A DNA stretch of 64,000 nucleotides from Amphiscolops sp. MND2022 (taxonomy: Eukaryota). Shown here piece by piece: positions 1 to 64,000 of this stretch (within the stretch, counting starts at the first letter, position 1; each line of letters starts with the position of its first letter). The position numbers were made by a program, and so were the translations under genes. The stretch is from NCBI GenBank assembly GCA_964187785.1, contig OZ076409.1, positions 25,546,001 to 25,610,000 of the forward strand. Reading direction: 5' to 3'. The notes under the pieces were generated by a model. The model was not told the DNA's origin, made no database searches, and saw nothing but the letters and a program-made list of their open reading frames with translations.

Positions 1-260
1 TCGATGGTCCCGACAACGATGGACAGCTAAATTTTCTATTCACAGACCCACGTCTTTGCCTCAGCTTCGGATAAAGATAGATGAAAAGGACACCGTTTTC
101 CCTTCGTTCTCTTTTTATTATACCTGAACATAGATTACAGCCAATAGCACAAAAAAGAAGCAGAAGATGGTTACGGTAATCGAATTGCATTGATGTGTAA
201 ATTCCCTTGAATGTTCAGTTTTTTCCGTTTTTCCAAAATTCGGCTTCACGCTAGATAAGA
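1..260 (-). CDS. Second candidate TM exon (260-124) plus cytoplasmic-tail exon (64 to <1)
   Basis: Pyrimidine-rich phase-1 acceptor ggttag|TC; ...SITVTIFCFFFVLLAVIYVQ|gtataa; 59-nt intron ending in AAG; then LRQRRGSVNRKFSCPSLSGPS, open to the window edge. Confidence 0.45.
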
Positions 261-399
261 CTAACCAGATGCAATGAAGAAAATGGAAGTAATGAAGGAA
301 ACACAAGTTTTTTAATTGACAATTAAATTGTACATTAATAGAGTGCTGCTGGTTTGGACACGTTGAAACCAAGCCTACGCGGGTTTTCCTCCCATACAA

Positions 400-660
400 A
401 AACAGGTCAATCATACTCTGCCATCATACTCACAGTATGTTTCCAGGCTGATCATACTCTGGACCATAAAGGTTTATGGTTCCAAGCTGACCATACTCTG
501 AACATATATGGTCCAGGCTATGATACGACATGTTCCATAAAAAAAGCAAAGTTTATGGTTCCAGCCTGACCATATTCTCGGCCATATATGGTTCAGTCTA
601 TGATCAGCCTGGGACCATAAACCTTTATGGCACAAAGAATGGTCAACCTGGAGCCATGGA
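400..660. repeat. Foldback cluster of ~30-bp imperfect units in both orientations
   Basis: ggttcca(a/g)gctga(c/t)catactctg units; 582-655 is the reverse complement of about 440-512. Confidence 0.7.
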
Positions 661-1027
661 AATAAAATTAGGATAATGTAGTCAATTAACGCATACAGTG
701 AAGATATTACAAGATGTTCCTCAACCAAAGGTGCAATACAATCACCAAATTGAAAACAAGGTAGCAATGATCAAATTTTGGCAGCTTTTGAATTGTTGGT
801 AGTTTTTCTCAAAATAATCGAACATCACACTGCAAAGTGGTACTTCTATAACAAAAGAGTTAGTTATTAACTAAGGAGTGGCTGAGAACAAATTGATAAG
901 ATTATAGTTTGTCTTTAACTCCGCTTAGAGCTTAACGGAGTTCTGACCTGCAATGTATCGTTCGCAGATACAAAAAGTCGAATGTGGCTCTATTGCCCTC
1001 AACCTATAAAGCTGGCTGTTCTCAATA

Positions 1028-1210
1028 CAGTCAAACTTGGATAAAAAACACATAAGGTGGCCAGAAAAGAGTTTCTTTTAATCATAGTTTCTTTTATCAG
1101 TCGTCCTATTAGCGTGGAAAGTTTGTCTCGCAATAAAAGCGGAGGAATAAAGACGTTTCTTATTTTCGAATGTTTCTTTTATCCGTGTTTCTTTTATCCG
1201 AGTTCGACTG
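1028..1210. mobile_element. Tc1/mariner(pogo)-type MITE
   Basis: TA|CAGTCAAACTTGGATAAAA ... TTTTATCCGAGTTCGACTG|TA: TIRs with a TA duplication. Confidence 0.8.
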
Positions 1211-1774
1211 TATTTGAAAGTTTTTGTTTTGGTTACATGTCACGTCAACCCGCGTTTGGAACAAAAATATTTCTCTGTTGTATTTGGTTTTTATCAGGCT
1301 GCTTCAAAAATTCATTCGAAATTTGGCGGCAATTTCAAGCCGTGAAATTCTTCATATTTCATTTTGCATCAGCTGAAATTTTGAATGCAGCTGAGACGTT
1401 AACATTTTTGCCGCCACTTTAATGCAATATAAATCCAGCCACGTTATAAACTGCAAACTAGCGTCATCTTCAGCGTGCTGTTTGAAAACAAGGTACGAAC
1501 ATCAGACAACTCGTTGACAAACCAAAGTTAATTACAATGTGATAGTTTCGGTGACGAAGTGGGAAATATGTTCAAATTTAATTGCTGCAGAGAAAAATGC
1601 AGTTATCCTACAAGATTTACCACCGGAACCTTTCTGACTTTTCAATCAATCGTGAACTTCTGTAATGGAAACTGCTAAAAGTTTTTATATGTTGCAGGCC
1701 TGAGTGCTGGTTAATTTTCATTTTTATGACTGTTCGACTGTACTAGAAGAGTTACTCATATCATCAAGAGTAAC

Positions 1775-2030
1775 CCACAGTTGATAAAGTGCTGTTGTAA
1801 TATTCCGGGAATGTTTTGCTGGAATAGTTTTAGTACTCGGTAGAATCTTGGAATAGGTTATAGTAATTTATTGGTAATTTGCGTATAGTTGCTTTTCGAC
1901 AAATCCTGAAATATCTGTGAGGATCTGTGCAGATCTGTACAGGTTCGCAGGGAGTGCTCAACATGGGAATAGCTATTGAATGATAAAGTTTGTTTTTGCA
2001 GAAATTCACTTGAGTTCTCAAAAGACGGAA
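1775..2030. repeat. Dispersed repeat with an inverted relative at about 11800-12160
   Basis: gttgataaagtgctg versus cagcactttatcaac; gcagggagtgctcaacatggga versus tcccatgttgagcactccctgc. Confidence 0.7.
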
Positions 2031-2228
2031 ACGTGGATAGAGATAAAATTAATATGCTTCTTTTTTGATAAACTAATAGAAAGTGGCAACCAATATGTTC
2101 AATATTTACAAAAATGTACAGAAAAATTTATAAATTCCGCGTAATATGATATTCTATTTTGCTTTGGTCTGATTGAGTTCGGACCAGAGTTCATCCAACC
2201 AAATTGATCTCGTTTCACCATTGGACGT

Positions 2229-2392
2229 TCAAAACTTTCGAACGGACTTGTGACGTTTTCCGAAGTGATATTTCTTTAGATAGAGCCAGAGAAGCAGCAC
2301 AGACAGAAAGAAAAAGGTGAACTTCAACAGTTCCTCAACAACCCCGGGAGAATAGCTCTGGATTTGAATTATTGTCAGTTCCTCTCTCTTTA
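2229..2392 (-). CDS. Candidate terminal exon: TM helix and short basic tail
   Basis: gtgtttttag|TA phase-1 acceptor; ...LLKFTFFFLSVLLLWLYL KKYHFGKRHKSVRKF stop. Confidence 0.6.
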
Positions 2393-5300
2393 CTAAAAAC
2401 ACACGTTGCCAGACATACAAAACAATGAGACGTCTGATACGACTCATTTGAGAAAGTTTCTGTTATGTTCAAAAAATTCGTCAAGATGGATCTTTAAGCT
2501 TCTGATGTCCTTGAGTAGTATTTATAAGATGACCCATGATTGTGGTTCTCGGATGCTTTTCATTCAAACTAAATGCGGTTTATAAGAAGCTATAACGTTA
2601 TAAAAGTCTGCTTGATATAACCAGAGCCGCATATGCGGTAAAGGAGTCGACTTAGGTCTTTTTCCTTCTGACTCGCTCGAATCCCAGTCATACGAATTTA
2701 TTGAAATTGCACATATAGGACCATATTATTTTGTAGAATGACTGTAGAAAATTTCGTTCGAATCGTATGGACAGTTTTTGAGAAAATCGAAAAGAAGTCG
2801 AAAAATGGCTGTTTTTGGCCATTTTTAGGCTAATTTTGTCTGTTTCTCACATCCTGGTCATACGATTTTGATGCCATTGTGCACGCAGGGGCGCCTTTGG
2901 GTGCAGAATGATTGTGCAAAATTTTATGAAAATCGTACAAACAGTTTTTGAGAAATTTGAAATTTTCATTGAGAGGTCGGGAGAAAAAAACGACACGATT
3001 GCATAAGTAGTCGAAAATTTTTTCCGACTATAAAAAGTTTTTCTGACTCCTAAAAAAGAAGTTGGTATAAAAACTGGTATATAAAAAAGAAGATATAGTG
3101 TTCATTTGGTTAGCATGACTTGGATTTGCAAACCAAACCAAACCAATATGAAACTGTCATCGAAATTGTCAGCATGGTTGAGTTCACTTTTTAGCTCATA
3201 AGATGATGCCTATTCTGAAATTTCATTTGTTATTCACATCATTCAGATTTTCACGAATCAGAAAGAGAAACATTCGCACCTTGCAGTATCTGTGACTCTT
3301 CTTCTCCACCTGTGATGATGATCGGATTTTCAAGATGCAGCCTGTATTGCTTCGATCCGAATGGAGCGATCTCGTGTTCAATTGATCTTCTCTTTCTTGC
3401 TCCATCGGTACACTCACTAGGGTCTACAAAATGGGGCACGATTCATCAATAAATGACGTTAAAAAGTTTAATTTTATCAATTTTTGAGACTTTTTGGATT
3501 TTCGAATTCACACACTCATTGTGCATTGAATTGTGTATATACAACTCATTGTGTTGAAGATAGTCTCTTTAAAGCAAGTGCATCATTCAAATTCGGTCGT
3601 CTACAAACTATCTCGAAAGTTTTCATGAATAGATAAGTTAGGCTATGAACCTTTTATTGCGCAATAAGCTTCACCCTGAGGACAAGCTCTGACGTCACAG
3701 TGGAGATAAATGCCGTTGCTGGATATTTCTCCGTTGAACACCCACGCGAAGGCGGTGAAATGGAAGGCATAGGCCAAGGGGGTGTCAACCAGGTCACGTT
3801 CAAACGTCGCGTCTGTTGGGCATCTGTTAAAAAAGAACGAAATCTAAACTAAGAACCTTGAAGCTGCAAAGCTCTCATGTTAGTTTGAACCTCAATTTCC
3901 ATCCAAATGGAAGCATGTCCAGCCTCGAGCTACTTATACATGTGTTGCCTATGTCAAAAGTTAACATGTTAATGATTAGCTATTCCTTGGAATAATCGTG
4001 GGAGAATCATACAGAAAAATGAATTACCGTGAAAGATCTTGCGAGATTACTGCAAGGATGCATTTTTTTACCAGAGCAGTTATTTAAAAACTTGTCTAAC
4101 GGGATAAAATTGAATCTTCATCGGAAGAGTGGGAACCCATTTAACGTTTAAGCTACTCGGTTATTTCGTAGTATTTATCTAAGGAAATTTATCATGATTC
4201 TATAAAACACTGATCGAAACGTTTCATGGAAACATGTAAAAAGTTCATGCTGAAACTTTTGGTTGCCATAGACTTTCATCAAGCTGTTTGGAAGATGCTT
4301 TCTAAGTAGGGGAGCAATTGAAAATTGGCAGGTTTTATAACGCATTGGTTCTTTCCAGTATGTTCGAATAAGGTCGTCATGTTACGCCTATACGCGGACC
4401 TCAGTGTCAACGGTTTTTAACCCAGTAACTTCTGGCAAGTTGAAGGTACTCAATATTAATGGTTTGCCGTTTTTTTTCAGTCAGCGCTTTTCTTGAAAAG
4501 AGCCGACTATAGTCAAGGCTTTTCGTCAGTGTTTTTTTGTTTTCATTTTTCGATACATCTGAAGTGACCAACATTACAGTGCACAAACAAGCTATTTTGC
4601 TGCTTGTCGTGGAATCCGGGACACGAAAATTGAGAAAAGTCGTGGAATCCAGGACAAAATTTCTCTTTGATGTTAAGCGTTTCTTGGATTCCACGACAGT
4701 GCCTGTCCTGGATTCCACGCCAATACTGCTGCTATAATGACACTTTTGCCGCTGCTCTCTGATTGGTCCGCTGATTTTGAATAATCATTTTAAATTAATT
4801 CAATTTTATATCAAAGGAAATTGTTTTGATTGACACGAAAAATCCCAAAGTACGAATAGAGATACTCATGACTGGTACCAAAATTGAAGCATGTCATCAA
4901 AAAATGGCAGATTGTGATGATCTGGCAGTTTGTTCAAAACGGTACTAAACTTGAAAATACGAATATTTGTGTAATATAATATTCATTTTGCATGATCATT
5001 ATTAGAAAGGCAAAAGAACTTGAATTAAATCAATTTTATATCAAAGAAATTGTTTTGATTGACACGGAAAATGCCAAAGTACGAATAGAGTTCTCGTGAC
5101 TGGTACCAAAATTGAAGCATGTCAATAAAAAGTGGCAGATTTTGATGATCTGGTAGTTCTTCAAAACTGGTACTAAACTGAAAAACAGTAATATTTGCGT
5201 AATATAATATTCATTTTGCATGATCATTATTAGAAAGGCAAAAGAACTTGAATTAAATCAATTTTATATCAAAGAAATTGTTTTGATTGACACGGAAAAT

Positions 5301-8300
5301 GCCAAAGTACGAATAGAGTTTCTCGTGACTGGTACCAAAATTGAAGCATGTCATAGTGGCAGATTTTGATGATCTGGCAGTTCTTCAAAACTGGTACTAA
5401 ACTGAAAAATACGAATATTTGTGTAGTATTGGTGTTTGTCTGAATCATTTTGATTTAATTTACGGAAAGTAGTGCAAAATATTATGTTTGTTCAGTCTTC
5501 CACTTGAATCTGAGGTGCCGCTTATCGCGTCAAGCACAAAGTCGTGGAATCCAGGAAATTTAATGTTTCTGCAATCTGATTGGTTCATTTTGCAAAATTT
5601 ACGCTTTTGTGGAATCCGGGACACCGCTGCATGCCGACAGTGCGTACAGCTAAGCATTTGTTACTGGACTCCACGACGAAATCCGTGGAATCCGGGACAA
5701 ATGACGTAATTGGCCAATTTTGCACGGTTAAAGGTATGGTCGTGGAATCCGAGGTATTGAAAGCACAAAATTGTGCTTTGAGCAAATTTAGCTTGCCTGT
5801 GCACTGTAATGAAAAGAGTTCTACTGTTGGATTTTTAGATTTTGGCGCTTTAATAAAAATCCCATTAAATTGCATGCGGTTCAGATAATAGTTTAGTGAA
5901 AGAAGCTGAAAAGACCAACTGTTGCGTGTTTTGATGATGCATATTTGGCAAACATGGTGTTTACTTAGTAGGCAATACTAAAATACAGGTCATGAAGTGA
6001 CGTCTACAATGAAATTGTTCGATTCGGCTAAGTCAGAGTTGATCGCTTGGAGAAATTTTCACTAAGTTTTTATTTTATGCAAAGACGGGAGGCATGTAAA
6101 AAAGGGCGATCCACCGTCCCGGAAAACTACCGAACCGATCCCGCTAGAATTTGGCACAGTTACACTTGAGCTGTTATGCTACTCGTTTATGAAAACGAAA
6201 CCGAGCCGGTACCACCAGCCCCGGATTATTAGCACAGAAAGTGACCCAGGTCGAACCCTCTACGAACTCAACGACGAAATACGGATCAAGTCATTTAACA
6301 TATGGAATGGATAATCCATAAGATATTAAGCAATTTGAGCACATTTTCGGAACACTACGACGAGCATAGGAGGAGCACGGACCCTATGTAAACAAACCCC
6401 GATGGTTATGTAAGTCGCCGCCTGTTGACTTGAGGACCATGGAACTGACGTGACGTGTTCATCTACCAACCCTAAATAAAACACACGAAAGACACAATAT
6501 TTGGCTCATGTCACGAAGAATATCGTTTGTTTAATGCAAGCGTGACAGGACCCGAGGGCATGACCGATGAATGAAACCGTATTCGTCGACCATACGGGCG
6601 TAACAACCTTAAGTAAACAACTTTATGAAACCATACACATGTCATGTAACCCGAGAATCATTGACCCTAGTACAATATGACTTGACATGTAGCAACTTTT
6701 TGATGAAGGCAAATAACTTCAAGGTCACAGACGGGCTTCAAGGTCATGTTAGATGCAACCCCTGAATACATAGGAAACGGATCTTAAAACATGTAAATCA
6801 GCTTCGTTTGCGCGATAATTTATGCATTTAGTCAGGCGAGAAGATTTGCGATGAAACGCACTTAGAATGACAGAAAAGTAACACTTACACGTATAAAGTA
6901 TGTAAGCAATGTAATTCAAGGTCAATAAATAATAGTCCTGGCATTAGCATTATCTTGGGTGACTTGAATTATTATTGAAATGTGAACTTTGTACAACTAT
7001 TGTTGAATTACTTGTCGTTAACGCCAAAGAGTGTTTAGTCAAAGTATAATCAGAAGCGACCACCATACTATAAGAAGAAAAGACAAACATGAAGGTAAAA
7101 GCATGCAAACTTAAGTCGCCGGCGCCCAGTAATGCAAACGTCAAGTATGATAGATTGTCAAGATGAGATCACCAGAAACACCAGAAACAAATATAATTGA
7201 AGCGGAATTGAAAAATACTGAATAGACACAACCAAGTTAGAGAGCTAGGATTCAGTTGAGCCTCGGGATGGGGGCAAGAGAGGGACTTGACAATTGTTTA
7301 TTCAGTTGACTGGATCGTGAAATATATTCGCTGAACATTCTATTAGAAGATTGTCTTTCTTTACCGTTTTCTGTGATTTTATATTGATTTCTTAACTCGA
7401 TTATCCTAAAACACAGTCTCGTTGCGAATATAGGGCCGATAGAGCAATTTGGACAGAACTAATGTCAAGCTAGTCTTATGAGCAGAAGCAAGAACTCACC
7501 GTACAAAAAACCTTTTCTGATAGAGTTAGATCCTTGGGAAATCTCTCCAGCCTCGCTATCTAAATTCTCTACATCTACCAAAAGTTCTACAATTTTTATA
7601 AATTGCCCCTGTTGGCTCAGGGAGCTGAACCAAAAAGGTTTCCCGCGTAACATACAATACCGGACGAGACCAAATGGCCCATCTTTCAGTTTTTTCGTCA
7701 TTGCGAGACTTTTTTGGGAAAAAATGTTGCCCATAGGGTCCCCCTTCTTTTTTTTCGGCATTGTAAGACTTTTTCAAAAAGTTTTTCGGGTGCTGTAGAA
7801 GAGAATACTTTGACACTTTAATGTCTTTTTGCTATTTTTGAGCGTTAGATATGGCGCCGACTTGGGCCGGTCCCGGCTTGTTAATGTTGGTACCACACTG
7901 AAGTCTGAAAAGGTTACAAAGTGAATGACTCCAAATGAAGTTATCAGTGGCTTCTAACGTATCACTCTGCAGATTGTACCGACTGACGTCATCGGCGTCA
8001 CTGGTTTGGGTGGCCCAGCAATCTGTCGTTATCACTTCAAATGAACTTAGAGTCGACTGCGCTGATATCATCACGTAAATGTTGTTTCCCATTGCAATCT
8101 TCGGCGATTCCCTGAAAAATGAACAAGAATATGATGGTCAGGAAAAGTTCGTTAAAAAGTCTTTTGTCGATTATCTATAGAATCAATCTAAAACCATTGA
8201 GCTAATTCATGATCTCAAGCTATTGAAGTCTTAAGCAGGGCATCTTCTAGCTTGATAAATTGCCAGATGGTCTCCTTTGATTATGTTAAGGGCTGATATA

Positions 8301-11300
8301 AATCATTTGTTTTTTTTTGTATGAACCAGAGAAAAGCCTTATTATTAGGAAAATTTATACCATTTTGCCTAAATTTTGTCAGTCTAGGAGCAGACTCGGG
8401 TGTCCCGCATCGCAACTTATTGAGCACCAACAAAAAGATAGCGATGAAAAACGTTCAAAACGTTTAATATTGCTTACTCTAGGTAAGGAGTCGTGTATTT
8501 GTAGTTTGTGTAAATTTCCATTTTGAAGGGAATTTCACCAGAGCGGGAAACTGCGTAGACATTCTGTTGAACATTAGCTGTCTTTCCAGTCGCATCTCCC
8601 TCGGAGTTGTAGAAGCAGTAGGCTGGAATCTGCCAGCTTTTCAGAGCAAGCGGGTCCGTGCTGCTTGTCAGTGGATCTTCTTGGGCTCGAGCGATTTTCT
8701 GCTGGTAAACTACATCTTGGGAAGTGAAGGTTTCTGGAAAAGGATTTCAAAATCAGATATTGAAATTGCGAAATTGGCAGGAACTCAAATTTGAAGGAAA
8801 ATTTTTTGGAAAAGTTCCAACAGACTTATAGCTTTAAGAGAAGTTTCAAAATAAACATTTGTGCAGATTTGAAAATTGGTGATGGTGATAAGTTTATTTT
8901 TGACAGATGTTCTTCACACATTTTCAACCTTACAGTTTACAATTTATCCATTAGTCTATTAGTTTTTAAAATGTTAGCGAGGTGATTTGGGAAGAAAACT
9001 TTATTTATCTTCTAACAGAGTATCGTTTTTCGAGGAAAAATTGGCCAGAAAAAAGTTATACAGACGTGTCGGCGTTTGAGATTCCAGAAGTTGTTGGAAT
9101 GTTCCACATTGGGTGACGTCAGTAGCTAGATCCAGGTTCAAGCTCCAATAAGTGGATCGTAACCAAAACAAGTCGTTGGAAACCACCAACGGACAAGATC
9201 TATCAATGGCCGCCAGAGAAGGCAAGGCTGGAATATGAAAGAATTCGAATCTATTTCGGTCAAAAATATTGTACACGTATCTCCGTACAACTCCCAGATG
9301 TTTTCTGCAAAACTCGAGCACATTTGTAACAAAATGTGTCGACTAAAAAACTGAATTGAAACACTTAGCAGCTTAATAAACACTTGAAACATCTGCTTTT
9401 TTGGTAACCGGGTATTTTGTTGTTCACTTTCATGGTGTCACCTCACACTAAGCAGTTTCTACTCAGTCAATTTCAAACGTAGCCATTTTAGATTTATACT
9501 TATTTTTAATCAGTGCCCGAAATTTTTTTGTCAGACCACAGACATCACACTGAATGGTTCACTTTTTACAGACTTTACATCTAGAGTACTAGAGGGTACT
9601 CGAGGAGGCCAATAGGGTAATATTTTTGACTTTTTCATAGTTTTTATCGTATACTCGATACTATATGGGACTAAAGTCCCGTATCCTCCTTATAGTGTTT
9701 TCGGCACTGTGCAACTTTTTCTCCTGAAATTTGCATAATTTTACTGAATGGTCACATTTCGATTTTTTGAAATGTTTTCAGTTAGGGCAATACGTTTCAA
9801 GAGCGTAAAGGATCCCCTTCAGGTTTTCTCCAAAAAAATGAAAAACAGCCTTCGCGAATTTTTTTTGATGATTTCTGTTAGAGATGAGCGTTTTCCGAGC
9901 ACAACAGGCACCCTTTGGGCATTTTCGGCATGCTTATTTTTGTGAGATTTCAGAACGAAATTGCAGTATGCTGAAAATGCAACAGATTGAGGATGTGAGC
10001 CGAAGTTGCACAGGATGAAATATTCTGCAATCCTATTTTAACCTCATTTAAATGATTCTGTCAATGAAAACTTCTCACCAATTGATGCGAAGTCGAAGCT
10101 GAGACCAAAAATACCACCATTACTTGATTGCGCAGTGACACTGTAGAAGAATTGATCGCTGTTGCCTGTCGAGGCAGTGTTTGAACATGTAGCCGCGGGT
10201 CCAAGACATGTTCCAGCGGGTCTGGATAGAAAAGTGATCATCCGACTCGTTAATGAAATAGTAAATAATAATTTTCGGTACTCTTGCTTTGCTCATGGGA
10301 GGAGGGAAAGCAAGATTATTCATAAAGTTAGCTAGTTTTTGTCACGGCGAGTCTCTCAACTAAAATTCTAAGTGTTTGACCTGAATGTCTCCAAACTACA
10401 AACAAACATTGAAACCTATTTTTTGATAAATTCAAAAAAGACCATCTAATAATACTAGCTACAGGCATGGAATGCGGGAAATACAGGAGCAACTTGCGTT
10501 CTACGTGATCGTAAATTGTTGAAGTCCTCTAATTCATTTGTAATCTTTTTTGTTCAGTTTACACCAACTTTTTGAATCGTGTTGTTTTTAAAGTATTCAT
10601 GGTATTTCAAAAGTAATTTTGTGTTTTTTGTAATCTGTCGTGTTCAAGCTTTTGTGGTTCACTTCTTCAAAAAATTAACAACAAGTGCTTCGCAACCAAG
10701 ATGTGTTCGAATTCATCAATTGGTTAAAAGTTAATAGAAAATGAAAACAATTGAAACTGGACTTCTTACGTAAATTGGATGCCACTTAAGCAGTTGGGAT
10801 CACTTCCAGCAAGTTCGTACAGCACACTCGTTGTGACGTCAATGAAGTTCTCTTCGGCTTTAGAGTCATCGGGACTCCCCGTGAAGCCAGCTTCACTGCC
10901 AGCTACCCAAACGGACGTCTGTTGGTCACCGTAAACCTGGAAGCAGAAATCAACAGCATTAACTTAGGATAAGTTTACTAAAACGCAATTTGAGAAGTGA
11001 GTTACTTTGATACTTAAAAAATTGAATGAAGCGATTTTTTAAACTTGAAAGCACTGCAGTGAAGCAAAAATTTTGATGATTCATGAAAATTTATGGTTCA
11101 TCTGAACTTAACGCAGATGAAATGCAGAAGTAGCTTCTGTCAAAAACTGGAAATACAATGGCTCCAATGGATAAGCTCTTTTGACCTAAATCAGAGCAGC
11201 CTGGAATAATTCATAGAAAATACAGGGACTTTTGTGATTGTATACCTTATAAATCAGAGCCAGACCCTGGATGCAGCTTTCGCCCTGATTCCAGTAAACC

Positions 11301-14300
11301 TGGGCTCCCATGGGGTATCCAGTAAACTCCGTGGCACTCTCCGGAGGATCTTTCTGGAAAAGAGTGTGGGCTGGCCAGATGTGAGATTGGAGCTCAGAAA
11401 TAGAAGATTTAGAGTCAAGTCCAGTGCTATCAGATGGAACAATGGCGTTTTCTGATTGGCTGTTGAAGTTGGTTGTAACTAAAATGAAGAACAAGTTCAG
11501 AAATTATAGAAACTGAAGGTACCGTTCGTGTGAGAAAAGCTTTCGATATGACTATAATCTCTATTTATAATAGCCCTTCTCGAATTAAAGACTAAATCAA
11601 TAACAACTAGGCGCGAATGTGTCGATTTTGAGCCCATCCCAAAAATTTGCATGTCATTCGCAAATAGCAGTTAAAGAATTTTTTCAAGCTGACGCTTTAC
11701 CGGCAAAATTCAAAATGATATTTTTGTTGCCAAAAGTGATGGTTCTTTACATTTTTCACATTTGAGAGCCCATATCTTGCTTCTAAGTGCCCGCGTCAAT
11801 CCCATGTTGAGCACTCCCTGCGAACTGTACAGATCTGTCCTGACAGATATTCCAGAATTGTTCGAAAACTGAATAGTCATAAATTCAGTTTTCAAAATGA
11901 AATTAGTTGATTAAAAAGTGCTCTACGAAAGAAACACTCGTCTTATTTGAAGTTTTGAAAAAGTTTCTGTGCGAATCTGTACAGATCTGTAGAGATCCTT
12001 GCAGATATTCCAGGATTCGCTAAAAATTAACCATACGAAAATGACTAATAAATCACTATAACGTATTCCGAGTTTCCAGCAATTATTAAAAGTATTTCAG
12101 CAAACCATGTTCCCGAAATATTACAACCACAGCACTTTATCAACACCTCTATCAACCCAGGAGGTTGTCACATGTCAAATTTCATCCGTCAAAACAAAAC
12201 GAATTCAATATGGCAAACGAGCCTCTCAAAGTTGAAAAACCACTTCTGGAAAGTTCAAGTGAAATGGATAAATTACCGTTATAACCAACACCGAACATTC
12301 CCCAGACACCAAAATTACTTTAATGGGGACAAGATTTCCTGCTCAAGAATTTGAGTGTAGAGTTTCAACTGTCTGGGCCTTGATCAGCAAAAATATTTAT
12401 TGAAGAAGCTCAAAAATGAAAGGCATAGTTTCACTAGAATGTCCGGAAACAATTTTCCTGAGAAATCAGTACAGAAAATCTTTGAACATCTGTAGATCTT
12501 GCAGATCTGAAGTTGTCCTTACGTAGCAGTGGCACGATCTTTACAGATCCTCAAGAAAAATTGGCTTAAGATCTTTACAGATTCTCAGGGAAAGCTCAAC
12601 ATGGCATATCGCTTAGCGGTTAATGAGCCCTGAGGATTACGTGAACAAATGTTAGTCCAAATCGGATTTAAATTGAATGAGCAATAACTGGTTTTTTGTC
12701 AAAATTTTCCGAAAATTTCATTGATCTCAGTCTATCTCTGCCATTTGTGCCCAACATTTTTTCGAATTACACTCTCAGTGGTAACCCTGCCCAAATTTCT
12801 AAGAATAAGAAACAGGTGGAATTGAAATGCTGGTTGCTACTAAGAGATCTAGAACTGGATACCTATTTTAAACCATGGAAAACTTTCAAGACATTTGTCG
12901 TCATCAACCCACCCACCAACCAGACGTGTGAGGACGGTCATCCGTTTTGGTTACTTGTAACTGGACCAAAACTTCGAAGAGCCAAAAACTAAAGAAACCA
13001 GGTTTTACATTTAAGCAATAAACATACTAGCAATTTGTACGAAAAAATGAAAGTCAAACAATGATTATATATGAAAAACATGAAAATCATGGCATGACCA
13101 TATGTGGAAACGAGTTATTTTACTTAATTCTCAACACAGTCAATTTAAATGCTTAACTTCATTAACTGAATCTCTTGATCGCAGTTTTTACTGAGAAAAG
13201 TAGTTTGACGCGGTGTTTCTGCATTTGCGCCAGCTAAATGGATGCAGCATATATTTTGAGTTTTCAAAATTTAGTGGAGTGAGTTCTTTTCAATTCGGTT
13301 ATCGGACAAAAGCACCCTAATTAAACGCGCTCAGATAACAGAAACAGTAGCACCCTATTGAAAAGCGCTCCAGTCAAAGGCATTTCTGTCGAAAGCACCC
13401 AATCGAGTGCGTTTAAAGGTTTATTTCACGGAATAATTGAGCACCTTTGTGCTATGCAACGTATTGAAATTTCGATTACGTAATGAAATTATTTGACTCA
13501 TTTGCTAAGTCTTATAGTGCCAATGCTAATAGGACTGGATAGCTCTGAGTTCCTCAATATTATTCTGCGCGTTCAATACTAACTACATCAAAATCAAGAA
13601 AAAAACTTGTCGATTTGTTGCCCCAGAAAAGCCCCTCCCCGTTATTGGGTGTAAATTTCCCGCTTGAGGTAGGAAAACAAATCTTTCGTCTGAAATCCCT
13701 CCTTCATGGTTTACATTTAGTAGCTGAAAATTGATCGAAAGGAAACAGTTTTTATGTTAATATGGCTCACAACAATGGTAACTCACACTTTCGTGGTATT
13801 CGGCCCGCAGTTTTTTCAGACACCTTCACGGCTCTGTTCCATTTTTGAGGGTATTTCCCGGCACAAATACCCACAGAGAGTCAAAATTTTGAGATGTTTA
13901 TCATTGAAAGTACTGAGGGTTTGGGCTTCGCCGAAGATTTTTTCTGAATATTCCGGCTCATTTAATGTTTTTTTATTCATCGGATGCGTGAATTTTCCCG
14001 AAATACTCAGCTTACTGAAACTTTTCTCACATTCCGGCTTCGTCTTCGTGATGTGCAATTGACTGCTAGAGTACCAAGCACTGCTATAGAAAGTTTTTTG
14101 GCCGCTTTCGATAGCAGTGCTTGTTACTCTAGCAGTCAATTGCACATCACGAAGCCGGAAAGTGAGAAAAGTTAGTTAGTTAATAGAAATGGGTTAAAAT
14201 AAAATTAACTAACGCGATGGAATGGCCTCGTATTCCACTTGAATGTTCATAGCCCCAGGAGTGCCACCGCAAGATACGTCTGCTCCGGCCGCTGGATTGA

Positions 14301-17300
14301 AAACACAAAACATGATTTGTAGGAATTACGCGTAGAGTAGAAATTCTACTAATAGAAATTCTAATTTTTTTCGCTCAACATTATATAACATAGCTCTTTA
14401 AAAAACCAGCGGTTGTTAGACTTTCTAACAATTCTAGAAAAAACCCAAGAGCCACTAAAATTGTGCAACAATGTTTTAGCAGAGTTTTAACCAGTTTTGA
14501 ATAGGTATAGATAAAGTTGACAGAGCTTTATTGAATGCGTTTTCACAATGTTCGCACTGAAAAAATATTCATGCATAAGTACGTTTATCGTACGTGTAGT
14601 TTTCAAAGAAGAATCAAATGTACTTTTCATCTTTACTGAAAATCAAAAAAAACCAGTTGGTGTTTAAATGCTTGAAAGTTTTTCGTTGATTTTCCAAGCA
14701 ACATAATAAACTTTGATCAAGAGTTTCTATTAGAAAATCTTTTCTATTCTTTTACTAACGTGTGGTAAAAGTTTTATCCTCGCTCTGTATTGAAGTTATG
14801 GAAACAGCGTCTTCATTTTGTTGCGGTACGAAATCCACGATACCCTCGAGATACAATGAGTAAGTGGAACCTGCCACTAAATTGTGCAAAACCCCACTTC
14901 CATCTCTGCCCCTTGTCTGACTTGCGTCCAGAATGGAAACCTGGTTGTCTAACTCAGCTCCAGTCGAGGTACTGGACAAATGCAGTTGGACTTTTGAGTA
15001 GCCAACTGGGTTGTACCAAACTACCTCTTGCATATCGGCATCCAGTCCGCCTGGAACAGAACCAAGGTAATGTTAACCATCATCGATAATTAAATTGCAA
15101 CTTGATTCAAGTTACGTATTTTTTTTGATAAATTCAAGATTAAGACCGTCATTAACTTTATCGTGCATTTCTGCATTACATAAAATTCTTCCCTTCAACG
15201 GATCAAGAACATTGTCATAAAAAAACTACACCGAGCCTAATTTAAATAGTTTTAACTACAATTATAGTTCAAAACGAATTTTATTGATTTTAGTGTTCTT
15301 AAAACAGCAAAAACGAATGACTATATGACTCAGCCCTCCTCCTTCCGGGGCGGCCTTCGCCATACCAGCCGCTAGTCAACCTATGGCAAGTCGCTCCGCT
15401 TCTATTCGCTCCTGAACGAAGGGCACTATAGGTGTCTCCGTAGCTGATCACGTCTGTTCATTGGGCTTCAAAAATTGGTCATTTTGCTTCGCTTTAAAAC
15501 CGGGTGTTTTGGTGAAAATACAAAATCGGCCGTTTTGTTAACAAGTCGACTGTTTTGTTATGCCTAAGTATCTGCCATTTCGAGGCGTCCCCATTCTTAG
15601 GATAACCATAAAATGGACCAGGAGTGACATGGTTCATAAGTGACGTGAAACATTGACTATGAGTCTATGAGTTCGAGTGCGATTTTCGATTTCAGTGACT
15701 ACCTCAGAAAAGAAGTGCAAGTTTCATAGATGTAACTGACATAAACAAAACTCTTGAGCACAAACTCTTGATAACTTTTGAGCACAGTTTCGATGAAAAC
15801 CTATACGCTTTCATCTTATAAGAGTTTGAAAATTTATAGCCGAAGGCTCGATTTCCACAATGTTGCAGAGTGGATCCCAAGCAAACACTTCTGTTTTTAT
15901 AAATTTGAGATGTTACCATCCAAGTGAGCAAGCAAAAGTTTAAAAGTTTGGGTAGCTAAATGTTACAAAAAATCCAACTGAATATCCCGTTGCCCTTTCT
16001 TGCTGCATAGCATGTTGTTTTCCTAGTAGGCGTAGACTTACTTGTAAACTGTGCTGAATTGACTGGGCCTGTGGCACTGTTTTGAACACTAATCCCTTTG
16101 ATCAGAACTGGTTCCCGTGGCTCTGAAAAAGAACGATTATTCAATAAAACATTATAATTTGTCACTAAAGGATCTTCAACCAAAATGGACATAACTTACG
16201 AGCCCAGTAGAAAATGAGTCCAGTTGTCTTGTCATTCTCATAGATTGTATCAATGTACCACAAAATGAGGTTGCTTGTGTTCGGAGTTACTTCTGAACCA
16301 GTGCCAGAGGTTTGTCCAACCGTAGCCAGAATAACATCGCCATACATCAATGTTAAACCAACAAAAGTGCCGGAGTTGACATGAACAGTCACCTGCATAA
16401 CACTTAGCGCATAATCTCTACACGTTTGGAATCTCCATTTGATGGAAAGTTTCTATAAACTGATTTTAAAACTTTTCTCATGCAATATTTTTCAGTCAAG
16501 GTTGCCAAATTCTGTCATATTAATTTTGAATGGTTTCAATTCTTTCATTTCAAAACCAGAGCCGCATATGCGGTAAAGGAGTCGGCTTAGGCCTTTTTCC
16601 TTCTGACTCGCTCCAATCCCAGTTATACGAATTTATTGAAATTGCACACATAGACCATACTATGGTGTAGAAACTGACTAGAAATTTTCGTTCGAATCGT
16701 ATGGACAGTTTTTGCAAAAACCAAAAAAAGTCGAAAAATGACTGTTTTTTGGCCATTTTTGGGCTAATTTTGGCTATGTTTCTCACATTCCAGTCATACG
16801 ATTTTGATGCCTTTGAGCACGCAGGGGCCCCTTTGGGTGTAGGATGACTGCGCAAAATTTTATGAAAATCGTATAGACAGTTTTTGAGAAATTCGAAATT
16901 TTTGAGAAATCATGAAAAGGTCGGGAGAAAAAAAAACGACACGATTGGATAAGTAGTCAAAAATTTTTTCCGACTCCTGAAAAGTTGTAGCAATTGAATT
17001 TTCGAAAATAAACTATGTACCAGTTTATATTTTAAAATGTGAAGCTGGTCCATGAAGTCAGTTTTTATCCGACTTCTAGGGTGTCCCAAAGAACGCCATA
17101 GGAACAATGCCCATAGAAAAAACTCCTAAAGCTTAATAATGTCAATTGAAAATTACGATAACGTAGTTAGCTATATTCACAGACTTTAGCGTCCTGAATG
17201 TAGGAGCGAAACGGAGCGACGTACTATTACTAGCCCAGAGGCTGGTTTTGACGAACGCCGAGTCATACAAGCGATATAAAAATTATGGGATCATGAGAAT

Positions 17301-20300
17301 TAATTCTTTTACTAATAAATCCTATGAGCCTTTTTCACGGGGGTGTTTTTTCCTTGTGCGTTTTTCCTGTAACCGTTCTAATATGCGGCAGTTTTCTGGT
17401 AGCTAAAAATTCCATTTTGCAGACTTGCTCTAAGCTATCAGAAATACAAACCTTGTTTATAAATTTCCCATCTAAGGTCACATCGGATCCTGAGGTACTT
17501 CCAGCGTTGTCTCCCAGAGGGTGATCGTTTACCACAAGTTGGGAACCCACCATGTTGAATTTGACCGGCAGAATGACGTCACAAGTCTGGTCTGAAGCGA
17601 CCGAGGAAGTGTATTTGGGCCGACTAGAGAATACTGGACCATCGAGTGAAGGGCTGTCGATTTCAACCTCTGAGGTACCAATTTCAGTGTCCACTTGGTA
17701 ACCGTCTAAAGATAACCAAAAAAATGGTAGTGAAATCAAGTAGCCTTGAAGAACCTTTTGAAAAACTACTTTCGAACATTTTCCGAGAATTAGAATGCGC
17801 TAATTTCAATTCTTATAAACACCAGAATTTTCAAAAGGTTCAAGAAACTTCAAATAGAGGATACACTCTAGAAGATCGAGGGTATTGCGAGGGTATGGGT
17901 GTACCCATCAAGTTTGATTTCATGACCTCTCCATTTATTTACTTACACGTCCATGCATAATACACAGCTTGGTCTTCAAACATCCTATTTGCAGTTTGAA
18001 CTGTGTTGATGACTAATCCAACAGGTGAGCAAGGGAGAGAAAACACTTTGACAGAATAGAAGCCGGTGTATGGGGTAGTATTGTCCACTATCCCGGATCC
18101 CAGCTCTACTGTTTCGCTGGCAACTTGATTGGTGGGGTCTCTGGCAGTTTTGCGTGTTGTCTGGAAGTACGAAAGAGTCTCAGCTGGCCAGAAAATGTTG
18201 AAACTGAATGTGATTTCTTCGTCCGTGGTTTCCCACTCCACAACTCGAGGATGCAACAACTCTAAACAGTGACATTATTGTCAAGAAAGGGAAAAGATTT
18301 GTTGTGCCATTTGGTACCTCGATTTCATTATCATAGATTATGATCGTTCTTCCTTTATTTACAGTAAGGAAAACGTTGCTGTTAGAATTTTTTTTAAATG
18401 CCAAGCAGAATTCAGTTTGAAAATATGCAAAATCTGCAGTGCAAGTTAGACAAGAGTTTCACGAGATAAGCAGTAAGTGGAAACAGAAAAGTGATGGGTT
18501 TTTAGTCTTATTCGACACTGTCAGACCTAACAAGCGCCTGTAGGCGACACGCTTACCGCTCCCAAAAAATTTCGCTTTCCTCAAAAAATCCTGAAATTGA
18601 AATTTTTGGTTCTTCCTGATACCAATTGGTTTCAAAATATCGAACATGTCAAAGGGAGCCCTTCATTATTATTCAAAAATTGTTTCAAAAAATGACGAGT
18701 CTCAAAAAGTCTAAAGGGGGACCCTTTTCCTTCGTTTATTTCGGTAAATATGTCAACAATCTTTACATCTGGAATTCATACTTTTAAACTAGAAGTTTAT
18801 AAAGTATTCAAATGCTATGAAACACAAAAAGTTAAACTATATCTGTTTAAAAGTTTAGAAAAAACACTGTCTGGACGATATGAAACTTATGATATCTGTC
18901 CAATCGGGTTTGGACGTTTTTGCTTTTCCAATTATTTCCCTCAACCTTACTGCTGCGTGGGCCTGCTTGTGTTCACGAGATTTTTGATTTATCTTTTATT
19001 TGATTAGTATTTTTCAGTGAAAAGTGACGCTGAAAGCAGAGATACACTATGATACCAAATCTAATATCACAGGCAAAAGCTTTGAGATCGCCTTTTGTCT
19101 TAGGATATGAGTTTGACACAAAAATGTTACAACAACAAAAGTTCTCAGATTTCGAAATTTGCCTAAATGTTTTTTTTCGGAACGAGACAAACAAGTTGGT
19201 AAACAGTCGCATGCAAAGCTGAACTTTTTGAAGCTCAACGCGCATTAGCAAACTTTCAAAATGGCATCTGAAAAATATTCTGAGCTAATTCAAGCTATTG
19301 ACAGTGAGCCTTTGAAGGAAATTCTATTACTTTTGACACAAGATTTACTCAACAAAACTGAAACCATTAAAAAACAAAATGCCCAAATTAGAGAGCTCAG
19401 AAACGAGGTTACTGATTTAAAAGAACGAATATCGGAGCAAGAAAAATATTCTTCCAAAGACACTATTATCATTAACAACTTACCTTTATTACAAGATGCT
19501 GATCTGGTTAGTTCGGTCCTTTATTTTTTCCAGACGTTTCTGGATATTCAGCTACTGAGGGAAGATCTGAAAGCGTGCCACTTTTTGGGAAAGTGCTCAG
19601 ACATCAATAAACCTCCTCCGGTAGTAGTGAAGTTTGTTTATTTTCATCAAAAAAATGATGTTTACGTTAGACGATCAATGCTGGGCAAACGAGGTAAGCA
19701 AAACCCTATCAATACGGAAAACATCTACATAAATGAAAGATTGCCCAAGGAACAACTGCTCATTAAAAAGTACGCCAATGACAAAGGACTCATCACAACC
19801 ACCTATAATTGTGACGTGAAGTTGTTTCTGAAAGATAGCAGTGGGGCTACTTTTTCTCAAAAGGTAACTTCAACCAAGATGGTAGATGATTTAACACACA
19901 AAGCCCTGAAAAAGCAAGACACTCACAAGTGAAACGAAATGTACCCGATTCTACTCCCGAGAACCCAAAAGATAAACGTTTCGAAATTGCTGCAACGCCA
20001 ATAAAGAATGACAAATCAATGGAATCTGAAATGAATTGAGCGTTGCACTTCTTTCTTTCTTATCCCGATATTCTATTTTCTAATGGCTTGAAAGATAATT
20101 CAAAAAAGACACTGATCAGTAGTGGTAAAAGTGAAAGTTATAATTTTGTTAGTCGATATGTGCCTTGCAGTATTTTTTTGAGTTATGCGCTTGGAGCTTT
20201 TTTTGGCTGAGTTTTTTTTGACTTCATAATACCAATATATATTGAGTGTAACGCTCAATCATCCGGTATAAAACAACTGAAAACCAACTTGATCTTTTTT

Positions 20301-23300
20301 CTTTCTGTAATTTAGTTTTATGTTGAATTTGGAGAACCAAAATAAGGAACAACAAATAACTAATGCTAAGACGCCCGAACATTCATCCTTTGACAATATT
20401 GAAGAACTACGGAATTGCAAAGCGAAAACATTCACTGTTTTAGGTCTCAATATAAGATCTCTCGATTATCATGTAAATGAACTTCGTGTCCTTCTAGAAA
20501 TCTTGGACAAAAAGCCTGAAGTACTGGCACTTACTGAAACCTGGATGACGGATGATCACTCACTAGTTGACTTGGACATAGTGGGTTACCAACCAGTTGA
20601 GTTCAAAGCACGACAAAATGCTAAAAGACGATCCGGTGGTGTAGCTTTTTATGTTAAAGATGGATTATCTTTTCAAGTTGTGTCCTTCAAAACTGATATA
20701 GAATGTTTAATTATCAAGATAACTAGAGAAAACAAAACATTGTACAATATATGTTCAATATATCGACCAGAGACTGTTAAAATCAACAAATTCATTGTCG
20801 ATCTAGAGACTTTATTGTATTTTTTGAAGGGTTTGCCGGGTGAAACATTGCTTTTTGGTGACTTTAAAATCGACACATTAAAAGATGATCTGGATTAAAA
20901 AAAGTATGTGACTCTCTTGGAAGCATATGATTTTGAGATACAAAACAAATTACCGACAAGGGTCACGCCTACTTCTAAGAGTTGCATTGATCACATGATA
21001 ACCCAAAATGTAGTTTGCACTGAAACTCTTCCGACCACCATTAGTGATCATTTTACGGTTTTGCTTCATTTCACTAATGAACATTCCTCCGATAGAAAAA
21101 CAGTTTCGAACCCGACGATGACTAGAAACACGAAAAGTTTGAAAGGACACAACGCATTGAATTTTCTTTTTTTATTAGATCAAAAATTGAAGCAAATTAA
21201 CGAAAAAACATCGGCTGAATTTCATATGGAATCCATTGTTAACTCAGTGAGTGAATGTGTAGATAAATTTGCACCGTTGCGAGTCAGTTCTGTTAAAGAG
21301 CCATCCAACCAATGGATTAATAATAAAATTAAAAATGCTGTCACTAAACGTAATAAACTTTTTCAGACTTGGGTTGAAAATCCAACAAAAAGTAATCATG
21401 ATGATTATAAGTCATTTAGAAACAAAGTTTGTTCAATGATTCGTGAAGCTAAGAAACAAGATAACTTCAAAAAACTTGGCGTAAATCCCACTGCACGAGC
21501 AATTTATAGAACTTTGAAAACTCAGAAAACTAATGATCGGCAACCTAATGAACTTCCTGATTTAGAAAAATTGAATGAATTTTTTGTAAATATCGGGTCA
21601 ATATTGTCATCTAGGCTGCCACAAACAGCGTATAATTCGGGGTCCTTTAATTGTGACAAAACTTTGTTTATGGAACCCACTGGTGAGTTCGAAGTTGCAA
21701 GTATCATCAAAGCATTGAAAAACAAGAAAAGTTGTGGTATTGACGGGATCAGTAATGAAATTTTGAAATGCTGCTCACCCATTATTGAACGTCATCTCGC
21801 ACTTGCTTTCAATAAATGCATAGATGAAGGTGTATTCCCAAACATTTTCAAAACTGCCAAAGTTGTACCCCTGTTCAAGAAAGGGGATAAAAAAGATCCC
21901 GCAAATTATCGTCCAATTAGTCTCTTAAGCTCTTTGAGTAAAGTGTTTGAAAAAATCTTACATAATCGAATGATACGATTCACTGAGAAAAACAACTTGA
22001 TTTGTCCCATGCAATATGGATTCAGAAATAGCATGTCTTGTGTTGATGCTATCGCTGCAATAACAGAATTCGTTCGTACTGAAATAGATAAGAAAGCACA
22101 AGGCCAAGCTTGCTTTATTGATTTGCAAAAAGCTTTCGATACGTTGGATCATGACATTTTATTGAAGAAGTTGGTAGATTATGGTTTTAGAGGGAAAATT
22201 TTCGATATTTTAAAAAATTATCTCTCAGAGCGTTGGCAGTACATTAGTCATAACGGTGTTTGCACGAAAAAGCTTAAAATTGTGTCAGGTGTTCCCCAGG
22301 GCTCCGTCTTGGGTCCATTTCTGTTTCTTTTGTATATTAATGACATTCATTTGTGTATGGGAAATTGTACCATGGCCATGTTTGCAGATGATACAACAAT
22401 TTGCAGTTCGAAACGCAAAGGTGTCTGTTCAATTCAATCAGATATAGACAATGTATCGCAGTGGTTTTGTCAAAATAGACTTAGTATAAACAGAGATAAA
22501 TGCGAAGCAGTTGCATTCGGACGCGGTCATCCCAATGAAATTTTGATTTTAGACAAAAAACTACCTTATTCGAACGCGTGCAAGTATTTAGGTGTTTACG
22601 TGGACAAAACTTTGCGCTTCAGAGAACATATTGATTACGTCGAAAAAAAACTCAATAAGTTCTGTGGTCTGATATATCGCGCACGTCATATGTTCAACAA
22701 AAAGTGTCTACTGATGTTTTATAACTCCTTTGCAAAGTCCAAAATTTGTTATGGATTACTAATATACGGTTCTGCTGCCAAAACAAACTTGTTGAAAATT
22801 GAAAAAGCGCAACGAAGAATTTTACGAGCTATTTTTTTCAAGAAGAAATTTGATTCCCTACGTGATCTTTTTAGAACGAATAAAATTTTGACAGTTTTTG
22901 AACTTTTCATTCTCGAGAACATCAAAGAGCTTTTCAGGCAGCTGAGGTTAGAAGCACCTAAATCTTTCATAGTGCTAGATGCCAATGACGTGAGAACATA
23001 TACAACTCGTTGGAATATGAAAAAATTGATACCGGCGCAATACAATCGGACTGTTTTAAAGAGAAGATCCTTAGAAAATTTCCTTCGCTTAACTTATAAT
23101 TGGTTAATGGAAGCAGAATTGATTCCAAAAGATGTGAGGAAACTATCAAGCTATCAAGTTAAAAAAGCTCATCACAAGTATAACAACGAACTATGTAGTC
23201 GATAACAAGTATCTCTTTGCATATTACTTTGAAAAGGAATTATGCTGATAATGACATTTTTTCGGAAGTAGTGCTCAACGTAGGAAAAGTTCTTGAGGGC

Positions 23301-26300
23301 GGCAATTGTCTTAAAACATCATTTCAAATATGTTTTGAATTTGGTTCTTCAGGGCAGGAACTTTGACGAGCCAATAGGCTCTTTTCCTGTCCAGATCCGT
23401 TCTTATCATTTCAATTTATGTATTTGGTTTTTCTGTGTAATGATCCCAATCGAATAAACTTTTCTTTCTTTTTTTCTTTCTTTTCTTCATAACTTTTGCA
23501 ACTTTTCTTTTATTTCAAAGCAGAAAATGCTCATGTAATTCTGATAAAAGTTTGATTCAATTTTGCTCCTTGAACTTTTGCGTCATTTGAGTATGTAAAA
23601 ATTAATTGCAATTTGAAATTTTTGCCAGCGAAATTGAGTGTCCTTAGTTTTTTGGTTCCACAGGTAATGCTTCTTTGTTTTTTTGAACGAAAGTGTTAAG
23701 AATCAAAAAAGTACTTCACAACAAAAAAAATGCATGAACTTGTCAAAAAATCCATCTTAGAAACGAGATAATTTGCGCACTGAAGTATTTCGGGAACAAA
23801 CGTTCAAAAATTGTTGCAAAATACCCAAACTCAACGTCACATGAGATTCCATACATCTATGAATGGAACCTTTTTTCAGTCAAATCAATATCGTCAAATC
23901 AATATCGTCAAATTCTATTTCCTGGGACGGGAGTTTGCTTGTAACCAATGCTGAACGTTTGCTTAGATTAACTGTAATGAAACCGATTTCTGGTAAAATA
24001 CTTATAGAGGAAAAATTTTTGACGCGCTATGTCCAACTTTTCGACGATATTTTCAATATATGATTGATATGGAAAGCAAAATGGTGGGGCTTCAGTGTCA
24101 ATGAATTTCAACGTTTAGTTTATTTGAAAATTGACCTATAATAAACCTTTTTTCTCATAAAAACCAATAAAACGTTAAAAAATGCGGCATGTCCGAAATG
24201 TTGGCAATTTTCGAACTGGAATTTTGCCAAAACAAAGAAGACTTCGAATCTAACTTACTACTTTTTATCTTTCATATCTTCCCAATATGAACTATTCTGT
24301 AACCGTGTTTTGAGAAAAACGTATACAATGACAAAGAAAATAACGATTCTGGTATGTTACTTAACGTAACTAAAACATTTTATTATTTTTATTTTCTGCC
24401 CACGTATAATGGGGGAGGAAAATCATAATTAGTGTTGCTTTTTGTTTCCAACTTCTACCAAATCTCTATCGTGATGATCTCCATCCACTTGACTATTTCA
24501 CATCCACTTCCAGTAACTTTTACTTTGATTTTCTAAACTTTCACGGAAACTTTCTTGCGAAAATATTTACCTGTTGTATTCGAAATTCACCCAGCTGCTT
24601 GAAATAAGCGTACTAAATTGGTTGTAATTTTAGGCCTTGAAGTCATTCAGTTTTCATTAGGAAAATTACGAAACAGTTACCAGTGATATATTTGAAGACA
24701 AATTAATTGCTATCAACTTTACCGAGCTTTTGAAGCAAAATTACTTCAGTCACGTAGCAAACAGCAAACTTGCGCCAAATTTAGAGTGCTATTCGAGAAG
24801 CGGTGATCACAACAGATCAGCAGTTGAAAAAGTGTGAATGCAATGATGTGAAAGTTCCATTGGAATATGTTTTCAGTTTTCATTGCAACTTTGTCAAATG
24901 CAGTGTAATTCTCTAAGATTTACCACCGGTAGTTTACTAACTTTTCTAGGTTTCATGAAGAAAAACCTTGCACACAGGCCTGCAGCACGCCATATTCAAT
25001 GTGATATCTGTTCTGGGGTACTCGGTAAAAAAGAAGCAAAAAGCGTAACTGAATTGAGGCAATCTGAATCCGTATGGCGTTAATCGTAAGAATAGCAATT
25101 CATATGAATGTGTCAAAAGTAGGTTGTTTGCCAATAATACTTCAAGTGGCGTCTTAGATTGTTTCCTCACACTATCACATTCCCCTCAATAAAAAAAGTC
25201 AATTGGATAAATACTGACAAAGCCTCAAAACTAGATCTACGTCAAAACCATTCCTTGCACTGTGGTTTGATTGGTTACTAGTGGACCAATAAAATATTGC
25301 ACAAATAACTTTGGGATAACTCCAACTAAAATTACCAATGTTTGTAGAATAACACTCTAACTTACATGTACGTTAACAATGTTTTTGTTTCATTTTTTAG
25401 GTTTCTTCATCACTTATTTTTCTCCGGCGACATCATCTCCTAGGTTGACTGTCTTTACCATACCATTATGGCCCAACCAGTCAGGCTTCTTGGTTTTGCG
25501 TCCAGATTTTCGAGTTCTCGGGTTCTCGTGGCTAATCTCCAATTCCACATTTGCCTTTACTGGGGCTGTCTTCGTTTCTTCATGCACAGCCTCGTCTGTG
25601 GTGGGGTTCTCCCGGAATGCATGTTCCGCTCGATTTTCAGCTTTTCTACTTTGCTCATTGTCGCTACTGCTGTTTCTCTCTTTCTCATCTTCTTCTTCGG
25701 AAAAGATATTTTTTTCCATGTTCGCTTTCTCTGCCTTTATTTCGCGAGCTATTTCCGCAGGATGTTTTGCATTCCCAGTCGTTCTGTCATCCAGCCACCA
25801 TCTGCATCCTGGTACCCCCATTTCTTCGCTACTTGACGAATCTGGTACAATTGTCGCCTTCTTTCGATTTGGCACCTTTGCTTGTTTTGGCTTTTTGTCC
25901 GATTGTGGCGATTTGGCCAGTCTGGGTCTCTCTAGGGCTACGTTCCTCTTCGAATAAATCACCGTCTTTCCTTTCTTGGGCAGAATAGAGCTAGTATGGC
26001 TCGTCTCGCCAATGATTGTCCCTTTCTTCTTTTTGTATGCTCATTCTAATTTTGACCCGCGCACTCGCTCTCTGACAAAAATAGTCGAGTCCACTTCTTC
26101 GCTGGAATCCGCTGGACTCAGCTCGATTTTCGGGTCGGTTTCTGGAACGAATTGTTTCACCATAGCACTCTTTAGTGTATTAGGTTTTCTGTTCAAGTGC
26201 CGATTTCCCATGCGCACCTATTTCCGTCCTTGGTGCAAATAAAATTTTGGACAATCTTGACGTATCCCTTGTTAAAACTATATCTTTGTCTATTCTCAGC

Positions 26301-29300
26301 CGTTCATTTGTGTTTTGTGGTTCTTATCATCCGTCCGACCTTTCCGTTCCCGCAGTGGTCTCTTATCGGACACACTACTTGATCAATGCAAAACTCCCTA
26401 CAAAATTGGTTATATTTCTGACTTTTGAACACAGTTCGAATTTTACTCGGGCTTGCGTTTTTGAAATATAGTGTTTCAGAAATTCGACTACCCTATTTGC
26501 CGTTGGATCCAATAGGAACATGGCATCTGGCCATCCGGTATTATTGTCGACGGAGATTAGTATATCTTTCTTTTTGTTTTTAGCATTTTGAAAGGGCCAT
26601 GCAAAATCTAGCGTGACTTCTTCATTAGGTAATTCCGGTTTCGGCGATTTCTCAAACTCGTTATGAGATTGTAACCATTTAAAACTTTTAACTGATTGTC
26701 AACATTGCTAGCAACTTTTGGCTTTTTCGACAATTCCGCAATGGATGCACAATCACCAAAATCCGCTGCTTCACGAAGCTTAGTGTCCCTGCCTGCGTGT
26801 CCGAAATGTATTGCACTGAGCATATTATTTCTCATGTCTATCGGAATGACCAATCTTTCATCCATGTATAACCCATTATTGTCTAAACTGAGCGAAATAA
26901 ACTTTTCTCGCCACCGAGGGGGTAGTCTTGATATTTGTCCTGCATTGCGTTCCTTCACTAGTCCAACAATTGGTTGTAAGGTTCTCTCCTTTTCATAATT
27001 AGCTCTGACGTGAACTTTGCTATTTCGTGAAGATTTCAATTCTCGATCGGTTCTGTTGAAATTATCCATTTTAATCGAATTGGCGTTTAACATCATTTTG
27101 TCGTTTTGGTTTAACTTTGCACGCTGATTAATCTTGTCACAACATTTACTTTTTACACTCTCGTTGCTCACTGTTAATACGCGTCTACATGTATTCCGCT
27201 TTCCACTGTAGCCGTATCTCGTTTTGATTGCTCCGTTCCGTTTAGCCAATAACGTTTGTTTTATTCCTTTTGTGGTGTGAAATCTTCTACTACGTTTATG
27301 GTGAACCAATATTTAAACGTCTGTTCTGATTTTACAGATGTTCAATTACAGTGGGCAGGGTGTCTTGATGAGTAATCCCCCATTCCCAGCGTTTTCCCTC
27401 CCCGGAGTATGTACAACGTTAAAATCATATGATAATAACAGATCTATCCAACGTGTTAAACGGCTTGAAAACGTTTTATTTCTTTTATTTGCGCTCAAGA
27501 CACTCTGTAACGCTTTGTGATCGGAATCGACACCAAATGTTGTACCGTGCACGTAATTTTTAGAAAGTTCGACAGACCACACAACAGCTAACAGTTCTAA
27601 CTCGTTTTTAGAGTTTTTCATTTCAAAATCTGTTAAAAGTCTCGATGGGTAAGAAATAGGCTTCCAAGTGTTATTTTCGCAATGTTGAAGGACTGCCCCC
27701 AGTCCGTTCTTAGTCGCATCGCCGATGATTCTCAATGGTAACTTTCTTTTAAAGTGCGTTAGTTCTGCGACTTTCTTTCCTCTTCATATACTTTTCTAAA
27801 CGCCTTCTGGTGGATCTCGGTCCACGTTCATTCTGCGTCTTTTTTCAATATTGACCGAAATGGAGCGCAAAAGTTTGCCAGGACAGGAATAAACTAATTC
27901 AATTGGTTTACTGCCCCGAGAAAGGATCGCAATTCCTGCTAGTCCCTCGGTCTCAATCTGTTCGAAATTCCTTGCATTTTCTCGTTTTCTGGCGAAATGC
28001 CAGTTCTAGTCAGTTCGAAGCCACTCAATATTGTCCACTGCAAATTTACATTTTCCCGCCTTGAGATACAAAAAGCAGTTATAAAGCGTATCGTGCCAGT
28101 TGCCTCTCCGCCAATTATTTGAACTTATTTTGTTTAGCTGTTTCGATATGCAATGGTACTTGTCCATAAGCGTATGTCATGTCAAGAGACGATTACCATG
28201 TTTCGCCGCTTTTTTATCAATTCTTTTTGCTATCATATCGAGAAGGTTTGCTAGGTTGGGCATTTGATGTTTATCTTTATCTGTTTCCTGATTCAGCGCA
28301 CGTGCCTCCAACGCACTTTTAACCAATCGGTCTTTCTTTAAAGTAATTACAGTTGGCTGTATGAATACATCATCTTCAATCTCATTTACTTTTTCAATAT
28401 GTTCTTCTGCAAGTAAGTGTTTAATTTCTTTGTCTACTGCTTCTTGTAATTGAACGAGGTATTTTCTCTCTTTTTCAAACAATTGCTGTTCCCTTCAACA
28501 GGGACTTGAACGGGGATTTCCGGCTCGTTTCTCTTCATTCTTTGTTTTATTTTCATCGAGCGCAAATATAGTGACGGGCGAGGAGCCCGAATCGATCTTT
28601 GTTTTAAGTCGTTGACCATTTATCTCGCCCTCCATGTAATATGGCTTTGTCATTTCGGTGTCACCTTCGATTTTCATCACCATCATGTCGTGTCGTCTAG
28701 CTCCTCGTCCTCCTCGTCTTGATCGAACAATTACACTCGATTGTCGTTTCATTTCCGAATGCCAAAATTTCTTGTGTTGCCAAAAATCTGCCCATTGCCG
28801 TTTCGTTGCCTGTTATCCTTCTTCTTCTGGTTACAACAGACCTCCATGTGGCCTTTTTTCCACAATAGTGGCAAATCGTATTGGGACCGTTACATTGGCT
28901 GATGTGTCCGTAAAACTTCTAGAACACAAAATCCGTAAGACTTTTGGCGCCTCAAGCCATCCTCATATGCTATAGCGAATATACAGTTTTCGCCGGTGTT
29001 TCCTTCGGCTCAGTACAGAGCTTCTCCTGGACTTGTTTTTTTGCCATGTTCAAAAAAAATGTCATGGACTAACCCTTCTCTCTGGTCTCCAAAATCGCAT
29101 TTGGCCGCAAGTTCGTTCAGTATATTCCAGAATTGGTGGAGCGATTTGTTCTTGTTCTGTTTCCTTGAAAGAAATGTTTGTCTATCTAGAGTTTTGTTCC
29201 TTATGACTCTAAAACACTCTTCGCATTTCTGCATAATATCTCGTAACGGTATGGTGATATTCTGTTTGTGTGGGAATTTATCCATCAATGTCTTTCTTCC

Positions 29301-32236
29301 CCTACTGCCGACGGATAAATACAGTAAACTGACCAGTTTCTTCTGAGCTGCATCCACGTGCAAATTCCCCATCATTGCTATGTTTCTCGAGTTTTGTTCA
29401 GTAGGCTCCTGGAAGAGTTCGGAGATGGCGATTGAGTGTTTTGGCAGCACGGCGACTTCTAATAATTGGATCCATTGATCCCAGTCTTAGATAGGGGGCT
29501 TTTCCGGATCTTGCCAATACTAGCTTAATCCCAGAACGGAAGAATTCACTTCATCATTTGAAGCTCGCAGCGCCATGTTCTAGGGTACTCGGTAGAAAAG
29601 ACGCAAAGTAGAGTAGTTGTGAATTAAGGCAATCTGAATACGTATGGCGTTAATCGTAAGAATGGCAATTCAAATGAATGTGGCAAAAGCAGGTTGTTCG
29701 CCAATAATACTTCAAGGGGCGTCTTAAGTTATTTTCTCACACTATCACATTATCGTAGTATCATTTTGCTGTTTTTGTTTATCGACTTTCTCATATTCGC
29801 ATATGGGCTCACCAAACAGCTAACAACTAAACAACTTTCACAGAAGGATCAAGTAATCTGAGTAAGGAAACTGCATCGTGCGAAATTGTAAAGGAGTTTT
29901 TCGGGAAAAATTCGATTTCAGTTGAAAAAATGCTACTCACGGTATTGCAGAGGGTACAAAATGAAGGCACCGCCTCCTGATGACTGCTGCAAACCAGCAA
30001 AGCCAGCGAACGCGAAGTTTGCTTCAATTGGGAAAGAGACTTCGTTAGTGTTACATCCAAAACTGTTTTCTGTTCCGCTGTCGATGATGCTGATTCCACA
30101 AACTGCTCCGTTGCCATCAGTCACAGTGTACAATTTGACCTCTTCCACTTGAGTCAGCTGAAGGTCGGTTGATTGACCTGCTAGAAAAAAATATATGCAA
30201 TGTTTGAAAATGTGAATGATGTTAAAATCTACATGTATAATAATGACGTCTTGCGGCAGACTTTAATCAGATTCAGAAAATAGATGATGCAAGCGTTTGT
30301 TTTTAGTGCTTTTGCGTCATTCAAACCCGAGTAATTCATTCGGTTTCGAAAACTATTTTTTTGGACATTATTATGTGAGGTTTTTAGTTTGATCTTTTTA
30401 GCCCACGGTTCATGCGTTCTCTATTCCATGATCCATTCGAGATTATGAAGAGACCCTTGGAACACCAATTATTCAGCTCATTTTTGTTTTCTCATTATTT
30501 TTCGGCGTTAATAGTTTCTGCAACAGAAAAGAAAAAAGATAAAAGTTAATTTTTTTAAATTTTCATGAACAAACTACATAATATAATTTCTATACCTAAT
30601 TTTGTTGAACTATCAATTAAAATCAGACTGGAATGTTTTCTGGTTTTCTGAACTTACTTTGAACGTTTCCAAAAGTTTGTGTTGACGAGCTTCCCCCTTG
30701 AGACGTAAATGTGACGACGACACCCATCAGCGCCCCAGAATCCGTGAAAAGTTGCACTAAAGAAGAAAGAAAAACGTTTATTTCCCAATTCCGTGGGGTG
30801 GACGCCGAATAAGCAGTTCTGCTTTCTACAAAGTCGTTGCCTTTTTTCGGATACCATCTGCCCATTGCAAGCTATGGTGCCATATTTGCAGCCAAGTGGT
30901 CAAGCAATGGTCGGCAGCTCGAAGCTGTGATTTCAAAGTGACTTGCGGAAGGTCTCAAAGCTCTGACTGCTCACAATTTGAGAAAGAAGTTGTGAGAAAT
31001 CACGAGAGAAAGTTGTTCTGATCAACGTTTCATTTCAGCAGCTACTTTTTTAGATCAACCCAAACGTCTAGTCCTCATGAAACTTAGTGTTCCAATGAAA
31101 CATTACAAACGTTCAAACTTCCAACAAAATGTAGAGCTACGACTGTTAAACTTCCACATCCGTTTCAAGCACCTGTATACCCCTCCTCCCACAAGCGGAA
31201 TACTTACAGCTAGTTGGTACCGAGTCCCATCCAATCAGAGAAGACTCAAGACCTCCAAAAGTGGGTTGCATCTGATCGAAGTTTACCAATGCTTCCGATG
31301 ATAAAACACTAGACGGCCATTGAAGATTTCTGCCCACTAAAAACAGAACCTGAATGATTGGTAAAAATTCAGAAACACTGAATAAAACATCGATTTTTTC
31401 TATTACTCAGGGAAGCTGCGAACGGAAATTTTGTTTTACAACAATGATGATGTTGAAATTGAAATGAAAACAATTATAGGCCTACAGTTTTTTGTCGCAT
31501 ACTAAGTTACCCATAATCACTGGTACACGAGAAACGTTTCTCTATTTCCTAGTTATTATTTGTCAACAATTCAATCAAACTTTCTCAAGTTTGGAATGTT
31601 GGTCAACCAAACTAACCATATTCAGCAGTGACGGCAGCCGACATGTCTGTAGTGAGAAGAGAAATCACCATGTCAGCCGACGACGATCTCAACCCCTGAA
31701 TCTTCTTGGCGAACACTTCACAGACCTTGTGTTCTGGCTGAAAACGACACTTACTCAAACTGCGTTTTCGATAAGCTGCAAAAATTTTTGATAACTGTCA
31801 ACTTTTAACCATTGCACCTAAAATAATCTGTAAACAAAGTGTCTTTTTAAAAACTATTTTTTGTCATTTTTGGTCGGTTGCATATTTCAGTGCAGAGAAA
31901 AGTTGGAAACCATTCCATGTTTTATAGGACAACGATTCGAAGTCTCCAACATAACTGACATATGAACCGACTCTTTTGTATGTATCTTCAGATTCATTTT
32001 CCCTCAAGCAGTTGATGATTTAGTAGTTTTCTTCGATAATGAGTTGTAGATTATTCAACTTACGTAGCACACAAAATACCCATCTAGGTTTGTATCATCA
32101 GTTGTAATTTCAACTTGTGCAGCCAATTCATTCTGTGATCCATCCAGAATTGTGAGGCCTGTAGTCGAAGGTTCGTCTCCCGAGTAGGCGGCGTAAAATT
32201 TAGCAGTTTCGTAATCCAACAGCGTGGCACTTAACC
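2229..32236 (-). CDS. Multi-exon gene (5'-partial) for a type I membrane ZP-domain protein: FN3-like and jacalin-like repeats, ZP-N, ZP-C, furin site, TM
   Basis: 20 manually spliced GT-AG exons with matching phases and no internal stop: 32236-32064, 31737-31617, 31336-31208, 30756-30658, 30180-29941, 18261-17947, 17705-17452, 16392-16200, 16122-16042, 15050-14760, 14291-14214, 11478-11246, 10936-10770, 10221-10079, 9227-9066, 8733-8478, 8111-7959, 3823-3651, 3423-3280, 2392-2229 (about 1,190 codons). ZP motifs: VSC..MNIQV, IDRSC, QCGT, YCFY, GEIPFKMEIY, DCWAT, TCPTD, FHFTAFAW, IYLHCDVRAC, RKRRS. Confidence 0.8.
2619..3030 (+). repeat. Dispersed ~420-bp repeat, copy 1
   Basis: Highly similar direct copy at 16554-16975 (aaccagagccgcatatgcggtaaaggagtcg...). 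Confidence 0.9.
3280..3423 (-). CDS. ZP gene exon; last Cys, furin site RKRR and external hydrophobic patch
   Basis: ttttgtag|AC, CAAG|gtgcga; DPSECTDGARKRRS...LHLENPIIIT. Confidence 0.85.
3651..3823 (-). CDS. ZP gene exon; ZP-C (Cys6, Cys7, Ca, Cb)
   Basis: ttttttaacag|A; CPTDATF...YAFHFTAFAW...IYLHCDVRACPQGEAYCAIK. The donor G|gttcat at 3650 completes the six-Cys ZP-C pattern; an in-phase alternative G|gtgaag lies at 3674. Confidence 0.85.
4577..5806. mobile_element. Non-autonomous TIR element (TA TSD) with an internal ~230-bp tandem repeat
   Basis: TA|CAGTGCACAAACAAGCTA ... TAGCTTGCCTGTGCACTG|TA; many subterminal GTGGAATCC motifs; tandem units at about 4801, 5031 and 5259. Confidence 0.8.
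7959..8111 (-). CDS. ZP gene exon; ZP-C (Cys5)
   Basis: atttttcag|G, AC|gttaga; IAMGNNIYVMI...VITTDCWATQTSDADDVSRYNL. Confidence 0.85.
8478..8733 (-). CDS. ZP gene exon; ZP-N Cys4, linker, start of ZP-C
   Basis: ccttttccag|AA, GA|gtaagc; DVVYQQKI...IPAYCFY...SGEIPFKMEIYTNYKYTTPY. Confidence 0.8.
9066..9227 (-). CDS. ZP gene exon; ZP-N Cys2 and Cys3
   Basis: ttcatattccag|CC acceptor; LPSLAAIDRSCPLVV...DVTQCGTFQQ. The donor (C|gtctgt) is weak and was chosen for phase. Confidence 0.6.
9535..9940 (+). repeat. Dispersed repeat family; related pieces at about 38881-39200, 7570-7883 and (inverted) from 41637
   Basis: Shared start cacagac(a/c)tcacact(g/a)aatgg..cacttttt (9537, 38882) and shared end ggcgccga(c/g)ttg...cccg (7853, 39179). 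Confidence 0.6.
10079..11478 (-). CDS. Three exons (11478-11246, 10936-10770, 10221-10079) encoding jacalin-like repeat 3
   Basis: Canonical sites, phases 1-0, 0-2, 2-1; GAQVYW...CIQGLALIYK|VYG...WVAG...FID...LAG..CLSGIQFT|P...GP...FFYSV...GGIFGLSFDF. Confidence 0.75.
14019..14173. repeat. ~155-bp near-perfect hairpin (MITE-like)
   Basis: ~70-bp arms cttcgtgatgtgcaattgactgctagagta / tactctagcagtcaattgcacatcacgaag around a short loop. Confidence 0.9.
14214..14291 (-). CDS. ZP gene exon; start of ZP-N (Cys1)
   Basis: ttcaatccag|CG, TCGC|gttagt; PAGADVSCGGTPGAMNIQVEYEAIPS fits the ZP-N V.C....M.I.V start. Not in the ORF track. Confidence 0.7.
14760..15050 (-). CDS. ZP gene exon; FN3 repeat 3 (clearest FN3 signature)
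   Basis: tctgttccag|GC, ACAC|gttagt; VVWYNPVGY...VLHNLVAGSTYSLYL...KTFTT matches the FN3 W..P / L.PG..Y pattern. Confidence 0.8.
16042..16122 (-). CDS. ZP gene exon following a 77-nt intron
   Basis: ttctttttcag|AG, ACAA|gtaagt; QPREPVLIKGISVQNSATGPVNSAQFT. Confidence 0.7.
16200..16392 (-). CDS. ZP gene exon; end of jacalin-like repeat 2
   Basis: ttatgcag|GTG, GCTC|gtaagt; VTVHVNSGTFVGLTLMY...VGQTSG...TTGLIFYWA. Confidence 0.75.
16554..16975 (+). repeat. Dispersed ~420-bp repeat, copy 2
   Basis: Matches 2619-3030. Confidence 0.9.
17452..17705 (-). CDS. ZP gene exon; first part of jacalin-like repeat 2
   Basis: tatctttag|AC, AAG|gtttgt; GYQVDTEIG...DVTLDGKFINK joins in frame to VTVHVNSG. 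Confidence 0.75.
17947..18261 (-). CDS. ZP gene exon; FN3-like repeat 2
   Basis: ctgtttag|AG, ACGT|gtaagt; phase 1-1; LLHPRVVEWETTDEEITFSFNIFWP...AVYYAWT. Confidence 0.75.
19261..19932 (+). CDS. LINE ORF1p (coiled coil, RRM, CTD type)
   Basis: LRNEVTDLKERISEQEKYSSKDTIIINNLP, ACHFLG, PVVVKF, IYINERL are typical invertebrate LINE ORF1 motifs. Confidence 0.8.
   Translation: MASEKYSELIQAIDSEPLKEILLLLTQDLLNKTETIKKQNAQIRELRNEVTDLKERISEQEKYSSKDTIIINNLPLLQDADLVSSVLYFFQTFLDIQLLREDLKACHFLGKCSDINKPPPVVVKFVYFHQKNDVYVRRSMLGKRGKQNPINTENIYINERLPKEQLLIKKYANDKGLITTTYNCDVKLFLKDSSGATFSQKVTSTKMVDDLTHKALKKQDTHK
20320..23205 (+). pseudogene. LINE ORF2 (AP endonuclease and reverse transcriptase) with one in-frame stop at 20896-20898
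   Basis: NIRSL, LTETW, GGVAFYV, IYRP, GDFKI, IDH, SDH (APE); NYRPISLL, FIDLQKAFD, GVPQGSVLGP, FADD, KYLG (RT). The two ORF-track pieces share one frame. Confidence 0.92.
25009..25179 (-). repeat. 3' LTR of the intronic Gypsy element
   Basis: Direct repeat of 29576-29749, about 85-90% identical by eye. Confidence 0.9.
29576..29749 (-). repeat. 5' LTR of the intronic Gypsy element
   Basis: Direct repeat of 25009-25179, followed by a tRNA-Ser-like PBS. Confidence 0.9.
29941..30180 (-). CDS. ZP gene exon; end of jacalin-like repeat 1
   Basis: ttttttctag|CAG tandem acceptor, TACC|gtgagt donor; DLQLTQVEEVKLY...VCGISI...SFGC...FAGFAG...ILYPLQY. Confidence 0.75.
30658..30756 (-). CDS. ZP gene exon; jacalin-like repeat 1
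   Basis: Strong polypyrimidine acceptor ttttctttcttctttag|TG, donor CAAA|gtaagt; LQLFTDSGALMGVVVTFTSQGGSSSTQTFGNVQ. Confidence 0.7.
31208..31336 (-). CDS. ZP gene exon; linker and start of jacalin-like repeat 1
   Basis: tgtttttag|TG, AGCT|gtaagt; GRNLQWPSSVLSS...WDSVPTS. Confidence 0.7.
31617..31737 (-). CDS. ZP gene exon; second half of FN3-like repeat 1
   Basis: gttttcag|CCA (phase 0), TATG|gttagt (phase 1); PEHKVCEVFAKKIQGLRSSSADMVISLLTT. Not in the ORF track. Confidence 0.65.
32064..32236 (-). CDS. ZP gene exon, most 5' exon found; first half of FN3-like repeat 1
   Basis: ttggcag|GG acceptor, TAC|gtaagt donor; GLSATLLDYETAKFY...DGYFVCY. Confidence 0.7.
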
Positions 32237-34069
32237 CTGCCAACAAAAAATGTAATAAATCTGCTGTATTTCAAGAACAGATGCAACACGCTTTCAAAAA
32301 TATGTATGTATACAAACAAAAAAGTTGGTTTGATTTATGCGGTAAACATCATACATCACGTTGTACACGTTGTGGTGTATTCTGTTAAAAATTTTATGTC
32401 AAAGTAGCTTGATGAGAACTTCAAAATAAACAAACTATATGGTTGGACTGTTCAGCTCTTTCGTGTGCGCCCCTGAAGTTATTTGAAGAACATAAAAGTG
32501 TTAGCTTCAATGAAGATGGAGTTCAGAGTTTTTAAAATTATATGATTGCTTCAGTATTCAACTAAAATTAGGGCTGAAAGTAAATTTTGATCAACATAAA
32601 GATTGGCTTTTGCTTTTTATTTTGATGTACCATTTTGATTTTTTGAATTTTGATTTCTGATTACTTTTTTGATATCTCCAGAAAATCACAATTCGAATAA
32701 ACAAGCTCAATTTATGCTAAAACGTACACCAAGAACCATATTTTGGTGGCTATAAGTCTATCGGCAAAATCAAAATCTCTGATACTTTAAGCTCATTATG
32801 GGTGATATGGTTTCATGGAAATATTGGAAAGGAAACTTTTTCGAACTTCGAGCATTTGTTTTCATTTTAGTTTTTTAAACAGCGAAGCTAGCTGTTGATT
32901 GAAAATTTTCCCAAATTGAAATCAATTTTTTTAAACTGAAAAATAAACTTCTCCGAAATTTGCTCAGTTCTTTGCTCTGAAATAGAAAGGAAAAAGAAAA
33001 CTAACATTGAGTAACGGCTACTGAAAGCCAAATTTGAACCAAAAATGTAAAAATAAACGAACAGTAAAACTTCATTCTGGCAACTGCTTTAGAAGCATGA
33101 ACGTATTACGACTCTCAGTGTGAATTTTTAGTTTTCAACGTAAGTTTTATCTGTTCATAAGAATTTGAAAATTTTCATGCTTTTTCCAACAGGCAAACAG
33201 TGAAATCCAAAGGCGAAGCAAAAGGAAAAAGGAAACGCTGAATTGGTAATTATACTCGAAAACAGATAACAAGAAAATACTGCTTTAAATTTATGACTTG
33301 CGATGAGCCATTTTTGCTGTGGTCCCCGCACTGTACATCAAATAAGAAAGACACGAAACTAGAAAACGTCGATCCGGTATTATTCAATTTTGAAAAGCAA
33401 TTGGTAATTCAGTTTCGAGTCATAAATCGAGAATAGTTACTTTAAAATTAGTCTAGAAATATGCGCGGCAAATGTGTGCAATGTTTGACGATCAATAATT
33501 TTACATTTTTGTGTTAAGATATCATTTTTTCATTTTTTTGTGCCAAATGACTGTTACACGCTTCATTTCTTAAAGTAATAATAAAGTCACTAGCTGCGTT
33601 TTACAATGCACTGCAAGTATTCTGTTGAAAACCATGTAATGATGTTACATCTTTAAGTTCCAATGTTTTATATTGTGCTATAACTGTAAGACAATCCAAA
33701 AACAATACCAATCTTTTTTTACTTCATGGATTTTTGTCAAGTAATTTCAGTTCGAAGTTTTTAGAAGTTTAATTTTGAGAGAGCTAATATCTTATGATAA
33801 AAAGTTTGAGATCGCCAACAAATAACGAAAAATTACAAATAGGCCTAAAATAGTGCTTCCCTGGTTGTCTTCAAAGAGTTTGTATGAAAACGACGATCAA
33901 GATCGCAACCACTTTTAACTGGAAACTTTATGAATATAACATATACCGAACACCAACCGAAAAAACTGCGATTTTTATTTCAAGATCTACGCGAAATGAA
34001 ATATTGGCTGAAGTTTGAATTAATGTCAACAAAACTCTTGACTACAGTAACTTTATCAGGGTAAGTAGA

Positions 34070-34119
34070 AAAGTTGGTCTACCCGTAAGAGATTAATCTG
34101 TTACGGGTAGACCAACTTT
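34070..34119. repeat. 50-bp near-perfect palindrome
   Basis: aaagttggtctacccgtaa-g-agattaatct-g-ttacgggtagaccaacttt. Confidence 0.9.
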
Positions 34120-35179
34120 CCAACTCCAATTGGCTCTGAACCAAAAGCTCGATAAGAGCCCAAGAATTTTTGGAACTTATTTAAAAATCTAAACACTTTT
34201 TGTTGGAAAGTTTTCAGTTGAGAACGTTTTCTGACTTTTATCTGTTCTCAATATTTCTGAAATAGTTTTAGATATCAAAATTGGGAAAAAATAAAACTCA
34301 AATCACGTTAATTTTAACTTGCATCATTGTTTTTGCACTTGCATGCGAGTCAAAAATTCCTTAAGCTGCTTGGTAGGATTGGAATGCAATCTTCACCATT
34401 CTCATCAAAATGGAGAATAAATCCGTTTTGTTGCCGACTAACTAGATATCATTGTTTTCATTTTTTTTTGGCTTTTCAACTATACCACTCACGTAATTAC
34501 TAGTGTTCAAACTCCACGCTGACGATGACCATAAGTTTAAAAAATGGAAGTTTCTTAAGTTCCTTTGCCTTAAACCAGTGGCAAATGTCTTGAGGTCTCA
34601 GTTCCATTCAGTGATATTTCGCAGCTCGAAAAGTCCGCAGATTTTAAAATCTTTATTTATAGAACGAATAATGTGCCTAGCTATTATGGTTAGTAGTTTT
34701 TTTTCTCCAGACCACAGAGCTCACACTGAGGGTCAACTTTTTGAACAGACTTTGGTCACGCCGCTTGTTCTAGTGATTAGCGTGTATGACCAGAGCTGAT
34801 TCCTTAAGCCGAGTTTCGTAATTTACAGAAGCATTCACATAGTTCAAGCAGTTCCAACTGGAAAAATTTGAAAAAATGAATAATTGTATTTTTTTACTCA
34901 AGAAGCAGATAAAAGGGTACAAACCACGTTTCGTCATTGACAAGATTCCATTTTTGACTTCTTACTTAGTCGGCGCTTTTTGTTATTTTCCGCCCAAATT
35001 TCATATGGAAAAGCAAAATATTGCAATCAAACGGGTTTTTTTTACAAAATTTGCCAAGCACCAAATTTATGTTTAACTTTAAGGGTGTTACCCAATTCAA
35101 CTCACATAAAATTAGCTTCGTGCGATTTGTATTTGTGGAAATTTCTGGACTTTTTCTAGTGGACCCCGAGGACCCCAAA

Positions 35180-36260
35180 ACGACCCAAAAATGACCCAAA
35201 AAATAGTAAAAAACTGCAAAAATTTCCAACTTTAAAGTTTTAATGCAATTTTTGTCGATTTTTCGATAAATGTCGTGGACTAGAATGTTGAGCATGTTCA
35301 ACAAGGCAAGAATTTGTTGTCCAGTAATCGTTTACGAAGAGATAAATGCGTTTTTTCTAAAGAAAGACTCAAAAATGATACGAAAAACAAACATTTCCCG
35401 ATTTTTAACGTTTTTATGCAATTTTTGTCAAATTTTCGATAGACTTCGTGGATTAGAATTTGAAAATGCTCAACATGGAACTAATTCGTTGTTCAGTAGG
35501 ATTTTTCGAAAAGATAATTGCTGTTTTCCAAAAATGACAAAAATACCGAAAGTTTCCAATTTTCAAAAATTTTGTGCATTTTTTCCAAGTTTTCGACGGA
35601 CTTTGTGGATTGGAAGGTTGAATGGGTCAACAAGGAAAGGTGTTGTCCAGTAGGTTTTCCCGAAGAGTTTAATGCAGTTTCTACAGTGAAAATGTTTCAC
35701 ATTAACACCGAAAATGACAAAAAAAACAAATTTTCTATTTTTAAAAAGTTTTTACGCATTTTTGTTAAAGTTTCGACAGACCTCGAAGATTGTAATGATT
35801 ACGATACATATGCCGCAGCGAACTAGCAAGATCTTGCTAGTTCGATTAACAGCCAATAGAAACGCGTTATTATATCTGATACGCGTTACGAGTTTTGCTC
35901 GTTACACTGTGTGATTTGGCGTTACGCGTAGTGATCAAACTACAGTAAATGACTACTTTACACTCTCTACAATTACGTACTTTGACTGGTTTCCACTTCA
36001 CTCACATGATGTTTTAAGGTGTCAACGAGGAACAAATATATAAGTCCAAAAGTCTTCTTTGAAGAAGTTATTGCATTTTTCTAAATGAAAACGTCACAAA
36101 TTGACACCGAAAATGACAAAAATCCCAAAAATGTCCAACTTTCAAAGATTTTATGCATTTTTTTCCGAATTTTTGACGGAGTTTGTTGATTGGAACGTTG
36201 GAAAGGGTCAACAAGGTGGGAACAAGTTTTGTTAAAATATCGAAAGATTTCGTGGACGAA
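35180..36260 (+). repeat. Degenerate tandem/satellite-like array
   Basis: Recurring aaaatgacaaaaa...ttttatgca(a/t)ttttt...gactt(c/t)gtggatt(a/g)ga units; 35521-35645 resembles 36105-36225. Confidence 0.6.
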
Positions 36261-38637
36261 AACACCTAGAGCATGGGCAATCTTGTTGTTCCAGTGAGCT
36301 TCGTCACAAGAAAAGTTCAATTTGTAAAAGACAAAAACCTCAAATTGACACAGCACGATCAAAAAGTATGATTTTTTTGTCGTTTTTGATGCAGTTTCTG
36401 TATTTTTTCCGCGAGGTTTCGTTCTAAGTTCCGACACAATCTACTCAACAACAAAAGAGCGACCGACCTATGCGTTACTTGTTTTGAAGTGAACGTTGCA
36501 GCGTTTTGCTTCTAGTACACTTCAGAATGACTCCAAAGAAGTCGAAAATTTTCAACATCTCCGTTTCTGTGCAACTTGTGTACTTTGTGAAATCATTTGG
36601 AGTCAGAATATTGGCAAACGTTCACAAAGACTGAACTCATACTCCAGTAAGTAGGCTTTTAAAGTAATATTTGCAGACTTCCGTTAGAAAATGACTCAAA
36701 ATCGACCGCAAAAAGTCGAAATTGTTGAAATTTTTGTCAATATCAGACATTTTCACTGAAATTTCAATTGAGATTAGAAAGTTTCGGTGGATGAAAACCT
36801 TCGAAAAGCTTCAGATGCTAAAACTTTGTCCGAAGCACGTTTTCAGAAAATTGCCTACTTTATGGTCAAAAGTTTCCTCAGAAAGACACCAATATTGGAA
36901 AAACTGAGAGTTTCCGAGTTTGTTTTTACACTTTCAGGCAGTTCTTTGTACAATTTTTGAGCAACTTGCTTGTATGAAATGGTTTAAGAAACTAACCAAT
37001 GACTAATCCGGATATCTCCAGTAGGCAATTTTGAAGAGATAACTGCAGTTTTTTGTTGGAATTGGCTTGAAAACCCCAAAAATCCGTTAAACAACAAAAA
37101 AGCAAGTTGTTTGACAAACTGATCCCAATTTTTGTTTGATCAAATCTTGATAGTTTTTGAAGAACCTCCAATGACCTGAGCGTTGATACAATAGGGTATT
37201 CAAAACGCAGTTGAGGAAAAAGTTAGATGAAGTTCATCAAGTTTACAACAAAGGTGTCAGAGTTTCCGAACTCTCAATTTCGACAACAGGGTCGCAAATT
37301 TGGGCCCTTTCCGAAAATTTACTTCAATAAGATTTACCATAGAATCAGGATTGAAACGTGTAGCTACCGGTAGTGTTTCAAAAAGATATAAGACATCTTC
37401 GTTTGCCCAACGTTCAAAAATCTAACTTGGAAACGTAAATTTCGGCCTCATTTATTCTATATTGAACATTCAAAAACCTCCAAGCAAAATCACTAGATAT
37501 GGAGTACACATTCCAAAGGAAGATGTTTCGAGCTACTTCATGGGTTAGAATGGTGTAAACATTCAACAACAGCTAAACTCGGTGTCCAGTAGGCTTAATT
37601 TTGAAGAGACCTCTGTAGATTCATGTTAGAAAAGTTCCTCAAATTGACCTCAAAGTTTTCAAAACTATTTCCAGTTTTTGACACTTGTGGTGAAACTATG
37701 TGCAATAATATAACAAATCGGGATCGTTCATCTTTCCTAACTTTGCAAAGGACCTAGTTTCACGTTTCACGCTTTTACCATTTTCTCGCTGTCAAAAATT
37801 ACCTCAATAAATACGCCTGAGACTAGGAAAATTTCTTTGCCCACCAGGAATCACAAAAACTCCATTTTTTAAATCTTTTTACGGTAAATTTCTTTGATGG
37901 CGAACTAATGTTCTCAAGCAGCAATCAGCTATGATAGCAAGAGTGAACTCTTTGACCAAATGAAATTTTCGGAATGATGCAGAGAGCCGAAAATCTGAAA
38001 TGAGGTAATTTCCACAATCAAGAAAAAACCTCGTCAGTTCCATATGATCAAAAGTAACAAAGAAGTCACTCTGACTACTCGGGAAACCTATTTCCGTTAC
38101 AGAAGAGCTCAAAAATCAAAAATTGTCAGGAAATGATTTTCGAAATTTGTTTTCAAAACAATTATGAAAATTTTCTCTTTTTTCGGTAAGTCCATTACGA
38201 TACATATGCCGCAAAAGTGGAATTTATCATCAAGTGTGAAGAATATTTTCCGTCGAACGAAAGCAAACCGTATTCTAGGCAAACAGTGCATCGTGCTCAT
38301 CGCGGATTGTGATGCACAGTGTAATCAGAAATTGCGGATATTGGTCATTGAGCGTAATTAGAGGAAAGTGGAAACAAGCAGAGAATTTTGGTACACACCG
38401 TGAGTAAAGATAACTCCAAACGATGTTTCCATTCGTGTGTGAAGTGGAAACCAGTCAAAGTACGTAACTGTAGAGAGTGTAAAGTAGTTTGTACTGTATT
38501 TTGATCACTACGCGTAACGCCGAATCACACAGTGTAACGAGCAAAACTCGTAACGCGTATCTGAAATAATAACGCGTTTTTATTGGCTGTTAATCGAACT
38601 AGCAAGATCTTGCTAGTTGGTTGCGGCATATGTATCT
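35802..38637. mobile_element. TIR-element family: ~200-bp inverted copies at 35802-36006 and 38436-38637, plus an extra terminus at about 38199
   Basis: gatacatatgccgca termini and an internal palindrome aactagcaagatcttgctagtt. Confidence 0.7.
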
Positions 38638-39795
38638 TAGTGTCGAAAAAACGAGAAGTGGCCAGCTATCGCAGAAATTAAAATTAGAAATTAGGGGTTG
38701 CCTTTAAAACGGGCTAAGATTAAACGAAGCTTCTTTGCGTTTTAATAGTGCATTGGCTGTTCTTGAGCCTCAAATTTATTTATTTGTAGAACAGATTGGG
38801 GCAGGAAATATTTCGCTGCTCAGCGGGCGTCTTGTTACAAAAAGTGCCCGACTCTTACAGAGGCAAGATTTTACGTAAGAACACAGACCTCACACTAAAT
38901 GGTCCACTTTTTCTGGATTTTGCGCCTTAATTCTAATGGTACAGTAAAACCAAGGAGGCTAAGAGGTATTTTTGTCAGTTTTTCATAGTTTCATAGCATT
39001 TACCGTATCTTCGAAACTGAGACCAAAACGTATCCCTTTAGGGTTTTTACGGTACTGTGTAATATTTTTTGAAGTTTTCCAACAATTTTTTTTTATTTTT
39101 CAGTTATAGGGAAACGTTTTCTGAGCACGAAAACACCCTAAGCTAATTTTTAAGTTTTCCGTTTTTTAAGCCTTAGAGGGCGCCGAGTTGACAATTCCCG
39201 TTTCATTTAACATTGCATTGTTTTATTGTTTTCAAAAAATTTATGTTCACCTGGGGTCAATTTATTCTTACGAAAAGTTAATTTGTGTTTCTCGGCTGGT
39301 TTTCAGTCGGGGCTTTTGTAGAAAGACCAGGCTATAGTTGAGACTTTTTTCCGTTTTTTATTTTAAAGACCGACGAAGTGACAGATATTATAAGCTGTTT
39401 TATAAGCTGTTGCTTAGTTACGTCTACTGCCTCTTGGCTCAGAGGTTAATTCGAATTTTTTGAGGCCTGAGAAAAAGAAGGACGAGGATTCGAATTTCTG
39501 TTTCTGAAAATTCGATTTTTTCAGTCAGTGGCCCATCACGCTATATCCGAATTTTAATTTTTTTAAGAACGGCGGTTTTTCTGTGCGACTTTTTTCTGTC
39601 ACTAACAACACCCCCCAACGACACCAATTTTTGGAAAAAAATTGGTGAAAATCATTATTTAAAAAAGATTTCAATACAAACCACAAACGTTCATTTTCAA
39701 ATTTACTATTAGGATGACAGTTGAAAATGAGACAAGAGGCCCGCTAAGCACCGGGGTATTTTCCTCCCTTTTCGCCTTCATCACTTGAGCCATAG

Positions 39796-39957
39796 CTATT
39801 TTGGGAGGGGAATAGGATCTAAATAATAACTAAATTTAGTGATTTTAGATCTTATTCCCTTTAGATCTTATTCCCGTCCTGAAATTTTAGATCTTATTCC
39901 CTTTGGATCTTAATCCCATTTTTACTTTAGAGCTTATTCCCCCTCCTACTAAAATAG
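39796..39957. mobile_element. Small MITE-like element with internal tagatcttattccc repeats
   Basis: ctattttgggaggggaatag ... ttattccccctcctactaaaatag inverted ends. Confidence 0.6.
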
Positions 39958-42900
39958 TCAAGTAATTAAATAGTCGAGTGACTGTAGTTAAGTCAGTGAT
40001 GGAGCGTGGAGATTTGGCAGAATTTGGAAAAAAACGCAACACAAATGATGATTTTCCTCCCCATTGAAAATGTGGGTCGGAAAATAATAAAAGCGTCGTT
40101 CACACTGTTTTTGTCTATGAAGTCACGTGTTCTTGATGAAGAAACCAATAGATTCCTGCTTCGAGTAAAAAAACAGTGAAAAGGAACATAAATAATCATA
40201 ATGTGTGAAAAATGTTTTACTTAAACAAAAAACTATTACAATAGAAGGTAACTTCCTGTCCCGAAAGAAGGTTTTACATTCAATTAGGCTAGCCTGAAGT
40301 TTTTACATCAAATTAATTTTCAAAACTTTATGTAACATGAAAAAAAAACGTTTCAATTATTGCCACAAAACCCTTGTTTCTTGATCTATCCACTCAAGGA
40401 AAATAATTCTGAAGTTAAAAAGTCTCCTTGAAAATTTTGAAACATGTTTGTCACCATTCAGATCACGCAACGTAACAATCATCTGTAGCTCTTCAAACTG
40501 AACAATAGTAAAACATATTTCTGACATTTGTTTCGATGGGATAGTTGTATATCCGAATTGTAACGGCTTTTTCCATTATCTTTCGCTGACGCTTGACAAG
40601 CTTCACGCCTCCCTTATTGAGTAGCGTGGACTGCTATTGAAAAACGCTGGTTTTCGTGTTTGTAAAGGACTGTAGCTTTTAGCTAGTGGACCCGATGCTA
40701 CTCGTAGGATCTCCTGCGACCCCGCTTTGCACTAGGGCGATCGTCTGACATCAGTCACAATCTTTCCACTATGTATCTTCACGCGCTGCAACTCTCCAAC
40801 TATGAGATTAGCTACTTGTTCGCTCTAACTTTTTAGCGAAAATCCGTAAAATAAGACGTTAGTTAGTCCTTTGACGCGAGACTAAACATGACTATTCAGT
40901 CGTTAAAATCTCCAACCTGTCCTGGTGTATACCTGTTTTACACTCATTCAGTGAATATAAATCGAAATAGTTGTATAAATTAATTACATTTGAGGTATAG
41001 CAAGAAGTCATTGGCTAAGTAAGCAAACCATGTGGGGTATTTGGCATGTTTGTTAGGTGGGCTCGTATCCATGTTTACACAATGTGAATGTCATCGATTT
41101 CAACAGAGTTACATTCTAGCAAGGTCATATAGGTAAATAACAAAGTTTACAATTTTGCTCACTGACCTTGAACACCCCACATATGAGGGATACAGGGGAT
41201 TATTATGTGTGAATGAGGGCCCTTTCCAACTCGGGCGAGGTGCTCTTGTTAGGTACCTGCATACGCGTGACAAGTTTCAAGTCTTAAGTCTTTACGATTA
41301 ATGGTCGTAGAGAAAACCCAAATGTTGGGATTTCGATTTTATGGAGATTGGATTTTTCTAGCTTTTCATCTAAGTTTCTAAGAGTTCTGAGTAATAAGTT
41401 TCATCGGAGTATTCCAATTTTAATTTCTTGTCTTGCAATTGACTGGAGCTAACATGAAATGTTGACATTATTCCCTATGTATTTGACCTTGAAACATGTA
41501 ACCTAATGTTCAAATTGTTTCCTTTTTACACCTTCACTCGTTTGCAAAATCGACTACTTCTGATTTGCGACAAAACGTATTCAACGAGGAAAATGTTGTT
41601 TATCCAAACTTATAGCTTCCCTGAAATAGTTCATATGAACAAGCCGGGAACATGCCCGCTCAAGTTTCTTAGATATTCAAGGATATTGTTGAATTTTTAT
41701 CAAACTTTTGGTTCCGAAAATAACCCGAAGGTATACGCATAACCACGGAAGCCATTTTTCCCCAAAGGAAAACAAAAAACCCTCTTTTGGAAAATTAATT
41801 CTTGGAAAGTTCATGTCGGGAAAAAAGTCTAATAGTGCAGAAAAAGGATATTTGAACTCACAAAACTCTTTTCTCAAGCTGCAAACTGAAAGCGAACTTG
41901 GTTCACTTTGACCACAAAAATTGTCTTATCAAAAAGTCGCAAAGTGCCGAAAACTCCCATAGGTCATTTTCACAAATTTTGAGTAATCATTCATTCGTTT
42001 CACGGACCAAATTATGATCAATAAGGTCATCTTTTTGACTCAGAAAAGTGTTTTTCCCTAAGAAAATTTCAAAAACCGAAAATTGGGGGGTTTTTATAGA
42101 AAATTTCAATGGCAAGTTTTTTTTCTAGTTTTTGGTAAGTTTCCTTGTGCAGAAAAACTGCAGCTGGCTCTATGCTCGCAAAACGCTTTTTTCCTGCCGA
42201 AAACCAAGAGGAACACTTCCACCAAGAGGAAATTGTAACGGCTTTCGAACTTCCGCTTCATCGTTAGTGAAACTCAATTTATTTGTGATATAACATTACG
42301 AGACACAACCCAGTAACGAACTGGCAGGATACTGCTAGTTCGATTTTTGTCCAATCAGAGCGCAAATAATTTTTTTGAAAAATTTACACTTGTCACACAT
42401 TACATGCATTGATAAGTCATTACAATACTTGACACAGCTTTGTATATTGACCAGTTTACACCAGCGGAAATTACAGTAATTGACTAGTTTACACCAAACA
42501 TCGATTCTACGCGATTTAACTACTCATAATCACACGTGGTTCTCGTAATTGCGGGTTGTTCTGATAACTACACTGATCGATTTATATTTACACTGTTTGA
42601 TTAGCATACACAGGATGAATCAGTCAATACCGTACATAAGTAGTACATATGTAGAACAGTGCTAATGAAAGTGCTCACAACAGGGACCAAATTTAGATAG
42701 TTCAATGAATCGGTGACCGATCGATCGACAGGCAGTTCATACGTACAAACGTATTTGTACTTAATTCATAATTTCACGATTAATAATAAACATGATTTTG
42801 TTTTCCGTAGAAATCCATTTGACTTTGTTTTCATTTTGAACTCTTAGAAGATTAGATTTCAAAAAAGTAGACTGCATACTTACCGGAAGAACATTTTCTT

Positions 42901-43385
42901 CAAAAAACCAAGCAAACAAGTCAAAAGAGGTACGTAAACCAAAAATCTGAAACAATTGATGACTTAAGTATAAAACTAGTTTGGCAAGTTTGTTGCTTAT
43001 CTCGTTTTTTTTTCATTCACGAGAACCAGTACTGTTTGTGATCTTTTTTGTGAGTCATACCGAAGCACGACCCAAAATTACACAAGGAAAAGTGATTCAC
43101 AATTCAACAATACATAAGTCAACTTAGAGAAACAATTTTGACCTAAACTTCTTTATTTCGGTAATACAGCTTGGTTTAAAAGAAGGATATCAACCAGTCT
43201 TTTTTTCAATGTATAAAAGTCCACAAAAACAAAGAAGGGTGTTTCGAAGAAACTTACAAATTGACAAATGAACATAAACTTTGGTCACAAAGATAAATCA
43301 TATGATATACCAAATCTTCGAGACAACAAATTGAATTGTACTTGAAAAATATAATTCTAAAATTCCAAAATTACCAAACTTTGGA

Positions 43386-43455
43386 CTGTATTCCGGTATC
43401 GAACCAGCGATCTCATGATTGGAAGTCTAGCGTGCACCCTCTATGCTATGTCGCC
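43386..43455 (-). other. tRNA-derived fragment (SINE head or tRNA pseudogene)
   Basis: Minus strand: box A-like TAGCATAGAGG and box B GGTTCGATACC at tRNA spacing; acceptor and anticodon stems do not pair. Confidence 0.5.
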
Positions 43456-46400
43456 TTGTCATTGATCGGTTCGATTTTGTTCTTATTTGCAAACGAAATT
43501 ACTATGCAGCAATGACGTCATTGGTTCTAGGCCTCAAAGTAAGCACGTCAGCGTCACTTTAGTAAACTTCTAAAAATGTAGTATTAAAAAGGATTAACGT
43601 TAACTTACGTTTAACAAATAAATGAAAATTGTAAGATAACCCATTTATTATTTTGAATAACTCTAACCATGATGACATATTAAATTTGTTTTTGAGGTCA
43701 AAACAATTGAACTCATTGTTTCATGATTCAATAACAAAGATGTTTTTGTTTTCCGGAAAAATCCATTTGATTTTAGTTTAATTTTGACAAACTTTCAGGT
43801 TTCTAAGCTATTTTGTTGATGATGCTCACATTAGATTATTTACCTACTTTTATTTATTGGGGGGGGGGTCCATGTGGGAATTTCCGCGGAATAAGCACGA
43901 GGTCTTATGCTGAAACGATATGAAGGAAATCTTTATCAGGGTTGTGTGCATAGAATCATCCAGTCAGTGTGATGTTGGCAGGAATCGATCAGGTGGTACT
44001 AGCTTCGAATACCCACGGGACTTATCAACTGAGACACCATCCCATCTACGCCGTTGCTTTGAGCACATAGATAAATTCTGGGAACATATGTACGGTGTTC
44101 GAATCTTTAAGTTTTCATTTATTGACGAACATTCATTTGATTGGTTAACAATTGTAATTTAATTCACAGTTTGAAAAATTCTTCTATTTGAACCAGGTGT
44201 TTTACTTTGAAAAAAGGCAACAGGAGGTTATGCACGAAAAAACCCGTGGACCATGTCATCTTTTCCCCACAGGTACACCTTGTTGGGAATCCCCCAACAC
44301 GAAAGCACATTTTCTCCTTGAACAAAAATATTTCACAAACTAAAGATTGTATATACTTAGAGGATTGTCTCTAAAACTGTTTGGACACCTCAGTTGGAAA
44401 AAATACCAAAACTTTTTGATATTTTTGACCAAAGTAGCAAAATTCATGTTTGGAACAAGCTAAAACAATAAGTAGGCCGAAATATTTGAGCCTTCTGTTT
44501 TAATTCCTTCCCAGGTGGAAAATAGATGCCATGGTCCAACCCCGTTGTTTGGTTTACTCTTACCAGGTCTAACCCCCAAGTCAGACCGTCGCACAGAGGG
44601 GGGTCAACAAAATACAAATACCTTTATGTCGACATAACACGGAGTTGACAGAAAAGAAACAATCATTGAAGCAACTGTATGGAATACTGAAACTTCCGAA
44701 GTATCGACTTTTTGTAGAGAAAAAAAAACGACAAACGCCATTATTTTGACATCATGGGGGTTGGTTTTGGGATAAAAAGCGTGGTTTTTCTGGGGGGAAT
44801 GAAGTATATGGTCGAGAATTTAAATTTATTTCAATGTTTCATGATTGTTTTTCCTTGAATGTTTGAAATCGGATTGATAAATATTCATTGGTACAGGCTA
44901 TTTGTAAAAACTTTTTCTCATTGTTGCTCACAACAAGTATTAAAATTGATAACTGTAAATACCCTGGCACAAAATTCCCTGACCAGAATAACCCTGTTCA
45001 TCAATTCGTTGTTGATCAATCATTCCGGTGACACAAGCTTTGCTCACGACAGGGATCAAAATTAAAGATAGTGTTGATGCAACTATTGATGAGGGATGCT
45101 TTGATATAATTGGTACTACAAGGTAGTGATACTAATTAAGAGCTCCAAGGTATATCCTATGTAGATTTATATGATTATTTGCAGGAAAAATGTATGGACA
45201 AAATACCTGCGCAATGCGATTTTTTCGTACTATGTACTGTACTGCTCGGTAATAATTAACTATTGAATGAATCATTGTTTAACTTGACTGATGTATGATG
45301 TGGTGGTATGAATTGGAATTGAAATGAACACTGAAGATTGAATACATATCAACATGGTGTGAGTTAGTCAAACTTTGACCACATTCCATTTTCGCAAATT
45401 GCAGATCGCTATACTTGAAATAAGTGGAAGTTAGTCAAAGTTTGACTGAATTATGAAAAAGTGTATTTTTGGACTAACTTCCACTTTTCACTAAATACGC
45501 GCTTTGACTAGTTTACACTATTTTTCATTACGCGCGTTGACCCAGCTACACTCTCCAGGCATAGACCGTCTTGATTAACTTACGCTGGTTGACCATTTTA
45601 CGGAATCAACAGATTACGCTGCGTGACCGAAATCTACTTTATCGGGATGTGTCTCGTAATGAACGTGCTGGGACAAATGGGAGCACGTTTTTGAACCTCT
45701 GCTTCCGTAAAACGCAAAATAGGTCGGATATAACGTCAAAAGTTCCGATATAGCGCAATATTATCCCCTTCTCTTCTAGTGAAACGCAACTCACTTCGGA
45801 TATAACGTCAACAATTTTAATATAGCCTACTAGCTAGGTTAACGATCTGTTTTCCGTAAAAGTGGACGGATCAAAGATCAATGGAGAAAAAAACTAGCCA
45901 TTGTTGAATCGTGCTTTTCTCTGAGAACGCTGACTAAAATTGAGAAGATAAGCGTAGTTATTCGTATTTCTAAACTATCCTCTAAGACCCTGTATACAAA
46001 TGTGCATCAGCTGGCTTCTAGATCATAAGATGCATTCAATTAAGACTAATCCGTTGCGTTTTCGTTATCATACAATTGAGTCTTGTGAGTTCTGTATTGC
46101 TTGCAATGGCCTCTTAAAACAAAATGCAAAAAATATCGAGGTGCCACTGCGCTTATTGTTCTAGTGAATTTCAGCCTAATTAGGTTGAGGAAGTGGAATA
46201 TTAGAAAATTGAGTCCAAAAGCGTAATTTGTGGAACCTATTTATGCTCTTGTTTTTTACTTGCAGATTCAGGTCCGTACCGTGGCCTATATTTCTCAATG
46301 AGTTCTTTGATTTTCCCGATTCTAATCTGTGAGAAAATATTTTCTTGTAAAGTACGTCTAAATTTTCAAACAAAAAAGTTGTAGAGGTCATACCAGCATT

Positions 46401-47162
46401 AAATTATCTTGAATGAACTCGGTTGAGCTGAAAGGTAACAGCATAACCTAATGACTCTTGAAAATCACACAAGGGCAATAAAGATGTACACTGTTTCTGA
46501 ACTGCTACAATTAAAGTCATTGAGGGGTTACACGTTTATCATACTACCATCGATGTCCTAAAAAGAATCGGTATCATGGTTTCAGGCAAGTACTGCAATC
46601 GCTGGTGAACTTCTTGAGTTCTGTATCACTCGGGTTATTAACTAATAGCAACATGGTCACCAGCTTGTGAAGAATCTAAGAAAGCTTGTGAAGAATCCAG
46701 AAAGCTTTGAAGAATTGACGAAAAACGAAGAATCTTCACATCAATTGTTAAACATGGGAGCCAAATACTATTATTATTGTGAAGAATCCACAAAACCATT
46801 TCCTCATTTCTTGAAAATTTCTTGAAAATGTATATTATTGTGTGAATTCTTCGGCCAAATTGGTGGCACTTTGAAGTGCACTTTAACCTCATTTCTTGAA
46901 AACACATTTTGGTAGTCACAAAAGCCAATTTTCCTCAATTCTTAAAAAAACAATGTTCCCGGATTGGCGTCGTAATGGTAATGACTTAGATTTGATATCT
47001 TGTGTGACTTGTCCATAAGTAATCCCAGACGATTCTCAAACAACCTAAGATGAGTGGACTGCTCTAACAAACTATTGTATCAGTAAAAAGACTTGCTGTA
47101 GTAATCCTTGTCGACCATTGAGACAAAATAACAAAAGACCACAACATGGTATGATATGTCAT

Positions 47163-50100
47163 TGAAGTAGACTGTTGATAAACAACTTTATATCAATCAC
47201 CGTTGCTACTTTTAGTTTGAACTTATTATCATTATTGTTTACTAACAACTACACAACCCTTAATCAAAAGCTGATATCATTACAGTAAACTTTCAGCTAG
47301 AGTAAACATTGATCTTAACTTCTTTTCTCGAGCCTATCTTAGAATTACTTCATGGCGCAGTCAGCAAGATAATTATCCAAAGATGAAAGATGGACAACCA
47401 TTCTTTACGGTGACGGTATTGGTTAACAACCGTCCAATCAAATTTATAATAGACAGCGGATCACCGGTCACTCTGATACCAAAACAAAAATTCAACGGTA
47501 TTACAACAATATACCCGTTGAACGAAGAATACCGAGATGTAAACAATAACAAAATTAAATTCGAAAGAAAAACAATGGCAAACATCGAGAAAAGAAAAAA
47601 TTGGAATTACTGATCACCACAAAAAGAACGAACCCACTACTTGGATTAGACAGGATGAAACATCTGGGAATAAGCGTAAACATCGAGAAACCAAATACAA
47701 AAATACAAAACATTCAAGAAGATCCAGATATCACGGACTTGAAGAAAAAATTCAAAAAACTATTCCATGAGAACAAAACCGTGAAAGGAATAGAAGTAGA
47801 CATCCAACTTAAACCAAATGCAAAATTGATGCAACAAAAAGGCCGACCGATACCGATTCACCAACAACCGGCAGTCGGTAAAGAAATTGAAAAGCTAACG
47901 GAGAACGGCCATATCGAAAAAGCTACCGATATCGACAAAAACTGCTTCGTCAGCCCAGCCGTTATCAAACGACAAAACGATAAAAACGTCAAAAACGACA
48001 AAACGATAAAAATCGGTTTAGACTCACGGAAACTCAACGAAATCACCGTGAAAAGGAAAGCGCAAATGCCAAACGTGGAGGAATTAATATCCAGAATATC
48101 CAGAAAAATCGCTGACGGAGAAGAAGACGAGATATGGATATCAAAATTCGACCTGGACTATGCATACGGTCAACTACCGTTATCAAAAAACGCAAGGGAC
48201 CTATGCATATTTGCGGTAACCTGAGGGAACTTTACCGGTTACTATCGATTCCTCAAAGGCTTCTACGGCTTGGCGGACATCTCGACCATATTCCAAGAAA
48301 AGATTGACCAAACACTGGAGAACAAACATCCGGCGTGGTTAGATGACATATTAGTAGTCCCCAAAGGGACGAAAGAACAACACAAGCGCGAGTTAATAGA
48401 CGTATTAACAAAACTAGAAAAAGCTGGATATAGACTGAGCGAAAACAAAACCGAATTTTTTAAATCGGAAGTAGAATGGGTGGGACACAAAATTGACCAA
48501 AACTGTATCAGACCGTTGCAAGATAAACTCAAAGCCATACAAGAATTAAAGGAACCAAAGAACGAAAAAGAACTGAAACCCTTTCTGGGGGCAATTCAAT
48601 ACTTGTCAAAATATATTGAAAATTTGTCAGCCCAAACGGATTTACTGAGACAATTACTGAAAAAAAATACCGAATGGATCTGGACACCAGAACATTCCGA
48701 AGCATTTACACAATTGAAAAATAAAATCACGGAGATACCGTGTCTAGCACACTACAACTCCAATCTACCGAACACAATAACAACAGACGCCAGTACGAAA
48801 GGCCTGGGCGCAACACTCTGGCAGGAACAACATAACGGCGAACTAAAACCGATAGCATTTGCAAGCAGATTTCTATCGGACACCGAAAAGAAATACGCCA
48901 TCAATGAACTAGAATTATTGGCGGTCGTATTGGGCTTAGAACACTTCCGTTTATATATATACGGTAAACCGATAAAATTGCTGACCGATCACCACGCTCT
49001 CGAATTAAACGCAACCGCTCAAATAAAACATACAGCGCCCGTTTAACTAGATTGCTGGACCGATTAGCAAACTTCACAATCAACGTGAATCACATCGCGG
49101 GAAAGCATTTAGCCTTAACGGACTACTTAAGTAGAAATTCAAACGCACCGCCACAACAAGATGAAGCGTACGAAGAAGAGTAGATTAACAGCTTAGTACC
49201 GCACTACGAATTTGTTTCAAAAGTTGGTTGCCTTAGCAACCACTTCGTCCAATCACACGCACACAGCGAAACGTCAAAAGGAACGAAAACAAACAAACAG
49301 CCGTCAACGGAACGCACACGTGAACAAAACGCCATTAATAGCATTGACCGCACCGCAACAAGCAGCACAAATTGTCAAAATCAGACAGAATTTAAAACAA
49401 TGGATGCTAAAACAATGGACAATTTGGAACGAATCGACAACTCCCAAGAAACAACAGACCTGATAGAGCGGTGGCGAAATATAGTGAAGCCAGGAATATA
49501 CCGACTCTCAAACGGTAAATGGAAAAATACCTTGAACCGAAATTCTTACGCGGAGAAAGACGAGACATAGAAGAAAAACTTTCCGAAATAATCAGGAGAC
49601 TAGAAAGCCCGGCCAGGGAAATTCGAAACCGGCCACATCAAAAACGGTATACCAAAAACGATAAGAACGGACGAGGCAACAGCCTTTACCGGACGACAAT
49701 TTAGAGAATTCCGCAAAAACAAGTTCATAAAACTAATATACGGGACACCGTATATACACACCCCTACCGGCATAGTAGAACGAGGAGTACGTACTCTGAA
49801 AGAAAACCTAACTAAAATTAAAGACGGAAAACCATTTGGAAAAGCATTGGACTTAGCACTAAATGTGATGTGAACTACACCACACACTAGGCTAAGAAAA
49901 TCCGCTTTCCAATTACACTTTGGCAGAGAGCCAAACACGGAATGGAGTAATATGTTGAAACTAGACAAAACTAAATCGATAACCAATAATTTCATTTCAG
50001 CACGGCCAGATACCCTACAGGTATACACATTCAGTGGAGAAGGCGGTAGTTCCGACCATCTACCAATGAAACAAAAGAGAAAAGGAGCAAAAACGGTAAG

Positions 50101-51050
50101 TAAATACCCGTTTCAATTCTTCGAACGAAACAATCAAAAGGGAAAAATCGAAAGCCCATATTCAGAAAACCTACAAACGGCAGTCACGGGAACGAAACAC
50201 ACCGTGACCACTTCAGAAAATAAACCACCGTAAATTGATTAACAAACCTTTTATTACATTTGAACAGGAACCAACAAACAGAGGGACGGGCCCAAGAGGA
50301 CCAGACGGGAGATTTCCCAAGAAACAAGACAAATCAAAACACTCCCCCGAAAAATCCCCATCAGAAGAAGATCTGGACACCAGCCCAGAACCGCCCACCA
50401 CTAAATGGACAAGCACAATCGGCAGGGGACGGCCACGGACAACGCGAGAAAGTACATCGCCAGACAATACACCGGGTCAACAAAACAATACAGGAACTGG
50501 AATGCTCACAATTATTTCAAACCAAATGTCGGAGTTCGACATTGACCAAACAATAAAAGATTCCACACAATCAGGACAAGAAATCCAAATCAGAGACGAC
50601 TCCGGTAAGGTAACATTTTATAACAACAAAAAAACAGAAAACAAGCTAGACACATCAGAACTAGAATTAGTAAGTAACTTAAGCTCTAGCACCGAAATAA
50701 AAAATGACTTAGAACAACTAGAAAATGCTAACCTACGCCGGTCAAAGAGGCAAACAATAACAAACCCAATTGTTAGACTAAATAACCCAGTTAACCAATC
50801 TGATTACAGGAAACACGGTAAAACGACTCAAGGCGCTTGAACCGTAACCTAGAGTGGAGGAACTAGAACAGCGAATATAATCTGGGACCTAGATCTCCGC
50901 GGCCCTAGCTCATTTTCCCTCCGAAGGAGCCAGTCCCAAGGTGGGGGAACCGTCTCGTTGGATACTCTCTGGCCTGGTCCTAGTCTGCAACTGCTAAAAG
51001 TAACAGGCATCTTGCATGACTCAAGACTACTGCTCAACTAGCCTTTAAAA
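47163..51050 (+). mobile_element. Decayed, internally deleted Ty3/Gypsy element (Mag-like); probable 5' LTR 47163-47352; no gag; 3' LTR not seen
   Basis: TGAAGTA...TACTTCA termini, then PBS TGGCGCAGTCAGCAAGAT. Protease FIIDSGS, RT (QMPN, FDLDYAY, WLDD), RNase H (DAS..GLGA, ELELLAVV), integrase core (GIPKTIRTD, GIVERGVR), with stops and frameshifts. Right boundary approximate. Confidence 0.9.
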
Positions 51051-52305
51051 ATCGGGCTGAAAATCGGTGAAGGTAGAACCGTAATATTGGAGAATCTGAT
51101 AAAATCGCCAAGTTGGATAAACAGATGTTAAATAACAGCTCTCGAGCATATTAATTTATCACATCGAAAAATACAACAAGAAATCAAGAGTTCAGAGTCA
51201 TTTGATGGAAATTGACCTCAGCTTCCCAGCGCTAGCGCCAGTTGCCACACAGGATACCGCAGGAACACTCAGGCGAACATCTGGAACACTGGTTTTCTCT
51301 ACTGTAGTAACGGTAATCTCCTAGAGATGGACACTATACCGTGTTCTGTATACGCTGGGGACGTCTCTCTAGTCGTCTCCGGTGCTTGTTCGTCACGAGC
51401 GGCAATTTCTGATTTTTTGGGGTGCTTTTTCTGGCAGGTACTTCGTCTTGAGCATGTTTGAGTGCCACGTCAAATTTGAACGAATTTTTGACAAAATTTC
51501 TGAACATGTCGGTTGATATTGCTGTACCAGAGCTTGCCGTTACATCACTCCTCGGGCTCCTGGCTTGTCGTCCCTGGCAAGCGGCGTCTGGGCTCGTCTG
51601 GAGACTGTGTCACGGTGTCCGCTGGGAACCATCATCCACACATCAGGGAACAAGGACAAGTCCTTGTTTTTCGGCAACAATTTTGGAAAGTTTTCGCGGT
51701 TTTTCTCAAAGAAAAGCTTACTGCCTAGTTATTTTTACAAAAACGCGAACGAGGTTTTAGCACCAGCTCGAGAGCTAAGGTTTTCAGCCGGTTAAAACTC
51801 GTTTGGACAACCGATTTTCGTTAAAACTTTTTTGCGACCAAAGTCAGCTAAAATTTCTTTTCCTAATCATTCGGCATTTGTAATCTTCAATTCGTTTCTG
51901 GCGATTTAAAACCTCTTTTTTTAGAGCTCGCGGGCTCCTACAGTAAGCAACCAAATTGATAGAGAACACTAGACGAGAAAGAAAAATGCAACCAAGAGGG
52001 CTAAAACTTCTTTTGATTATGATAACTCAAAAACACCGCGAACGGTGCGCAACAAAACTAGCAGTTTTTTGAATAATAGTTTTTCTTTTGTTTCTGCTTG
52101 GTAGTTCAAACCACTGGGGCAGACGCACTCTATTGGCCGTACATCCAGTGCAACACTAATGGTACGCTAATCATATAACTATAACTACGAACAAAAATTG
52201 CACTTCGTATTGTAGCACCGTTTTGGATGAAAAGTTCTAAGGCACTGTTTGTCGGCAGTTTTTCGGATGTACAGGGAGCGCGAACGCTCCCGTTGGCGAC
52301 TGGGT

Positions 52306-55300
52306 TCATTGAGCCGAACTGCGTCGGGCCCGCTCTTTAGTGGTATCATCGGGGGTCTTCTCTGCATTATCAGTCGACACTGACGCTCGACGTCGGGGAG
52401 AGACTTCTGTGGCAACCGTCTCAGGGTCTGACAGATCTTCACGGAGCGATAACTCGGCAATGGGCTGCACTAATGCTGCATTGGGAGTCAACTCAGCTGC
52501 GTGCTCTCCTGACTGCGGCTGGGAGGACTGAGGACTAGTTCGTGACGATGACGGGCTAACTGGTTCTGGCTCCAAGTTGTGAGTTGGAAGATTAATGGTG
52601 ATCGGTTGTGAAATAGGCCGATCCAAAGACATCGCCATCGTTGGCGCGAGCATGGTAGGCGCGAACGCCTGTTGTCTCGCCATTTCCGCTCTGCTTTCCA
52701 CGGCTAATGCGACTCGTCGTGAGATCCACCCAGGTTGGCTCCAGAGCTCGCAAGCTCTTTTCCACTTAGGAAAGCTAGCAACTTCCAACTCCAGACAATA
52801 CTCCTCCCATTTCGCTCGTTCTGCCGAGCCCAACACAGAATTAATCTCGTCATGCTGAACGATGGACATATCTCCAGACATGGTCATTTTTCCTTGGGGC
52901 TTCCACGCCGACTTCCGGGGGAACGCAGTAACACGGCATTGGAGGTTTCGTTGCCTGATCTGAGCAGCGCCTTCAATCCACCCAGGTATCTGGGCTGGTT
53001 CCAGGTGCTGGAATTGCCGGTTGAAAATTTCAGGGGCGCGTCCAACGGGTTTCGCCCTTGGCCAACCCAGTGGTTCCTTCCAATATCGGTTTGGGAAGGC
53101 GATGCACTTGAAACAGTACATGGGGTCTATTGGTGGACCAGCACTAGTGCTGGCGCGGATCGCCTTCCGTATGAATTCCTGACTCCACGGGAATCTGAAG
53201 GGGACTCCTTCCAAACTGAGAGGTGCGGAGTACCAATTCACCGGGCAATGTTCTCGGGGTAGAGGACATGCTTTCCTGGTGCGCGCGCGCAACAAGCCCA
53301 TCAGGTTCTCCTCTAGCTCCCTTTCAGACTTTAGGGTCTTGTATCCATGCGGCACTTCACCACTCAGCACAACATGTATTACTCTTGGATACGCCAGTGA
53401 GGGACGACCTCGCAGGTAAGTGCTAAATGAGACCATGTGTACTTGGACCGCGGTTGCTAAAGGCTTGGTGGGATATCGGCACACGCCCACAGCGCCAAAG
53501 TTAGGGGCCAGGACGGGAGCCATGGCTGCCACAAAATCTTCTACATCAGCTAGGGTGAGATCAGCGATCTGCTGCGGCAAGGGGAATCCTGCCGTTTCTC
53601 GTGGGATTTGTTGGTCTGAGTTGTGTAACGGCTGGGACTGGTCCACGCCCACGAATAGACCAGAGGCAAACACCAGGGTGGAATATAACCAGTGCTGAAC
53701 CGACGCACGCATGCGCTCCAACTGGGCGGAATAATCTTGTTTGTCCTTTGAGGTCATTAGGTGTCCCCAACAGGTCAGACTGCGCAGTTGCCTTTGTGCT
53801 AGGATCAAGTAACTGTAGAATACGGTGAGATCACAGGCAATCACGATGTCAACTAATAGGGCTAGTGGTCCGGCTACGAACTTCGTTTTACCCATCGCTA
53901 GCGCGAGCGCTAGTATTTCTCCGATAGTGGCCTCTCAAATGGTTTCTAGTAGCTTGTCTGTTTGCGTGGTAGTAAGCGAAAACTCGGAAGTTATCACCTC
54001 AAGGTTCCATCCCAGACCAAGACTGGTGCAGAAGGCTTCTAGTGAACAGTTGAGCTCTCGAGCTACTTCCGCTAGAGTCCTGGTGGCGAATCTGGTTTGG
54101 TACCAGTGGGCATAAGTGGTAGCAGCGGCGTCGACTTCGGCTTTCAGATTGGTTGCTTCAATTGCCACGATGCACCGCAGTCCTACGGACAGCTTCACAG
54201 GCTCGATTCCTGAGGCGAAGTGGATCTGTGGAATCGTCCTCTCAACGGTACGCGCTGCAGGCCATGCACCGATTTGTTTCGTCAGCTCGGCTAGTTCCGC
54301 GCGCACTGGGATTTCTTTGTCCTTACGTACCAGCCAATTTTAACGACGAACAGTCTCTCGTTCGGTCACATTTGACTCACGGGCGATGCGGTTGCCGTCG
54401 AGGTCGAAGGCCATCCTGCCCATTCGCATTCCATGATCGTAGAAAATAGCGTCGTCGATAGTTAACTGGGCATTTCCCGAGCGTTCTATAGCGACGAGCG
54501 CTCTAGATACAGCGGCGAAGAAGGCTGGATATGACAAGGTGTCTGGGCGCAGGTCCTCTCTGCGCGCTTTGCAGACCTCCAGCAGAATGTAGACAAACTG
54601 CTGCAGGCTTCGTGGCCAGTACATTAATCCTGGCGGGGATACAAAGAGCGCGAGCGCTCCCAAGCGACCCCGAAGGATCCCTGCGGCACGTTCCATTGCG
54701 CCAACAACCTCATTCACTAAGGCTGCAATGTCTCCAGGTCGTCGAACGTCGGACATTATGGCGTCTAGATCACGCAGCAACCCTTCGCAAGCCATGTGAT
54801 CCAGAAGGTTGGCGAAGATCACGCGCTGTGGGGGTGGCTCCTTCTGTGATCCCCTTAGATTTGGATCGTACATGGCTCCAACCATCTCAGCGATCTCAGT
54901 GAAGCGGGAAAGGGGCATAGTCAGTACCAGCACGTCGGGCATCAAGTTGTCAATAGGCAGATCACTCCGGCAGGAAGAATCGACTGCCATACAGTAGCGC
55001 GCGCTGCAAAGCTGCCTTCAATAGGGGCTTCAGAGATCTCAAGTTGCAGGCGTAGCGGGCGTTCGCTTCCCAGGTCTCACTTCTCGCAACACGTACCGCG
55101 CGGGAAACTGCTCGGTGATATTATGTTGCAGGGGTGCCATGTAGTTGTTAGTCGTCATGGGCAGCTGGTCTCGGGTACGCTGTTCCCAAGCCTGCTCCGA
55201 CAAATCTGCGTCACGGGGCGCAGCAAACGTGTGACCTGCGCTGGTATCGTGGTTCGATTAATTTCTTTTTGCTCCGTCGCAGTGGGAGGGGCCCTTTTCT

Positions 55301-56570
55301 TTATGGCACCTTGACTGGGGTAAAGGTGCTCAGCGGCCATCCAACTCGACGGCGTTTGCTGTCGTTTGTGACTACTGAACCGGACACGTCATCAGAGGGA
55401 GGGAGGAATGCTGGCGGGCGGGCCTCCTCTACTGTTTCAGGTACCTCCAGGGACATATCTACTGGATTCGTGCCCGAGGGCACAGAGCTCACTTCCGAGC
55501 CTGCATCCGGATCTCCATACTGCTCGATTGCATCCTCTAGAGACATTTGAGGCGCACCTCGGCCTAGATGACCCACTCGATTTAGAGGCCTAGGAATGAC
55601 CACACTTTCCAGCTGGGGTCGAGGTACATCAGCGCGTTTGTCAGGAGGGGGACGACTGGTTGGACTCTCGGTTACTGAGCCAGCTGGGGTGATCGAGGCA
55701 GTTTCTTCGGTTAGTCGCATCCTCCCGGCTTCTTCTCGAGCGCCAGAGCAGTGCTTGCGCTATTGCTTGGTCCAGCAGCAATTTCTACATCCATGGATGC
55801 TGTCTCGACTAGAGGAGCAGGAGGATCACAGCCCGAGGGCTGAGCGGCGGCTTGGAGATAAGTGGCTAGTCCAGGGATCCTCTGCTCTACAGCACGAACA
55901 AAATCGGAGGAGTTCGGGTAGTTGGCCACTGCTTGTAATGCCACAATTACGGCCTGTTCGCCAGTACTCCTTCCAGTCAGGTCTGGGTTTGGTATGGGTG
56001 GCAACCGGGACCCCGAGGGCTCCCGATCAGAGACTGGTGCACTAGTTGTAGTTTGCAATACCATGTGTGGCGCTCGGTGCGATGTCCGAGGGCAGGCGAA
56101 CCGGAATAGGTCGGCGTCATTGGTATTGGTTTTGGTGCTGGTGGAGGCAACGCGACCATCTGTGGTGGCGGTATTGTTGCGACGTTGGCAGACACCATAC
56201 ATAGGGAAGCTTCTTGCTCGAACCTCGTGCCCTGGCTTGGGCCAAGCATTGTGGTAGAGCGTTCATCTAGGAATTGATGCGTCAAGTCGTGGCCATCCCA
56301 TGCATTGTTCTGGCAGGTTAGCGTGCGACGGTAGCCAGCTACCTCTGTCACCAGAGACACAGATACACCTGGCAGCGTCTGCATCGTGTCTAGTTGAGTG
56401 AGCAGGGCGGCCACGCCCGCTACCGCTAACGGTGAAAGGCCGTTCCTCAATCGCTCCTCTACATATTGGACTTGATTAGTCCTCTGCGCTCGCGCAGGCA
56501 ATTCTTGAGACCTATTGCCATGAGGTCCCGTTGTGGGGATAGGCACCGTGTTGTTGGGGTAATAAGCCAT
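52306..56570 (-). pseudogene. Large accessory ORF of the Gypsy element (about 1,400 codons if repaired), function unknown
   Basis: ATG at 56570 after a ~250-bp AT-rich spacer, with overlapping ORF pieces. 54990-52306 is a single frame broken only by stops at 54340 and 53935. Confidence 0.7.
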
Positions 56571-56822
56571 TATTTCATAGGTCTAAAAGGATTACCGTTA
56601 GGCTTACTAGGTGCATTATGGGGAGAGCTTAAGGCTCATCATTCAGTTACAATGGTGCGAAAACGGCTCCATAAGGGAACCGCAACAAATTTAAATTGCA
56701 GTTCATCTAACTAACTAGAACAAAAAGGAATTGGTTTTTGAATAATACATTACAAGCATGGGCATGACAATTACCAAGGTGGGGAGATTAGGGAGGGGGC
56801 AACAGAAGAGAGCTTGGGCAGG

Positions 56823-59800
56823 CTATTCCGGCCCTATGCTCAGTATAGACACATACACGCGGTTGTGCAGCACCACGTGAATGCCAGTACCCTCAAGCAA
56901 GTTCGTTAGGGTATGGTACAGATTGACCAATGAGAATGCGGGTCGCTCTGGATCCAATATAGGTAGGTGGACCCTCGTAGATCCTTTTTCTATCAAACTC
57001 TGTATCAAGTGCGTCATACAACGTAGGTAATCGTCGGTGAGCAGCGGCGCACGCTGATTTGCTCTGATTATCAGTAGGTGAATACTGTGATTGGGGTTAG
57101 GATTAATATCAGAGGGAATGGTGAGGATTTCTCCCACCTTGGGCCGCAAGGAGAACACGTTCTCCTTGCCACATTCCCGTAGCACGTACCGTAGGGCGGC
57201 TGAGTACGCTAACACTATATCACCTTCAACCTGAAGAAAGTCAGTCACAACATATGAGAAGTGTTCTGTCGGGGCTGGATACAGGACTCCCGGGTAGATA
57301 ATTTCTCTCCCCGGCCCATTGTCGGCAGGCAAACATACGCGGGGCGTACGCCCCTGGACTGCAGCCAGGTCTTGCCACACCGAGCGTGGCATCGCTCGAT
57401 TATCACTGCTCGCTTTGACCCATGTGTCCAGGGTGCTTAAAGCGGCTTTTGGGGAAAGTGGAACTTCAAAAGTATGAGTCCACTCGTCCAGCAACCTAAT
57501 GCGAGGGAAATTGGTGAAGCAAGTGATAATCAGTTCCCACCACCACGCAAACTTCACTTTGCCACGATACCAGTCTATAATCTGAAAGGAAAGTATCAAG
57601 TCCGCAGTAGTGAGGGTCCTTAGACCTTCTAAGCAGGACAGCAAGTGCAGTGGTTCCACTATTGCCTCCACTCGTGGAGCAGTGACCAGCAACCACCAGT
57701 GCGGTGCTGGGCTGTACACCCCGCCCGGGTCCACATGAATTCCGTATTTGTCGCCGAGGAGATCAGCGGTGATGCATCTGACCATTTGCACAGGCTCCCG
57801 CTCAAAGTTGAATGGTCCGAACGCGATGTTGCTGGGTACTGGGGGCATCACCGTGGCAAGGGTAAACTCTAACCCTTTTCCGTCGCTAGTCCACTCCTTG
57901 AATCGGGGGCATGGAGCATTTGCTACTCCAGGTGATGATAACTTCTCCAGAATAGTGTCTACGGGATGGTCTCCGGATCGTTCCACGGAGGAATAAGTTT
58001 TCTCAGCTCTCACCGTCAGACGATGCACTAGATTTTCTCCCCGCTCCGGAGGAACTCCCCGGGCTCCAGTGGGAACCCTCCAGTTCTCGTTGACGGCTAG
58101 CAAGCAGACACAGTCTCGCAGCCCACAGAATCCGCATTTGTAACGTGGCTGCCGCCTGCTTCTCAACTGGTATCGAGGAACTTCAGAAGCCTCGGTCGGC
58201 ATTACTGTTTCTGATGGCATTGTTGTTGTTGTTGGCGTTTCCTTCTTCCTTGTTCTTGCCTTCGCTCTGACCAGCCGTTTTCGCGTTTTGGGGGGTCTCC
58301 CCCTCCCCCTTTTGAGAGAAGGAGCGGTCCCCGCTCCGGGCAACGTCGAGGGAAGAGTAGGCACGTTGAACTGAGCGTCGGCATCCTCACTGGCGGACTT
58401 CATAGGGAGTGAAGGAGCAGTCGGCCAAATGGGATAATTGTTGAGGAAACTCGTCAGTGATGGATTTGTCAATAATGGGGCTGATGTTCCCAATAAGGAG
58501 GACTGTTTTTCGGGAGAAGATATTCGTGGTGACGGAGAGCGCGCACGCTCATGGTCTGATAATAGTTGAGGTAGACGATGGGTAGGTGATAGTGATGGAT
58601 CTGAAGGGGGGTGGGGGACTTCGGGTTCCATTTGATCAGCATCAACGGGATCAGGAGGTACCGGCAACATGACGTCGGACGGTTCATCGTCAGTGCCCGA
58701 GGTAGAGTAGTCAAACTGCTGGTAGTGCATGCGGGAACCTCCAGCACGCAGCTTTGTGCGTAAGCGAGTATCCACCCAATGGTGCTTGCGCGAAGGCAAG
58801 GATACGTCAGATGCCTCTGAAAGCAATTGTTCAGTTTTATATGAAGGCTGAGATTTATCATCATCAACCACATCGATAGAATGTTCAGGGTCAGGGTCCA
58901 TGAGCACCACTATTTCGCCGCTGTCCGCTTGCGCGGCGGCGAGCTCAAAGGGCCCACTGTGATGAGGTTTCAGGCGCTCAAAATGAACCTTTGGGCCTGT
59001 GTCCAACACGTAGACACGTCCTTCTTGGAACACCTGGTCTACTTTGTGCGGGCCACGCCAGGCAGGCATCAGTTTGGGGGAGCCTTTTTGCGGCACATAG
59101 CGGCAAAAACCCAGACAAGCTCTCCTGGCTGGTAGGCCCGTGCTCGAATGGCACGATCAAATTTTAATTTTTGGCGTAGTTGGGCCTGGTGCGTATTGCG
59201 CCGGACCAAGTCGTGAATTTCCTGTTGGCGAGCCAACACATGATCCACGTATGCTTCATGCGTATCAAAGGATTTGGCTGCAAATTCAGGGTACAAAAAG
59301 GTGAGAGGGATCGCTTTCTCTACACCTCTAGTCAACATGTAGGGTGAGAAGCCAGTGGTGGCATGCCTGGTAGAGTTATAGGCACCAATTACTTCATCTA
59401 GGCATTGGTCCCAATCGCGCATGCGGCGCGAGCAAAAGACTCGCAATAAGGTTAAGAGGGTGCGGTTTTGTCGTTCCACCAAACCCTGAGATCGAGGATG
59501 CCCGACGGTGGAAGTCACTTTGGTGACGTGAGCTGCCTTCAGGAACTCGTTAGAGTTTCAGCGGTCAGGTTTGGAGCATTGTTGGATTGCATGCGAGTGG
59601 GAGTGCCAAGGCGGGCAAACCATTTCTGCAGCAGTAATTGTGATGTGGTCACTGCATCGTAGTCGTGGTGACTACAAGGGACCGCCTCTGCAAATTTGGA
59701 AAAATGGTCTACGATGACCAAAATGCCTATGTTGTTATTAACAGAGGGGCAGATTTTTAAGTGGTCATACTGGACCAACTCGTTAAAATAGCCACTCTGA

Positions 59801-62800
59801 ATGTTTTTTAGTTGAAATCGTACGTCACCGGGCTTGTCACGTACTTGTTGACAGGTGAGGCACTGGCCGACGTATCGACCGACACTGCGTCGTATGCCAG
59901 GCCAGGTGTGGCGCTCTTGAATTCGAGCTACCACCTTTGAGATGCCTTGATGTCCCATGGCATCGTGCGCACGGAACAGGATTTCATGCTGGTATAGTTG
60001 GGGCATTATGATCATGCACGGACGTTCGTGCAATGGGCGTTGGGTGGGTGAGTATTGCACACAAAGGACATCATTCTTGTTTATGAACAAGAGGTCCTTT
60101 TTCTGGCGAAAATAGTTACGTGCGAATTCTCGCACGTTCTCGGGAAACACGTCGTTATCTATGGACTCACATTGCACGAGCTTTTTTAGTGCTAGCACAT
60201 GGACATCGCGGTTTTGGGCTAGGACCAAATCCTTGATCCCATGTACGGTATGAGTGTATTCATGGAGCTCGGTGTCAATGTCCTTGAGGGCCATGATTGA
60301 CTCTCGCACGCCACAAGGGAAATTCTGCAACGTGGCGGTATTCGTTCCCGCCACAGAATAGTTAGTACGAGAGGGGACATTTACTGCATGTGTTGGCAGC
60401 AGGTAATCCTCGCTCGCCTCAGTGGTGACGCCTATCCAGTCTTTTGGATAGTCTGGGTAGAAGTCCTCGTGCGTTTGTAGCACGGATGGGGGCTCGGGCG
60501 GTAGAGGCGCGGCTAGCGCCTTCGCCTGTCGTTCTCGCTTATTCGCCCGTTGCACACGGCGAAGCACGCGAAGTGCTTGGTCAGGAGCCTTAGGCTCCAA
60601 GTTCTGCAGATGTGCTGGTAGATCAGGGTGATTTGGAATTATTCAGGTCGAACCAGGGAGCTACTGGGAGGTTGTCGAATTCCTCGGCTGAGAGGAAATT
60701 CCAACGCTCTCCTGCAGCTGGCAGCTGCGCAAGCTGCTTTTCTCGGCATCGATAGTCGTTAGTACGTTTACTCAAGCCATCAGCATTGCGGTGTTGAGTT
60801 CGCGGTCTGTGTTCCACACGAAAGTGATACTTGTCTAAGGTCATGATCCAACGACCAATCAATGCTTGGTCCGTAGAATAGGTCTTCAACCAGGACAGGG
60901 CTTGATTATCGACTCTCAGTGTGAACTTTCGGGGGCAAAGGTAGCTATGGTTTTTCACGATGAAGTAATAGGCTGCAAAGGTTTCTAGTTTGGGTGCCCC
61001 ATACTTGGCTTGGGTGGTGGTGAGTTTCTTGCTACCGTAGATGATCGGTCGCAGGCGTCGCTCTCCTGGAGCTCCTTGCCACTGATGTAGAATGCCGGAT
61101 ATGGCAACAGCGCTGGCATCGGTGTCCAGCACAAACTCTCCCTCGGAATCAGGCTGCGCGAGCGCAGTCGCCTCGATCAATGCCTTTTTGATCTCGTTAA
61201 AGGCTTTTTGTTGTTTGGGGCCCCATGCAAACGTGGCAATCAGTCCAGTGACGGCGTGCAGGGGCGCAACCAGCTCGGCATGCCACGGGATAAATTCATG
61301 ATAGTAATTGGCGAATCCCAAAAAACTCTGCATCTCTGTCTTGTTGCGAGGGATCTCCCAGTCGCGCAATTTGGCAACAGCCTTCGCGTCCGGCTTGACA
61401 CCTTCTGCAGAGACCACGCGTCCCAGATACTTGATTTCCGATTTCATGAAATCACATTTGGCTACGCGCATCTTAAAGCCAGCCTCGCGGAGGCATTCAA
61501 AGACTTCGCGCAAACGCGCCATGGGATCTTCTACAGTCTCCGTTGCTATTACTATGTCATCAATGTATGCCATGACCATACTGCCTTTGCGATTGACTAT
61601 TTTTGTAGCGCTCGCGCTATTGCTCGCTGGAAAGTGGCTGATGCATTGCACAAGCCGAATGGCATCCGCCGCCATTCGAAGAGTCCCAACTCACAGGCAA
61701 AAGCAGTCTTGTGGCGGTCCGCCTTTCGCAAGGGAATTTGCCAGAAGGCCCAGGCAAGATGTATGCTAGTGTAGATCTTTGCATTGCCCAGTCGCGCCAG
61801 GCTTTCATCAATGCGGCCAGGGGGTAGGCATCCTTAATGGTTACTTCGTTTAGCGGTCGGAAGTCACAGCAAAAGCGCAACTCCCCGCTCTTCTTTTTTA
61901 CCATTACGATACCACTTGCCCAAGGGGACAGTGAGGGTTGTATCATCCCCAAGGCCAGTAGGCTTCGAACCTCCTGGTTGGCTCGTTCAGCCTTTTCGGG
62001 GGACATTTTGCGAGCACCTTCACGGTGCGGTACAGCCCCAGGCTCTACCTCTATCGTGTGTTTAGCAATGGTACAGCGGCCGATGTCAGCCTTACGCTTC
62101 ATGAATAGGTCGTCGAACTCGTTAAGAATGTTGTCCAAGGACTCGCAGGCGCTAGCGCCCCAGAGCTTCTTAACCTCTTGCAATTGAGAATCTGGCCCAG
62201 GGATCGGGGCCAATAGGTCCGGGTCAGTGCGCTTACGAATCTCGCGCTCCGAAAGCCCCGCTTCACTTGGATCCGTCGAAGACAAAAACTCAAATTCAGA
62301 CGAAGAAGTCAACACAGAAACAGTAAATAGAATCATTTCACTGTACATTTTATAAACAAAATTTGCTCGACCGTTGTCGGCTTCAGTTTCATGGTCAGTT
62401 TTTGCAGTAGCGTCCAGATTTTGGGGCACAGCCTGATATACTAAGGACACAGGCACTACCGTGCCCAGGTGGGCACCACATCGTACACGCTGCTGGTTGC
62501 TGGTGAGGTTTATCAGACTCACGTACAATGTTCCTGTCTCACTGACAGTGGCCACGCTGTCCTCTAAAAAGATGGTATTTTGCAACAGGGGGTCAGACAA
62601 CGAGGCGTTAAGCGCCACAGTCTGAAAAATTAGTGGTTCAAGCGCGTCAGTGACGAGCTTAGCCTTTGCCACTGTACGCTCGAAAGGCTGTAGGACCAAA
62701 TCACTGTCCAGAGCAACGGGAGTAGTTAGCGAAGCGTCCCCTACCTGGGTGTGTGCATGATGCCAGACTGGTTTCACTGGCGCTCGCACCACTATCTTCA

Positions 62801-63215
62801 TGGAAGTTAGCTCCACCAGGTCTTGATAGGAACGGAGGAAGTTTCGACCCAACAGGAAGTCCTCCACACCCATTGCGTCATCTACCACGACAAAGTTGGT
62901 TTCGAGTTCATACCCTCCCAATTGGAAGCGAACTTGCTCAGCTAACCCGGAGGTCTTTATCGTCTTCCCATTGGCGGCGTACAAGTCAATTTGATAGGGT
63001 TTCAGGACCGCACCTGTCCGTGCAGCTATCCGATTAAAGGCGGAGAAGGTCAATATCGACACGCCTGAACCAGTATCTACCAAACCTCGCAGTGGGATAG
63101 GCGCCGCATGGGGCACCACAAAGGAGACAACAAGCGACGCACGCTCGTCTATTCGCGCTTCTCCAGTGGGTTCTTGGTGATTGATATTGTAGCACTTCAG
63201 CTCTTGAGGTCCCAA
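56823..63215 (-). pseudogene. pol (protease, RT, RNase H, integrase, ~700-aa C-terminal extension), split by several frameshifts
   Basis: LVDTGSG / LLGRNFL; SPWASGIVMV, RFCCDFRPLN, YIDD; DTDAS, VDNQAL, HRNADGLS; H..MGH..C..C, VDHFSK, GLVERQNR, YNSTRH.TTGFSP; WRGP...KVHFERLKP. Confidence 0.93.
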
Positions 63216-63997
63216 GCACAGGCGGGGGGGGGGAATACATCAACCACCACGCAGGCTTCGAACTTCACGTCTACGCCGTCCATCGTTGCACAGACTGGTA
63301 CTGGAGAGTACGTAGTCAAGGTTTCTGACTCTCCAGGGACGTACCACTGTTTTGGGCGGGGTAACTCCATCCGTTTGTAGAGGATTGATAGCTCAACCCA
63401 GAGTTTCGCCAAAAATAGCGTTGGTCTACGCACTTGCTCGGCGGCCAACATCAGATGAATCGAGATCAACGTTCGCCCCTGTGGATCGAACGTGGTAGGC
63501 TCCAGGCACGTTTGGACTTGTTTTGCTCCGCACGTAACTATCAGTGGGGTATGAAACGCTGGGGGTTCTGCCGGGTGCAACATTAACACACGGTCATCCT
63601 CTAGGGGTACGGTGTGGGCGGCAACACCAGCGGATTCCACCTCAGCCCATCGATTGTAGGCCAATTCATCACTAGGCCTTGGGGCATGAGAATGTTCGCC
63701 GCATGGGACATCCACGTGATCAAAGACTCCACAGTGCGTACACTGATGAATGCCTGGACAACTCTCCAACACGCCATCGGTCACGTCTTCAGCAGTGACC
63801 TTCACACCTTCTGGCTCGGGGGCTGCCGCTGGTTTGCGAACCTGGTCGCGGGTGGGACAGTCCCGAGCAAAATGCCCAGTTTGACCACAATTGAAGCATG
63901 CGCCAACAGGTAAGCGTGCTGCGGGCTGCGCTGATGCCTGATTTGGTGGGGCATTGCTCGCACGTGGGGGAGGCATTACTCCTTGAGGCAGCACCAT
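63197..63997 (-). pseudogene. gag C-terminus with CCHC zinc knuckle, followed by a degenerate protease-like region
   Basis: CFNCGQTGHFARDC; frameshift at a 10-G run (63224-63233). Confidence 0.8.
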
Positions 63998-64000
63998 TTT

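Follow-up and report, generated by a model that had tools for sequence, protein, structure and literature searches.

A single gene on the minus strand of the 64,000-nucleotide stretch analysed here (the window) probably carries a constitutive beta-prism-type domain of ~180 residues in the B-C loop of its ZP-N domain, as a member of an acoel ZP family in which this domain would be a side domain of the filament (rough probability 0.72). ZP-N normally builds egg-coat-type filaments and is usually regarded as a compact uninterrupted polymerisation unit, with accessory domains at the N-terminus. No description of a ZP-N with such an insert was found in the literature searched. The insert exons (11478-10079) are likely spliced in routinely.

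The window gene encodes a mosaic protein of ~1,143 aa with a signal peptide, a ZP module and a furin site (Table 1). The five minus-strand exons described in an earlier sequence-only reading were confirmed, each with AG/GT boundaries at the coordinates given there. Adding exon 31349-31208 gives a complete ORF from the ATG at 33075 to a stop right past the furin/EHP exon; the last acceptor (3214) was read from sequence. GC content is 0.46-0.58 in exons and 0.33-0.37 in four introns. Residues 115-1142 of the model with the insert included are colinear with a continuous database ORF, P0015 (27% identity, E 4e-91), which places the exon model beyond chance. The three middle exons (11478-11246, 10936-10770, 10221-10079) sum to 543 nt, and the insert-included and insert-skipped ZP products are both stop-free on translation, in agreement with the earlier claim that inclusion and skipping keep the frame. 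The hydrophobic strand after RKRR is one that we take to be an EHP by its pattern. No convincing transmembrane (TM) exon was found in the 13 kb downstream of the EHP exon of the window gene, which lacks the TM tail present in the C12 paralogue. A C-terminal TM or GPI anchor is common in ZP-module proteins, though not universal.

Table 1. Exons of the window gene, in order of transcription (positions in the window).
Feature	Positions	Strand	Content
Exon 1	33006..33075	-	ATG and hydrophobic, probable signal peptide
Exon 2	32064..32236	-	N-terminal region
Exon 3	31208..31349	-	Phase 0-1, bridges frame of exons 2 and 4
Exon 4	30658..30756	-	Upstream beta-rich module 1 begins; beta-prism-like by eye only
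Exon 5	29941..30180	-	Upstream module 1; C2 paralogue homologue E 3e-6
Exon 6	17947..18261	-	FN3/Ig-like by eye, without Pfam match
Exon 7	17452..17705	-	Upstream module 2 begins
Exon 8	16200..16392	-	Upstream module 2; weak profile likeness to insert (prob 13%, E 0.002)
Exon 9	16042..16122	-	Second FN3-like domain begins
Exon 10	14760..15050	-	FN3-like domain adjoining ZP-N; homologous exon in C2 paralogue
Exon 11	14214..14291	-	Cys1, ZP-N strands A-B; 78 nt, phase 1-1
Exon 12	11246..11478	-	Insert part 1, linker and predicted beta-prism start; phase 1-0
Exon 13	10770..10936	-	Insert part 2; phase 0-2
Exon 14	10079..10221	-	Insert part 3; phase 2-1
Exon 15	9066..9227	-	Cys2 and Cys3, ZP-N strand C onward; phase 1-1
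Exon 16	8478..8733	-	ZP-N strands F-G, signature Tyr, Cys4; interdomain linker; ZP-C start
Exon 17	7899..8111	-	ZP-C, PF00100 E 3.6e-7
Exon 18	3651..3823	-	ZP-C, FxF-type motif
Exon 19	3280..3423	-	ZP-C end, RKRR furin-type site, EHP-like hydrophobic strand
Terminal exon start	3210..3214	-	Stop almost at once; transmembrane anchor not found

Of 17 ZP loci surveyed in this genome, 11 carry the insert, and 10 of these 11 genes have a Cys1 exon upstream of it. The ten genes, spread over six chromosome-scale contigs, share one order: FN3-like exon, Cys1 exon, insert, Cys2/3 exon. For the locus at C3:69.25 Mb no Cys1 exon was found in the 22 kb upstream. Splice checks took in the seven genes with defined insert boundaries, and in all seven the spliced insert is open, AG/GT-bounded and a multiple of three; motif scans also gave false candidates resembling introns, upstream as well as downstream of inserts. 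Divergence from the window gene is equal for the insert (22-32% identity) and for the flanking ZP sequence (25-33%).

The same junctions occur in database proteins. The Cys1 segment is joined directly to the insert in five of them (two continuous ORFs and three Convolutriloba macropyga RefSeq models), and the four of these that are full-length run on into Cys2-4, ZP-C, a furin site and a TM segment. Introns have no space in P0013 (1,294 aa, contig of 4,109 nt) or P0015 (1,094 aa, contig of 3,585 nt). PF00100 was detected in P0013 (E 3e-19), P0015 (5e-22), P0019 (2e-9) and P0023 (6e-14), and the best PDB sequence match of P0015 is uromodulin (E 6e-8). A word-index protein search with the ZP region of P0015 returned only P0015 itself. 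Among the 14 profile matches, P0014 proved to be a false positive due to coiled coil and was removed, and the N-terminus of P0009 is unrelated.

The ZP-C of the window gene matches Pfam PF00100 above the cut-off (E 3.6e-7), while the labels ZP-N and Jacalin for the window exons rest on indirect tests. Pfam ZP-N (PF23344) gave no direct match on any window exon, and Pfam Jacalin (PF01419) gave none on the window exons or on 16 homologues. Genome searches with the two profiles yielded no candidates, and the controls were equally silent. With the insert removed, the ZP-N aligned end-to-end with uninterrupted paralogues (HHalign 96.7%, E 4e-10, 101 columns), whose Cys2 exons in turn match PF23344 from position 22-23, below the cut-off (E 0.0065 and 0.022). 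At C9:37.4 Mb and C3:0.28 Mb the ZP-N could not be delimited. ESM features placed ZP-N clusters first (0.85), which is taken as a lead only. A word-index protein search with window exon 8734-8477 found nothing. AlphaFold gave an unreliable model for the interrupted ZP-N (mean pLDDT 46.6, ZP-N parts below 50), and ZP or ZP-N structures were absent from the fold-search matches listed for this low-confidence model.

In the window gene the insert falls between strands B and C of ZP-N. In fold searches beta-prism I proteins alone filled the best 26 of 35 rows for one model and the best 28 of 50 listed rows for the other, the Cry, PirB and VMO-I rows presumably being of this class. The best matches of both models were jacalin-related lectins and other beta-prism I proteins (Heltuba, ZG16, RbmC/Bap1 prisms, Cry domain II, VMO-I), with alignments covering model residues ~60-224, within the insert. 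The scores are weak (Z 3.0-4.9, Foldseek E at least 0.04, low-confidence models), in a range the tool rates as possibly generic. The models thus weakly suggest a jacalin-type beta-prism I fold, and at this level the earlier description "jacalin-like" stands; the Pfam profile and the canonical sugar motifs did not bear it out. In jacalin-related lectins the GG loop and GxxxD form the mannose-binding motif, as given in PMC4059138. Across ten inserts the GG loop is not conserved and GG/GxxxD motifs do not fall at conserved columns; three of the ten have a GxxxD within their final 45 residues, at unaligned positions. Unlike those lectins, with which all comparisons stay below Z 5 and share no Pfam or PDB sequence match, the insert has its own motif, F-x-G-Y-P, and one or two likely internal disulfides. 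Lectin activity is therefore putative, given the weak fold Z, the unmatched Jacalin profile and the unconserved GG/GxxxD. PDB sequence searches with insert profiles returned one chance match (E 0.22) in one case and none in the other; the ESM Atlas had no usable match to insert exon 1, and a word-index protein search with the C2 insert exon found nothing.

Judging from intron phases, the insert most likely arose when a module of phase 1-1 landed in a phase-1 intron that already existed, once and long ago in an ancestral acoel; expansion of the gene would have followed. Three of the four insert-free paralogues with defined structure have an empty phase-1 intron at the same B-C loop position, which argues for a single entry into an existing intron, and the insert profile finds nothing at these sites. 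In the tree the base is not settled and three changes are required, with one origin not rejected (p-AU 0.234). Together with the common order in ten genes and five database proteins, the empty introns lend good support to the earlier proposal that a domain was grafted into a loop of ZP-N. In two of the insert-free paralogues the insert may have been lost. Derivation of the insert from the upstream modules of the same gene was considered (module 2 prob 13%, module 1 0.2%) and is not claimed.

Several other readings were weighed. Were exon 14291-14214 not ZP-N strands A-B, the ZP-N would be truncated or would take Cys1 from the insert or another exon. A single-sequence Cys1 piece beats shuffles against a three-sequence profile (<=3/100) in just three of ten genes, leaving seven without gain, and exon scans missed true Cys1 exons (1/4 in one scan, 3/6 in another), which leaves an unseen exon a small chance. 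However, the Cys1 pieces as a profile score 17.3 against the uninterrupted Cys1 pieces, a value reached by none of 100 column shuffles, and the best of 40 insert windows scores 8.4. Cysteine parity agrees: all ten genes have three cysteines in the ZP-N body and one in the Cys1 exon, and the insert has an even number in 7/7 genes (odd counts were found in P0015 and P0019). In the continuous ORFs nothing else resembling the Cys1 piece lies between the insert and Cys2, and this reading is very improbable. A same-strand nested gene or a local misassembly can be set aside almost entirely. A second copy, on contig C1566, ends 47 nt short of exon 9227, and a single AATAAA/ATTAAA lies at 9510, but no signal-peptide first exon was found in 14213-11479, and the order recurs in nine other genes and in continuous ORFs from other sources. 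The nested gene, alternative Cys1 exon and misassembly raised by the sequence-only reading are unsupported.

A regulated cassette, with the three exons included or skipped by tissue or stage, is unlikely. Skipping is in frame and leaves a well-formed ZP-N, the frame symmetry holds in 7/7 genes with defined boundaries, and the two possible losses would fit. The symmetry is, however, explained as a by-product of exon shuffling into a phase-1 intron, with no need for skipping, and one to three exons would have to be dropped together. The insert is present in all five database proteins, a weak point since they were retrieved with the insert as query and skipped forms could not have shown up. By convention RefSeq names mark isoforms with a label, and two full RefSeq names have none. 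A further, improbable reading accepts the insertion but takes the module to have lost polymerisation and to act as a monomeric or dimeric surface or secreted scaffold like endoglin or betaglycan. The unfolded ZP-N in the model, the unmatched Pfam ZP-N and the missing TM tail would suit this, but the gene still has all four cysteines of ZP-N, the Tyr of strand F, an FxF-type motif, the furin site and an EHP-like strand.

Under the preferred reading of a constitutive side domain, the precursor would be secreted, cut at RKRR, lose the EHP strand and polymerise like uromodulin, with the insert projecting from the B-C loop of each filament subunit. In ZP-N, Cys1 lies on strand A, Cys2 in the CD loop, Cys3 in the EE' loop and Cys4 on strand G (PMC7456536); here Cys1 would bond Cys4 across the insert. 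Filament contacts listed in PMC7737619 (section 8) involve the E'FG extension and the fg loop. The ends of the predicted prism are close together, and it would hang off a loop absent from the listed ZP-N/ZP-C contacts. The bc loop of ZP2-N2 is described as flexible and exposed (bioRxiv 2023.06.21.544075). The insert would most likely be an adhesion or cross-linking head for a glycan or protein ligand, bound at a non-canonical site, on filaments of an apical matrix, mucus or egg/cocoon coat. A stronger version, in which every subunit has an integral beta-prism glycan head with a non-canonical site, switched by skipping in some members to give a tunable surface matrix (e.g. for mucus adhesion or algal symbiont handling), is rather doubtful.

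The gene shares with uromodulin-type proteins (UMOD, tectorins, ZP1-4) a signal peptide, N-terminal accessory domains, a four-Cys ZP-N, linker, ZP-C, furin site, EHP-like strand and, in relatives, a TM tail. The accessory branch of uromodulin lies on the N-terminal side of a ZP-N without interruption (as described in PMC7737619), whereas here a domain of ~170-200 residues lies within ZP-N. Long insertions inside the ZP module are on record (PMC7456536), one in C. elegans CUTL-9 and lineage-specific ones in trout VE and chicken ZP3. The CUTL-9 insertion is in the DE loop and that account of it names no folded domain; the present one is in the B-C loop and, throughout the family, is a conserved domain encoded by exons of its own. 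The ZP2-N2 bc loop, the ovastacin site, is the same loop and is in functional use, but ZP2-N2 is one of the N-terminal ZP-N repeats and not the ZP-N that polymerises, and its loop holds a cleavage site and not an inserted domain. That an entire domain lies within ZP-N across a conserved and expanded family suggests that cargo of ~20 kDa is tolerated in the B-C loop, probably in an acoel-specific matrix component. If filaments form, ZP polymers would have a natural site for display here, and the insert would directly test which surfaces of ZP-N are required for assembly. Filled and empty sites of one exon-shuffling event would occur in the same genome, and the insert accounts for annotation pipelines naming such proteins ZP-C-only or uncharacterised.

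Insertion of a domain within ZP-N, proposed for the window gene in the sequence-only reading, proved real and conserved, and it marks an expanded ZP family. Seventeen ZP loci from genome searches that give minimum counts were examined, and the insert is present in 11 of them. In all but one, the insert is preceded by a one-cysteine phase 1-1 exon (carrying the first ZP-N cysteine, Cys1) and followed by the Cys2/Cys3 exon; at the remaining locus, 22 kb of repeat-rich DNA upstream yielded no Cys1 exon. Insert exon boundaries were resolved in seven loci, where the insert comprises one, two or three exons and is always free of stops, flanked by AG/GT and divisible by three in length. In the other four its presence is based on profile hits, and one of these inserts, at C2 92.8 Mb, looks interrupted. 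The insert alignment shows that internal intron positions vary among paralogues (none to two), and the flanking phase-1 introns are constant.

ZP-N is uninterrupted at four loci. In three of these a phase-1 intron (1.1-2.5 kb) falls precisely at the junction of strands B and C; the fourth has no intron there. The insert profile had no match in these four loci or in the two in which ZP-N was unresolved (5,663 open stretches scanned).

Several observations were made in particular paralogues. A uromodulin-like EGF-rich ZP gene on C7 has an empty phase-1 intron in its ZP-N B-C loop. In a second insert-bearing subfamily, Cys-rich exons with CC..C motifs, which we take to be three-finger/Ly6-like, precede an FN3-like exon and replace the upstream beta-rich modules. 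The C13 paralogue has an extra candidate exon (78 nt, one cysteine, phase 1-1) immediately before its Cys1 exon, which may have arisen by duplication of that exon or serve as an alternative to it.

Locations of the ZP loci and associated features in the Amphiscolops genome (G000, 1.07 Gb)
Feature	Location	Remark
Window	C1:25,546,001-25,610,000	insert-bearing
Signal-peptide exon	window 33075	minus strand
Stop after EHP-like exon	window 3423-3200	minus strand, stop near 3210
Broken LINE-like and LTR-like remains	window 19249-23400 and 25200-29600	in 11.7-kb intron
Gypsy-like LTR copies	window 47200-51000 and 52300-64000	second GC-rich (0.51-0.56)
Other insert-bearing loci	C2 78.0-78.1 Mb	two
	C12
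	C3 69.2-69.5 Mb	two
	C13
	C2 92.8 Mb
	C5	two
	C1 39.0 Mb
Second subfamily	C5:68212688, C1:39066977, C2:92822924 and 92825682
Extra exon candidate	C13:19048039-19048116
Uromodulin-like gene	C7:56317364-56323429
Partial copy	C1566:5650-20328	of window 9274-19182

The window gene is spliced; its model has 20 exons encoding about 1,143 amino acids. Every exon named from sequence was found, with canonical splice sites and the phases described. Pfam recognises ZP-C alone in this gene; N-terminal exons are called "FN3-like" and "upstream beta-prism-like" by assumption, from patterns judged by eye. The reading frame ends directly after the EHP-like exon, and an alternative acceptor 5 nt downstream also reaches a stop within five codons. 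The gene lacks the TM tail present in its C12 paralogue and in four of the database proteins.

Several comparisons point to the window gene's Cys1 exon (14291-14214) as strands A-B of ZP-N. With the insert removed, ten ZP-Ns aligned over their full length with those of three uninterrupted paralogues (96.7%, E 4e-10, 101 columns). Fifteen Cys1 pieces scored 17.3 against the four uninterrupted ones, a score that no column shuffle (of 100) and no insert window (of 40) reached. The Cys2 exons of two uninterrupted paralogues match Pfam ZP-N (weakly, below the cut-off) from profile position 22-23, so that the break falls after strand B. Three cysteines lie in the ZP-N body of each of the ten genes, so Cys4 needs a partner; the number in the insert is even (7/7). 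However, when sequences were tested singly, the Cys1 piece did better than shuffles in just three of ten genes, two database proteins have odd cysteine counts, and ZP-N with its insert failed to fold in AlphaFold. The suggestion of a nested gene was not supported; no signal-peptide exon able to start one was found in the intron 14213-11479.

A search of 1.84 billion representatives with the insert profile gave 14 matches, one of which was discarded as a false positive. Two matched proteins, P0013 and P0015, are full-length continuous ORFs that each nearly fill a short contig and therefore probably represent spliced mRNAs. Through cluster look-ups, three RefSeq models from the acoel Convolutriloba macropyga joined them: XP_075264427.1 (partial), XP_075239418.1 and XP_075238939.1. 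In all five the insert follows the Cys1 segment directly; the full-length four then continue with Cys2-4, ZP-C, a furin site and a TM tail. They align over most of the window model at 25-27% identity. All relatives with a species name are acoel, and the insert-bearing family is likely acoel-specific. One ORF without a species name shares 50% identity with the insert of the window gene. Another match, P0009, is an ORF on a 597-nt contig, likely chimeric, in which a prokaryotic N-methylation motif is fused to an insert fragment.

Fold searches used models of two thirds of one paralogue's insert (pLDDT 55) and of P0015 ZP-N plus insert (insert core 60-82). Beta-prism I proteins took the top 26 of 35 and the top 28 of 50 listed rows, over model residues ~60-224, and Foldseek gave the same ranking without significance. 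The Z values (3.0-4.9) may be generic, which makes the predicted beta-prism I fold likely but unproven. Neither the GG loop nor the GxxxD motif that mannose-binding jacalins carry (described in PMC4059138) is conserved in the inserts, whose invariant columns are F-x-G-Y-P, a Gly, a Phe and a Cys. The insert, earlier called jacalin-like, is lectin-like solely in its predicted fold.

These results argue for a constitutive insertion on a polymerising module (probability roughly 0.7). The sequence-only reading had also raised a regulated cassette, included or skipped, and the frame is indeed kept either way: the middle exons add up to 543 nt and neither product has stops on translation. The phase-1 intron that stands empty where paralogues lack the insert is consistent with a phase 1-1 module having moved in by exon shuffling. 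Such an event already explains this symmetry without alternative splicing, and regulated skipping seems unlikely. The database proteins, having been found via the insert, say little about skipped forms. Insert and flanking ZP diverge equally from the window gene, which fits a single old event. A tree of the 17 ZP modules (insert removed) left the base unresolved and needed three changes; one origin was not rejected (p-AU 0.234), and the insert may have been lost from two of the empty genes. For an intragenic donor there is a weak hint, a profile match at 13% probability.

Under constitutive insertion, the processed protein would most likely polymerise into a putative filament, each subunit displaying one predicted beta-prism beside the core, in addition to the N-terminal branch, as a possible adhesion or cross-linking head. 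This proposal draws on the retained ZP features (four ZP-N cysteines, strand-F tyrosine, FxF-type motif, RKRR and EHP-like strand). It also draws on the contacts of uromodulin filaments, made with ZP-C by the E'FG extension and fg loop of ZP-N, and on the disordered, accessible bc loop of ZP2-N2, as given in PMC7737619 and bioRxiv 2023.06.21.544075. A long DE-loop insertion is on record for C. elegans CUTL-9 (PMC7456536). Passages from PMC13361971 mention neither acoels nor lectins. Among the papers listed by full-text searches outside subscription journals, on ZP with jacalin or beta-prism, acoel ZP, the ZP-N bc loop and ZP insertions, no description of such an insert was seen.

A partial copy of the window gene on contig C1566 is 96-98% identical, with a 4.7-kb insertion. 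It repeats the Cys1-to-insert order, ends 47 nt short of exon 9227 and adjoins a thymidine-kinase-like ORF, a context different from the window. Its three insert exons are 100% identical to the window and its other exons 1-2% different. It may be a segmental duplicate, a haplotig or a chimeric contig. In addition to the retroelement remains (endonuclease/RT in the LINE-like one) in the ZP gene, the window holds two more Gypsy-like copies with frameshifts or stops.

Follow-up and report, generated by a model that had tools for sequence, protein, structure and literature searches.

Macro domains of the ALC1-like class, which encompasses human TARG1 (also OARD1 or C6orf130; PDB 4J5R, 4J5S, 2LGR), DarG, Poa1p and SCO6735, share a minimal macro fold. 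The catalytic dyad of TARG1 has been reported to consist of Lys84 and Asp125 (PMC9411070, PMC7050489), and a single exchange in its glycine-rich diphosphate loop (Gly121-Cys-Gly123), namely G123E, was described to abolish ADP-ribose binding, catalysis and recruitment to damage sites, while the variant is more stable than the wild type and still binds RNA via basic patches (PMC5928194). SCO6735, a hydrolase of the same class, is reported to be active without the Lys/Asp dyad and to hold the diphosphate with Gly126 (PMC9411070). Outside the TARG1 class, SUD-N and SUD-M of the SARS-unique domain (SUD) have been described as tandem macrodomains that are blind to ADP-ribose and have been reused (PMC2674928); being of independent origin, with a basic nucleic-acid surface and a place in the replicase of an RNA virus, they serve here as an analogy only.

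To our knowledge, few accessory domains of integrases have been described. Macro domains in retroelements are already known, as are chromodomain fusions to Gypsy integrases, and TARG1-like domains are annotated in Pol proteins of insect Gypsy elements. Epsilon-like fish endogenous retroviruses, for example, carry macro domain frames (PMC4977317, citing Basta 2009), although these are Retroviridae and hold their macro domains as additional frames. Chromoviruses such as MAGGY likewise bear a host-derived, reader-type fold at the C-terminus of their integrase (bioRxiv 2021.11.30.470311). The tail described below, in contrast, ends in predicted macro folds, contains no chromodomain according to Pfam and goes along with no visible target preference in the flanks of the insertions. 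Within an incomplete coverage of the literature, we found no description of an integrase that ends in a degenerate TARG1-type module arranged in tandem; PMC5408684 and PMC13524379 make no mention of "macro", and PMC8120803 contains neither "transpos" nor "retrovir". A conserved tandem pseudo-macrodomain that is invisible to Pfam would represent a new accessory type and, at the same time, a small and foldable test object.

The element and its integrase-fused tail

The window, that is, the whole stretch of 64,000 nucleotides analysed here (contig OZ076409.1 of Amphiscolops sp. MND2022, positions 25,546,001 to 25,610,000; the coordinates of features below are counted from its first letter), contains a Ty3/Gypsy element on its minus strand. 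Paired LTRs with TG...CA ends, a primer site and a purine tract mark it as such, as does the order of Gag zinc knuckle, protease, reverse transcriptase (RT), RNase H and integrase that Pfam detects across 63901 to 59069 and that is followed by a further integrase module. The zinc knuckle is found at 63854-63901 (PF00098, E 4.9e-9), protease, RT and RNase H at 60623-63095 (PF13975, PF00078 and PF17917/PF17919), and the H2C2 finger and core of the integrase at 59069-60003 (PF17921, E 4e-16; PF00665, PF13683). The adjoining C-terminal module (WRGP...VHFERLKP, 58965-59060) is the one that we take to go by the name of GPY/F. This motif name is found in print (PMC2836005). In comparison with its sibling L037, the copy in the window is broken by frameshifting indels near 59104 and 59556 in the integrase and near 60643, 61599 and 61817 in the stretch from protease to RNase H; it furthermore suffered a 21-nt in-frame deletion near 57205 that none of 29 sibling loci shares. 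Its 3' LTR (50832-51544, minus strand, with the outer ~16 nt missing) shares 98.2% identity with its 5' counterpart outside the window (5' LTR at C1:25614571-25615283 of G000), and the element measures ~18.4 kb in total.

The element was inserted into a second, frameshifted Gypsy on the plus strand (47275-50840), within the 3' part of the latter, and a 190-nt repeat at 47163-47352 is found again beyond the 5' LTR of the studied element. In all three subfamilies examined, the primer-binding site starts ~15 nt inside the 5' LTR end (L068:4530-4560 and further LTR loci), the usual offset being 1-3 nt.

Measured from stop to stop, the tail frame, which includes the integrase tail, spans 56823-59156 on the minus strand and comprises 777 aa, rather than the 757 aa given in a first-pass annotation of this DNA, whose quoted motifs are all in place (WRGP at aa 33-36, VHFERLKP at aa 57-64, DFLQ at aa 639-642, LLIIR at aa 694-698 and IHVVLH at aa 759-764). 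Behind the integrase module, the frame holds an AT-hook-like motif (KRGRGRPPK, 58287-58313), a cluster of cysteines of the form C-x2-C-G-x3-C-x-C in a basic stretch with a net charge of +5 to +6 (58104-58136), which is likely to bind zinc, and two predicted TARG1-type macro folds, a shorter one termed M1 (57483-57839) and the terminal M2 (56859-57275), inside which the 21-nt deletion falls. The AT-hook, the Cys cluster and M1, which lies outside the part it had covered, escaped the first-pass annotation. A conserved and confidently modelled beta-rich subdomain (aa 377-437, ~57846-58028) precedes M1.

The first-pass annotation had moreover described a macrodomain fused downstream of the integrase. 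For the window copy itself this does not hold, as the frameshift near 59104 severs the tail frame from the integrase core, and the fusion accordingly rests on the siblings, in which, where intact, the tail forms the end of a single pol frame that measures up to about 3000-3300 aa. In all eight siblings fetched, one frame continues to the same end, M2, and in both of the two that were scanned with Pfam, RT, RNase H and integrase share this frame. Among 20 full-length copies from several subfamilies, which were selected for long frames, every single one has the tail in-frame with the integrase, ends in M2 and contains the Cys cluster together with between one and three RGRP cores; Pfam recognized the AT_hook only weakly, in 9 of 36 members and with an E of 0.2 at best. 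Divergent subfamilies, in which numerous frames stay open over roughly 3000-3300 aa, retain the entire tail at 37-56% identity, and one protein that is 37% identical (P0070) combines rve, H2C2 and tail. As a separate observation, the L031 pol contains a spacer of 254-276 aa between RNase H and the integrase zinc finger.

The studied element is very abundant in the genome: a search of its 1.07 Gb with the last 200 aa gave 3628 first-look candidates, a figure that does not equal a copy number, and among these were 150 scored matches at 91-97% identity, the copy itself excluded. A representative search returned 237 proteins at E<=0.001. Since P0150 and P0160 match the genome at only ~33% and 50-54% identity, respectively, the tail is probably present in other species as well.

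Predicted folds and pocket residues of M1 and M2

Pfam reported no macro domain in the tail of the window copy or in 36 aligned members, and phmmer and hmmsearch against the PDB returned weak unrelated matches and no macrodomain. A reference profile was assembled from the intact TARG1-type domains that further Gypsy families of this genome carry (see the following section); their alignment matches human TARG1 with an E of 3e-43. In profile-profile comparisons, M2 hit this reference with an E of 4.6e-7 and a score of 46.2, the maximum in 50 column shuffles being 24.9. M1 was borderline (score 19.6, shuffle maximum 20.2), and the comparison of M1 with M2 gave 23.1 (shuffle maximum 19.9); as M1 does not rise above the shuffles by sequence profile, its case was decided by structure search. 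The region of aa 413-777 was modelled with AlphaFold (pLDDT 76, pTM 0.49, 92 sequences); for this model, the top eight Foldseek rows were all TARG1 (best E 4e-7), and a VIA search with M2 placed TARG1 (4j5r_A) first with a Z of 15.3 and an rmsd of 2.2 A over 129 aligned residues (model residues 219-354). A second model, covering aa 333-602 with M2 left out (pLDDT 84), again had TARG1 as top Foldseek match for M1 (E 3.6e-5). In the wide VIA search, M1 (aa 440-558) matched 2lgr best with a Z of 10.5 and an rmsd of 3.0 A over 116 aligned residues, tied with BT1257 (2afc) and DarG, and SUD entries, one of them bound to Paip1, appeared at a Z of 6.5. Given that both models match TARG1 first, the tail is predicted to carry two macro folds in tandem, both of which are, on the evidence of these models, minimal macro folds nearest to TARG1, DarG and Poa1p. 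The TARG1/Poa1p-type macrodomain that the first-pass annotation had expected as the top match of profile and structure searches was in this way recovered for M2.

In comparison with TARG1, to which they are ~14% identical, M1 and M2 have lost both Lys84 and Asp125, and the glycine-rich diphosphate loop is replaced in either domain. In M2 of the window copy, Arg698 stands at the position of Lys84 and Asp735-Pro-Glu737-Arg-Pro739 at Gly121 to Asp125. The same pattern recurs among 69 M2 sequences, counted as related sequences and not as independent events: Arg is found at Lys84 in 66 (Lys in one), Asp at Gly121 in 65, Pro or Ser at Asp125 in 40 and 20, respectively, and Ala at Gly43 in 65, and several Arg are near-invariant. 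Glu occupies Gly123 in 60 of the 69, in a register that was taken from the profile alignment rather than from a residue-level superposition, in which the segment Pro118-Phe140 aligns without gaps when M2 is set against TARG1 and against the intact Gypsy domains. Both the exchange of the catalytic Lys for Arg and the replacement of the GCGLD loop, as noticed in the first-pass annotation, therefore hold well beyond the window copy. In M1 (108 sequences, likewise related), Lys84 is replaced by Ala in 79 and by Ser in 26, and the loop reads Asp-x-Tyr-Arg-Gly, with Asp at Gly121 in 102, Tyr at Gly123 in 92, Arg at Leu124 in 96 and Gly at Asp125 in 100, according to a register that was counted from the last helix and agrees with the M1-M2 alignment; an Arg-Gly-Lys loop is also present. 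As both domains have Asp at position 121 and Arg at position 124, a duplication after the loss of the loop may be suggested. An Asp after strand 1, presumably the adenine contact, is retained in 58 of 69 M2, so that part of the pocket may survive there; none is evident in M1, and the position is variable in the intact Gypsy domains too.

Because the Glu at Gly123 corresponds to the very exchange that was described to abolish binding in TARG1 (PMC5928194), M2 is likely blind to ADP-ribose, and judging by their pocket residues, M1 and M2 likely neither bind nor remove it. This speaks against the binding-only ADP-ribose module proposed in the first-pass annotation, that is, a catalytically dead but binding-competent reader that would steer integration to ADP-ribosylated chromatin. 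A TARG1 fold at the position of a chromodomain, the basic residue at Lys84 and the Asp after strand 1 are all compatible with such a reader, but with Glu and Asp in the loop of M2, Tyr and Asp in that of M1, the reported failure of TARG1-G123E both to bind and to be recruited to damage sites (PMC5928194), and flanks that show no target preference, it appears improbable. SCO6735 provides a precedent for a different scenario, in which M2 would possess a remodelled pocket and act as an enzyme on, or a binder of, another ligand (PMC9411070), and the high conservation of the replaced positions (the Arg, Asp and Glu counted above) fits in with this. However, SCO6735 keeps a Gly for the diphosphate whereas the M2 loop has none, and the conserved Arg and acidic residues may merely pair with each other, which renders this scenario very improbable.

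The net charge of the two domains bears on a further possibility, namely that the macro pair binds nucleic acid (RNA or cDNA of the element, or target DNA) on its surface, in analogy to SUD and TARG1-G123E. The latter reportedly keeps its RNA binding via basic patches (PMC5928194), SUD has been described to bind G-quadruplexes (PMC2674928), and the near-invariant Arg in M2 as well as the Arg-Gly-Lys loop in M1 could serve a similar purpose. Yet M1 carries a net charge of -1 to -4 and M2 one of -4 to -9 in four of five copies (+3 in the remaining one), unlike the intact C-terminal domains with +11/+12, and the basic charge of the tail is located in the AT-hook and Cys cluster, so that we regard nucleic-acid binding by the pair as rather unlikely.

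Selection on the tail and intact domains in the same genome

Pairwise dN/dS between natural copies gave values for 5 of 13 pairs, the other eight being near or at synonymous saturation. In these five pairs, M2 showed a dN/dS of 0.07, 0.08, 0.08, 0.12 and 0.13 (upper bootstrap limits 0.14-0.36), M1 of 0.04-0.10, RT of 0.00-0.10 and the low-complexity linker of 0.11-0.26; in no region did the point estimate exceed 1. According to these estimates, the tail is retained under purifying selection in the siblings, in agreement with the constraint that the first-pass annotation had anticipated for related copies. As the linker is also constrained, the macro domains do not stand out by selection alone. 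A chance read-through or an unconstrained tail was ruled out by the frame shared among 20 of 20 copies together with the dN/dS values.

The tail nevertheless diverges faster than the enzymes, the identity of M2 amounting to 41-54% in comparisons in which that of RT is 82-93%. Such divergence would suit a counter-defence module that acts away from integration, for example as a decoy for a host protein of the PARP pathway or of silencing, possibly after release by the protease, and the intact TARG1-type domains in several unrelated Gypsy families described below could likewise point to an ADP-ribose-linked pressure. The location behind the AT-hook and Cys cluster, however, points to DNA, a cleavage site was not identified, and the tail shares in the lack of any point estimate above 1, all of which makes a role in counter-defence hardly probable.

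When the genome was searched with Pfam Macro, intact TARG1-type domains turned up in further Gypsy families, where they occupy one of three positions in pol: behind the integrase at the pol end (L059:1939-7713:+, and L060:2539-7920:- of the L060/L063 family), between protease and RT (L061:2922-8471:+, L064:3172-5676:+ and L065:4235-7243:+), and between RNase H and integrase (L062:2772-7565:-). These domains are single copies that keep the catalytic Lys and the GCGxD motif and are hence, as far as residues can tell, good candidates for active ADP-ribose erasers. The families resemble the studied lineage in carrying the same domain class inside pol, two of them behind the integrase, but differ from it in their single domain of catalytic type and, in the one family checked, in target-site duplications of 5 bp instead of 3 bp. 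Their RT-RNase H region is 22-36% identical to that of the studied lineage (L064 and L063 left out), which makes several separate captures likely. We do not favour a derivation of the tail from those families of the genome that carry an intact domain at the pol end, the RT-RNase H identity to these being 22-25%; for the family whose domain is situated between RNase H and integrase, the value is 34-36%. A tree of 10 rows, with long branches and no outgroup, shows distance and not the order of events. A search for full-length relatives of one intact C-terminal family returned one protein, which lacks an RT motif, and thus says little on the frequency of such fusions. LTR candidates numbered 2570, 4118 and 2333 in three tail-bearing subfamilies as compared to 34 in one intact-domain family, a difference that is to be read as a correlation only. 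Since the same genome also holds the intact domains, spread over three places in the pol of unrelated lineages of Gypsy, active and degenerate versions may be compared side by side, which bears on the question of whether ADP-ribosylation acts on retrotransposons.

In the window subfamily, pol is followed by a second large frame of ~1400 aa, which is broken in the window (52306-56582, minus strand) and open over 1377 aa in a sibling (L036:2-4132:-). Searches of Pfam and the PDB with this frame yielded no match, and it belongs to no known family by these means. Its dN/dS is 0.09 in two of three pairs and 0.37 in a near-identical pair, values according to which it is under purifying selection. 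Part of the frame resembles an SGNH/GDSL esterase by eye. An SGNH/GDSL-type esterase has been described as ORF3 of rotifer LTR elements (PMC5408684). In two other subfamilies, the 3' LTR follows ~1.1-1.3 kb past pol and the second frame is absent there.

Insertion sites and a possible role of the tail

In the external flanks of the LTRs (109 flanks), the GC content is 0.29 within the first three bases and stays at 0.37-0.39 throughout from there outwards. Genes for tRNA were found in 0 of 99 flanks, and the sharing of repeats was no higher near the junction (17/99) than at 1 kb (17/99). Given this flat GC content, the lack of tRNA genes and the equal repeat sharing, neither a site-specific nor a regional target can be made out at such a scale, and AT-rich, tRNA-linked or repeat-specific targeting was dropped as an explanation.

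Target-site duplications of Gypsy elements typically measure 4-6 bp, a usual range rather than a strict criterion for the family. Among 40 testable insertions of the studied clade, 33 have duplications of 3 bp, two have 4 bp and five have none, which places the clade outside that range. The 3-bp duplications are spread over three subfamilies (12/12, 11/15 and 10/13) and have A or T as central base in 28 of 33 cases; the chance rate of a 3-mer match is 2%, and 95 of 100 LTR loci (L107-L216 set) had both ends. In a control Gypsy family with an intact C-terminal domain, four pairs showed duplications of 5 bp by eye; no match was seen for a fifth candidate, the two members of which lie 31 kb from each other. 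With annotation tools being set to 4-6 bp by default, elements that make 3-bp duplications would be easy to miss. Duplications of 3-5 bp are given for IS3/IS481, which are presented as analogous to LTR elements (PMC2836005), and nothing on 3-bp duplications in Gypsy elements was found in the literature, the coverage of which was incomplete. The 3-bp duplication suggests an unusual geometry of the integrase.

As to the tail itself, we give roughly even chances to the reading that the tandem, ADP-ribose-blind pseudo-macrodomain serves as a docking module on the integrase. This reading starts from the established architecture, its conservation across subfamilies, purifying selection and the residue replacements, and from two folds that are predicted. 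An ancestor would have captured a TARG1-type domain, the glycine-rich loop of which would have been lost before the domain was duplicated into M1 and M2. With the tail staying attached to the integrase, the basic part with AT-hook and Cys cluster could then grip DNA, while the mostly acidic macro pair could bind a host chromatin protein or the integrase itself. Several points weigh against a docking module: the Asp after strand 1 is still kept in most M2, SCO6735 is active even without the dyad, the protease could cleave the tail off, and no target preference was seen in ~100 flanks. A broader scenario, which we put forward as tentative and consider doubtful on balance, would be that a very successful Gypsy clade turned a captured ADP-ribose eraser into a duplicated, blind module, a new class of integrase tethers. 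Acting jointly with the AT-hook and Cys cluster, this module would alter how targets are captured and would account for the atypical 3-bp spacing, with several other Gypsy lineages of the genome having independently kept the active enzyme; the tail and the 3-bp spacing are two features of one clade and, as such, an association only.

Elsewhere in the window, the segment 35800-38639 contains long inverted repeats (148 nt at 95% and 54 nt at 96% identity) that lie ~2.5 kb apart and resemble the ends of a non-autonomous DNA transposon.
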